Shown: piece by piece, positions 1 through 64,000 of the stretch | Layout: each line of letters starts with the position of its first letter | Numbering within the stretch: position 1 is the stretch's first letter | Assembly: GCA_002269645.1 (NCBI GenBank) | Contig: NIVC01000934.1 | Span: 186,001 to 250,000 of the forward strand | DNA length: 64,000 bases | Direction: 5' to 3' | From: Macrostomum lignano | Taxonomy: Eukaryota | The notes under the pieces: model-generated | What the model was told of the DNA's origin: nothing | Databases searched by the model: none | Seen by the model: only the letters and a program-made list of their open reading frames with translations | Position numbers and translations under genes: made by a program

Positions 1-417
1 TTATTTACGGAAGGGGGATTCTGGTCTGGGGGGTTTGGGCAGTCAGCCTGGCCCTACACCTCCCGCATAAGCTGATTAACACCCAGTTAAACCCTGGATC
101 CTGCCATCATCATCATCATATCTCCCGTGCAGGCTCCATCCATGGCTGCATGGTTTGGCCTGACCTTGCAGTGACTGCAGACTGGCCACAAACTGCCTTC
201 TTTCTTTTAGCTCGAGTGATCCTCAAAAGGCTGATAAAATTCTGCTTTGAGAACCGCTCAGTCCATGCAAAAGGTCCGGGTCGCATTTCAAGTCAGTTGT
301 CGTCTTCAATAATACTCAGAAAAATCAATTTTACTTTGTTACAGATCGTGCCAGAAAGATAAACTACAGAGACAGGTTGACGGTCTCCTGCGGGGTTTAT
401 TGAAGGCTTACGGGCAG

Positions 418-935
418 TTGCTTGAGATGTTAAAGATCATGGGGAATTGCTTGATGTTAAAGATCATAGGGAATTGCCTGATGTTAAAGATCATGGGGAA
501 TTGCTTGATGTTAAAGATCATGGGGAATTGCTTGGTGTTAAAGATCATGGGGAATTGCTTGAGTTGTTAAAGATCATGGGGAATTGCTTGAAATGTTAAA
601 GATCATGGGCAATTGCTTGAAATGTTAAAGATCATGGGGAATTGCTTGATGTTAAAGATCATGGGGAATTGCTTGAGATGTTAAAGATCATGGGGAATTG
701 CCTGATGTTAAAGATCATGGGGAATTGCTTGAGATGTTAAAGATCATGGGGAATTGCTTGATGTTAAAGATCATGGGGAATTGCATGATGTTAAAGATCA
801 TGGGGAATTGCTTGAGATGTTAAAGATCATGGGGAATTGCTTGAAATGTTAAAGATCATGGGGAATTGCTTGAGATGTTAAAGATCATGGGGAATTGCTT
901 GAGATGTTAAAGATCATGGGGGATTGCTTGCGATG
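418..935. repeat. Minisatellite, 27-29 bp unit (GCTTGAGATGTTAAAGATCATGGGGAATT)
   Basis: Directly visible tandem units with small indels. Confidence 0.95.
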
Positions 936-954
936 TTTAATATTATGGAGGGAA

Positions 955-1300
955 TGCTGCGATATCAAAGATTATGGGGGTACTGCTGAGATATCAAAGA
1001 TAATGGGGGATATTGCTGACATATCAAAGATTATGGGGGATATTGCTGAGATATCATAGATTATTATGGGGTGTATTGCTTAGATATCAAAGATTATGGG
1101 GGATATCGCTTAGATATCAAAGATTATGGGGGTATTGCTGAGATATCAAAGATTATGGGGGTATTGCTGAGATATCAAAGATTATAGGGGTATTGCTGAG
1201 ATATCAAAGATTATGAGGGTATTGCTGAGATATCAAAGATTATGGGGGTATTGCTGAGATATCAAAGATTATGGGGGAAATTGCTGAAAATCTTTGGCTC
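955..1300. repeat. Minisatellite, ~29 bp unit (GCTGAGATATCAAAGATTATGGGGGTATT), related to the adjacent array
   Basis: Tandem units visible; aligns end to end with the 418-935 unit. Confidence 0.9.
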
Positions 1301-2472
1301 TTGGGGGTTGCTGAGATGCCAAGGGTCAATTGGAAGTTGTTGGGAGGGCCAAGCATCAAAGAGAGAGTTTATATGATTGCCATGGCTTGAAGAAGGATAT
1401 TTTGGGCTGGACAGCCGGCTTTCATGGCCATGATGCTTTTTGGCTTTTTAAACATCATTTTCATCAGGAAACTACAATACTTCATAACAACAATGACTGT
1501 ACAAAAAGTCATGTAATTTGTTAAAATTGATTCCCTTCTCTGCATGACAGGCTGACATGTGACCAGGTGTGCGGTTATTCGAGTGTAATTGCAGCAGGTC
1601 ACTGCATGGTTGTGCTGCATTCGAGTTATTCTAAATCAGGTTATTGTTCTGTGCCCCTGGATCTTATCAAAGCTTGCACCGCAAGAGGCCACATGGGTAT
1701 TGAGAGCAATGGCTAAAATTAGGGCAAACAAATAGAGTCAAAGGAAGACCATGCAGGCTTTCATGCACAAGCAAATTGTTTGTAGCGAAAATATAATACA
1801 GTAAGATGCGAAATGTGAAAAAAAGCAGCAATTCTGTGTGCAGATCTTCCCCCGATTCACTCGACAAAATGCCCATGCAACAACTTTTGTATATAGACAG
1901 GCTTAATGGCTGTTTATCTGGGTCAGTCAGTTTTATCTCCGTTCTCTGCGGCTTTGGTCTGCAGTCTCCCCTGCAGCAGATTATTGTTGAGACTTGCGCG
2001 ACTTCAGCTGTAGTTTAGGGGTCCGGAAACATCTTTTACCACAAGGGCCGGATAAGGAATCCAGCTCATGGCTGCGGGTCAGGTGAGAGAGGGAATAGGA
2101 GATGAGAGGGGAGAGGGGAGAGGAGATCTGGGAGAGCGGGCCCCTGAGCTAGTTCCATTGCTACAGCCTGCATGGCCTGGAGATCGGGGAGGAGCGGCCC
2201 CTGAGCTAGTTCCATTGCTACAGCCTGCATGGGCTATATTTGACTCTGTCTGTGCTCTCTCTATGCGATGAAGCCTCAAGGGAAGCATTCTGGGAACTAG
2301 GCTGACGTGAGGAGACTCTGGGAGGGAGAGGAGTTGACGGGCAGTGGCTCTAGTGGGAGAGGAGGCTGGTCGAGTCTTGCCCCAACGAGCCAAAGCAGTC
2401 GATCGGGAGGCAAATGGAAAAACTTTCATCCCGAGCGAGAGTGCTTTTTCATTGATTTTTTGAACTCGCCCC

Positions 2473-2761
2473 TGTTCTGGAGGTTCGTTTTTTTTGTCAA
2501 TTTTTTTGGGTTTTTACTTATTTAATTGTACATGTATTTTCTCTTTATTTAATGTACATGAGCCAACCCCCCTCGATTTGCTAACCCCACCCCACGTTAA
2601 ATAATAATTAAAAAGGGCGTGATTTTTGGTCAGCGTGTTTTTTTACTAACTTGGTTGTTTTGTTTGCCTGCGCGAGAACGCAGAGGTATTGAAGGCTACA
2701 AACATCCGATTTTCGCCTACTTAATTATTTTTCGGTTTTTGAAGAGTTAGTCGATTTAACA
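2473..2761 (+). repeat. 5' LTR (289 bp)
   Basis: Starts TGTTCTGG, ends TTTAACA; appears identical to 9224-9512. Confidence 0.98.
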
Positions 2762-2763
2762 AC

Positions 2764-2781
2764 TGGTAGCAGAGCGTGGTT
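2764..2781 (+). promoter_or_regulatory. Primer-binding site, initiator-Met-tRNA type
   Basis: TGGTAGCAGAGCGTGGTT lies 2 nt after the 5' LTR and matches the reverse complement of the animal tRNA-iMet 3' end (TGGTAGCAGAG...). Confidence 0.85.
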
Positions 2782-2786
2782 CAAAA

Positions 2787-5700
2787 ATGCAAAAGGACGG
2801 AGAAGAATTCGAGTCGAACTACCCGCCGGCTGACGAGGAAGAACGCAAGCTGATGGACGCGAAGGCCGCCAAGACGAGGGCCAAGGCCGCATTCACCAAA
2901 GGAAGAAACCGGCTGGTACAACAACTCGCTGCTGGTGGTCAAGACGGCGCCGAAGTACAACAGCAAGCGACTCTCATGGAGAAGCTATTCGAGGCGGTGA
3001 CAACTGAGCTGGAGAAGCTGTTGGAGCTCGCCGGAAACGACCTGCCACTGCGTCGCCAAACGATCAAGGAGCTGGAGAATGCTGAAAAGGACTACGGTGA
3101 GACTGTGGGTCTGATGACCGAGTTCTGGAAAGATCGTAGCAGAAGCGAAGCAGCTGAGAGGGAGGAACAGGATCGCTTGGCGGAGTCTGAAGAACAGCAG
3201 AGGCGTGAGGAAGAGCAGCGAAAAGTGCAAGCCGCAGAGCACAGAGCGCTGGAGTTGGAAGAGGTGCAGAGAGAGCTAGAGAGAGACTATCAACAACGGC
3301 ATGAGCAGTTGGCAGAGGAGCTGAGGCGACTGAAAATTGTTACTGGCAGCACTAAGGCAGAGAGCCCGTGTGAAAGGGCAAGCCCAGGTTCAGGTTTGGC
3401 TGAACAGTCGATTGGGGCTGAGGTGGGTGTAAGCGCTGCGCCAGACAGGAGTGAAAAAGCTGATTGGACTGCCCACGAAGGGGGGTCAGGCGAGCGATCG
3501 ATAAAACAAAACCCTGCACCCAGGCCAGCCACCTCACAGTCAGCCAGTGTACAGTCGCAACTCAGAGAGCCAATCGTTCAGCAGGAGTGTACACAGAGGG
3601 TGAGAGAAGAAGCGGAGAGGCAGGTCAGTCAGGACATGTGGCGGCAATTGCAGCGGGTGGCGATTCCCAGTTTCTCAGGTGATAAGCGTCAATACGAAGG
3701 GTGGAAGGCGGCCTTTTACGCGTGTGTAGATGCTGCACCCTCCTCTCGAGTGTACAAGCTATTGCAACTGAGGCAGTGTCTGCAGGGCGATGCGCTAAAG
3801 CTAATAGCCAACCTAGGGCATTCTGAATTTGCGTACAAGGCGGCTCTGGATAGGTTGGAGAGAGAATATGGAGGAGAGAGGCGCCGGCTGGTGCTAGTGT
3901 TGGAGGACCTGGACCGTTTTCGGCCCATTGTGACGGAGAGTGCGCCTCAGTTGAAGAAGCTGGCTGATCTGGTGGATGTAGCGGTTATCAATCTGATGGA
4001 GGCGGGTCGTGAAGCTGAACTAGACAGCAATGGATTGCTTCATCTTCGCGTGCAAAAGAAATTGCCGACTGACACCCTGGCACGGTATCACCGATGGGTC
4101 GGGGAGAATGGCAGAAATGACACGCTCAGCGCTCTTCATCAATGGCTGCTGCGGGAGGCTGAGTATCAGACGGTTGCTATGGAGGCAGTGCATGGAGTTG
4201 CGGCACAGAATGGGCCAGGAGCAGGGAAGATGGAGCAAAGTAAGAAATTCAGCGGGATGCAGCGCACGGAAACAGCTCGAACGCATTTTGGCGCTGTCGC
4301 GGAGTCAACGAGAGCCGATGAGCAGCGCAAGAAAAACTGCCGTGTCTGTGAAGGAAGCCATGGCGCCTGGGAGTGCCCGAAGTTTGCGGAGATGGATGTA
4401 GTGAAGCGATGGGCCGTTGCTCGTGAGAAGAAGCTGTGCTTTCATTGTCTCGGCGTCAATCACTCTGGTTTAGCTTGTCGGCGGTCTAGAACCTGTGGCG
4501 TAGATGGTTGCCAGGGAAAACACCATCGAATGCTTCACCAGAAGCGGGAGCCGAAACCAGCAGCTGCAGTGACGAGAGGCGGCGAAGGAGAGGCACGAAA
4601 ACCCGCGGAGGACATATCAGCGGCGACGAAGAAGGAGCGCACTATGCTGGCCGAAGTCGTAAAGGAAACTGCGTTGAGGACGGTGCCGGTAATATTGGTG
4701 GCTGGTGAGCGCCAAGTTCGGATCAACGCGTTGCTTGATGATGCGAGTACGCGCACGTACCTCAATGCGGACGTAGCAGCAGAGCTGGGACTCGAAGGTA
4801 AACTTCAGCGCATAAACGTTAAGGTGCTCAACGGAGGAGTCGAGTCGTTTGAAACAGCGCCTGTAGAGGTGACAGTCCGGAGTGTCGATGCAGCGTTTGA
4901 GACAAAAATTGTTGCTTTCACAGCGGAGAAAGTAACCGGCGGAATGAAGGCAGTTGATTGGAGTCAACTGGCGGAGCACTGGGCGCATCTGAGAGGCATT
5001 CCGTTTGAGTCAACATCAAGCCGGAAAACGGTTGACATGCTCATCGGTGTCGACAATGCCGAGATGCATCTGGCTTGCAAAGAAGTCTGTGGAATGCCAG
5101 GGGAACCAATAGCTCGACTGACTCCTATTGGATGGACCTGCATCGGGCAGTTAGGTTCGGATGAGGGAAGTAGCAAGAGCGGGGAATCGTTCCTCTGCCA
5201 CGAGTGTCAAGATCAGGTCGACAGTCAGGTTCGAAGGTTGTGGGCGATCGAGGAAGTTCCTGATGTAGCTGAGCTGAACCGCGAAAGAGGGACGTTAACT
5301 GCGGATGAGCAGCATGCTGTGGCGGTAGTCAAGGAGTCGATGTCGGTGGTGGAAGGAAGATATCAGGTAGCCATTCCATGGAAGTCTCAAAATCGTGCTC
5401 TGCCGAGCAATCGTGAAGCTGCGGAACGCAGACTGATCAGCACGGAGAAGCGACTGCAGAGGAGTGAAGGATTGCCAAAAGCGTATCAGGAGGTGTTGGA
5501 AGGCCAGTTGGAAAAAGGTTATCTCAAGAAGGTCGAAGACAGCAGTGAGCTTCAAAACACCGAATGGTACCTGCCGCATTTTCCGGTAATCAGAGAAGAC
5601 AAGGACACCACCAAAGTCCGTATCGTGTTTGACGCTTCCGCGCGCTGCCAAGGAGTGAGTCTCAATGACGTCATCCTTCCAGGACCGAAGCTTCAGAACG

Positions 5701-8579
5701 ACCTATTTCAAGTGCTCCTTCGATTCCGTCGCGGTCCAGTGGCAATCGTTTGCGACATTGAAGAGATGTACCTTAGAATTCGCCTCAAGCCAGAAGATCG
5801 GCGCTACTTTCGATTTTTGTGGCGAGACAGGAACGAAACGGGCAAACCTGAGGTATTCGAGTTTCAGAGTGTCGTTTTTGGAGTTAATTGTTCGCCGTTT
5901 CTTGCTCAGTTCGTTTCGCAGGAGCATGCTAGGAGTCATCAGGAAACTTTTCCAAGAGCGTCAGAAACCATTCTGAAGTCGACCTACATGGACGACAGTT
6001 TGGACTCAGTGAGCAGCGTCCATGAAGCTATCCAGTTGCGCCGCGAACTGACAGCTCTGTGGGAAAAAGCCGGCATGCGTGCGAGAAAATGGATGTCGAA
6101 CGCGTCTGAGGTGTTGGAGACAGTAGCTCCGGAGGATCGAGCGGTGAAAGCGCAGCACGTGCTTCGTGGAGAAATGGCGACGTCGAAGGCGTTGGGAGTG
6201 ACTTGGACAGCCAATGATGATATGCTCGCGATCACGGGAAATGCAGGTGCGAAGGAAGTGTCCGTTGAGTCGAAACGACAGCTGCTCAAGCGCGTTGCGA
6301 TGGTGTTCGACCCATGCGGGTTTCTGAGTCCATTTACAATTCGCGGGCGAATTCTTCTGCAGGAGATTTGGCAGAATGGAGCGGATTGGGATGAGCCCTT
6401 GGACCAGCAAGTTGCCGCGAAGGCTACGCAATGGGCAGCGGAGATTGAAGAGTTGAGCATGCTGAAAATTCCACGATGTCTATGGCCTGATCCTACCAAA
6501 AAGGCAGTGCTACACGTCTTTGTGGATGCATCTCAGGTGGCTTACGGCGCGGTAATCTATCTCAGGAGCGCCACAAGCCTGGACAAAATCTGTGTTCGTC
6601 TTGTAGCCGCAAAAGCACGTGTAGCTCCATTGGCAGCATGCAGCATCCCCAGACTCGAGCTCATGGCGGCGGTGCTTGGCGTGCGACTCGCCCAGACGGT
6701 GGCAGATGCGCTCGATTTAGACCTGAGAGAGTCGGTGTTCTGGAGTGACAGTGCAAATGTGCTCTGGTGGCTTCGAGGTCGCAGTAGAATTTTCAAGCCG
6801 TTCGTAGCAAATCGTGTTGCGTTCATTCAGGAGGCGGTGAAGACTTGTCAGTGGCGTCACGTGCCGACCGATCTGAACCCCGCTGATGCCGTATCGCGAG
6901 GCTGTAGCGCCAAAGACCTTTGCCAATCAGCGGTCTGGAGCGCGGGACCAGAGTTTCTGCTGCTAGATGAGGATGGCTGGCCGGCAAGGCTAGTTCCGAC
7001 ATCGGTTGACGGAGATCAAGAAGTTCGGCGAGAGGCGAGCAAGAGTAGTAAATCGGCGGCCGTAACTCTGTTGTCGAACGACACCACAGACAACGATTGG
7101 CGTTTGAATCCAGAGCGATTTTCGAGCTACCGCAGGCTGCGTAGCGTGACAGCATGGGTTCAGCGCTTCATCAGTAATTGCCGACTTCCGCGAGATGAGA
7201 GACGACTTGGTGACCTCGAGGTCGAGGAGCTGCAAGAAGCTGAGGATCGAATCCTACGCGTGGCTCAGGAAGAAGCTTTCAAAGCAGAAGTTCAGCAGGT
7301 GCGTAGGGGAAAGCCAGTCTTCTCCAGCAGTCAGCTTCGCTGTCTCCAACCATTTCTTGATGAGGACGGACTGCTGCGAGTGGACGGAAGACTGAAGTTC
7401 GACCAGAATCTGTCATATCAGTCCAAGCATCCGGTCATTCTGCCGAGGCGAAGTTGGGTCACGAAGTTGTTGGTGAAGCACTATCACGAAGATCAAGGAC
7501 ATGGCGGAACAAACCAGACGCTGGCAGCGATGTCGACGAAGTTTTGGGTAGTCGGTGGGCGCGAAGCCATTCGAGAATGGGAGAAGGAGTGCGCGCGATG
7601 CAGAAGGCAAAAAGCAGGACCGGAGGTGCAGCAGATGGCGCCGCTGCCAGAGGCCAGGCTGAAGAACTCTCTCCGAGCGTTCAGCTTTGTGGCAGTCGAC
7701 TTCGGTGGTCCGTTTGAAACGGTACAAGGGCGCGGAAGACGGCGAACGAAGAGGTATTTGGCCCTGTTCACCTGTTTGGAGACGAGAGCCGTGCACCTGG
7801 AAATGGCGTACAGCTTGGATTCTGACTCATTTCTGAATGCTTTCGCGCGCATGATCAACCGTAGAGGCCGGCCACTCGAAGTTTACTCCGATAACGGCGG
7901 CAACTTTGTCAAAGGCGAGCGAGAACTACGAGAATTCGAAAACGAGCAGCAGAACAAAATCCAGAGAGCGGCAGCTGAGCGCGGCATCAAGTGGCGCTTC
8001 CAGCCTCCGTCGGCGCCCCATTTCGGCGGCTCCCACGAAGTTATGGTTCGCGCCGCTAAGCGAGCTGTGCGCGCCATCCTTAGCAACGCTGACATCACCG
8101 ACGAAGAGCTGCATTCCGCCTTCACCGGTGCGGAAGCGCTCATCAATTCCAGGCCGTTGACATACCAAACCGCAAGCCCAAAGGACGACACGCCGTTGAC
8201 GCCAAACCATTTCTTGCATGGACAGCTGGGTGGTGACTTTGCTACGGAAGTCTCGACCGAGGTCAGCCGCGACCCGCGCCGGCGGTGGCGACGTGTCCAA
8301 GAGCTGGTGCGGCACTTCTGGCACCGATGGCTGCGTGAGTGGGTGCCAAGACTCAATGCCAGATCCAAGTGGGTCAAGGAGCAGCCGGATCTCGCCGTCG
8401 GCGACATCGTCTTGGCGCTACGAGCGGATGCGCCTCGAGGACACTGGCCGCTCGGGCGAGTTCTCGAGGTATTTCCTGGACGAGACGGCCATGTGCGCGT
8501 GGCCAAGGTGCGGACTGGCGGTGGGACAGTGCTGCGACCCGTGACGAAGTTGTGTCTGCTGCAGCGAGGTGAACAGTGA
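2787..8579 (+). CDS. Bel/Pao gag-pol polyprotein, 1930 aa (gag-PR-RT-RNaseH-IN)
   Basis: Three Cys/His knuckles (CRVCEGSHGAWEC, CFHCLGVNHSGLAC, CGVDGCQGKHHRMLH), protease LLDDAS, RT YMDD, RNase H HVFVDAS, integrase HHCC plus VDFGGP/SDNGGNF/GGSHE; no stops. Confidence 0.97.
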   Translation: MQKDGEEFESNYPPADEEERKLMDAKAAKTRAKAAFTKGRNRLVQQLAAGGQDGAEVQQQATLMEKLFEAVTTELEKLLELAGNDLPLRRQTIKELENAEKDYGETVGLMTEFWKDRSRSEAAEREEQDRLAESEEQQRREEEQRKVQAAEHRALELEEVQRELERDYQQRHEQLAEELRRLKIVTGSTKAESPCERASPGSGLAEQSIGAEVGVSAAPDRSEKADWTAHEGGSGERSIKQNPAPRPATSQSASVQSQLREPIVQQECTQRVREEAERQVSQDMWRQLQRVAIPSFSGDKRQYEGWKAAFYACVDAAPSSRVYKLLQLRQCLQGDALKLIANLGHSEFAYKAALDRLEREYGGERRRLVLVLEDLDRFRPIVTESAPQLKKLADLVDVAVINLMEAGREAELDSNGLLHLRVQKKLPTDTLARYHRWVGENGRNDTLSALHQWLLREAEYQTVAMEAVHGVAAQNGPGAGKMEQSKKFSGMQRTETARTHFGAVAESTRADEQRKKNCRVCEGSHGAWECPKFAEMDVVKRWAVAREKKLCFHCLGVNHSGLACRRSRTCGVDGCQGKHHRMLHQKREPKPAAAVTRGGEGEARKPAEDISAATKKERTMLAEVVKETALRTVPVILVAGERQVRINALLDDASTRTYLNADVAAELGLEGKLQRINVKVLNGGVESFETAPVEVTVRSVDAAFETKIVAFTAEKVTGGMKAVDWSQLAEHWAHLRGIPFESTSSRKTVDMLIGVDNAEMHLACKEVCGMPGEPIARLTPIGWTCIGQLGSDEGSSKSGESFLCHECQDQVDSQVRRLWAIEEVPDVAELNRERGTLTADEQHAVAVVKESMSVVEGRYQVAIPWKSQNRALPSNREAAERRLISTEKRLQRSEGLPKAYQEVLEGQLEKGYLKKVEDSSELQNTEWYLPHFPVIREDKDTTKVRIVFDASARCQGVSLNDVILPGPKLQNDLFQVLLRFRRGPVAIVCDIEEMYLRIRLKPEDRRYFRFLWRDRNETGKPEVFEFQSVVFGVNCSPFLAQFVSQEHARSHQETFPRASETILKSTYMDDSLDSVSSVHEAIQLRRELTALWEKAGMRARKWMSNASEVLETVAPEDRAVKAQHVLRGEMATSKALGVTWTANDDMLAITGNAGAKEVSVESKRQLLKRVAMVFDPCGFLSPFTIRGRILLQEIWQNGADWDEPLDQQVAAKATQWAAEIEELSMLKIPRCLWPDPTKKAVLHVFVDASQVAYGAVIYLRSATSLDKICVRLVAAKARVAPLAACSIPRLELMAAVLGVRLAQTVADALDLDLRESVFWSDSANVLWWLRGRSRIFKPFVANRVAFIQEAVKTCQWRHVPTDLNPADAVSRGCSAKDLCQSAVWSAGPEFLLLDEDGWPARLVPTSVDGDQEVRREASKSSKSAAVTLLSNDTTDNDWRLNPERFSSYRRLRSVTAWVQRFISNCRLPRDERRLGDLEVEELQEAEDRILRVAQEEAFKAEVQQVRRGKPVFSSSQLRCLQPFLDEDGLLRVDGRLKFDQNLSYQSKHPVILPRRSWVTKLLVKHYHEDQGHGGTNQTLAAMSTKFWVVGGREAIREWEKECARCRRQKAGPEVQQMAPLPEARLKNSLRAFSFVAVDFGGPFETVQGRGRRRTKRYLALFTCLETRAVHLEMAYSLDSDSFLNAFARMINRRGRPLEVYSDNGGNFVKGERELREFENEQQNKIQRAAAERGIKWRFQPPSAPHFGGSHEVMVRAAKRAVRAILSNADITDEELHSAFTGAEALINSRPLTYQTASPKDDTPLTPNHFLHGQLGGDFATEVSTEVSRDPRRRWRRVQELVRHFWHRWLREWVPRLNARSKWVKEQPDLAVGDIVLALRADAPRGHWPLGRVLEVFPGRDGHVRVAKVRTGGGTVLRPVTKLCLLQRGEQ

Positions 8580-9210
8580 CTGTTGACTTATTGTTAAAAT
8601 GGACTTTTCGATGCTAAACAAAACTTTTCAGATATGTAGTTTTTTGACGGCTAGTTTATGGTGTTTGGAATTATTTATCTTTTTCGTGTCATTATTTGCC
8701 GTTTTTTTGCTCCTAATAGCTGAAGTGGTGATGGATTGCTTATTTTTGCGTATTTTGTGTTTTTTATTTTGAGTAAAAAGACTTTGTTGCTTGCTTGAAT
8801 GCGAGTTCTTTTGGCAGATTTTGTGCTTTGATTTTTTCATATGTTTACAGTAGGGATTATTTAAGTTTTCAAGACATTTTTATCCCGTGTTATTTCACTA
8901 ATTATCGTTTGAGCAGTCTTTGAGTTCGTTTGTGTTCGTTTTTTAGTAGAGATTTTTGTGTTGGCTAGCGACGGAAGTCAAGGGTTATATTTAACTATTT
9001 TTGAGCCCAATTAACACTTCACATTGCATGCATTCGTATTGTTACTCTCTGCTTTCGCGCTATTCATTTTTTTGGTTACAGAACTTTACTGTTTTTTTTC
9101 AAATTATGCTTGCAACCGTTTCAATTGCACAATTGCACCTTTTTCAATTAATTGTACCTAAGTTTCTGGGAGGCGATTTTTTTCTGCTTTTTTGCTGATT
9201 GGCCCCAATC

Positions 9211-9223
9211 AGGAAGGGGGGAA
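9211..9223 (+). promoter_or_regulatory. Polypurine tract
   Basis: AGGAAGGGGGGAA immediately before the 3' LTR. Confidence 0.9.
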
Positions 9224-9512
9224 TGTTCTGGAGGTTCGTTTTTTTTGTCAATTTTTTTGGGTTTTTACTTATTTAATTGTACATGTATTTTCTCTTTATT
9301 TAATGTACATGAGCCAACCCCCCTCGATTTGCTAACCCCACCCCACGTTAAATAATAATTAAAAAGGGCGTGATTTTTGGTCAGCGTGTTTTTTTACTAA
9401 CTTGGTTGTTTTGTTTGCCTGCGCGAGAACGCAGAGGTATTGAAGGCTACAAACATCCGATTTTCGCCTACTTAATTATTTTTCGGTTTTTGAAGAGTTA
9501 GTCGATTTAACA
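9224..9512 (+). repeat. 3' LTR (289 bp)
   Basis: Direct repeat of 2473-2761, followed by TSD GCCCC. Confidence 0.98.
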
Positions 9513-11344
9513 GCCCCTAGGGAACCCGAGTTCCTCTCTCCCTCTCTCGACTCTCCTCTTTTTCGCAATTAGCGAGCAAATCGGTTCACGAGCCACTCAC
9601 TCACTGCATGCAGGTGAACGAAGGCACAAAAGCATTCAGGGGCTGCACTTCTGCGGCCTGTAGACATTTCCAATGCCATTAGAGTTTGCAAGGCCCCCGC
9701 GCGCGCGATGGGGCCTTCAGGTTCTGTATATGTAAGCTTTTGTGGCTGGAAGCGAAGTCTGTTCGACTTCTTCTTTCTGTGCGCTAGTTGCCATTGCCAC
9801 GCTCTCGGGGGCAATAAACAGCGCACTGGGGGGGGCATATCGAATTTCTGCTTCAGAGGGCAATTATTGCTTCTATTGAATTCTACCCAGCCAGACCTTG
9901 GCAGCGGAGAACTTTGGAAATTCTCCCATCCCATGCAACAACACTCTTCTGTTCCCAATTCTCCGTCCCAGCCCAACGATAATCTGCCATACAGGCCTGT
10001 GTAATTCTATAATCTCCTTCTTTCTTTTCTCCCTAGCCGCCGGATCACATGATTTGGCGGTCCCGCTGCGCTCAAATCCCTGGCTGGGAAAGCAGTCGTT
10101 TATGCGTCAGCCTCAAGCACCTTCATACCTTTACGTGACCCCCCCCGCTTTTTCTTTTCACTCAACGCCAAGTCCGGAAGAAGGTGGAGGGGATCGGCGC
10201 CCACCCACCTTGCAAAGCCGCTGCCCACCCCATCTGCCACCCCTCGTTAAATTCTGCGCCGCCACGCGCATTTAACAGAAATTTTTTCATGAAATTTTGG
10301 GGAACAAAGCCACCCCTCTCTCGAAAGTCGCCATCGTCCCCATTTTTGGGGCTTTCTTTGTTTCCCCACGGGCCCCTTTGTTATTATTCTTCTCACTGAA
10401 AGCGGCACGTGTTTCCCCAAAACTTCCCATTGACTAGAGCTCAGGTGAGTGGGGAGCTCAAGGCCACGGATACGCCTGTGCAGTCAGCTAATGGGCTGAG
10501 TTTGAGTTTTTAGTCATTCGCCAAAGCGTTTGCTAAAACTCACTAGCTGGTCCAGTGGTCCCATTTTCAAGTCAACAAATGCCGCACAGTCTCAGGTTTC
10601 TCGTGCCTACTGCATGGGCACGGCCAATTAACCTGGCATAATAATGAGCAGGCGGACACCAATTAGGACTAGGAGGCTCAAAAAAGACTGTTAGTTGGGT
10701 CTGAGTCCTTTTGGCTGACGGTTGTAACAAACATTGAAATGCTTATTTGGTTCTAGCTTAAATTTAAATTAGTTTGCGGCAATTGTATGGCCAGAGTTTC
10801 TTTATAAGCTTGAAAACATGTAAGGTCCCAATTGAGTCTGATCTTCAATATGTGAAGGCAAATCAATAAACAGGACTGGATGAGTAAGCCAAAGAAAGGC
10901 TCCATCCTCAGCCTCTCCACCTCCTCCTTTCCTTCCTGTCTTAATGCAAGTTCTATTTCTCTTTTCTTCGGCTTGAGCCTCTCTGGCTTTGGCTGTTCTC
11001 GGCGGGAGGGCCGAATTGGGGTGGGTGGGGCTGGTCGTTATAAAATTAGTGTTTCCCTCTCTTTCCCATGAGCCGGGCCCGTGCTATAGAATCTAATGTA
11101 CATCAAAGCTTTCTTGGGCTTTCCCCCTCACTCTGGAATGATGGAATATAGAAGAAGGGGCAGAACGTTCAAGCCACAGAGGGGGAGAGAAAAATCGGGG
11201 TCTGTGGGCAGACTGGTAGGAAAGCGTAGTCATGACAGCGCTGGGGCAATCAGCTGTTTGGTTTGAAATAGCTTGAATCAGCTGACCGACCTTGGGCACG
11301 AGAAGGCTTCTTATTGGTTGGGGCTTCCCCCCACTGGCTATGAC

Positions 11345-11380
11345 TATATAAGCGAATGCTCTTCCGTTCCCCGCCAGTGT
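11345..11380 (+). promoter_or_regulatory. Candidate TATA box/initiator of the cyclin gene
   Basis: TATATAAG at 11345, CCAGT about 29 nt downstream, CCAAT-like ATTGG upstream; ~330 nt before the ATG. Confidence 0.4.
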
Positions 11381-11674
11381 CACTGCTGAGTTGCGCCCCA
11401 AGAACGAAACCGCTAGTTTATTAGTTAGGATTTCCTTTTCTTATTTCTTTTCTAGCAGAACTGAAATGGATTGCTAAAACTGGCGATTTAGCTTCATCCA
11501 TCCCAGCCCGAAAGTCTTTCAATACACACACTGTGCACTAGCAACTGTTGCCAGTTCAAACCAGTCAGTTATTTAGTCTTTAAGATTTAGAATTCAGATC
11601 ACCCTTTTCATCTAGAATTTTTTAATTCGTAACTCAGCTACCGTTACCATACCAAGAGTTTTACTACATCTGTC

Positions 11675-14600
11675 ATGGTCCAAAATCTGTCAAAAATGTC
11701 TGCGCGCTCGGGCATCACGGCTTCCAATGTCGTCATGAACAACAGCAGCGGGTCAACGGGCGGCCGCTGCGAGCGCCGGTCGAGGCGGAAGCGCATGAAG
11801 AAGCGCTCGACACCCGAGATTGCCGCCGACTGGTCCAAGGGCAACAAGGAGGCCAGGCGGAGCGAGTCCCAAATGTTCTGCCACCTGGCGGAGTCGCCGG
11901 CTAGCTCTGAGGATAACAGCGAGATAGAGATTCCGCACTCGGTAAGGCTAAGAGAAATATCCTGTTATAGCGTTTTACCCTGTTTTACCCGGCAATCTCG
12001 ACTTAATTTCTCTATGCTTTACCCTTGCCCTTGGCCTTAGTATCTACTGAACTTCAGCTTGTTAGCGCCAGATATCATGATGGGTTTTCCTTCGCTCGCT
12101 GCCTTACCCTCGGGTCTAGCATAACATAAGGCAAAGACAAACTTGCACAGTGCATACACAACACTTTTAGTAATAGCAAGCAATAGTAAAGCAATCCGTC
12201 ACTCAACCTCTCCATTGCATGTTGGAGGCGGTGGGCAGAGACGTCGTGACTGGCATAAATTCGATAATATAATACCTGTGCCATATGGGTTGGGGGGAGG
12301 GGGGCTGTGCCTGTGCCCGAGCTCCCTATTCAAAAACCCCAATGAGCAATGAGGGGCTGCTTGTCCTGCGACCTTTGGACTAGACAGACACACATGTCAC
12401 GTGGCTCTGACAAAAACGATGGGGTTTTGGATTGGAACCAAGACGGAGATCGGATCCACCTGGGGTGGGGTAGATTTGCCGAACAAAGAAGAACTTTCAT
12501 ATTTAAGCTTATTCTGAACTAACTGGTCCAAGTTTTCGAAGTCACTGCCTGCAGTCCCTGCAGATAGTAACCTGTAGCTAGCCTAGCTATGCCTAATACG
12601 TGGCTTCTGCTTTGTCGCTTGCACAAATAAACAGAAATCCTGCCCCAGAGGCTCTTGTCATCATTAGCATACTTTCTCTCTGGACTGCGGGACCGGCCCG
12701 GGCGTAAATATTTCAGCAGACCAAAAACCAGATAACTGACAAAGAATCCTTATCACCTAAAGGTTAAGACTATGCTTTTTCCCACTATCTCATGTCCAGC
12801 TGCATCAGCAAATAGATTGATTGTATTGTTGCCAAGGAAATATTGTGCAATTACTTATTATTATTCACTTGCCCCAATTTTCAGACCAATGTTGGCGTTA
12901 GTCCCTCTTTGCCGAAGGATTTCGAGGAGAATCTGGAAAAGCTGCTAGACAGCGAGCTGTTGTACCACCCGAAGGCTGATCCGCTGTTCCGCATCAATGC
13001 GGTGAGTCACTTTACTGACATTCCAGCCCTATCTATAATGAAATGAATCGGTACTTTCCACATTGATTATGCTAATTAATTCAAAAAAACCCAACTTCAA
13101 TTTCTTTCAGGCCTGCGAGGACAAAGTTGATGCCATACTGCGCAATGAGGCCATATTCAACCTGCGCTTCCTGCACAAGTTCTACAACCTGGCGCCGGAG
13201 TGCTTCGCTCATGCCGTGAACATCTCCGATCGTTTCATAATGAAGATCAAGGTAAGCTTTCTACAGTTAAAAACTTCACATAATTATTATATTAATATAC
13301 GCATCTAATTATGCCACTAATTGTCCTTTACTTGATCATTATTTCAGGTTAAGCCAAAGTACATGGCCTGCGTTGCAACAGCCGCCTATCTGATCGCCTG
13401 CAAGATGATCGAGGACCCAGAGGTAAGCTTTGCTTGCAATTTGCATCACATGACCAAGTTAATTGACTTCTTATCTTACCAACTTTATTGGTCCCCGCGA
13501 CTTGTTCAGTTCAATTTAGGTTTGAGCCTCTGACTTCCTTTGTGCCCGTCTTATAATGACCGCCTCAGTTCGCTTGTTTATTGGCTTGCACTTTTATTAT
13601 CCGTCCTCGTGTTAGGGCAGCGCACAGCATGGGAGGCATTGCTATTTCAGTGCCCTGTGCAAATAAAATGGCACGTCGGGAGTGACGGCCCATCGCGTCT
13701 CACGCCTCCCCCCCCCCCCCCCTACTGTTTTTTGGTTCGGCTGAACTGAACTTTCAACCGAACGCAGATCGGAGTGTGGGTTCCTTTCTATGTACTGACG
13801 ACCCCATCTAGGCCTCCCCCTATTCATTTAGCTTTAGCAGTTAAGTTTCGACTGGGCTTGTTGTGGGCTGAGTGTGGACCGTGTGTGTGTGTGTGTGTGT
13901 GTGTGCGGGAGCCAAATGAGTCACTTTAACACTCGGTCTGCGCCTGTAGCTTCACTAGTGGAAATTTTATTGCTAAAAATAGGCACAATAATTCTAGAAT
14001 ATTCTCTGAGATTCCCCCTTTCCCCAAAGAATTCTATTGAACAAGAGATTTTTAGTGTGTTGAACCAAATATAGAAGTCTGCTATTTATTAAAGGAGTTT
14101 CCCCTCTGCCTCGTCAAATTTTCTTTTTTCTAGTTTTTCTAGGCTAAATCTAATAACTAAAGGTTGACCAGAAATCTGGGTTTATACACTCATTCTAAAA
14201 ATAGGACCTGTTCACCTTTAAAAAGATACACTGAATCTAAATTTTAAGACGAAGATCATTTATTTTATTACTTTTCAGGACTGGCCATCGCCAGAGAAGC
14301 TGGTCAGCGTTGCTCGTTGCGGCGGCTCTCCCAGCGATCTGGAGCGCATGGAGGGCATTATTCGGACTAAGCTAGGCGACCCCATCGTGCCTCCAATGGA
14401 GCTGGCCGTCACTCCGCTGCACTTTCTGCAGCTGCTGCAGCCGCTTTTCCCCAGCGCCAAGAGCTACCAGCGAGCTATTGGCGACCTGGAGATTTGCCTG
14501 TGCTCAGTGGCCGTCTACAGTTTCCGGCCCGCCGTGTTGGCCCTGTGCATCGCTGGCCGCTACCTGGACGACTGCGACTCCGCCGCGATCGCCTTCATGA

Positions 14601-14979
14601 AGAAGAGGCTGGAGGTGAGAATGCCAGGAAGCAATAAATGTTAGGTCGAATGTTAGATCAACATTTTTGGGATCGTGAAATTGTGTCTCACTTATCATTA
14701 ACGTCAATCGGCCGTAAAAAGGTTATCCCCGAATATCCCCGTAACCCGCCTCAGGTGTCAGACAGCGACCTGTCCGTGTGCTCGGCCCACCTGGAGGTCG
14801 AGAGCCGCCGGGTTCAAAACCGCAGCCCGGCGCCGCGCACCCTGGTCTGGCAGCTCAGCCGCCGCACCATCAGCAACCTGCAGAAGCCGTCGGCCGCCGC
14901 CCAGGCCTCCCTGCTGGACCCGATCCGCGAGGACTGGCTGGAGGAGGACAACCTGGACATCGGGCGCCTGTTCGACTGA
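11675..14979 (+). CDS. CCNG: Cyclin G-like protein (~386 aa), 6 exons: 11675-11941, 12885-13001, 13111-13251, 13348-13422, 14279-14614, 14755-14979
   Basis: All introns GT-AG and phase 0. Cyclin box LRFLHKFYNLAPECFAHAVNISDRFIMKIKVKPKYMACVA...SDLERME and the cyclin-G-type C-terminal LVWQLSRRT are present. The start may instead be the second ATG (MSARS). Confidence 0.88.
13880..13905. repeat. (GT)n microsatellite in cyclin intron 4
   Basis: Visible. Confidence 0.9.
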
Positions 14980-17039
14980 GTCTGGGATTTGGGATAAATA
15001 TCCCCCCAGACAGCTGCAGCCTCTGACTGTTAATTTGAGTCCCTGAAAAATGGAATCTGTGTTTATTTCTTGTTTCTTAGCCCTCTGCCTCTCTCACGTC
15101 TCTGCTTCTGTCCGCTGCTGCTTGCGCACTGCTGTCAATTGCTGTGTATTTTGCTTCTTGTCTTCTGCTTGCTGTGCTGTTTGTTGGCTCCCGCGTCTCT
15201 CCCCGATATCTCAAAGCTCGAAAGAAGAAAAAGAAGAAAAATGCAACTGCTTTTTTTCTGTGTACATTTTCTATTTTGCACCGCTCCGTCTGTATGTTAA
15301 TAACTGTGGCAAAAAATCCAACAAAAATTGTGATAAAATATTCCGGTCCCGTCAGTACTCGAAGCCAGCTGGCTTGCTGCAACATGTCTTTATGTATTTA
15401 TGTTAATTAGCTAATTAGCGTACTACAGGATCAGATATTCTCAAGATGCCCGACTGTTCCTGATGATGGAGCTCGCCACTCCCTCCTGCTGTACTCTGTT
15501 GCTGTTCCCTAACTGCTGTTGTGTTTTTAGCCATCTCCTGGGCCGGCCTGTTCACAGTTTTCAGACAGTTATTCACTGTTCCGTGTTGCTTTTGTCTTCT
15601 TTTACTGCTTGCCATTTGCGACACAGGCGGCGCAGCACAAATTAGCCCCGAGAGCTTTCCCGACCTGTTCAAATCTGCTTCACGATAATAAGTTCTTGTC
15701 GGCCTGCGTTTTTTGCTCCACAAGTTGCTTTGATGCACTGCAAATGTTTTCCCCTCTGTCCTGTTTGTCCAAGGGCGGCCTGAGTGCAAAAGCTGAGTCG
15801 GCGGCGGTGCTCAAGAGCTGAGCAGGGGGGGGGGGGCAGCCCCCCTCCATCCTCCCGACGCCACGAGTCTGCCACGTGTAAATAGTGGAAAAATCCCCTA
15901 TATCCTGTTATTGAAATCCCCAAAAAGGTTCACAATGTCTAACAGAACTCCGAAGCTGAAATTCCCCAAGTGGGATTTGAGTCGCTATACCTATAAGGAT
16001 TTTAATCCCCGTGTCCAGTTCTGTAACATATCCCAAAATCTATATCTGAAAAGGAACTTTAATAATCCCTGGACTGAGATTCTAATCCTTTACTTAATTA
16101 ATAAGATCCCTAAAAAGTGATGAAATCTGGGATCAGAGCGCTCGCGGCCCCTCAAATATTATTAATTATATTGTTACTATAAACTCACAGAGCATTTACT
16201 TATTATTATTACTAATCCGATATCGCTGTGCCTGTCTGAGTGACAGGGTGCCTCTACTCTCCTAAGCACCGATAGTTCTCTTTCTAAGAAAACTATATAA
16301 TCTTTTTTAAACGAATAATTAATTGATTTGCTGTTTTTTAGTTTTTGTTTAAGTCTGCTAAGTCAAAGCATATCAACGTGAGACTGCGACCCCTTGAGTT
16401 TTAGTATTTTTCTCTACTGAAGCGTGTAATAACTATAATAATAAATATTTTTATACCTGAACTCATCTCTTTCAGTCTGGTGGCCCAGCCGAAGCCAACA
16501 AGCATTCGCTCCCCGCCCCTCCATATTCGCTCTTCTCTTATCGTTGTCCTGTTGTAAAAAAAGCAAATAAAATTTGCAAAAATCTAAAAAGAGAAACTCA
16601 TGCTTTCTCAAATATATAGTATTATTACAGTGCTGCAGCAGCTAGCTATATAAGCAAAATGCTTTTCCAAAGCAAAAATATCATTGCAGTGTCCTTCGGC
16701 TTCCTTTCTTTCTTTTCTACTCGTATTTTGCCCTCTGCTATGACGAAACCCTCCGTATTTGTTGTGTTTGCAATTCTCTGATGCTAAAAATAGAACTGCC
16801 GTCACGGCCGCCCCCGGCCCCCATGCGTGCCAGCCCATGCAGCTCTGCAGTGCCTCCCCAGCGGGTAGAGAGAAAACGGGGGAGATCTTAGTTCGGTTAT
16901 TTGGCTGAGCAAAATGCAATTTGATAGTGCTTTGCTGGGGTATTCCTCTGCATTCCTATGGTAGTGTTTTTAATAATCATTCTACTCGTACTCAAATTTT
17001 GAGCTGAAAACTCGAATCGTTATACACGGATAATATTTT

Positions 17040-17665
17040 TTATTCACAGACCCGATTTTTCATTCACAGACCCGATTTTTCATTCATAGACCCGATGTTG
17101 CATTCACAGACCCGATGTTTCATTCACAGACCCGATGTTTCATTCACAGACCCGATCCTTTATTCACAGACTCGATTTTTCATTCACAGACCCGATCCTT
17201 TATTCACAGACCCGATGTTTCATTCACAGACCCGATCCTTTATTCACAGACCCGATGTTTCATTCACAGACCCGATGTTTCATTCACAGACCCGATCCTT
17301 TATTCACAGACTCGATTTTTCATTCACAGACCCGATCCTTTATTCACAGACTCGATTTTTCATTCACAGACCCGATCCTTTATTCACAGACTCGATTTTT
17401 CATTCACAGACCCGATTTTTCATCCACAGACCCGATCCTTTATTCACAGACCCGATTTTTCATCCACAGACCCGATCCTTTATTCACAGACTCGATGTTT
17501 TATTCACAGACGAGTTTCATTCACAGACACGATGCTTTATTCACAGACCCGATATTTTATTCACAGACCTGATGTTTCATTCACAGACCCGATGTTTCAT
17601 TCACAGACCAGATATTTTCATTCACAGACACGATGCTTCATTCACAGACCCGATATTTGTTTCAC
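17040..17665. repeat. Minisatellite, 20-bp unit (TTCATTCACAGACCCGATGT and variants)
   Basis: About 30 tandem units. Confidence 0.97.
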
Positions 17666-19616
17666 AGAAGTAACTTCGAAACCTCATTCACTAGACCCAA
17701 ATCTTCACTCGCTTTTCTCCCATTCAACTCAGCCCCTCACCCAGCCTCGCACGCATCTGTTGCCACAGCTTGCATGCCACGAAGCAAAGCGAGTATCGAG
17801 TTCTCAGTTTATTTATTACTCAAACTTGTAAACTTGGGCGGGACCATAAAACACCGAACAAAATGCCAGTATAAGGTCAGTGAGCGGTTTTAGGTGGCTG
17901 CAGAATGGTCTGATGTAACTATAGAATATTGCATTGGGTCCCGTGGGCGGGCGGGGGGCGCCACCCCGAGTCCTTGAGTCGGTCTTCTTGTGCAGCAGCA
18001 GTTTGACCTAGGGAAGAATGCGAAAGCTCGATGAGAAAGAGCTCTGCGTGCGGTTCGGCCGCCCCCCCCCCTAGTCTCGAGACGGTGGGGGTGGCGCTTG
18101 GCTGTAAAGCTCGTAAACAAGAAAACAGAATTGTATTGTATAAACTGCTTCAGCAGAAATTAAGAAGATTGCCCTGCCCAGGGGGCTCACCCGGCAAAAT
18201 AATGACTTGAGTCCAGTTGAAAAGTGCAGCCAAGGCAGACTGGCGGGCCCGCAGCCTCAGGTGACGCTCGTTAATCATAGTTCAGCTTCTGACGAAATTT
18301 CTAAAAATATGCATGGTATCTGGCATCCACACCTGAGAGTTTTGGTACCTTTTAATAAGGAGGCACAGAAATAGCTGGCTGCAGAATACTTTTTTATCTG
18401 TCTTAATGTCATTTATTAAATTAGAAACACGTCAGTTTAAATTTTAGCCTTACTTATTTCACTAAAAGCTTGGATTGTGTAGGTTTTAAAAATGGACTTA
18501 GTGCAGGCTGTGCAGCTTCCATACAGAGCTTATGGTGGCTATTTTTGAGCCGGCTTCTCAGCATGGGAGGATTTGGGAGTGTTGGGCTGGGGGATTTGCA
18601 GCACTGCATTGCTCGGCAATTGATTCATTGATCCCCAGACTGCGCAGGCCATGAACTGCAATGCACAGCCCTGAGCATGCTGGCATGGGGTTCTGCTGTC
18701 AGTGTGAGCTGCAGCTCCAGTTGAAATTTATGGCCCTGCAGCCGACTGCCCAGGGCAGCCCTGATCCCCTCTATAGGGGATTAAAGCATGGAGTCAAAGT
18801 CAAGATTAAACAAAGATATGGAGCCTGACAAATGTAAAGAAAGCTATTTTTGATAAATAATTACCTTAGCTACACGGGACATCATTCTCACAATTTCCTA
18901 CTATCAGCATAAAGTCAGTAGTAATGCGCAAAAATTGTTCTGCGCGAGAAACAAAAAATTTATTAAAATTTTACTATTTTAGCAGTAAAATCATTGTTTT
19001 GTCTTCTCATTGTTCTGCCCGAAAGCCATTTTTATGATTTTTTCGGCACGGGACATTGTAGCTCGTACGTAATATATAATATTAACCTTACAATCCTTAT
19101 TTTCTAAACAAAAAACCAATTCATACCTAAAGATAAACATTGAGTCTGCCCGCCATCAAAAGCAATTACAAATTGAAAAAGAAAACCTCCATTTTCCGTA
19201 GCGTATTTTTCGGTAACAAAGGCCTTCTAAAATTTTCCTTGAAACGAAGTTTCCAGTCCTACTTGAGTAGTCCTTGAGCAGAAGAAATTCAATTTTCGGG
19301 ATTGATAAGCTGAGATCAGAACCTGCTGCTTCCAGGTGAGAATCAGTCGGTTGCCACCTGCCTGATCGAACTTGACTCTCTTCCTGACTGACAGCTCCAG
19401 TCGGAAAGGGAACAAAGGAGGAAGGAGCACAGTTCGTGACAAGAGTCGAGTTTCACTCTTAGAAAAGCTTCTCCTTAGGGAAATATTTAGGGAAAAAATT
19501 GAAGACTTTTGAAGGCTTTCTTCCGATCATCAAAGGACAAATTCGAATTTAGAATGAGTATATTGGGTAGTTAAATACCTTGAATTCCAGATCGAAATGT
19601 GCAAGGCATCATTAAA

Positions 19617-21295
19617 TCAGTGAGGAATTGACTCAGTGAGGAATTGACTCAGTTAGGAATTGACTCAGTGAGGAATTGACTCAGTAAGGAACTTGACTCA
19701 GTGAGGAATTGACTCAGTGAGGAATTGACTCAGTGAGGAATTGACTCAGTGAGGAATTGACTCAGTGAGGAATTGACTCAGTGAGGAATTGACTCAGTGA
19801 GGAATTGACTCAGTGAGGAATTGATTTAGTGATGAATTGACTCAGTGAGGAATTGACTCAGTGAGGAATTGACTCAGTGAGGAATTGACTCAGTGAGGAA
19901 TTGATTTAGTGATGAATTGACTCAGTGAGGAATTGACTCAGTGAGGAATTGATTTAGTGATGAATTGACTCAGTGAGGAATTGACTCAGTGAGGAATTGA
20001 CTCAGTGAGGAATTGACTCAGTGAGGAATTGACTCAGTGAGGAATTGACTCAGTGAGGAATTGACTCAGTGAGGAATTGACTCAGTGAGGAATTGACTCA
20101 GTTAGGAATTGACTCAGTTAGGAATTGACTCAGTGAGGAATTGACTCAGTGAGGAATTGACTCAGTGAGGAATTGACTCAGTGAGGAATTGACTCAGTTA
20201 GGAATTGACTCAGTGAGGAATTGATTTAGTGATGAATTGACTCAGTGAGGAATTGACTCAGTGAGGAATTGACTCAGTGAGGAATTGACTCAGTGAGGAA
20301 TTGACTCAGTGAGGAATTGACTCAGTGAGGAATTGACTCAGTGAGGAATTGATTTAGTGATGAATTGACTCAGTGAGGAATTGACTCAGTGAGGAATTGA
20401 CTCAGTGAGGAATTGACTCAGTGAGGAATTGACTCAGTGAGGAATTGACTCAGTGAGGAATTGATTTAGTGATGAATTGACTCAGTGAGGAATTGACTCA
20501 GTGAGGAATTGATTTAGTGATGAATTGACTCAGTGAGGAATTGACTCAGTGAGGAATTGACTCAGTGAGGAATTGACTCAGTGAGGAATTGACTCAGTGA
20601 GGAATTGACTCAGTGAGGAATTGACTCAGTGAGGAATTGACTCAGTGAGGAATTGACTCAGTTAGGAATTGACTCAGTTAGGAATTGACTCAGTGAGGAA
20701 TTGACTCAGTGAGGAATTGACTCAGTGAGGAATTGACTCAGTGAGGAATTGACTCAGTTAGGAATTGACTCAGTGAGGAATTGATTTAGTGATGAATTGA
20801 CTCAGTGAGGAATTGACTCAGTGAGGAATTGACTCAGTGAGGAATTGACTCAGTGAGGAATTGACTCAGTGAGGAATTGACTCAGTGAGGAATTGACTCA
20901 GTGAGGAATTGACTCAGTGAGGAATTGACTCAGTGAGGAATTGACTCAGTGAGGAATTGACTCAGTGAGGAATTGACTCAGTGAGGAATTGATTTAGTGA
21001 TGAATTGACTCAGTGAGGAATTGACTCAGTGAGGAATTGACTCAGTGAGGAATTGACTCAGTGAGGAATTGATTTAGTGATGAATTGACTCACTGATGAA
21101 TTGACTCAGTGAGGAATTGACTCAGTGAGGAATTGACTCAGTGAGGAATTTGACTCAGTGAAGAATTTGACTCAGTGAGGAATTGACTCAGTGAGGAATT
21201 GACTCAGTGAGGAATTGACTCAGTGAGGAATTGACTCAGTGAGGAATTGGCTCGTGAGGAATTGACACAATAAGAAGTTGACTATGTGAGGAATT
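19617..21295. repeat. Satellite, 16-bp unit (GTGAGGAATTGACTCA), ~104 copies
   Basis: Highly homogeneous tandem array with recurrent variant units. Confidence 0.99.
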
Positions 21296-21366
21296 TAGTT
21301 ACATTTAGTCATAAGGTTATTTATAACATTTATTCTGTATTATAATAACAGTAAACAGCTAACAAC

Positions 21367-21582
21367 AAAGGATTATAACAGCTAAAAGTAAAGGATTATA
21401 ACAGCTAAATCAAAGGATTATAACAGCAAAATCAAAGGATTATAACAGCTAAATCAAAGGATTATAACAGCTAAATCAAAGGATTATAACAGCTAAATCA
21501 ACGGATTATAACAGCTAAATCAACGGATTATAACAGCTAAATCAAAGGATTATAACAACAAAAAGTAAAGGATTATAACAAC
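21367..21582. repeat. Minisatellite, 22-bp unit (AAAGGATTATAACAGCTAAATC)
   Basis: About 10 tandem units. Confidence 0.95.
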
Positions 21583-21667
21583 TAAAAGTTGATTACTGTA
21601 ACAATAAACAGTAAAAATTTACAAAAGACAAAAGGTGTACAAGAGGTTCTAAAAATTCAAGAAACGG

Positions 21668-22882
21668 TCACTGCTTCCTCCCCGTCGCCGCCTCGCTGGT
21701 TGAGGCGTCTCGGCGCGTCGTCGAAGCGGCGCTTCGGTGCTGCGATCGAGAGGCTCCCCCGGACCGGACTTCCGGTAGTTCGTAGGCCACGGCTCGCTGC
21801 CGACTGCCGCTGCGACCGCGGCCGCGGCAGCGGAGCAGCTGCGTGGCGGCCTGCTTGAACTGGGCGCTGCGGGACAGCAGCACGAAGACGCTGACGCACT
21901 GGTTCACCAGGGCCAGGCACATGCTGGAGTAGGCCAGGTTGGCCAACCTAGTTATGTAATTCTCATTCCGAAGGATGTCCATCGTATCCAGAGCCACCTC
22001 CAAGATCGGACGGACGATCATCAGCGGCGCGTGCAGCACCAGGTAGATGCAGCCGAGAATGAGCACGATCATAGTCCCGCTCATGTCGCTTCCGCCCGGC
22101 TGCGGCTGTCCAGAGGTCAGGGCGCTGCGTTTCCTGAGCACAGTGGCAACCTTGTAGATGAGCACCAGGTCAAGCACAAGGATCACGAGAATGAACAGTG
22201 TGGGAGGATTGGAGACGATAGTCGTGAAAAACATCATGAACATCCGGGACTGCGGCAGGTGGTAGCAAGAAACGAAGGCAGCTCCCCGAGCGTAGATGTA
22301 CTGATGCCCGGTGAAGACGATGTTCGGAACGCAGGCGAGCGCTGCCACGAGCAGGCTGAGCAGCAGGGCTCCTGCGGCCCAGCGCCGGCCCACCTGCTTC
22401 AAAGCCAGCGGTCGCAGCACCACCAGCACCCGGTCGCTGACCAGTACCAGGAGCCACAGGCAGGTCAGCAAGTGTAGAAAGTTCGTCAGGCCCCTTGACG
22501 CTCTGCAGGCGATGTCGCTGAGGTTGTACAGCATGAAGGACACCCGGCCTTTGGTCAGCCACGGGAGGCCTTTGTTCACCAAGCCGAACATTCCGCCATT
22601 GACAACCAGCGACAGCAGGTCCGCAAAGGCGATGCAGCCGAGGTACAGGTTCTGCCTGGTGAGCGGCCGAAGGCGAGCCAGCATGACCACGGCAACCAGG
22701 ATGTTTCCCACGGTTCCAACCAGGAGCAGCACTGGCATGACTACGGCAGAGAGAGCTCCGGACACGATGGACAGGACGCAGTTGGTCATGCGAGAGGCCT
22801 TCCCGCTGGCGCAGTCTCTCACCATTCCCAGGCCGCTCTCAAGAAACTGCACTCGCAGCGGGGCGCTGACATTGACGTTCAT
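21668..22882 (-). CDS. Intronless class A (rhodopsin-like) GPCR, 404 aa (GPCR1)
   Basis: Seven hydrophobic segments; TM1 PVLLLVGTVGN, TM2 LYLGCIAFADL, TM3 Cys and SDRVLVV (DRY-like), ECL2 Cys, N-terminal NVS sequon. Confidence 0.92.
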   Translation of the reverse strand: MNVNVSAPLRVQFLESGLGMVRDCASGKASRMTNCVLSIVSGALSAVVMPVLLLVGTVGNILVAVVMLARLRPLTRQNLYLGCIAFADLLSLVVNGGMFGLVNKGLPWLTKGRVSFMLYNLSDIACRASRGLTNFLHLLTCLWLLVLVSDRVLVVLRPLALKQVGRRWAAGALLLSLLVAALACVPNIVFTGHQYIYARGAAFVSCYHLPQSRMFMMFFTTIVSNPPTLFILVILVLDLVLIYKVATVLRKRSALTSGQPQPGGSDMSGTMIVLILGCIYLVLHAPLMIVRPILEVALDTMDILRNENYITRLANLAYSSMCLALVNQCVSVFVLLSRSAQFKQAATQLLRCRGRGRSGSRQRAVAYELPEVRSGGASRSQHRSAASTTRRDASTSEAATGRKQ

Positions 22883-23199
22883 TGTTCAACCGCTTTAGGC
22901 TTCGGATTGCATGGATGGCAGGTTTTCTGTTTCTTCCATCCACTGCAACTCATTTTATCTATAGTTAGGCGGCTCCGTCCTGATGTTCGAGAATCTTCGT
23001 TGATTCGTTTGAGATATCGACCAATGGTGGCGCAAGTTCCAAGCTGAACTCTGCCTCCGAGTCTTGAAGCATTCGAAGTAGAAGCTAGATGCACAAAAAT
23101 GTGCTTATGGTTTTTAAGCCTATACTACTGCTAGTAGCCAGTTCTATGGATGACAATTTTAGCTTCTCCTGACGAGACTTTAAGGGCGAGGATTTTTCG

Positions 23200-23640
23200 T
23201 GCTGGGATGGCGCTGTGTTGGAGTGGCGCTGTGCTGAGATGGGGCTGTGCTGGGATGGCGCTGTGTTGGAGTGGTGCTGTGCTGAGATTGCGCTGTGTTG
23301 GAGTGGCGCTGTGTTGGAGTGGCGCTGTGTTGGAGTGGCGCTGTGTTGGAGTGGCGCTGTGTTGGAGTGGCGCTGTGTTGGAGTGGCGCTGTGTTGGAGT
23401 GGCGCTGTGTTGGAGTGGCGCTGTGTTGGAGTGGCGCTGTGTTGGAGTGGCGCTGTGTTGGAGTGGCGCTGTGTTGGAGTGGCGCTGTGTTGGAGTGGCG
23501 CTGTGTTGGAGTGGCGCTGTGTTGGAGTGGCGCTGTGTTGGAGTGGCGCTGTGTTGGAGTGGCGCTGTGTTGGAGTGGCGCTGTGTTGGAGTGGCGCTGT
23601 GTTGGAGTGGCGCTGTGTTGGAGTGGCGCTGCGCTAAGAT
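23200..23640. repeat. Minisatellite, 16-bp unit (TTGGAGTGGCGCTGTG)
   Basis: About 27 units with degenerate edges. Confidence 0.97.
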
Positions 23641-24229
23641 GGCGCTGTGCTGGGGTGATGCTGGGGGTTACGCTGGGTGATGCTGAGGTGCTGGGTTGAT
23701 GCTGAGGTGCTGAGTTGATGCTGGGTGATGCTGTGGCGATGCTGGGGTGATGCTTTTGGGCTGGTTCTTCAGGGATATTTTCAGTTTACAAGCGTAGGCG
23801 ACTTTCCTTCGCCACGGTTGAGCAATTAAAGTAGCTTGAAGTAGCCCGTATTAACGTGAAAAGGTCGGCATCACAGCGCAGAATATGACATGCTCCGACT
23901 TTGAGCAGATTCGATGGGGTTGCGAGGGCGATTATTCTTCAGAAACGTTTTGTGAAATTGGAAACTCTTTCAAAAGCATAGAGAGGATGAAATTCTGTTG
24001 GCCCAAAGGCAAGCTATGAATGCCATTTGCTACTCAAGTGTGCTTAAATTTAGAATGGATTTTCTTTCCTAGAGTTTCTGCATGATTTGCGCAAGTTCGC
24101 CAGCTTATTCAAGCACTTAGGATTTGGAATTCTGAGCGTCACCGCTCCTCGGTCAGGAGAAACCGTCTGCTCTGCACACCCGGATGCTTTCGGTCGATTG
24201 AGAAATTTCTGTATTGAAAACGCTGTATT

Positions 24230-24312
24230 GAAGCTGGTGTTGCATTGCAGCTGGTGTTGTATTGCAGCTGGTGTTGCATTGCAGCTGGTGTTGCATTGCA
24301 GCTGGTGCTGCA
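24230..24312. repeat. Short 17-bp tandem repeat (GCTGGTGTTGCATTGCA)
   Basis: About 5 units. Confidence 0.85.
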
Positions 24313-25047
24313 TTCATTCAAGACCTTTGTGCAAAGACGACCTTAGTAGTCCTCGCTGATTTGGCTCACACGACTTTTCCGGTGTTTTAAGCCTCCCAAA
24401 CACGACTGTTAACTGAACCTTTCCTTTGTAACTGAGACTAATGTTGCATGCTCATCTTAAAAAAACTCGAAGTCTATTCGTGTTTCTCAATTCGAGTCAA
24501 AGCTGCACGAACAATATTTGAGAAGGCTGCAACTCGAATCCTTGCTTGGCATCCAATCTCGAAAAAAACTATGCACAGAACAAAGAAAATTTCGTGCACT
24601 TGGCGATGGATATGGGATTTCCGTTCCTCCTCAGAACTTCTGCTTTAGATTTTTTATTAGCTAGATTCCTTTCCGGTAGAGCTAGGTGAAAGTACAAACT
24701 GGACTCCAGAAAATTAATAATTAATGATTAGTAGGATTAAAGCTGATGGGGTTTTGCAGTGTCACGGAGCCAGCAACAGATTTTTCAGTTCACAGGGGCT
24801 CAGAACTCTGCCACAGATCAGGGTGCACGCGCACACGGAGACGTACACGAAGGCACACAGCTCTCACAGGTTGTGCAGAGGCCCTGAGGTATTGGCCCTT
24901 CATTTGCACATCCCTCGACAACCCCAGGCTCGACAACACAGCGGGTTTTGTTCCGTTATTTTAGGGTGCAATTATAGAAATCTTGGTGTGCGTGCGGGTG
25001 CTCGCTAAAAGTACAACGGAAAATCTGTTGAATCTGTCAGTTCTCGT

Positions 25048-26290
25048 TCAACTCCGATCAGCCGGAGCTTCGGTGCCACGGCTTGCCGGGGCAAGATTCG
25101 CCATCGGGATCGGCGTTCTCCGACTGACAGCTGCTGACGCCGTGTTTCGGCGCCGGGACTGACAAGGGTTCCCAGACTGGAGCTCGGGAACACCGTAGGA
25201 TGAGCATCTTCTCCTCGGGCCATCGCCACCGCCGCGGCAGTGTAGCAGCTCCTTGGCGGCCTGCTTGAACTGTGCGTTGCGGGACAGCAGCACGAAGACG
25301 CTGACGCACTGGTTCACCAGGGCCAGGCAAATGAAGTCGTAGTTCAGATTCCCAATCACGGAGATACGACTCAAATCTCCGTTGCGGCCGAGATTGTCGA
25401 AGGCGAATTCCAGCATCGGCCTGGCAACAATCAGCGGTGCGTGCAGCGCCAGGTACGCGCACCCGATGATGAGCACCACCACAGTGCCGCTCGTGGCCGC
25501 GCCCCTGGCCTGCTGCTGGCTGGAGGTCAGGGAGCGCCGAACTTTGAGCGCAGAGCTGACCTTGTAGATCAACAGCAAGTCCAGCAGCAGAATGATGAAG
25601 ATGAACACTGTCGGAGGATAGGAGACGATCAGCTGTAGAACAGCATGAACTCACGGGCATGCGGAACCGTGTAGCAGTAGATGAGCGCGGTGCGAGGAAA
25701 ATAGACGTATTGGTGGCCTGTCAGCAGACTGCTTGGCAATGCGATGAGCACCGTGCCGAGCAGGCTGAGCAGCAGGGCTCCTCCAGCCCAGCGCCGGCCA
25801 ACCTGCTTCATGGCCAGCGGCCGCAGCACCACCAGCACCCTGTCGCTGACCAGCACCAGGAGCCACAGGCAGGTCAGCACCTGCAGTACATTTGTTACTC
25901 CTCGCGCAGCTCTGCAGCCGGCATCGCTCAGGTTGTAGAGCATAAAGGACACTCGACCTCTGGTCAGCCACGGCAGGCCCTTGTTCAGCAGACCGTTGAA
26001 TGTGCCGTTGAAAATCAGCGATATCAGGTCCGCGATGGCGATGCAGCCGAGGTACAGGTTCTGCCTGGTGAGCGGTCTCAGCCGAGCCAGCATGTTGTGG
26101 GCTACGAGCAGGTTGCCCAGGACTCCAATGAGCAGCAGCAGCGGTACGAGCACAGCTGACAAGGCTCCAGATACGATGGACAAGGCGCAATTGAGCGTCC
26201 GGGAGGCCTGTCCGCTGTCGCAATCTGCCATCATTCTCATTCCCGCCTCTAGGAACCGCGTCCGCAGCTCGCATTGCTGCCGTCAGTCAT
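25048..26290 (-). pseudogene. GPCR paralog (GPCR2, ~414 aa if repaired) with two 1-bp deletions (~26266 and ~25632); pseudogene or assembly error
   Basis: Colinear with GPCR1. CCACC-ATG start at 26290. Adding one C at each site gives a 1245-nt open frame. Confidence 0.8.
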
Positions 26291-26834
26291 GGTGGAAGCG
26301 GTTCTGCCCTGTGCTCTGGCTGGCGAACTCAACTCTATTTACTGGGGTTACTCGTCATCTTTTCGTGGAATTGTCCCGCCAATCATGAGGCAACTCGCAC
26401 AGTGGGTTTGTTGGGAGTTCAGGGCCTCAATGGTAGGATTGAAAACCCCTAATGACTATAGGAGCGTATCGGTAAGGCAAATAAAATGAATTATCTAACA
26501 ATAAAAAGGTACTTTACCGGGCAACTTCAGCCAGATTACCGAGCTGCAGAATTACGCGATGAGGCAAAAACACTCCGTGTTTTGTGACACTCCGTGTTTG
26601 GCCCCTTGCAAATGAAAGGTTGTGCAATTTTGGGTTGTAGGATTTACAAGTTGGATTTTAGATTATATGAAATTTCGGGTTCATGGAATTTAGGGGAAGA
26701 GAAAAATGTTGGCATTAGGGGTTTTGAAAAATAGGGGGTTGTGTAGGCACCCTATTACGCAATATGCAGCACCTCGTATAGAGGCTCCTTTGTAAAAAGA
26801 TAGCAGTTGGATCAGAGTATATCTGACAATAAGC

Positions 26835-27135
26835 ATGACATCACTGTCAAGGTTATCATGTCACGACATCACTGTCAAGGTTATCATGTCACAACATCAC
26901 TGTCAAGGTTTATCATGTTATGACATCACTGTCAAGGTTATCATGTCACGGCATCAATGTCAAGGTTATCATGTCACGGCATCAATGTCAAGGTTATCAT
27001 GTCACGGCATCAATGTCAAGGTTATCATGTCACGGCATCAATGTCAAGGTTATCATGTCACGACATCACTGTCAAGGTTTATCATGTCACGACATCACTG
27101 TCAAGGTTATCATGTCACGACATCACTGTCAAGGT
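26835..27135. repeat. Minisatellite, 28-bp unit (CATGTCACGACATCACTGTCAAGGTTAT)
   Basis: About 10-11 tandem units. Confidence 0.95.
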
Positions 27136-28084
27136 TCTATTTGGGGATATCGGTTCGAGCAGGAAAGGGTGGGAAAAATGAAAAAGTTGGAATTCAGCTA
27201 CACTGAGATGCATCCAAAAACAGACATTGAATATTTCCAGATTTATGAAGACAATGCGCGGAGAAGGGTCGGTTCTGCATTTCTGAGCTGCCATGTAACA
27301 GGTCCTTGGACCGAGAATGATACGCAGAGCATATCCGCACAGGTGAGTCAGAACGCATTAAATATAAACATTTTGTACAGGGATCTGAATGGCAATAATG
27401 CTATGCTGACAGGAAAGACATTGTCAAGATCATCGAGATTCAAGGTTCATCGTTTGGTCTTGTTACAGTCGAACCGTGCGGTGGTGCTTTGAAATGATGT
27501 AGGGGCATGAAGGTATCACATACTGCGAGCTCAAGGACCAGCAGCTGCCTGAAACTTTGACTGCATGCCGCCTCTGCTGAGCGCAGCTTTCCAACACACT
27601 TTTCGAATGCTACCATTGCTGTATGACGAAGAACCCGACCGAACTAATGGATGCGGCTTCATCAGTAAGGCCGCCTATTACTCCTTAAAACAGGGGGGGG
27701 GGGGATAGCTGCCCATGCCTGGTACTTTATGTCGCTTCAAAAGTACCTGAACTGACAAATAGCAAACACTTCTTACCTGCGTAACCTGTCTCTTTTATCT
27801 CTCATGTGCCTGCAAGAGAGCTCTCTGGACTCCGCTTTTAGATAGGCGGACTTCAGATATAGGAAGCTCTCAGCTTTGTTGGCCTTATTATGAGCTATCT
27901 CAGCTTATATTTGCAGACTGCCAGAATACGCATGGACAATAATGTGTTTTTGTACTGGCATCTTCACAGATTCACAAGTCCACCAAGTGTTCCAGCTCGT
28001 AATATATTCTTGAATTTCGCATGCTTGCGTTGCTCTGTTCTGATAGCACAGCAGACATTTTGCATTTTGCTTCAACTGTCAAGC

Positions 28085-28350
28085 TGAAGTTCTATTGGCT
28101 CTTCTGGCACCTCTGTTACCTCTAGCACTTCCGGTACTTCTGGCATTTCTGGTGCTTCTGGTGCCTCTGGTACTTCTGCAGCTTCTGATATTTCTTGTAC
28201 TTCTGATATTTCTTGTACTTCTGATATTTCTTGTACTTCTGATATTTCTTGTACTTCTGATATTTCTTGTACTTCTGATATTTCTTGTACTTCTGATATT
28301 TCTGGTACTTCTGGCACTTCTGGCACTTCTGGCTCTTCTGGTACTGCTGG
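28085..28350. repeat. 9/18-bp tandem repeat (ACTTCTGG(C/T) / TACTTCTGATATTTCTTG)
   Basis: Visible; flanks are homologous to those of the 31070-31860 array. Confidence 0.9.
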
Positions 28351-29609
28351 CACTCCTACTGTTAAAGCGCCATTTTGTAGCTCAAAAGACACAAACGTAA
28401 AATGCAGAGCTCCTGGTTACGAGTATTTTCATTTAGTTTAAAAGTTTATTTGATTCATTTTGTGGTGTCTGGCCTGTTGAGTGCTCTTGCACTTTTTGAG
28501 TTTTTTTCCGTGCGCCCTAGGCGGCCATCCCCGGACCAGTTCTGGCTGCCCAACCAGGCAGAACTGGTTGGGGGTCGCCCGGCACGGCTTGTGTCTTTCC
28601 CCGCGGCGGCCTCTGATTGGCTGGGCCTGTGAGTTTGCGCTTTTCGCTCTAGCCCCCATTCAGTCAGATCTGCTCGGCGGGCACGCTGATTGGCTGAGAG
28701 GTCATTTCTTTTGTTTGGCGTTTCTCTCTTTCACACTGTCTGCCCCTCTACGCTGTTTCAAGCGAGCCGTGTCTAGACGGTCTCTTACTGCGAAGACTGT
28801 TAATTTTGCATGCGATACTCAAGCGAGCCGTGTCTAGACGGTCTCTTACTGCAAAGACTCAATTTATTGCATGCCAAGTGGCCAAGTGGTCAAGTGCTAG
28901 CGATATTCAAACGAGCTTCACAGCTTCTGGCACCGGTAAGACCCCAAGTTCATTTACTTCTTTAGCTTTTCTGAGGCCTTGCCGTAGCAGTGGTTCCATA
29001 GCTAGAGCGTCATCACGCCTGCGACTGTGACCACTGCAGCACAGCAGCGTTGTATAATTATTGTAGTACTGTACCGGTTACTTTATATAGTGTGTACAAC
29101 CTACAGTATCGAAACTAGAAGCACTCGAGAGTGTCACCACACCTCGAGCTGCAGCGTGAACTCGGAGTGTCACAACACTAGATGGAGCGACCCATTATCG
29201 CAGAGCGTCGCCACGCCTGCTCGTATCCATACAAGTACCAGACAGAGCGTCACTACGCCTGTTATATTACGTATAACATATTGTACCTGGGACTGGGCAC
29301 TCAAACCGACCCGGGTTACGACAATTGGATGTGCTTGCCACTTTGCAGAAGTACTTTTATATCTGTTAACTGTTGTCACGACTAGTCAAGAACAGTCGAG
29401 GATTAGGGATTTAGGTCGGGATTCCGTCCGAGCACTATCATAGGACGGATACTAATGTATACCAGATGAACTTAGAGCACGCATTAGGCATATTTAGCAG
29501 AACACTGACATTCACCGAGATTTAAAAGCTAAGTTTGAGATGCTAAATCTGAATATTGCTTATTATTGTTAAATAATATTTGCCAAAAAGTTCAGAAAAA
29601 TGCCACAGC

Positions 29610-30438
29610 TCAGATGCCAATTAGAAGAGCCAGCAGAGCGCACAGGCAGTCAATGATGGATGGACAGCAGAATGAGACAGAAGTGCAGGACTTGCCACGG
29701 CCTCGTCCAGAGGACACCGGCGTCATCAGGATTCCCGATGGCATCGAGCACAACTCCAGCGGTGCTGAAGCTGCGGAGCTCGATGCAGCAGCCCCAGAAG
29801 GAGAACGGAACGCGGAACAGAAAGGCGAATATGGCGAGCAAAAGTGCGCAGGCGGATGGTAGCAGCAGCTTGATGAGGCTTCCTAGTGGGACAAATTTCT
29901 TGAAGGCGTAGAGATACTGGGTTCGGAGAGCGTTCAGTGGGATATTGTGCAGCAGCGAGATGAGCAGGCTGAGCAGCAGGGCGCTGCGGCCAGCCCGGAT
30001 TCTCTTTAGCTGTTGATCCGAGAGTCGCTTTCGTCTGCGGCCGGTCTGGACTCTCCTGTTGCTGATCCGTAAGTCGCTTTTGTCTGCAAATTTACTGCTT
30101 CAGGGTAATGGAAGAGTTCAATGTAACAGAGCTCAATTTAAAGGCAGCTAACCTTCTTCGCGAACGGTAGTTACACAGCAGCAGGAGGTGCTGAACACAA
30201 TCAGTACGCCTAGGAGCAGAATGCCAGCAATCACTACAAACAGAATGTACAGCGGTTGCAGATGGCTGATCTTGGCGGTGCAGTCTCTGTCAGAGCAGGA
30301 GCAGTGAGATGTCGACAGGTACAAAATCATGACACCTGGAAGGATCAGCCAGCTGCCCAATCGTTTTTGAAAGGATTCAGCGTTGCGGCCTTCAATAGCA
30401 GCTTCGATTGCTCCAGGTATTTCGGCGGCCACTTCCAT
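29610..30438 (-). pseudogene. Multi-pass membrane protein paralog A (exons 30438-30153, 30083-29650), probably decaying
   Basis: Near-identical to paralog B but with a 75-bp in-frame deletion in exon 1 and a 4-bp TGGA duplication (29657-29664) causing a premature stop; the ancestral stop is at 29610-29612. Confidence 0.75.
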
Positions 30439-31069
30439 GATAAATTGAATTTCTTGGTCCGACCGGGCGTAGCTTGGTTGGGTGTTAAAATCAGTGGGTC
30501 TCGGCTCTTGTGGCCCTTATGTAATGCGGGGCGGGCTGCCTCTGACCCGCCAAGTGTGATCGATATTTTCAGTTAGTTCCTAGTTCCTAGATAATCCAGC
30601 CCGTTCTCTTATGAACTACGGAGCTTAGGCATGCATGTCCGAAACGCTATTTTTAGGCACTGCGTTCGGTTTCTCTGTTAACCGCCGATTTCGGAAGTTG
30701 AACCGGGCTCAGCTGCGTACAGCTGGCTAATACGGAACTACGTGTGTGCAGCAGTTGTGCGAAAATATTTCGGCGACTATCTTTTTCCAAAAAAATTTCA
30801 CTAGTCTTTACCAACTAATAGCCAGGGTTGCATTATAAATATATATAATACCGGCTTATCGAGAAAGTATCCATTTTACTAAATTATTATTTTATCCGTA
30901 CTCACCGACGATTCGAGATTAAGAAAGTGTCATGCTGCTGCCAGTAGAAGCTGCCATTTGCTCAATAATTTAAAAAGCCAGACTGACTATAAGGCACAGC
31001 TTAAAGCTGATGGGGTTTTGCAGTGTCCACGGAGCCAGCAACTTCAACTGTCAAGCTGAAGTTCTATTG

Positions 31070-31860
31070 GCACTTCTGGCCCTTTTGGCACCTCTGGTTT
31101 ACTGGTTACTTCTGGCACTTCTGGTACCTCTGGAACCTTTTGGTACTTCTGATTACTTCTGGCACTGCTGGCACTCGCACTCCTTTGGTACTTCTGGTTA
31201 CTTCTGGTTTCTTCTTCTGGTTTCTTCTGGTTTCTTCTGGTTACTTCTGGTTACTTCTGGTTTCTTCTTCTGGTTTCTTCTGGTTTCTTCTGGTTTCTTC
31301 TGGTTACTTCTGGTTACTTCTGGTTACTTCTGGTTTCTTCTGGTTACTTCTGGTTACTTCTGGTTTCTTCTTCTGGTTTCTTCTGGTTTCTTCTGGTTTC
31401 TTCTGGTTACTTCTGGTTACTTCTGGTTACTTCTGGTTACTTCTGGTTACTTCTGGTTACTTCTGGTTACTTCTGGTTACTTCTGGTTTCTTCTTCTGGT
31501 TTCTTCTGGTTTCTTCTGGTTTCTTCTGGTTACTTCTGGTTACTTCTGGTTACTTCTGGTTACTTCTGGTTACTTCTGGTTACTTCTGGTTACTTCTGGC
31601 ACTCCTTTGGTACTTCTGGCACTTCTGGTACCTCTGGAACCTTTTGGTACTTCTGATTACTTCTGGCACTGCTGGCACTCCTTTGGTACTTCTGGTTACT
31701 TCTAGTTACTTCTGGTTTCTTCTGGTTACTTCTAGTTACTTCTGGTTTCTTCTGGTTACTTCTGGTTTCTTCTGGTTACTTCTGGTTACTTCTGGTTACT
31801 TCTGGCACTTCAAGTACCTTTGGTACTTCTGGCACTTCGTGGTACAATACTTCCGGTACT
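31070..31860. repeat. Complex 9-13 bp tandem repeat (TACTTCTGGT / TTCTTCTGGT)
   Basis: Visible. Confidence 0.95.
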
Positions 31861-32194
31861 CCTACTGTTGAAGCGCCATTTTTTAGCTCAAAAGACACAA
31901 AGATAAAGTTTTGCACAGGCAGAGCCTTGATTAGGAGTATTTTCGTTTCATTTGATGCGTGTGCCATTGTGCATAAGTAGTTATTATTTATATCACTTTT
32001 TAGCAACTTTACTTGAAGGAAAGGTGCTGTCACGACTAGTTAAGAACAATCGGGGATTTGGGTCGGGATCTCCTCCGAGCAACTATGGAATTTTAGGTTC
32101 GCATGAAGTCGTGAGTAACAAAATAGTGGCATTCACAGTGATTTAAGAGCTAAGTTTGATTTACTGAATCTGAATATTGCTGGTAATCTTGAAA

Positions 32195-32412
32195 TAAATG
32201 AGAGAACAAAAATTAACTTGTTTTTATTTACTTTAATTCAATTGCCAATGCATTTCGACCCTTGTAGGTCATCGTCAGGGCAGTAGTGAAATTGAAAATT
32301 TTAATAAACAGTTGAATAAATATACCTGTAATAAGTTGATTACACAATATAAATTAATGTACGTAGTTTTCAATCGAAACAAGTTAACACACGGTGCGAG
32401 CAACTCTACCAG
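32195..32412 (-). mobile_element. 218-bp Penelope-like retroelement 3' fragment
   Basis: Absent at the homologous site of unit 1; flanked by 10-bp direct repeats AATCTTGAAA (32185-32194, 32413-32422); contains a hammerhead followed by AATAAA. Confidence 0.75.
32243..32282 (-). ncRNA. Minimal type I hammerhead ribozyme
   Basis: TGCC-CTGACGA-T-GACC(TACAAG)GGTC-GAAA-TGCA-TT-GGCA: intact core, 4-bp stem II, palindromic minimal stem III, AUU cleavage triplet, 4-bp stem I. Confidence 0.82.
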
Positions 32413-32450
32413 AATCTTGAAAGAATCTTTAAGTTCAGAGAACTGCAACC

Positions 32451-33348
32451 TCAGATGCCAATTACAAGAGGCAGCAGAGCGCACAGGCAGTCAATAATGG
32501 ACAGCAGGATGAGGCAGAAGTGCAGGACGCGCCACGGCCTCGACAGCAGGACATTGTCATCAGGATTCCCGATTGCAGCCCGCACCACTCCAGCGGTGCT
32601 GAAGTCGCGGAGGTCGCTGCAGCGGCCCCAAAAGGAGAACGGAACGCGGAACAGAAAGGCGAATATGGCGAGCAAAAGTGCGCAGACGGATGGTAGCAGC
32701 AGCTTGATGAGGCCTCTTAGTGGGATAAATTTCTTGAAGGCGTAGAGATACTGGGCTCGCAGAGCGTTCAGCGGGACAGTGTGCAGCAGCGAGATTAGCA
32801 GGCTGAGCAGCAGGGCGCTGCTGCCAGCCCGGATTCTCTTTAGCTGTTGATCCTTGAGTCGCTTTCGTCTGCGGCCGGGCTGGACTCTCCTGTTGCTGAT
32901 CCGTAAGTCGCTTTTGTCTGCAAATTTACTGCTTCAGGGTAATAGAAGAATTTAATGTAACAAAGCTCAAATTAAAAGGCAGCTAACCTTCTTCGCGAAC
33001 GGTAGTTACACAGCAGCAGGAGGTGCTGAACACAATCAGTACGCCTAGGAGCAGAATGCCAGCAACCACAACAAACACAATGTACAGCGGTTTCAGATGG
33101 CTGATCTTGGCGGTGCAGTCTCTGTCAGAGCAGGAGCAGTGAGATATCAGCTGCTCAGGACACGTTACGTTAAAGGTCAACGTCTGTAGCTCCGAGGCAG
33201 CGGTGCAATCTAGCACGAACTGCGACAGGTACAAAATCATGGCACTTGGAAGGATCAGCCAGCTGAACAATCGTTTCTGAAAGGATTCAGCGTTGCCATC
33301 TTCAACAGCAGTTTCGATTGCTTCGGGTATTTTGGCTGCCACTTCCAT
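32451..33348 (-). CDS. Unrecognised ~5-TM membrane protein, paralog B (275 aa; exons 33348-32988, 32917-32451)
   Basis: 70-bp phase-1 GT-AG intron joins two ORFs in frame; conserved among four paralogs. Confidence 0.82.
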
Positions 33349-34344
33349 GATGAATTGAATTTCTATTTCAGTGATAACTGAACTGCGGTTTAATAAATTC
33401 ACTAAAGAGTTATCAGTTAGTTTCTAGGTAATCCAACCCGTTCCCATTATAAATTATAGAGCTTAAGGCATGTAAGTCCGGCCTCCGTACAGCTATTTTT
33501 AGGTATTGCGTTTGGTTTCTCTGTCAACCGCCGATTTCCGGAGTTGAAGCCGGCATCAACTGCGTACAGCTGGCAAGCATTGAACTAAGCGTGCATGTTT
33601 TGCGCGCAAGTCTTTCTGCGACTGTCTTTTTCCAAGAAATTTCACTGGTTTTCTTTATCTGGTGACTAGGATTGTATTATACATGTATACGGGCTAAAAT
33701 GTGCAAGTTATCCAGAAATTATCTGTCCAAGTAAATTATAGTTTTATCAGTATTCAACGATTCGAGATAAAGTACGAGCTAAGTGTTGTGCATTTAGACA
33801 GTAGGAATAGCCTGTGCCAAAGGGGTTTTGCTCTTTTATTTAATAAGCTGCACTGACTATAAGGCACCGCTTAAGCCTCAGTTGCGCACGGCAGTTTTTT
33901 CCGTTGCGGCTGGGTGTCAGATGCTGCAAGTCAGTCGATTTGTTCCGACACACGGCGGCTGTAAAACCCGCTGGTTGGCTATGCAAAATTCTATTTGCCT
34001 GCCCGTTTTGCCAGGCACAATGGCAAGAGTTGAAATTAATTAGCTCCTTATTAATGCATCCTACCAGCCCTGCCGAAAGCTCATGCGCGCAGAGACGTTG
34101 AATGCACAGTACGAGCTAAATTGTCCACCAAGATGCACATGCCAACTTCGGAGGCAGATGTTAAGGGTTACGGCCAGAAATAGCTGAACTAACCTGAAAT
34201 GCGACAGTGCTTGCTTTTTCTCTCGCCGAAAATATACAAATAAACACCCCTGTTTAGCTTAAAGTGTTTTTATAAAAGCAGCTCAGCTCATAACTCAGCT
34301 CAAATTTTTTTCTTGTCAAAACTCTACAAACTTGTCGAGACTCG

Positions 34345-37121
34345 ATGGAGGCCAACTTAATAGCGGCTCTGGAGACCGGAGACAGCGAGCGACTGTTGTT
34401 CCTGTGCTGCGAAGTCGGCTCCAACATCACCCTAACTGTTGGCGGATATCGTGAAGGCAGAGTGGAGCAGACCCTGGTGCACCACATCGCATGCAGGACC
34501 AACAGTCCGCACTGCCTGGAGATCCTGATCCACCGGTTCGGACCGAGTTGCCTCACCTGCAGGAACCAGTACAACCAGATGCCCGTGCACCTGGTCGCGC
34601 TGGTCCAGGATGAGACCTGGCTGCCCATGATTCTCACTGCTGCCGGCAGAGACTGCTTCAACCAGCCCGGCCAGTTCGGCCGGACAGCTGTGCACGCGGC
34701 CGCCTCGAACGTACGGACGGGTGCGGTCTTTGACTGGCTGATCAGAACGTGCGGGCGCGACTGTCTCGCCGTTCAGGACGACTACGAAGACACTCCCGTG
34801 CACCAGGCCGCCATGAAGAGGGACTACCGGTCCATGGAGCTCATCAAGTCGCTGATCGGTCCTTCTGTCTTCTATTTCCAAGGTCGATGCCAGCGAACTG
34901 CCATCCACTGCGCCGCCATGAACAAACAGGACAACTCGAGTCTTAAGTGGCTGGTCGGTGAATGCGGCAGCGGCTGCCTGACTCTGAAGGACGGCCAGGG
35001 CAGCACGCCGCTTCACCTGGCTGCGCTCTACCAGAGGGCGGACTCGCTGCAGTTCCTCGCTGACCAGGTCGGCACGGAGGCTTTCTCAGCCAAGAACAAC
35101 AGCGGGTGGACGGTGGTGCACCTGGCTGCGCAGAATACAGTGAGCGACTCCGCTCTCGCCTGGTGCATCAGCAACTTGGGCCCGCACTGCCTGGTCGCCA
35201 GCGACTCACGTGGCCGAACACTAGCTCACCTGGCCGCTCAACACCAAAGTGTGGAATCGTTGAATCGCATTAAGGACTCGCTTGGCCCATCGGCTTTTCA
35301 GCTTCCTGACAGCGAGGGAAACTCGGCGTCCAACTACGCTAGAAGGAACAGCAGGAGTAGCCAGGTGCTCAGCTGGATGACGCAGACGCAGAATCAATTT
35401 CCAGCGCAGGAACCGTCGCTGGGATTGGATTCGAAGCTGCCAATCAGCACGTACTCCGATTCCGCCTCCCCCATGCAGAGCGGATTGGATTCGAAGCTGC
35501 CAATCAGCACGTACTCCGATTCCGCCTCCCCCATGCAGAGCGCGGCCAGCGTTGTTCAAGTGAGTAAAAATCGACGCGATGACAGCTCAGGTACAGCCGT
35601 CTCGCCGGTTTCTGGAGCTTCAGCAGCTTCTACCTCACAACCGGGACGAAGAAGCTCTCAGATGGAGCTTTCGGCCACGCGTTCGGGACGCCAAGGCTCG
35701 GAGCAGCCACCTTCGTTCTCAAATAGAACGTCATCAGAGTATTCGTACGTCTGAGAACAAATTTGAACATGCTTCAATTTTAACCATTCTACGAGCGTAC
35801 GTTACTTCCAAACTAAAAAACATCAACTTTCGCTATTTTAGGTGCCCACCGGAACTGGATCCAAGCTTTGCTAGCTGGAAATTTATTCTAGACTGTGGCA
35901 AGAAGCACCCAATCGGAAGGGGCGGCTTCGGCAAGGTGTACAAGGTGCTGACTGACAAGCTTCAGACGGTGGCCGTCAAGATTGTCAAGCTCAATGACAC
36001 CAAGAACCCCACAAAGCTTGCAAAGGCAATTGAACGCGAGAGGCTGGGCATTGAGATTCTGAAAGGCATTCGACACCTGAACATAATGCAATTTCTCAAG
36101 TATGAGCGCTCCAGCACCGGCCAGTTCTGCATCTTCACCGAGCTGATTGCCGGCCACAGCCTCCTGGACTTGATGAACCTCCAGGGCAGGCCTTTCGATG
36201 AAGAGGCAGTAAAGAAGATCTCGGTGCAGGTAAATCCCATGTTTGATTCAGATTATGTTTTATTAGAGGCTGTGTGCACCCTGGTGCACTTTAAGCGACA
36301 TTGTCACAACCGGCGAGAGGCATTACTGCTCATTCCACCGACTCCCCTGAGCAGGCACACAGGCGCAAGGATATGTACGCAGTCATACGCACAGGCACAC
36401 ACTCACACAGGAGTGTACAGCGGCCCTAACTTTAGGCATGTACACTTCACTGTGCCTTGGGGGTTGGCCTTCAGGGACGTTGATTGCACGAGCAGAGCCA
36501 AGCGAAGATTCCAATTTAGCATAAAATTAATGTGACTGCGCTTGGAATCGAGCCTGGGCCGCTGGCACATCAGAGTGCCACGCTAGACCACTAGGCCGCG
36601 GACCCCTCAGAACTCAGGTCAGAACTTCAAATATCTGGGCGGAATTCCAGGTGTGCACCGCTCTCAACTTCCTGCACAATTGGACAAGGCCAGTCGTTCA
36701 TCGGGACATCAAGTGTTCGAACATAATGCTCACTCACGAAGGCGTTGTCAAACTCATCGACTTCGGCCTGGCAAAGCAGATCGTCTCAACATTCATGGAG
36801 GTGAGCACCGATCACCTGGGAGGCACCTGGTACTACATGGCTCCCGAGCTGTTCAGGGACGACGGCCGAATCACCTACTCGCCAAAGACTGACGTCTGGG
36901 CGTTCGGCTGCGCAGTGTTCGAGATGCTGGAGATGAAGCCGCCAAACGGAGAAGTGTGCGTGCACCTCATTCCAGTTCGAATTTGTCATAGAGAGATGCC
37001 GGAGCTCCCGGCTCGAACCTCCAGCAGTCTGAAGGACTTCTACCGCCGGTGCGTGGAGCGAGACGCCGCAATGAGAGCGGACACGGCAGATCTGCTGCGT
37101 CACGGCTTCCTGGCAGACTGA
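34345..37121 (+). CDS. Ankyrin-repeat plus Ser/Thr kinase (STE/MAP3K-like), ~752 aa; exons 34345-35744, 35842-36229, 36651-37121
   Basis: Eight ankyrin repeats (TPLHLAA type); kinase motifs GRGGFGKVY, VAVK, HRDIKCSN, DFG, APE, DVWAFG. Splice phases are consistent (phase 2, phase 0); the first donor GTACGT is inferred. Confidence 0.85.
36255..36604 (-). mobile_element. tRNA-derived SINE-like element in kinase intron 2
   Basis: tRNA-Gln(CTG)-like head at 36604-36533 with A box (GGCCTAGTGG) and B box (GGCTCGATTCC), ~280-bp body, AATAAAACATAAT tail; no clear TSD. Confidence 0.6.
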
Positions 37122-38575
37122 TTGCAGTTGGGACCTGCCGTACATCACTGAGTTTAATCAGACAATAATTTCAGCTTTACAAGCTATTTCTTTCACTTAC
37201 TGCACTTAAACAATATTTATTCAGGAATAGGTGGAGCCCGGCTTCATTTGCTAAGCACAGTTGCTTCAGTGTGACAAAAAAAATTGTCTCGCATTGCTTT
37301 ACCCAAGTCTGAACTCTCTGTTGTATTGCACATAAATACAATAATGCTATAATTGCTAAATACGTTCGGAAATAAAATTACAGGGTCGGTAAACTCAGCC
37401 CGCGGGACACATAACGGGTCGTGAAGCCTCCCTATCCGGCTCTTGGGTCCTTTGAAACTCCACAATAGCAATCCATCTGCTCTCAGATAGGTGGCACTTC
37501 TCGTACTTCTGGTGCTCCCGGTACTCATGTTAAAGCGGCATTTTATAGCTCAAAAGATACCAACGCAAAATTTCGCACACACAGAGCCCTTGGTTGTGAG
37601 TGTTTTTGTTTCGTTTAAAAGTTTATTTGATTAATTTGTTGCATTTTGCATTGTGCATAAATAGTGATGATCTACGCTCGTATATTGTTTTTTAGCAACT
37701 TTACTTAAGGGAAAACTGTTGGTTGTCACGACTAGTCAATAACATTCGGGGATTTCGAATTTGGGTTGGGATCTCCCCCGAGCACTGCTACTCGTATAGG
37801 ACAGGTAAAAGTGGACAACTGATAAATTTAGGGTTTGCATGAAGTGGTGTTTAACAAAACACTGACATTCACTGAGATTTAAAAGCTATGTTTGAGATGG
37901 TGAAAGCCGTTGCAGATGGGGTTTTTACCGCTTCTAATACCTAAAATGCTTACTATCTATAAATAAAACTATGGAATTACCGTTGGTACAGTGTGCCCCT
38001 GGTAGCTCCAGTGCCCGAGCTGCAAGACACTGTTGGCTACTGATTCTAAGCCCAAAACGTCATTATTAATGATCGAGAGAGGAATCCTGGATTCCTTCAC
38101 GGATTTACTGTCTATCACGACTCACTGACGCATCACGTTTATATGTCTAGGCATCACATCTTAATTTCCCCTGGGACTTCCCCCCTTTTTCTTTGGTCTC
38201 GACTGTTTGGGGACTGGCACTTGGCAATTTGCCCTTCCGCTTCCCACTGCAACACGCTTCATTCAGTCAAACACTGTTGAGACTGCTCCTCGACAAATGA
38301 CTAAGAGAAAGCAAGGCTAAGAATTGATTAAAACGAGAACAAAAGAAAAGCAGGTTAACATTTTTTGGTCCTCGCGCTCCACTGCCGGTATACTCATACC
38401 ATTTTAAATGTATTTCCACTGGTTCGCGTTTAGTGCAATAACGTATGACATATTAAAAAAAAATTTACAGCATAACAAAGTGAGAAGTTTTTGGCCGGAA
38501 TTAATTAGCAGAATATCAGTATTTTTGTCAGCCAGGTATATAAACTTTGCTAAAAGTTCAGAGATCTGCCACACC

Positions 38576-39709
38576 TCAGATGCTAAGCAGAAAAGCCAAC
38601 AGAGCGCACAGAAAGTCGATCATAGACAGAAGGATGAGACAGAAGTGCAGGACTCGCCCCGGCCTCGACAGCAGGACATTGTCACCAGGATTCCCTATGA
38701 AATCCCGCACCACTCCAGCGGTGCTGAAGCCACGGAGGTCGCTGCAGCAGCCACAGAAGGAGAACGGAACGCGGAACAGAAAGGCGAATATGGCGAGCAA
38801 AAGTGCGCAGGCGGATGGAAGCAGCAGCTTGATGAGGCTTCCTAGCGGAAGAAATTTCCTGAAGGCGTAGATATACCGAGCTCTGAGAGCGTTCAGTGGG
38901 ATATTGTGCAGCAGCGAGATGAGCAGGCTGAGCAGCAGGGCGCTGCGACCGGCCCAGATTCCCTTACTGTTGATCGGAGGGTCGCTTTTGCTGGGGCCGG
39001 CCTGGGCTCCCCCGCCGTAGGTCGCAGGGTCACTTTTGCTGGGGCTGGCCTGGGCTCCCCCGCCGTCGGTCGCAGGGTCGCTTTTGCTGGGGCCGGCCTG
39101 GGCTCCCCCGCCGTCGGTCGCAGGGTCGCTTTTGCTGGGGCCGGCCTGGGCTCCCCCGCCGTCGGTCACAGGGTCGCTTTTGCTGGGGCCGGCCTGGGCT
39201 CCCCCGCCGTCGGTCGCAGGGTCGCTTTTGCTGGGGCCGGCCTGGGCTCCCCCGCCGTCGGTCGCAGGGTCGCTTTCGTCTGAAAATTTAATGCTTCAGA
39301 GTAGTAAAAGAATTTAGTGTAACAAAGCTTTAATTAAAGGCAGCTAACCTTCCTCGCGAACGGTAGTCACACAGCAGCAGGAGGTGCTGAATACAATCAG
39401 TACGCCTAGGAGCAGAATGCCAGCAATCACTACAAACAGAATGTACAGGGGCAACAGATAAATGATATGAGCGGTGCAGTCTACGCCAGTGCAGGAGCAG
39501 TAAGACGTCAGCTGCTCAGGACACGTTACGTTAAAGGTCAACGTCTGTAGCTCTGAGGCAGCAGTGCAATCTAGCACGACCTGCAACAGGTACAAAATCA
39601 TGACACCTGGAAGGATCAGCCAGCTGCCCAATCGTTTTTGAAAGGATTCAGCGTTGCGGCCTTCAATGGCAGCATCGATTGCTTCAGGTATTTTGGCTGC
39701 CACTTCCAT
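38576..39709 (-). CDS. ~5-TM membrane protein, paralog C (354 aa; exons 39709-39349, 39279-38576) with six 16-aa loop repeats
   Basis: 69-bp phase-1 GT-AG intron; open frame; close homolog of A and B. Confidence 0.82.
38990..39279 (-). repeat. Coding VNTR, 6 x 48 bp (SDPATDGGGAQAGPSK)
   Basis: Units anchored at 39001, 39049, 39097, 39145, 39193, 39241. Confidence 0.95.
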
Positions 39710-40267
39710 GATTAATTGAATTTCTATTGCAGAGATACCTGAACTGTAGTTAAATAAATTCACTGACGAGTTTTCAGTCAGTTCCCAGATAGTCCAACCC
39801 GTTCCCTTTATAGATATCAGAGCTTGGGGGTGGTGCATGCAAGTCGATACAGGTATTTTTAGGCGTTACGTTTTGTTGGCTGGCAAACACGGAACTTCGT
39901 GTGCATCACTTTCGCGAAATCTCAGAAAGAACTCTCTGTTGCATTGTACATAAAAACAATAAAGGAAAAAAGCGCTATAGCGGTTCAGAACAAAATAAGC
40001 GGACTTGACTGCTCTTTTGGAAGCATTTGCTACTGTGTACGGCTCTCGGACTGCTCAGTGCGAGCTCAATATAGATGCTGAGCTGTGATGTGCATGCAAG
40101 CAAGCTGTGCGCGTGTCGAGATTTCTGTAATAACCTAACTTTTTACCTCGATGTGGGACTAAAATTGCTTGCACAGAGAAGCTACCTGAAAGGCCATTTT
40201 ACCATTAAGCAACAGTTTTGAAGGCCCAGTAGTTTAGCTCACCTGGCCTTCAGTTCGACGCTTAGCG

Positions 40268-40920
40268 CTCCTGACACTTGGGGGCTCCTGACACTTGGGG
40301 GCTCCTGACACCTGGGGGCTCCTGACATCTGGGGGCTCCTGACACCTGGGGGCTCCTGACATCTGGGGGCTCCTGACACCTGGGGGCTCCTGACATCTGG
40401 GGGCTCCTGACACCTGGGGGCTCCTGACATCAGGGGGCTCCTGACACCTGGGGGCTCCTGACACCTGGGGGCTCCTGACACCTGGGGGCTCCTGACACCT
40501 GGGGCTCCTGACACCTGGGGGCTCCTGACATCTGGGGCTCCTGACACCTGGGGGCTCCTGACATCTGGGGGCTCCTGACACCTGGGGGCTCCTGACATCT
40601 GGGGGCTCCTGACACCTGGGGGCTCCTGACATCAGGGGGCTCCTGACACCTGGGGGCTCCTGACACCTGGGGGCTCCTGACACCTGGGGGCTCCTGACAT
40701 CTGGGGGCTCCTGACACCTGGGGGCTCCTGACATCTGGGGGCTCCTGACATCTGGGGGCTCCTGACACCTGGGGGCTCCTGACATCAGGGGGCTCCTGAC
40801 ACCTGGGGCTCCTGACACCTGGGGCTCCTGACACCTGGGGGCTCCTGACACTTGGGGGCTCCTGACACTTGGGGGCTCCTGACATCTGGGGGCTTCTGAC
40901 ACCTAGAAGATTTCTGACAT
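40268..40920. repeat. Minisatellite, 17-bp unit (GGGGGCTCCTGACA(C/T)CT)
   Basis: About 38 units. Confidence 0.97.
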
Positions 40921-41296
40921 CCAAACTGTGGCATCTCGCAAATTTAGTCAGCCCAAAAATAATAAAATAATTTAGAAAAAAACTGTTTGCCAGGCCGTGA
41001 CAAAATTATTTTAGTTAGTCATCAAACTAGTTCTATATGGTACGCTCATTAAAAATAGTTCGTTCAAGAAGATAAAATATTTCTGGAAAGATACTCATAG
41101 GGTTGCAAAAAACAGGAAAAATGCTATTAAACCTGTTGACATCTTACAGAGTGCTGTTTCATGCTCTTGCAATAGGGACACTCGGACACAGAAATTGTTT
41201 TCTGATGTATCAAACTGCCGCAGATGCCACTGTAATGGTAAAGCCTGCAGCGGTGGAAGCTGACCAGTTGTGTGGTGTAGCATTGGGCTGAGCTAG

Positions 41297-41716
41297 GAGA
41301 GGAGAGGAGAGGAGAGGAGAGGAGAGGAGAGGAGAGGAGAGGAGAGGAGAGGAGAGGAGAGGAGAGGAGAGGAGAGGAGAGGAGAGGAGAGGAGAGGAGA
41401 GGAGAGGAGAGGAGAGGAGAGGAGAGGAGAGTAGAGGAGAGGAGAGGATGAGAGGAGAGGAGAGGAGAGGAGAGGAGAGAGAGGAGAGGAGAGGAGAGGA
41501 GAGGAGAGGAGAGGAGAGGAGAGGAGAGGAGAGGAGAGGAGAGGAGAGGAGAGGAGAGGAGAGGAGAGGAGGAGAGTAGAGGAGAGGAGAGGAGATGAGA
41601 GGAGAGGAGAGGAGAGGAGAGGAGAGGAGAGGAGAGGAGAGGAGAGGAGAGGAGAGGAGAGGAGAGGAGAGGAGAGGAGAGGAGAGGAGAGGAGAGGAGA
41701 GGATAGGAGAGGAGAA
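41297..41716. repeat. (GGAGA)n microsatellite
   Basis: Visible. Confidence 0.99.
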
Positions 41717-41867
41717 AGACAGGTGCAAAAGGACGAGAAATCAAGAAAATGAAATACCATGAGTTAAGCAGTTTGTCGTTTATAGCAGTTAATTTTGCCA
41801 GTCATATTCTAAGTCAATAACAAGCATCCTATACAGCACTGTTCAATAAGAAATCAACACTGAGTTC

Positions 41868-43023
41868 TCATAGAAGCAGGGCCAAAAAAGCGACAACAAT
41901 TTCAACCAGCATCAGCACGAACAGGAAGTAGTGTACAACCAGCCACGGTTTTTTCCTGTCTGCACTGCTCGCTGCGACCGACGCCACTGAAATGCTGCTC
42001 CAATCCCAGCGGTCGCAGCTGCCACAGAAGGAGAGCGGAATCCGGAATATGAAGGAGAAGCAGGCGAACAGGATGCTGCTCACCGATGGCAGCACCAGCT
42101 TCGCCAGGCTGCCCTGCGGCAGGTGCCTTCTGAATGTGCCGAGATACTCAGCTCGGATTGAGTTCAGCGGGATGATATGCAGCAGCGAGATGAGCATACT
42201 GAGCAGCAGGGCTGCGCGGTTCAGCCTCATCCATTTGACTCTCGCGTAGCCAGGAATCTCTGGATGGGGGAATGGTTATGTATGGAATGCGTTTAGAGGG
42301 CGCTGTGATCCTTTATCAGCTGCTGACTCTGGACTCAGTGACTTTTTGGTTTAGCAGCGGGATAGAGCTCAGTTTGAGCTTAGTAGGGAAGGTAGATACG
42401 AGATCCCACCTTGGGTGGCAGCGGGATAGAGCTCAGTTTGAGTAATAGGGAAGGCAGATACGAGATCTCACCTTGGGTGGCAGCTTCCGTGTTCGATCCC
42501 GTCCAATTTGGATTAATGTCTGAAATTGATGAATTTTTTCTCTATCAATGATGCCATGCTTAGAGGGTTTAAGGATGCTGGCAATGATGCTCGTGAGCTC
42601 GTAATTGAATTCATGGAGACATTGTCTGCCTCAGTTGAAAGTTGGCTCACCTCGATACTCGGAGCTGCAGCAGGATATAATAAAGATGACAAGCAAACAG
42701 AACAGGACCAGGGAGGACATCACCAGGAAGAAGACATAGATCGGGCGCAGGTGGTTGATGCTGGCAATGCATTTTCCGTTCTCGCAGCTGCAATATCGCA
42801 AAAGGTCTTCGGGACAGGTGGTCGAATTGAATGGAAGAATTTCTGTGTAGCAAATGCAGTCTAGCACGAACTGCAACATGTAGATGATGACAATGCCGGG
42901 CAGGAAGAACCACTTGAATAAGCAGTTGCACCGCGTTTGGCAGTCGGAGTCGGGCTCCCTCGAATTGCGATGCTCCTCAGTGGCAGTTTCTATGGCCGTG
43001 GGAATCTTCACTACAATCTCCAT
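41868..43023 (-). CDS. ~5-TM membrane protein, divergent paralog D (~270 aa; exons 43023-42651, 42519-42472, 42259-41868)
   Basis: Same Cys pattern and TM layout as A-C; phase-1 GT-AG junctions give an 813-nt frame; the 48-bp middle exon is inferred. Confidence 0.72.
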
Positions 43024-46000
43024 GTCAGTTTCTAATTGCACCTGTGCTTAACTCAGTTATCGAGTCAATATTTCTCTGTGCTGCCTTTATAAACTGTAGA
43101 CAGCAAGAGCACAATGCTATTGAATTATTTTTAAAACTGACTAGCAGTCTACAACCTTGATATAAAGTGACAATGTGTTTCCTTGAGGCATTGCAAATTC
43201 TATTGAAGTTTTTCCATTCTTGTGGTGTGACATCAAGGACGGAAAAAATTAGTTGTCCGCTTACTGACGAAATTTTTAGCGAATTCGTTGCGCACTTTGT
43301 GGAGGAGTGGCAGAGAAGATTCCTTGCTAAGGGGTGACAGAAATTTGAGCTTTGCTGAGTACGCCGCTCAGTGGTCATTGGGAAACCCCAATAATAAAGC
43401 ATACTCTCCGAACTTTTCATATGACATATACCCCTGATAAATTAAATCGCAGGAGGCGACATCGTCCGACAACCAGAGCTGATGCAATTTTGCCTATTCC
43501 GCCGACTCCGGAGCGACATACGGACTCGCGGATATTGTACGCAGACACGCACTCATACATGTACATACGCTTCACGAACCGCTAGTATGGAGTAGTCCAT
43601 TCAGTTTTCTTAGTTAATTTCATGCAAGCAGAGCTGTGCTGTGATGTACGCTCGTTTAATTGCTAGCCAGGGCGAGAATGGCAAAGACTATTGAACTGTA
43701 CAGTAAATGCAAGTGCAGAAGACAGAGACAGAAGTTTTAGTGTGGCAGCTGAGAAAAGAACAATAATGTTGAAAATAGCACAATGCAATCATGAGGTTTG
43801 GCTGCATTGCTTGTTTTGTCGCATCTTTCGATGCAGGCTGCAGCAGGCATACGAGCTGTACGTTCTTTATTGCTTTTAATGAATCCTCGAAAGGCTTAGA
43901 GAGAGCGAGAGACCTAGCTGCAGCTTCTCAGATCATTTGCATATTTATAAATGATAGCAGCTATGTACACTACGAGCACAATATACATGTACAAGCAAAT
44001 TCCTATCGATACATATACATATGCAGTGTATACAGGAGGGATGTACGGGAAGCCTCTCTAGGTGGTGGAGAGCTCTGCGGTTTCTGAACTACTTAATACA
44101 TGATGTACATGTACTTGTTTGAGCATATATTTAGTCTATTAATTTGTTAATCAGATAGATGTTATTTGAGTAGTAGAAGTCTACCTTACTGATTTCTCTT
44201 TAAGAGTTTCTCTCGTCTCTTGGCATTTTGCCGGCCATGCTGCCCTAGTGCTGGCCAGGTTTAGTTTCATTTTTTAACAACTGTCAGTTTTTAGTGTCCA
44301 TTCAATGCCATAGGACCAAATCACAAAGAAATGTTTTTGAAACGTCTTCCTTGCCTATATATATTTACGTTTAAACAGCCTGCTTCTCCCAATCAAATGC
44401 TACATTTTGTTAATATTTAACAAATGATTTCAAAAGTTCAAAAAGACTGAATAAAGAAATTAACTACTATTAGAGTGTCCAGTAAAAGTAAGCAATCTTG
44501 CATTCTTTTCATTTAATAATAATGATACATCGGCAAATGGCTTATGCGTGACGCTTGTGGCACATGAGATGATAATCGTTAAAATACGTAGAACGCTCTA
44601 TATCAGTAAAAAACGCATCGCATACATAGAAAATATATGGGCACTGGCGGATACAAAAATTTGAATCCAAAATCCAAAATCCAAAAAAGTAGAAAAGTAA
44701 GGGATGGAACCAACTTTTTGGGTTGGACCTAAATAAGCCCCAAAGCCCAAAATTACAATACCCCTTATATGCAAGTTCAGCCACTGCAAAAGAGGGGGCG
44801 GTGGCCACAACCTTTTCAACCTTCTGTTATGTTGAGAAATTGGCAATTGAAGAGTGAGTGCAAAAAAGAAAATTTTCAACTAGAGTCTAGCAAGAAATAA
44901 TGATCAAGAAGAATATGCTGAACAAATATTTCCTAATAATATTTCCTAATTTTTCCTAATTTTTCCTAATATTATTATTTGTTTATAGTGGATTTCTAAC
45001 TTCTATTATATTTCATTTTCATAGAAAATTCTTTTTTGTTCTTTAAACCATGTTTTTAGGTCTAGTTTGTTATAATGATTTTATAACAGGTAGGTAGGTG
45101 GGACCAATTTTTTTTTCTAAGTCCCAATCAATATATGCATCTGGTATACAAATTTTAGGCCTAGTGAATAAAAAATGCAAATAAATTTTAGAGTAGGCCT
45201 ACACTATAGATAAATTTAACCTAAAAATTATAATGTTATTTGGCTAGCATTTTTAGATAAAATTACAAGATAGAATTTATCCTATATGTAATCATTATTA
45301 AAAAAGTCAATAATAATAATTTATATTTCTTAAGATTATTATAATGAAAACTAATTGCTAAAAATAAGGTAATAATTTTAATTTACTTACAAAGTCAAAT
45401 TACCTTCTTTGGATAGGCCTAAATTTTGGTATATATAGGGGTCCCAATCCTGGGATCCTAGCTTTTTGTTAGTGTTCGGGATCCTGGGTTTGGGATCCCA
45501 ATAAACATGGGATTGGAATTTACACTTTATAAAAGTAAATATTTTTCATCTTGCAGTTAGCACTTTACAGTTTTGAGAGAATTTTTGTATCCTGAGAATG
45601 AAGTTATAGAATGAAAGACAGTAGGACTATAAATCAACTATATCAAGCACTACTAGTCACTAGACTAAAGGGGCTGATTCTAATCTAGACTCTAATTGTC
45701 TAAGTGGCAATGGCCTAGACACTGGGCTTACTAGCCTGGACCCTGCTGAAGTGCGCAGGCACAGTTAAGGAAAGGAAAGTGAAAAAGGAGGGTGGGGTAT
45801 ACTGGTATAGACTGGGTTCTGAGTCTGAGTCTTTATATATATATAAAGTGGTCTATATTAGGGGCAGAAAGAGGCATTAGTGCAGTATATATAGTGTTAA
45901 TCCAAGGGAAGAGGGTGTAGTTTAGTATGTATCTACAACTAACAACTAACTTCAACTATTTTATCAATACAGTTCTTATATAAGCTAGAAATAGAAAGTA

Positions 46001-49000
46001 GAAACCCAATTACCCAAATGATGCTCAAATTGGTTGAGAAATTTTCTTTTTCTATTTTTTTAATAATGAAATTGGTATTTAATAGCAGTGTTTAAGTTTT
46101 TTATAGATAAGTACTTAATCAATATTAATACCATTTGCTATATTAACTTTGAAACCTATATGATAGCCTACATTAAGTGACTAGGTCAATTTATTCTATT
46201 ATTATTTTTTATTGCAAATTTCCAAGTTATAAGCCAAAACAAGATTCACTTTAAATAAATTAATAGTAATTTAAAAATGCCAATCTTTAAGAAACAAATA
46301 AATAAATTCTATGTAATATATTAATTAGTATTAGTTTGTTTCATAGTAATTGATAAAGAAAAGACATGCATCTTTTTTTATTCATTGCCTATATAAATAT
46401 ATTTGGTCAATACTCTACTTTGCTTGTTATTGATTAGAGATAAGATAAATATTTGGAATTAAATCGAATTGATTGAATATTTAGTTTGAATTGAAAAGTT
46501 GAGAATCTAAATACTGAATAGTTGCTTTGATATAGGATGAAGATTAAGAACAAGTCAAGAGTTAAGCATTGGTGCTGTTGCTTATAACTTAAAGGAAAAA
46601 TTAGAAATAAATAGTAACTAGGGCATTAAGGACTAAAAAGTTTGCATTTGAAGAGTAAAAAATATGGACTTGTGACTTGTGGGCTTATGGCTTATAAATA
46701 AGGGAGGGAATTAAGAATGAGACTATGTGGCATATCCTAAGGAAAGGCATAGCAGGGTTGCTTGAGTTTAATTTGAGCAGTCATAAGGCTCATTCCATAT
46801 AAGCATGGTTGTAACATGACAGGTTATTTTTACTTATAAAATGAAATCTAATAATAGAATATACTAAACCAATATTTTAAATGAAAGATTATTTTGTCTA
46901 GAATATATTTATAGAGTTTCATATAGATATCATCATTAGTATAGATGCTATTAAACCTTAAATGACACTTATGGTCGTAACGACAGGATTTTTGACATAT
47001 AGAAACTAAAAGGTAAAAGTCTTATAACATTTTTCATTTTTGATATTTTGCAATACATTTTTTAAAATTTGACTAAGAACATCTTTAGAAATCATACTCT
47101 TTTATTAGAATATATAAACTCAAAAGGCAACAAAGATACAAAAGAAAAGGCAGCCTTATGGTCGTAACATTATGGTCGTAACATATTTTTTTCTGTCAAT
47201 TCAGTAACTTTGAGGTACTAATGCATTAAAAATATAATAGATTATTTGGTCACCAATGCTTTTATCTGATGATGCAAGTACTATACTTTTATCTATAGTT
47301 TGTTTCAACCTTCAAAAGCTTTCTATTTGTTTTTAAAAGGTACAAAATCTTAATGATGTCTTTTGCTTCGAAAAATGTCCAAATTTTTACAAAAATGACT
47401 TTTTGCCAATTGATAACATACTAATCCAACATTTTACCATTCCTTTATTCTTAGATTGTATATATTGCACAATATAAACATTTGGTAAAAAAATAGGCTA
47501 ATTAGGCAATGGCAAGCAAAAATATTGACTTTTTTCTATTTTCCAAATATGTCCATCTTATATGGAATGAGCCATAAGCACATTTTGTTTGGATTAACTA
47601 TTTTAGTTTTAGGAGGCTTTGAGACTTTAGGAAAAAGAACATTAAGAATGAACTTTATAGAACATGAGGCCAACTCCTCCTTTGGAGGAGAAAAGGGAAG
47701 AACTCCTATCACTGGAATTCTATTCCCTGAAATCTATCAGCTGAATTCCATGACCCAAGTCCCATCATCCAACTCTGAAGACAAAAAATCCTCTCCATAA
47801 AATTGAACACTATCGAAATGCTCTCTGGGAAATAGGACTCAGTCGAAATTTTCTCTATCAAAAAGAACTCAACTCTCAGGATTCATTAGTTAGGGTTAGG
47901 GTTAGAGTTTCCACAGAGCTGCATGTTGAAAGATGCCAATAAAAATATTGAATTAATTGAATAAATTGATTGCATAACTAGTTTTTCAGTCAGCCAGTAT
48001 CAGTCTCAGTTAAAGTTAACAAAATGATTGTGCAATCTAAATCAACCCTCCAATACACAGTGGCAGTAAACCCTCCCCCCCAACTTTATCTATTACATCT
48101 TGCAAAACTGAATACAATCTTTGCAGAAAGTTAAAAGTATAGAAATCATTTTTCAAATGCTGTGCTTTTCCTTTTTCACATTTAAAGCAAACAACTTATA
48201 TCCCCAAACTCAGCGTTGCAAGATCTATCCAGCAATATAAGTCTCTCCTCTCTAAGTTCAAAACTCAAGGAACAATTAGCATCTGAAATTTCCCGATTTC
48301 TAGCATTGGAATATTGAGTGTACATTCACTGCTTGCTACAGTGAGAGGCTTGCAAATTTATGCATTGAATTTCACTGTCTACCAGTTAGCAAGGCTCCAA
48401 GTGTACAAACGCAGCCACTTAGAATGCCCCATCCCCTCTCTGGAGAGAAAATGCACTACCAAGATAGGAAAAAGTTGTGGCTTAATCACTCAAAATTGAT
48501 GCAAATTTTTTTCAGAGCAGAAAAAGTGGCCAAAGAAAGTTAAGAAAGTTTTCTGTTTTTTTTAACAAATGATTTTTTAAAATTCAACATCAAAATACCC
48601 TATTTGTTGCATAGGAAAATTCTGCATTGATATATATATAAGTCCCGCATTTGAGTTGCCAGCTATCTAGGAGATACACATTAAACCTGATTGATCAATT
48701 GATCCACTCAGCTTTATATTATAGAACATGAATTTGAAGCACTGTTTCTCACAAACTCAGAGGCCTAAAGCTGGCATTTGGTCTAGGTATGTTTTATTAG
48801 ATAAGATTAGTATATAGGATGCAAGCCTAGTGATCAAAGGCTGCTAAATTGAATAAGGCTAGATATTAAATATGATGTTGCTTCTAGCAGCAAGTATAGC
48901 TAAACATTTTCATACAAATTTAATCATTGCAATGGATGGCTATACCAAAGTGCTTACCAATGTGGCAGTTTTCCAAACAATGGAGCAATGAATAGATCAT

Positions 49001-50682
49001 TCATAGAACAATGAAAGTCAGTCCACATTGATAATTGACTTGATAGCAGTTTATTTAGAATGAATTTGTTTAACCATCAATTAGTACTACTGACAAGTGA
49101 CTAATGAGTAGCAAGATAAGTAATTGATTGAAATATTTATTTAGTATTATTTCATATTCAAATCATATCAAATTGGTTCAAAAATTCATTTTATCCCATC
49201 TTTATTATTGACTCCAGCCACTATAAATTGATTGTATTAATAGCTAGCCAATCAGAGCAAGTATAAGGTAAATAATACATCATTGTAAAAAGTGTTGATA
49301 CCAATGATTAGGGGAGGGGTTTAGCAAGTATAGTAGAATTAGGTTAATATATAGTGTTTCACCTAGATAAATTCAAAATATAGATCATTGATATAGTCTA
49401 GATTAGAAAGTGAAGGAAATTGAATAGAAAGAGAAGGAAGAGAAAAAAGATGAGCAATAAAAGGAAAAAGGACATAAGATGAGGAGAGGGGGGGGGAAAG
49501 ATAAAAGAAGAAGGGAAAGAACAAAGAACTGAGAAGACAGCTAAGAGTAGGCAAACCTTAAGTGGGCCATTATAAGTGGGCCTTAAGTGGGCTATTATAA
49601 AGTTTCAAAGGACCCCCAATAGCCAAACACAAAATCTTTTTGGTCCATCTGTGGCCTATAGGCCAGAGTTTATGAACCCCTATACAAGTCCAAGCTTGTG
49701 TAATTGAATATTAGAGTTTTTACAATAGAAAGGACAAGCCATTTGTATAATATCACATTGAGTATTCTTATATAGATAAATATGTAGATTATAAGTTTGT
49801 TTGTAAATAGCCTTATTATTACATTGTTTAGCAATTTGACGATCATTATTCGCATATTTACAAACAATGAACAATCATTACTACAAACAATGCATTGTCT
49901 ATCGGATTGTCAAACAGAAAAACAATGCAAAGAATCAGCAGTCGCAGCATGTGACAACTGACAACGATTTGTCTATGGCTCACGCCTACCGGCGCTTGCC
50001 AGACAATCGTTGTCACGCATTGGGACCGCTGATTATTTATCCATTGTATGTTGTTTTATTTTAGGAGGATTCTAATTGAGAATTTGATTTAGTGTGCACC
50101 TTAAATGACATATCAAAACATGTTTCAAGACCTTGAGGTATTTTTATGCAGTGACTGGCTCAGTTCCATTAAAAAGTTTTTCCATTGCTAGTGAAAAAAA
50201 ACATTTATTTTAACCACTGTTGATTTTTACAATGTTACTAAGGCATAGTTACTAAAGCTATTAAAAGCACTAAATTTTTAACAAAACTATTATGTTAATT
50301 AAAAATTTGCAATGTTTTTCTGGTTTACAATATTATATAAGCATGACTATTAAAATCTATCCAATATTAATTTTTATCAGTATTTTTATTTAAATTTCTA
50401 TTCCTAAATCAAAGTTTAGACACCTTTGGTATTAATTTATTGATTGAGTTAAAATTTATATATATTTTATAGTAAAGCTAATAATAATATTGCTAATTAA
50501 CTATTACCAGTGATCTACTTAGAATACTTCTTTGTTAAATCTGAATACTGAGTATGGACCAGATTTATAGAGCTAAATACCTGACAAATTTTAAAACATT
50601 AGCACTTAAATTGTGTGAAAATGCTTCCTAAAGTTTCTTCAATTTTAATTATAGTTTATTGTAATGATAAAAATTAAGTATG

Positions 50683-51122
50683 TGATTCATCTAGTCATAA
50701 GCTGTAGTGATGAGTGATGCTGGCACTGATTCATCTAGTTATCAGCTATAGTGATGAGTCATGCCAGCACTGATTCATCTAGTCATCAGCTGTAGTGATG
50801 AGTGATGCTGGCACTGATTCATCTAGTCATCAGCTGTAGTGATGAGTGATGCTGGCACTGATTCATCTAGTCATCAGCTATAGTGATGAGTCATGCCAGC
50901 ACTGATTCATCTAGTCATCAGCTGTAGTGATGAGTGATGCTGGCACTGATTCATCTAGTCATCAGCTATAGTGATGAGTCATGCCAGCACTGATTCATCT
51001 AGTCATCAGCTATAGTGATGAGTCATGCCAGCACTGATTCATCTAGTCATCAGCTATAGTGATGAGTCATGCTGGCACTGATTCATCTAGTCATCAGCTG
51101 TAGTGATGAGTCATGCCGGCAC
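50683..51122. repeat. Minisatellite, 10 x 44 bp (GATTCATCTAGTCATCAGCTGTAGTGATGAGTGATGCTGGCACT)
   Basis: Visible; two interspersed unit variants. Confidence 0.97.
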
Positions 51123-51335
51123 AATGCACTATTCTACAATTTTGCTTGATTTGGTATTGATTTGCTTAATTATATTTTAGTCTGTTACAAACCACAGTAC
51201 AAATACGAGCATTGCCATTGGCCTCTATTTATTTCGATACATATCGGCGCCATCAAACCCGATGCACCAGCCAGTCAAGGCGGCCAACCTGCATTCAAGA
51301 CGAGTCGCGCGCGCCAGCCGCCGCAGCAGCCGGAC

Positions 51336-53827
51336 ATGGGCTCCTCTAACCAGGATGACCCGCTGCCCAAAGAGGTGTACTCCAGGTGGGCGGACTGGCT
51401 GCTAGGCTCCTCGGAGTCTCTGTGGGCCCAGGAGCCGCCGGACCAGCAATGGCCGGACAGCAGCAAGGAGGAGGACCTGGAGATGCGACTGCCAGCTGAG
51501 CTGCTCAGCGACATCAACAATGCCACGGCTGAGCTGCCGCCCACCATGCCGCCGCCGCTGCTGCCGCCTCCACCTCTGCAGCAACAGCAGCAGCAACAGC
51601 AGCCAGTGCAGCTGCCTGCCCACCACCAGCCGCTGATGCCGCCCGGCCCCAGGCCTCTCGAAACCGGCGGCCATCCGGATCGTCGGGAGCGGACAACGTC
51701 GACCAGTTCAGCGGCCACGCGTGCGCTGCGCCTGTCTCAGATTCCTCCGCTGATGCCGCAGCCGCCGCCCAACGCAGCCAGGCACCAGCCGCATCAGCGC
51801 CCAGCCTCCTCCAGCAGCGTTGGCGCCACCGCTGCACCAGTGCGACAGCCGCGCCGACGGCAGAACCGGCAGGCGACACCGCCGGCAGCTGTGGCAAACG
51901 CCGGGGTGGCTGCCAGCGTCGCGGGCGTCTCCGCGGCGTCGGCACCGGTTTCTGCTGCTGCCAATTGCGGTCACTCCGCGACTGCCGGCGCTGCGAACTC
52001 CGCGCCGGCCGAAGAGATGCCGCCACCTCCGCCGCCGCCGCCGGCTCCATCAGCGCCGACACCTGTCGGGCCGGACAGCAGCCGGAAGCCGACCTACTCG
52101 GACATCATCAAGAAGCAGAAGGCCGCCGCCGCTGCCGCTGCAGCCGCCGCCGCCACTGCGGCTGCTTCGAGCTCTGCGGGCTCTGCAGCCGGGTCGCAGG
52201 CTGCCTCGTCGCCGAGTCATCAGCGGGCGGCGGCAGGCGACAGCCCAGTCAGGACTCAAGCCGCCGCTGCCCCAGCAGCACCTGGCAAGCGAGAGGCGTC
52301 CGCTGCAGCTGGACCTGCCGCGGTTCGAAATGCCGGCCACCCTGCAGGCGTAAATTCTGGGACTGCGGCCGCTCAGCCGTCTGGGACCGCGGCAACGCCA
52401 GCGGCTCCGAGCTCCAGCGACTCGACCAACTCGACCTCCGTCACCGGGCGGCGCGGCAATCGCCAGACATCTGCTGGCCGGCCGCTAGCCATCCCGCGCC
52501 GCAGGCCACAAAGTCTCAGCATCATCATGCAGTCCAGCCTCCTGGTCCCAATCATCATCATCAACAGCAGCAACAGCAGCAGAAGCTGGCCGATGGCGCG
52601 CAGCAGCGATCCGCTTCCATAGACTTGTCTCAGCCATCGCCGCTGCCGGCCCAGCCGCTCAGCGGCAGCAGCGAGGACCGGCGCCAGCAGCAGCTGCTCA
52701 ACAACGCCAAGCCGTTGCCGCCCGGCCACTGCGGCGGCGGCTCCGCCCCGGCCACCGCCGGCTTCATCAACAATCTGCACCGGGGCTCCTGCGACAGCAG
52801 CAGCCTGGACGACAGCGCCGGGAGCGGCAGCGGCGTCGGTGGCAGTCGCCAGGCTCTGGCCGGCCGGCCCAACAGCGCATCCGGCAAGTCCGGTGCGGCG
52901 GCTTCAGCGGCCCGGCGTCGGCAGACTGCAGGCGGCGCCTCTTCCGCCTCCACAGGACGGTCCGGTGGAGCTTCAGGCGGCTCCAGCGCCTCGGGTAGCG
53001 GCGGAGGCGGCAGCGGCCTTGTTGAAGGCGCCTCGCTGCTGCTGGTGGCCTTCTTCCAGCTGCTGCTGTGCTGCGTCCGCTCCCTGGCCGCGGCCGCCGT
53101 TGGCCTGGCGCTGTCCTGCCTGGCCTGGTGCCGCCAGCACCGTCAGCAGCGTCGCCGGCGCCGCCGCCCAGCTTGGCTGCCGGCCGGCCTGCAGGCAAAC
53201 GTGGAGCTGCCGCTGACCGCCGAGGACACGGTGCGCCGCCTGCTGGCCTGCCAGGACCACCGCGACGCCTACAGCGTGCTGGGCGTCAGGCGGGACGCCG
53301 AGCAACGGGAGATTGTGCAGCACTACCGGCACCAGCTCCGCCTGCTGCAAGCCGCGCCAGCGGCCACCTCACCGGGGGTGCACGAGGCCGCCCAACTGCT
53401 GCAGCGCGCCTTCGCCCTGCTGGACGGCCACGCCAACAGGCGCGAATTCGACAGCGGGGCGGCCGGTGGCCACGCCGACATGGCGCAGCTGGCGGCCGAC
53501 CTGCAGCTGGCGGTGCACCGCCTGCCCTGCGCCAGGTGCTCCGGCCGGCACCTGTGGCTGCCCACCGACCTCAGCCCGCAGGCCGCCCGCTACTGCTCCG
53601 CCTGCCGCGTCCGCCACCCGGCCCAGGACGGCGACCTGTGGGCAGAGTCGCGCCTGCTGGGCCTTCGCCGGGTCTTCCTGGCCTGCCAGGACGGCCGGGT
53701 CTGCCAGGTGAACGAGCTGGCCAGGTGCCAAGCTGAGCTGTTCGCCAAGCTGCAGCCCGACTGCCACCGCTGCCAGCTGCGCCGGGCCGAGGCAGCCCCG
53801 CCCTACCGGTTCGTCTACAGAAAGTAG
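51336..53827 (+). CDS. DNAJC14: DNAJC14/Jiv-like protein (low-complexity N-terminus, TM segment, J-like domain, Jiv90 domain); one apparent 1-bp frameshift near 52478
   Basis: AYSVLGV...IVQHYR...AFALL...RREFD J-like fold; Jiv90 motifs CARCSGRH, ARYCSACRVRHPAQDGDLWAESRLLG. Start codon uncertain. Confidence 0.8.
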
Positions 53828-56800
53828 CGGCGCCTGCCCTCACTCTTGATTGTGTTTTGTAAGATTGTGACTGATAATGAATGACAACTAGGAGTCCTCT
53901 AGTGGGGCTCGGTTGCAGGCAAATTCCAGTCTTGCCACACGGTCTGGTTTCACAGAATCGAGCTAGTAAAACGCTATCGCAGGTTTTTTAACTGGAGGAT
54001 TGTTTATGGAATTTTCCTGCAAACTGGTTGATCCCCCGCCGCTCGGATGGTTCCGCTTTTACTCAGACTCGAATGCCGCGATGCCCCCCATGGCGCTTAG
54101 ACACCCGCCTGTGTTTGCTGCCCCCTCCCCTGCTCTGCCTCTGTCTGCTTTTTTCTTACTCAGACTTCAGCGCTTTTCTACATCATCTCAATAAGCAAAG
54201 CTTGCTACTGCGTCCGCCCCTGGCCCTACGGTTCTGATTAATTATTTATTAATTTGCAGTTAATAGCCGCCCTCCTCCAGACTGCCCAAGCCGACTGTTT
54301 TGCTAGATTCGTAGCGTACATTTCTTACATACAGTAAGCTTTAATCTCACGTCACTAATACTGATTAATAATGATAATATTATATAATAATCTGCTTGGC
54401 GGACTTGACAGCACAATTGGCCTTTGGCGCTGAGATATTTTTGCTCCGGTTCAACTTGCGCTTATTGAGCGGCATTCTGTAATTTTATCTCATATCTGCC
54501 TTGCGCGGCTTATGTATACTACTCACCAAATGCCGATTTGTTAGTAGTATGTATCGCCAGGGACACTATTATAATAATGATAAAATCTATTTTTACTATT
54601 TAGTGCTAAACAGGAAGGTGCCATCCAATGTCAGTGCTCATTGGTCCAGTGCAGTCTAGAGTGCGCACTCGCCAGAGTAACTTCCCCTCAAGACTGGTTG
54701 GTCAGCAGTTCTTCCATCCTTGGTGCAGAATCCGACATCGTCAGCAGCAGAAAGCGGTGGCTTCAAGCCCTCAGTGCCTTTTGTGTGTGTGTTCGTCCCA
54801 AAATAAATCAGTAAGGCAGTAGAGCTCTTTAATTTTTTCGACGTATGTCGATGTGTCAGCCGGCCTTTTCTCAATATCCCCAGCGAAATGTCCCCTTTCC
54901 TGCCGACACTTTTCTCCGTGGTTTTCTGAGTTCATTGTTCTCCTTTTATCTTTTTAACAACTGTTATCACACAGCCAGTTTGGGAATTACAATTATATTT
55001 CTAAGAAAATTTACACGACGCTTCACTTTAACGGTTGAGGTTTCTGCTCTTCTATTGTTGCATTCTAAAAACTGAAAATTTGTCTTGCAATTTCCTTTTT
55101 TCCGAGCCAAAGTTATAATAAGCTGACCTGCAGACGCTAAAAAATGAGGATCAAAACATAAGCGAAAATGATGCATATTTTCAAACAGATCCGTTAGACT
55201 TGTTTAACATATGATCTCCATTGATTATGTTCATGTAAATCTTCTGTGACTATGTATGGGCATTCAGACTCATCACAAAATTTTTCGAAAAACATGCCTT
55301 TGAAGACTTGAAGACGCAAGAAATTTGAGAAGCAGCGCAACTATTGTCAAGCTCTATACGTTAATAAACGGAAAAAACCATTCGGAATATGATTATTCAA
55401 CGTTTCCTTTTTATTGTGAAAATCTATATTAATAGTTAAAAATTTAAAGATAATTCAAAGTAAGTTATGAGCTCACTAACGACGCAAGAGAACATGTCTC
55501 AAATGAGTTTGTTTTTATCCTACGTTTTAACGCGCTTTTCAAAAAGGACGCTCTCGTCTTCCACGGCTCGCCCGACACTTCTTTGCGTGCCCTCGGCAAT
55601 GTTCAAACTGCTGCCTGTTGTGACCTGGAAGTTTTGTGAAAACTGAAGAGTTACAAAGGTTAAGTCAAAAAGTTTTACAGTAGCCTAATTAAATAGCTAG
55701 GAAATGTGTAGTTGTGCTCTGCATCAAGCAGATGTGTATTGAAAAGCTTAGAAGTGACTATGCCATTCAAGTTTGGCACCGTGTCAATAATGGGTGTATA
55801 ACATATAATAGCGTCGGCTAATTAGTATCTTAATGTCATAGGCCTAACTTTATACCACATAATTCGATATATGGCTTTTTATTATATGTTAATGACTTAT
55901 TGGCTTATTGCATCATAGGCCTATGCTTGAATGAATATATAAAGTGCAATATCAAGTACCAAGACTTCCTTGGTAGTATAGCATTGCTGGCTTTGATCCT
56001 TTGCCTGTAACTAAAGCTTTTAGGTGGTTGTAACCTATATTTTCTCTTCAAATTATAAGTCACATTGGCATTCTTAGCTGATTAAGTCATTGGTTAATAT
56101 ACTTTGTAGGGAATTGTGGCTGCTTCTATGACTATAGTAGGCACTTCAGTGAGAAAATTAAATTTCAGAAATTGTTATAGGCTGCTATTTCACTAGATAG
56201 ATCTTACTTTCCCATTTCCAAAATGGCCAAACTTTAGTGATTTGGTTGAGTAATAAGGAAACTACAGCTATTTTAGTAACCCCGATTTGTGCCTTTAGCC
56301 AATGGAATTTTTACATTACGGTTTGTGATCATTTTTGGCCAAAAAGTTGGCTTTTTGTCTTTGAACACTTGTAATTAATTTTCTAGCCAACCAAAATGAC
56401 TGTGCTTGGTGTCATTTTGTTCAGTTTTTTAGTGTTAATTGTATGAATTATATATTTTAATATTATTTTATATGCCCAAGTTGCTAAGCTAATTGAAACA
56501 GGATGGGTGTATGAAATTTTGACTATTTTAACCAGATACGCAATGATTGCAATTTTAAAAATACAATAGCATCTGTTCTGCTTGCTTAATTTATACAAGG
56601 CTAGTGTCATTTTGTTCAGGTTTTTACCTACTATAATACTATTCTACTTCTTGCCCTAAATTTTTAATGCATGACAGACACCCCAACTGCAATGTAATGT
56701 GCTGTACAGGCTTTGCGCATGGGTTTATTAAAAAACGGTTTTGCCTATCGTGTTCAGCATAGCAGAATTAGTTAAATGACACAGAGAACTAGTTTGCCGG

Positions 56801-58290
56801 AAGGCAGAGTCTCACAAAAAACACGAAATACACGTTTCAATGGGTATTTTACATGTAAACGTATCAAAAAAAGAAACCTCCACAAAATTTTTGCGCCTAT
56901 AGCTATTGGCAAGCGGTTTTTTTTACTGTGCTTGTATTGTCAATAGGTAATGAAAAATATAAAGAGAAACAATGCAGGAAAAGGATTTCATGGAAAATTT
57001 TGGATTTGAAATTTTGCATAGAGCCATATGGGCATTAAAAGAAAAAAAAAATTTTTTTTAACACCAGAAAAATGTTTTTAAATTATCCCTTTACACTATA
57101 AAACCTTTGTTTCCATTATAAGAAACACATTGCAGCTAAGAAAAAGCATTTTCTGAACCACTGTTTTTTTATTCATTTTGGCTTCAATTTTATATTCCTC
57201 CTAAAAAATGGTCAACTTTAAAAATAGACAGTGCAAAAAGTATAACAAAGCTAGACTTGCAGTTGGTGTCATTTGAAAGAGCTCCTTTTTACCTTTTAAA
57301 TGCATATTTTACTTTCATCCTGGCTTCTATAGTTTCTTTAAAATCGCCCTTGAAAAATTGGACTTTTTTCTTACTTTTTTGCCATTGGCACGCACTTCTT
57401 ATAACTCACTGAAGTCCCTAACTATAGCTTACAATGATGAGTGGTAGTGGTAGATAAGCTAAAATGCACAGATAGAACTTGATATATTTCTATCCTAGTA
57501 TATAGAGACTTTGTCTTGCAAAGCAGCCTCAATCTGGGTTTTTTGTCTAGCTTACTAGATATTAAGTGCAATTTTGCATCTATTCTAAGGTCTAATTTTA
57601 AGGTGCAAATTTTAAAAGCAGGGTTTGGCACTACTGCAAGTTATATAACTAAAAAACAAAAATTTTTGTTATGCTAAGCTATCATTTTTCAGTTTCTTAC
57701 AAACTTGAAAATTAAATTTAAGAAGCCAAATAATGATTTTTAATATAATAACTATTTTAATACATTTTGTTTTATTGACTATTATAGCTCATGAGATATG
57801 ACTCACTTTGCTTTAATAATTTAACATCATTGGAAACTAGTTTAATTTATTAAAATCTAAATTACATATATCTGAATCAAAATTAAATTTTAAGGACTGA
57901 AATCACATTGTGGCTCATATTTTAGGGTGCAATTTTGAATTCTTAGATGCTATTTGTACCAATTTATATAAAAAACCAAGGTCTTAATACTATGTTACTC
58001 TTTTGCTAATGGCAAAATGGGAGGTTGCAATCAAGGTATTAAAGGTATATGCTTAACTTAGATAGGCCTAAGTTGAACTTGGCTTCAACAAATTTCTTGT
58101 ACTAAGATTTGTCTTTGCTTTGTATTTCCCAAGTGTAGGATTTATATAGACTATTGTCTATTACAAAGCTGCAATATGCCTCAATAGCTTTTATTTCTGC
58201 TGATCATCAATTGGCTTATATGACCAGGTAGCTCTAAAACTATGATAGCCTAATGATGTATTGAGCAGGACTCTTTTTCAGCTGCATTTC

Positions 58291-58613
58291 ATAGTTAATC
58301 ATATCATTAACTACATACATGCGCAACCTCCAAATTTCGGTCGGCCGTGCGACTTAGTTTTAACAAAAATGCGACATGTAGTTTTTGGCCAAAAAATGCA
58401 ACTTACATGTAAAAAAAACCCAAAAGCAAAATTAACGCAACTTTGGGTAAACGGCAGGAGTAACTATGACTGTCTTATAAAGCCAAAATGCATCATCAGC
58501 TACTTAGTACTACTACTCTGTGTTTTTCGGGTCGGCATTTTTGCGACTTCCTTGGTTGGCCGCCAAATCGGTCGGCCAGATCGGCTGACTGTTGCGCATG
58601 TATGATTAACTAT
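58291..58613. mobile_element. MITE-like element with terminal inverted repeats
   Basis: CATACATGCGCAAC (58314-58327) is the perfect reverse complement of 58591-58604; outer ATAGTTAATCAT / ATGATTAACTAT also pair; no TSD found. Confidence 0.55.
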
Positions 58614-60253
58614 ACATTTTACTGTTTTGACCTTGGGTACTTTGGTATAGCAGATGAAAGGCTAGGTATAATAGGTGATGTTTGTCTTTGACATTTTAGT
58701 GTTTAAAAAGCAAAGACAAAGATTGGCAATAGTTGTTAATTCATAATGTTGATTCTTCTACCCTGTTGTCTTATCTTGCATCCCAGAATTAATGTTATAT
58801 AAATATATTGGTTTGGGCCTTGCGCCTATTAATTGCTCTGTTTATTATAGGTGCTTCTTACTCCTAGGAGTGTCCTCTGAGTAAGCCTCTGTATAAGCAC
58901 AAGCCATCTTCTCAAACTCATTTTGTCATGCCAAGCCTCTCAAGTGATGCAATGCCTTCCTAAGACACTGCTCCTGACCTGCCTTCTGGGACATCCATTA
59001 GGAGCTCAATGTCAATGGTCATTCCAGCATGTCACTTAGAGGCAAAGTTGAGATTCAGCTAGCCTCATTTGATGGCAACTGCCTAAACTATAGCTGTGAG
59101 GTTCAGGAAGATGCTCTAGTATAGACAAGGCAGGTCATCCTGCAGAATGTAGAGGTATAGGATCACCTTGGGTGCCACATCTCAAGTGACGTCTGTGAAT
59201 GCCTTCTCAAACTCTATTGCCTCCTGAGCAATGGCCATGACACAGAAAGGCAACTGGACTAGGTTGGCCACATAGTCTCGTCATATGGACCATTGACATT
59301 CCATTGTAGGCATAGATGAGAGCTACCTGGGTTTGCAAGGCCACAGATGAGGTCATGTCAATCAGGGAGGCCATTACCCTCTTGGGACTTTTAATGATTA
59401 TAATAACAGTCTATATATATTTTATAAAGAAAAATGAATGTAAAAAATTTCTAAATCTAACTTAAGTCCCTATTCAAAGTGAATTTAGCCCATACTAATA
59501 GCCAAAAAAGAGAAAAAATGCAATTAAACATGGTGTGAAAGTCATAGCCATATAAAGCTTTGAAAACCTTATATTGATTGATATTGCTACCTACTATTGC
59601 TGTCTAGGCATTCAGGGGTTGCATTGCTAAAGCCTTGCTAAGAGCAGGCCTACTAAGCTGTATGCAGGTACTAGTCATGCTGCCACACTTTAGCAGTTCT
59701 GCAAAGTGGTATAGGTTCAAGTTGCATGTGCTTGCACATTTAGCAGAGCCCAAATGCCAGCCAATTTTTTATCAATTATAATAGCTTCTGTAAGCATCTA
59801 TATTGATGCACTTAAACTAATTTTGTTTTAATTTGCAAGTTGCTAAGTAACAACTTCTATAGTTGTTATAGCATCCCCTAGCTACGAGGGGCTAGCTACG
59901 CATAGTCATACGAGTAAGTTTTAGGCTTTCTTATTACTATTACGAGCTATGCCCAAAACAGGGTAAGTTAGAAAGCATTGCAGTTGCCCATTGCCTCTAA
60001 TTATCCAACCCTCTATCATCGGTGTGAGCATTTGGTTCTGCTTTACTAATTGCTCACCTGAGCGCTGAGTTCCTCTCCCTCAATCAGCTAGTTCGCTGCA
60101 CCTGTCACCTCCACCCCGCTGCCCCTTTAATTGCTGGGCCAGCCATGCAGTCAGTTTGGTGACAGAAGCCGCTGTACACCCTGCTCAGGAGTACATAAGC
60201 ATGAATGCCTGCTTATGCAATGCAACCCGCAGCCAAGCAGCCAGCCAGCAGCC

Positions 60254-60703
60254 ATGGAGCGCACCTACATCATGATCAAGCCGGACGGTGTCCAGCGCGG
60301 CCTTGTTGGCAAAATCATCAAGCGATTCGAGCAGCGCGGCTTCCGCCTGGTTGCCATGAAGATGATGCAGCCCGGCCGGCCGCTGCTTGAGGAGCACTAT
60401 GGCGATCTCAAGGCCAAGCCGTTCTTCCCCGGCCTTATCGACTACATGCTGTCCGGCCCGGTGGTCTGCATGGTCTGGGAGGGCGAGGAGGTGGTCAAGA
60501 TCGGCCGCATGATGCTGGGCGCCACCAAGCCGATTGACAGCCTGCCCGGCACCATCCGCGGCGACTATTGCATCGTGACTGGCCGCAACATCGTGCACGG
60601 CTCGGACGCGGTGGCCTCCGCCCAGAAGGAGATCGCCCTGTGGTTCAAGCCGGAGGAGCTGGTGGACTACAAGCTGGCCAACCATGGCTGGATCTACGAG
60701 TAG
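60254..60703 (+). CDS. NME: Nucleoside diphosphate kinase (group I NME), 149 aa, intronless
   Basis: [19 protein letters not shown]...PGTIRGD...NIVHGSD (catalytic His)...WIYE. Confidence 0.97.
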
Positions 60704-61195
60704 ATCTGGAGCATGACCTGCCCCAGCTGTCTGATGCGACTGACTCTGTCTGTTAATGCTATAGCCCAACTCCTCAGTAACTTAGCTCTCTTTTCATTCT
60801 CTATATTATCTGGGTTTGTAGCTTTTCTTAGTCTGTTCTGGTTCCTCTTCTCTGTTCTCTATGAAGCTTTGGCACCAGCTTTTGCCCTTGATGCGTTAGA
60901 TTATGAGCACCCTAATTGCAGTGTTAACAATGCAGAGACCAGTTGCTTTAGTTTGTTAAGTTGGCCCTGCCGATTGCCCCGGCAGAATTGACCGCCTGTT
61001 CTTCTTGCAATACACGAATGAAAAGCGCTTAAGTTGCTTGCTTGTCTCCAGCTTGTTGGTCAACTGCTTCTTTGCACTTGTTTTCAATTTTGCTTTTTTT
61101 CCCGTAAGGCTACTGGCAGTAGTGTTTTGAGCAAGCTAGGCAAATTTATTTCTTAACAATAAGTAACTCAAAGTAGGTCTCTGCAACTATCTTGT

Positions 61196-61680
61196 ATTCC
61201 CAGTGTCTCATACCCGGTATTTCCTGTGTCTCATACCCGGTATTTCCAGTGTCTCATACCCGGTATTCCCAGTGTCTCATACCCGGTATTCCCAGTGTCT
61301 CATACCCGATATACCCAATGTCTCATACCCGGTATTCCCAATGTCTCATACCCGGTATTTCCAGTGTCTCATACCCGGTATTTCCAGTGTCATACCCGGA
61401 ATTCCCACTGTCTCACACTTGGTATTCCCAGTGTCTCATACCCGGTATTCCCAGTGTCTCAGACCCGGTATTCCCAGTGTCTCATACCCGGTATTCCCAG
61501 TGTCTCAGACCCGGTATTCCCAATGTCTCATACCCGGTATTCCCAGTGTCTCATACCCGGTATTCCCACTGTCTCATACCCGGTATTCCCAGTGTCTCAT
61601 ACCCGGTATTCCCACTGTCTCATACCCGGTATTCCCAGTGTCTCATACCCGGTATTCCCAGTGTCTCAGACCCGGTATTC
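61196..61680. repeat. Minisatellite, 23-bp unit (CCCAGTGTCTCATACCCGGTATT)
   Basis: About 21 units. Confidence 0.97.
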
Positions 61681-62050
61681 CGGGTTTCGCACGGGCACAG
61701 GTTTCGCACGAGATCACAGCTAGTATATGGGACATTATGTATTCGTATTCTATCCATGGCCGTCTGGTTGCCCCTCCCCATCCCCACTACTCCCGTCTAC
61801 CGCCACCCGCCTCCTCCCTCCCGTCTCTCCCGCGCCACTTTCCCGCCATCGATCGATCGAGCCGCCTCTCCATCTGCTGCTACGGCAGCTTTTGCTGCTT
61901 TCGGGCTTATCTGACTCCCCTCTCTTTCCCTTGTAAACCCGGGGGCGTGCGCGCATCTTCCCTTAGGCCGGGGAATATTTCTCTCTCGAGTGGCCCTCGC
62001 TGCCCACGCGGCCTGTCTTTATTGGCTGTTGCAGCTGCCAGTCTATGGGA

Positions 62051-62126
62051 CTGACGGCATTCCACTCGGCGTGACTCACCCGGCCGTCAGTGGGATGTAT
62101 ATAATAACCCACTTATTTGGCTTAGT
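62051..62126 (+). promoter_or_regulatory. Candidate beta-tubulin core promoter
   Basis: TATATAA at 62098-62104, TTAGT initiator-like at 62121, TGACTCA at 62072 inside an 8-bp inverted repeat (CTGACGGC/GCCGTCAG). Confidence 0.45.
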
Positions 62127-62220
62127 CTGCTTTCGCTTATAAGATAGCGCCTTATTAATAACTTATCGTGTTTTATTATTCCAGCTTTCAAGCTAAACCA
62201 GCTACAGACACTGCCGAATC

Positions 62221-64000
<1,780 letters not shown>

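What the first reader, a model, noticed from the sequence alone, without database searches (positions are those of the whole stretch)
32185..32422. Hammerhead ribozyme inserted sense into the probable 3' UTR of paralog B
Seen: a 218-bp insertion with a 10-bp TSD begins ~40 nt after the B stop codon. It carries a complete hammerhead core on the coding strand (32282-32243) directly followed by AATAAA (32228-32223). Known: Penelope-like elements carry minimal type I hammerheads with a palindromic stem III that cleave mainly as dimers. Inference: the insertion may give B a new poly(A) signal and a self-cleavage site just upstream of it, altering mRNA stability relative to the other paralogs. A lone minimal copy may cleave poorly.
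Basis: partly seen in the sequence, partly recalled or inferred. Interest (0 to 1): 0.7.

Follow-up and report, generated by a model that had tools for sequence, protein, structure and literature searches.

The report
Retroelement hammerhead ribozyme behind a flatworm gene
A 218-bp piece of a Penelope-type jumping gene carrying a minimal hammerhead ribozyme landed just after the stop codon of a Macrostomum lignano membrane-protein gene; the motif is real, but this is an ordinary event and a single copy is unlikely to cut.

Summary
Window 32195-32412 is a 218-bp insertion flanked by an exact 10-bp duplication (32185-32194 and 32413-32422). It is absent from paralogs A and C and starts 39 nt after the TGA of paralog B.

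On the gene's strand it carries a complete type I hammerhead (32282-32243). My full descriptor finds it once in the window and never in 300 shuffles. It also shows three hallmarks published for Penelope-like-element (PLE) minimal hammerheads: an extra U between A9 and G10.1, a G10.1-C11.1 pair, and a palindromic AUGCAU in place of helix III.

Metagenomic PLE fragments (GIY-YIG ORF followed by a hammerhead) have the same architecture with covariation. A covariance model built only from them scores the window motif 35.6 bits (E 4e-8).

The organism is Macrostomum lignano. B's two-exon model matches an annotated M. lignano protein.

The best reading is a 5'-truncated or non-autonomous PLE-type retroelement copy in B's probable 3' UTR. 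It supplies the only AATAAA/ATTAAA hexamers within 1.5 kb of the stop. As a lone copy it is probably inactive: published PLE minimal hammerheads do not cleave as monomers and cleave poorly as dimers.

I could not find the parent element, and no RNA data were available. This is a new member of a known kind, of low to moderate interest.

The parts
32195..32412 (-). 218-bp retroelement insertion. The element's sense strand is the minus strand, with its 5' end at 32412 and 3' end at 32195. It has no terminal inverted repeats, no poly(A) or microsatellite tail and no ORF.
   Evidence: Absent from paralogs A and C. Sequence read. No other copy in the window or in 88 kb of other M. lignano loci.
32413..32422 (.). 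Target-site duplication, gene-proximal copy (AATCTTGAAA on the plus strand).
32185..32194 (.). Target-site duplication, gene-distal copy (AATCTTGAAA on the plus strand).
32243..32282 (-). Minimal type I hammerhead. Helix I 5' strand UGCC 32282-32279; core CUGACGA 32278-32272; extra U 32271; helix II GACCU/GGGUC with ACAA loop 32270-32257; GAA 32256-32254; palindrome AUGCAU 32253-32248 (helix III only as a dimer); U17 32247; predicted cleavage between 32247 and 32246; helix I 3' strand GGCA 32246-32243.
   Evidence: Descriptor search: 1 hit, 0 of 300 shuffles. Covariance model built without this sequence: 35.6 bits, E 4e-8. The predicted lowest-energy dimer is the double hammerhead, -29.7 against 2 x -12.6 kcal/mol.
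32223..32228 (-). AATAAA hexamer, 18 nt after the predicted cleavage site and 28 nt before the element's 3' end. Probably the element's own poly(A) signal.
32232..32237 (-). ATTAAA hexamer inside the insert, downstream of the hammerhead.
32300..32305 (-). ATTAAA hexamer inside the insert, 148 nt after B's stop and upstream of the hammerhead. If used, transcripts would end before or within the ribozyme.
32451..32917 (-). Paralog B exon 2, including the stop codon TGA at 32453-32451.
   Evidence: Gene model from the A/B/C alignment. Start, splice junction and C-terminus agree with the annotated M. lignano protein A0A1I8H4K1.
32988..33348 (-). Paralog B exon 1 (ATG at 33348-33346). A 70-nt GT..AG intron spans 32987-32918.

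Best explanation
The window is Macrostomum lignano DNA. After the tandem duplication that produced paralogs A and B, a short retroelement copy integrated 39 nt downstream of B's stop codon, in the same orientation as the gene. Staggered nicks at an AT-rich site left a 10-bp duplication.

The copy is either the 5'-truncated 3' end of a Penelope-like element or a non-autonomous derivative mobilised by one. It carries that family's minimal type I hammerhead, in which helix III is replaced by the palindrome AUGCAU. The catalytic fold therefore needs two copies paired through that palindrome.

No poly(A) signal fits between the stop codon and the insertion site, so the insert almost certainly lies inside B's primary transcript, in its 3' UTR. 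Its most likely consequence is passive. It brings three canonical poly(A) hexamers where the native sequence has none, so B mRNAs probably now end inside or at the end of the insert.

The hammerhead is most likely a silent passenger. It could cut only if it paired with a second RNA carrying the same motif, or was helped by PLE protein.

Shown here: the insertion, the duplication, the motif and its family architecture, the gene model and the poly(A) hexamer distribution. Inferred: PLE-mediated integration, 3' UTR status, poly(A) site use and catalytic inactivity.
For: **Insertion and duplication:**

**Motif beyond chance:** (0 of 300 shuffles).

**Link to PLEs:**
- Contig L004 has an ORF that passes Pfam's GIY-YIG cut-off (23 bits against 22.6), followed about 125 nt later by a hammerhead of identical architecture.
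- Its protein relatives L006, L007 and L008 (78%, 57% and 93% identity) keep the hammerhead at the same place.
- They show compensatory changes in helices I and II and in the palindrome (AUGCAU, AUCGAU, AUAUAU).
- Of 13 pairs, 9 have changes on both sides, 94.9% of cells are paired, and 0 of 500 shuffles reach this.
- A covariance model built from those five sequences alone finds the window motif at 35.6 bits, E 4e-8; the next best hit is 14.5 bits.

**Dimer fold:** the predicted lowest-energy dimer is the double hammerhead.

**Retroelement-type ends:** a 10-bp duplication, no inverted termini, no tail, and an AT-rich target whose minus-strand nick falls after ATT. This matches the PLE endonuclease preference reported in PMC11167929.

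**Organism:** (P0005 is 100% identical over 157 aa).

**Gene model and stop codon:**

**Poly(A) hexamers:**

**Low or absent monomer activity of this class:** PMC4209133, PMC6765202, PMC11167929.
Against: - No parent PLE and no second copy of the 218-bp element was found. There is none in the window and none in 88 kb of other M. lignano loci.
- The similarity to the metagenomic PLE 3' regions is confined to the hammerhead. Family membership therefore rests on motif architecture, not on homology to a PLE body.
- L004 and L005 were retrieved with a pattern derived from the window motif, so part of the model's score is circular. L006-L008 were found through protein homology and are independent of the motif.
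- Helix II is 5 bp, shorter than the 6-8 bp described for many PLE hammerheads.
- No RNA data were available, so 3' UTR status, poly(A) site choice and cleavage remain inferences.
- The paralogs evolve under weak constraint (dN/dS 0.6-0.8), so B may matter little to the animal.
Confidence: 0.75

Rival explanations
1. The hammerhead cleaves B mRNA between the stop codon and the AATAAA, as the Clec2 3' UTR hammerhead does in mammals. It thereby lowers or regulates B expression relative to A and C. Cleavage might occur through pairing in trans with transcripts of other copies, or with the help of PLE protein.
For: - The geometry is right: stop codon at 32451, cleavage site at 32247/32246, AATAAA at 32228.
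- The Clec2 precedent has the same layout (PMC6765202).
- The predicted lowest-energy dimer is an intact double hammerhead.
- One PLE hammerhead cleaved only when its own protein was added (PMC11167929).
Against: - There is a single copy in 64 kb, so no partner in cis.
- Monomeric PLE minimal hammerheads showed no detectable cleavage, and dimers only low cleavage at non-physiological Mg2+ (PMC4209133).
- In the anole, no RNA-seq reads began or ended at the hammerhead site (PMC11167929).
- An ATTAAA upstream of the ribozyme may end transcripts before it.
- There is no conservation evidence, because the insertion is unique to B.
Confidence: 0.08
2. The insert is a monomer of a non-LTR retrozyme or an Sm-alpha-like SINE, rather than a truncated autonomous PLE. 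That is, it belongs to a non-coding hammerhead repeat family that propagates through small, possibly circular, RNAs.
For: - The 218-bp size falls within the 170-400 nt reported for metazoan retrozymes, which also have larger duplications and low GC (PMC7229834).
- Dispersed monomer copies are common in Xenopus, and retrozymes derive from PLE terminal repeats (bioRxiv 10.64898/2026.07.22.740005).
- Flatworm SINE-like hammerhead elements exist (PMC6765202).
- A 16-nt, 88% inverted repeat links the two ends of the insert.
Against: - It is not tandem; there is only one unit.
- The hammerhead is the minimal PLE type, without loop 1, not the canonical loop-loop type I motif of retrozymes and Sm-alpha.
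- The RNA folds no better than shuffles (z = +0.14), unlike highly self-paired retrozyme RNAs.
- No tRNA-like head was detected (no tRNA hit).
Confidence: 0.13
3. The hammerhead-like sequence is a chance match inside an unrelated insertion.
For: - The bare core pattern is not enriched: 4 matches against 5.15 expected.
- No Rfam hit.
- No second copy was found to show conservation within this genome.
Against: - The full descriptor gave 0 hits in 300 shuffled windows.
- Three features that were not required by the core (extra nucleotide, G10.1-C11.1, 6-nt palindrome) all match the PLE class.
- The independent covariance model gives E 4e-8.
- The motif sits exactly inside a mobile-element insertion.
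Confidence: 0.02
4. The 218 bp are ancestral and were deleted independently from paralogs A and C.
For: The 3' flanks of A and C are diverged and carry several indels.
Against: - An exact 10-bp direct repeat brackets the segment.
- The joined flanks recreate a single-copy site colinear with A.
- It would require two independent precise deletions.
Confidence: 0.02

Closest known systems
Minimal hammerheads of Penelope-like elements (Cervera & de la Pena 2014, PMC4209133; Lunse, Weinberg & Breaker 2017, cited in PMC6765202)
   Same: Type I topology, short loop-less helix I (4 bp), an unpaired nucleotide between A9 and G10.1, the G10.1-C11.1 pair, and a palindromic sequence in place of helix III so that the active form is a dimer. 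The motif is dispersed as a single copy in a truncated element.
   Different: No RT/GIY-YIG ORF or terminal-repeat context is present here, and no other family members were recovered from this genome. Helix II is 5 bp rather than 6-8 bp. I found no paper describing hammerheads in Macrostomum.
   Same: Identical motif layout, including the extra U and a 6-nt A-NNNN-U palindrome. L004 shares the GACC/GGUC helix II stem and the AUGCAU palindrome.
   Different: Outside the hammerhead there is no sequence similarity. These fragments have a conserved GCGATGAAAC box 70-113 nt after the hammerhead that the window insert lacks. Their host organisms are unknown.
Clec2 3' UTR hammerhead of mammals (Martick et al. 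2008, as summarised in PMC6765202)
   Same: A hammerhead in the sense strand of a 3' UTR, with its cleavage site between the stop codon and the poly(A) signal.
   Different: The Clec2 ribozyme is a discontinuous, fully formed monomeric hammerhead with demonstrated activity and an effect on expression. The motif here lacks a stable helix III and is a recent, paralog-specific transposon insertion.
Metazoan non-LTR retrozymes and schistosome Sm-alpha/Sj-alpha SINE-like elements
   Same: Short (about 200-350 bp), AT-rich, non-coding hammerhead-bearing retroelements. They are related to PLE terminal repeats, and their monomers are dispersed, occasionally in 3' UTRs.
   Different: Those carry canonical, efficiently cleaving type I hammerheads, usually in tandem arrays, and form highly self-paired RNAs. 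Here there is one copy with a minimal hammerhead, and the RNA is no more stable than shuffles.

Membership tests
Hammerhead ribozyme, type I | Conserved core C3-U4-G5-A6-N7-G8-A9, G12-A13-A14, A15.1-U16.1 and H17. | tested here: met
   CUGACGA ... GAA ... A-UGCA-U ... U17, read directly from the sequence and matched by the descriptor. One extra U follows A9.
Hammerhead ribozyme, type I | Three helices around the core, with the 5' and 3' ends in helix I. | tested here: inconclusive
   Helix I is 4 bp and helix II 5 bp, with pairing probabilities of 0.68-0.81 and 0.89-0.98 in the UTR context. Helix III is only 1 bp with a 4-nt loop in the monomer. It becomes 6 bp only in the predicted dimer.
Hammerhead ribozyme, type I | Match to the curated Rfam hammerhead models. 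| tested here: not met
   No hit at the gathering score over the whole window, and none at E<=10 over 32100-32500. This is expected for a variant without helix III.
Hammerhead ribozyme, type I | Site-specific self-cleavage. | not testable with these tools
   Needs in vitro transcription or RNA end mapping.
PLE minimal hammerhead | [quoted passage not shown] | tested here: met
   U at 32271. The feature is listed in PMC4209133.
PLE minimal hammerhead | Conserved G10.1-C11.1 pair. | tested here: met
   G at 32270 pairs with C at 32257. This pair is invariant in the 6-sequence alignment.
PLE minimal hammerhead | Palindromic 15.2-16.2 and loop 3, so that helix III forms between two copies. | tested here: met
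   AUGCAU at 32253-32248. The predicted lowest-energy dimer forms the intermolecular helix III and helices I in trans.
PLE minimal hammerhead | Belongs to a multi-copy consensus family with covariation in the same genome. | tested here: inconclusive
   No further copy was found in 64 kb plus 88 kb of M. lignano DNA. The whole genome could not be searched by nucleotide. Covariation was shown only across metagenomic PLE relatives.
Penelope-like element insertion | Element encodes, or is homologous to an element that encodes, an RT plus a GIY-YIG endonuclease. | tested here: not met
   The insert has no ORF, and the window has no EN-like sequence by tblastn with the L004 endonuclease. Homology to a parent element in the same genome could not be tested.
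Penelope-like element insertion | 5' truncation, a target-site duplication, an AT-rich target, and no poly(A) tail. | tested here: met
   A 10-bp duplication at an AT-rich site with a minus-strand nick after ATT, no tail and no inverted termini. The reported target preference is in PMC11167929.
Metazoan non-LTR retrozyme | Tandem head-to-tail units, each with a canonical type I hammerhead. | tested here: not met
   A single unit, with no tandem copy. The hammerhead lacks loop 1 and has the PLE bulge.
Metazoan non-LTR retrozyme | A highly self-paired monomer RNA. | tested here: not met
   Minimum free energy -35.7 kcal/mol against a shuffle mean of -36.3; z = +0.14.
Sm-alpha-type SINE | A pol III A and B box or tRNA-derived head. 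| tested here: not met
   ARAGORN finds no tRNA and there is no tRNA family hit at E<=10. By eye there is only a weak resemblance to an A or B box.
Clec2-type regulatory 3' UTR hammerhead | Cleavage site between the stop codon and the poly(A) signal of a host mRNA. | tested here: met
   Stop at 32453-32451, cleavage site at 32247/32246, AATAAA at 32228-32223. Whether this stretch is transcribed as a UTR is inferred, not shown.
Clec2-type regulatory 3' UTR hammerhead | Active as found, and conserved among orthologues. | not testable with these tools
   No RNA or comparative data were available. The motif is absent from paralogs A and C.

The most novel reading that the evidence does not exclude
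The lone minimal hammerhead makes B mRNA conditionally cleavable. When PLE transcripts or PLE protein carrying or recognising the same palindrome are abundant, they would pair with or assist the 3' UTR copy and cut off B's transposon-derived poly(A) signal. The output of a host gene would then be coupled to retroelement activity, as a trans-dimer ribozyme switch. In a genome with widespread trans-splicing and polycistronic precursors, the same cut could also separate B from downstream paralog A.
Probability: 0.04. Interest if true: 0.65.

Novelty: new member of a known kind. Interest (0 to 1): 0.22.

Why it matters
This is a clean, datable example of a Penelope-type hammerhead insertion into a gene's 3' region. 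The target-site duplication is exact, the empty site survives in two paralogs, and the animal is a transgenesis-capable flatworm that already has poly(A)-site and RNA-seq tracks. That makes it a convenient natural test of two questions. Can a single minimal hammerhead do anything in vivo? Has a transposon-borne poly(A) signal been adopted by a host gene?

It also suggests, from one copy, that PLE-type minimal hammerheads occur in Macrostomorpha, where I found no report of them.

Otherwise it is what is expected in an animal genome that is more than half repeats. Such motifs number in the thousands per genome, and 3' UTR copies have been reported before.

Tried and rejected
- **Rfam.** No hammerhead hit at either threshold. 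The weak snoRNA and miRNA hits at E 0.07-10 are far below their gathering scores and I treated them as noise.
- **Exact-protein look-ups of window ORFs.** The GPCR-like ORF and the nucleoside diphosphate kinase ORF are not on record.
- **Word-indexed homologue search with B's exon-1 ORF.** It found nothing, although the exhaustive HMMER search later found the annotated M. lignano paralog P0032. The earlier negative was a sensitivity artefact.
- **Sampling other M. lignano loci.** L001, L002, L003 and L010 (88 kb) hold no copy of the insert and no hammerhead. One relaxed U3-A8 match in L003, with 3-bp helices, I dismissed as chance.
- **Collection scans with the motif pattern.** Viral and prokaryote-genome contigs gave nothing.
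- **Reaching M. lignano PLE proteins through the L004 endonuclease.** Only four metagenomic relatives came back, none from M. lignano, so the parent element was not found.
- **P0032's locus.** The look-up was not on record.
- **tRNA-derived SINE head.** Not supported.
- **Retrozyme-like rod structure.** Not supported.
- **Plus-strand ORF 32455-32745.** I considered it as the real gene, which would make the insert 5' and antisense. I rejected this because the minus-strand two-exon model has conserved GT..AG splice sites and in-frame indels, and it reproduces the start, junction and end of an annotated protein.
- **PEVPEV-type repeat ORFs downstream of each paralog.** They stay open in several frames because the repeat period is 33 nt. 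I did not take them as evidence of coding sequence.

Full report
**What is at the coordinates**

On the minus strand, 32282-32243 reads UGCC CUGACGA U GACCU-ACAA-GGGUC GAA AUGCAU U GGCA. This is a type I hammerhead with these parts:
- a 4-bp helix I (UGCC/GGCA);
- the CUGANGA box;
- a 5-bp helix II closed by G10.1-C11.1;
- GAA;
- A15.1...U16.1 enclosing the palindrome UGCA;
- U17, with predicted cleavage between 32247 and 32246.

One extra U (32271) sits between A9 and helix II. AATAAA follows at 32228-32223.

The segment 32195-32412 (218 bp) is bracketed by AATCTTGAAA at 32185-32194 and at 32413-32422.

**Is it an insertion?**

The window holds three tandem paralogs on the minus strand: A at 29.6-30.4 kb, B at 32.4-33.3 kb and C at 38.6-39.7 kb.
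- B matches A on both sides of the segment, at 91.6% and 78%. About 220 nt are found only in B.
- Joining B's flanks with one repeat copy kept gives a sequence colinear with A and C across the junction.

An exact 10-bp direct repeat at the edges of a paralog-specific segment is the signature of a transposition that happened after the A/B duplication. The insert has no terminal inverted repeats, no poly(A) or microsatellite tail and no ORF. No second copy exists in the window.

**Is the hammerhead more than chance?**

The bare pattern CTGANGA-N-GAAA is not informative: 4 matches against 5.15 expected. A full descriptor requires helix I, the core, an optional bulge, helix II, GAA, a self-complementary A...U helix III and H17. 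It finds exactly this site in both strands of the window and nothing in 300 dinucleotide shuffles, at either of two stringencies.

Rfam 15 reports nothing at the gathering score, and no hammerhead at E<=10 locally. That fits a variant without a helix III hairpin.

**Which kind of hammerhead?**

Cervera and de la Pena (PMC4209133) list features that emerged in hammerheads of Penelope-like elements (PLEs) without being part of their search descriptor:
- a conserved G10.1-C11.1 pair;
- a palindromic 15.2-16.2 and loop 3;

The window motif has all of them.

I scanned metagenome contigs with a pattern derived from the motif and got two hits. L004 carries a 181-aa ORF that passes Pfam's GIY-YIG cut-off. 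About 125 nt after its stop lies GUCC CUGAUGA U GACC..GGUC GAA AUGCAU C GGAC.

Relatives of that ORF were found by protein similarity, independently of the RNA motif. They carry a hammerhead at the same place with compensatory changes:
- helix II: GACC/GGUC, GGCU/AGCC, GGCG/CGCC and GGUCGC/GCGGUC;
- helix I: GUCC/GGAC and GCGC/GCGC;
- the palindrome: AUGCAU, AUCGAU and AUAUAU.

On the six-sequence alignment, 94.9% of cells pair and 9 of 13 pairs change on both sides. No shuffle out of 500 reaches this, and all slid registers collapse.

A covariance model built from the five metagenomic sequences alone scores the window motif 35.6 bits (E about 4e-8 over 305 kb). The next best hit is 14.5 bits. 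There is one caveat: L004 and L005 were retrieved with a pattern taken from the window, so part of that score is circular.

**Monomer or dimer?**

As a monomer the hammerhead fold is worth only -3.6 kcal/mol, against -11.0 for an alternative fold that pairs core bases. Two copies are predicted to form the classical double hammerhead. It has an intermolecular helix III through the palindrome and helices I in trans, at -29.7 against 2 x -12.6 kcal/mol.

The literature agrees on the behaviour of this class:
- PLE minimal hammerheads show no detectable cleavage as single motifs, and low cleavage as dimers (PMC4209133; review PMC6765202).
- One PLE hammerhead cleaved only when its own protein was present, and left no cleavage-site reads in vivo (PMC11167929).

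The window contains no partner copy.

**Organism and host gene**

The ankyrin-kinase gene next door matches Macrostomum lignano proteins. One UniRef entry is 100% identical over 157 aa. Related loci come from assembly GCA_002269645.1.

Aligning A, B and C gives a two-exon model with a 69-70-nt GT..AG intron and in-frame indels. For B the coordinates are:
- ATG at 33348;
- exon 1 ending at 32988;
- exon 2 at 32917-32451;
- stop codon TGA at 32453-32451;
- a product of 275 aa.

An exhaustive HMMER search found a 273-aa M. lignano 'Transmembrane protein' (A0A1I8H4K1). Its start, splice junction and C-terminus coincide with this model, and it is 81-85% identical to the three paralogs. The stop codon is therefore well placed, and the insert body begins 39 nt after it.

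Constraint on the family is weak, with dN/dS of 0.6-0.8.

**Consequences for the transcript**

No poly(A)-signal-like hexamer lies in the 38 nt between the stop and the insert. The native 3' end must therefore have been further downstream, which puts the insert inside the primary transcript. This is an inference.

Within 1.5 kb after B's stop, the only AATAAA or ATTAAA hexamers are three inside the insert: 32305-32300, 32237-32232 and 32228-32223. A and C have none for 784 and 951 nt. So the insert plausibly supplies B's poly(A) signal.

The AATAAA lies 28 nt from the element's 3' end, so it is probably the element's own terminator. The first ATTAAA is upstream of the ribozyme. Transcripts using it would lack an intact hammerhead.

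**What the insert is**

The best reading is a 5'-truncated PLE copy or a PLE-mobilised derivative. The supporting points are:
- the PLE-type hammerhead lies about 50 nt from the 3' end, and in the anole PLE reverse transcription starts about 90 nt past the hammerhead cut site;
- the target-site duplication;
- the AT-rich target, with one nick falling after ATT;
- the frequent 5' truncation of PLEs (PMC8557442).

I could not show homology to a PLE body. The window has no RT or EN remnant. Another 88 kb of M. lignano DNA holds no copy. The protein route to M. lignano PLEs failed.

A retrozyme monomer or an Sm-alpha-like SINE remains a lesser possibility. The unit is not tandem, its RNA is no more stable than shuffles (z = +0.14), and no tRNA-like head is detectable.

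**Comparison with what is known, and novelty**

The motif works like a PLE minimal hammerhead and meets that class's motif-level criteria. Membership of a PLE family at the element level is untested.

The layout of stop codon, cleavage site and poly(A) signal resembles the mammalian Clec2 3' UTR hammerhead. That ribozyme, however, is a stable and active monomer.

PLE hammerheads occur in thousands of copies per metazoan genome. Hammerhead repeats overlapping exons in Xenopus sit mostly in 3' UTRs. I found no paper on hammerheads in Macrostomum.

**Verdict**

This is a real and correctly read feature, and a new member of a known kind. Any functional effect most likely comes from the borrowed poly(A) signals rather than from catalysis.

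Noticed in passing
window 2787-8579 (+): An uninterrupted 1930-aa gag-pol-type ORF that, read by eye, has protease, RT, RNase H and integrase motifs. It looks like a BEL/Pao-type LTR retrotransposon and is possibly still active. I deliberately did not fetch or reconstruct it.
   Followed up: no
window 29650-30438, 32451-33348, 38576-39709 (all minus strand): Three tandem paralogs of an M. lignano-specific multi-pass membrane protein (homologue A0A1I8H4K1). A has a 75-nt in-frame deletion and a 4-nt insertion that brings the stop forward. C carries six in-frame 48-nt repeats. dN/dS is 0.6-0.8.
   Followed up: partly
window 28434-29371: Paralog A has about 900 nt between its stop codon and the downstream repeat block that B lacks. 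This could be another insertion in A or a deletion in B.
   Followed up: no
window 32213-32228 and 32372-32387: A 16-nt, 88% complementary inverted repeat joins the 5' and 3' parts of the insert and abuts the AATAAA. The predicted fold uses it, but the insert's RNA is no more stable than shuffles.
   Followed up: partly
window 32272-32270; L004, L006, L007, L008 hammerheads: A9, the extra U and G10.1 together spell AUG. In the anole PLE the ORF is reported to start at stem II (PMC11167929). In the window copy this reading frame closes after 14 codons.
   Followed up: partly
L004 837-846, L006 1492-1501, L007 1059-1068: The metagenomic PLE fragments share a conserved box, GCGATGAAAC, 70-113 nt after the hammerhead. 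It could be a candidate tail or a reverse-transcription start signal. It is absent from the window insert.
   Followed up: no
window 19.5-21.0k, 23.1-23.7k, 28.1-28.4k, 31.0-31.9k, 40.2-40.9k, 41.1-41.7k, 61.2-62.9k: Dense mini- and microsatellite arrays with periods of 8-17 nt. Several have higher-order periods that are multiples of 3, which produce long spurious ORFs in several frames. This is typical of the repeat-rich M. lignano genome.
   Followed up: no
window 60254-60703 (+): An intronless 149-aa nucleoside diphosphate kinase ORF, about 70% identical by eye to vertebrate NME1/2. It may be a retrogene.
   Followed up: no
window 21668-22882 and 25048-26240 (minus strand): Two paralogous GPCR-like single-exon genes. 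The first is an intact 404-aa ORF. The second is split into two ORFs, by either a frameshift or a short intron.
   Followed up: no
window 52000-54000: A 70% GC block encoding a low-complexity Ala/Pro/Gln/Ser-rich ORF that ends in a J-domain-like segment. It contrasts sharply with the flanking DNA, which is 28-34% GC.
   Followed up: no
one search compared: The word-indexed protein search missed an 81-85% identical annotated paralog that the exhaustive HMMER search later found. A negative result from the indexed search should not be read as absence.
   Followed up: yes
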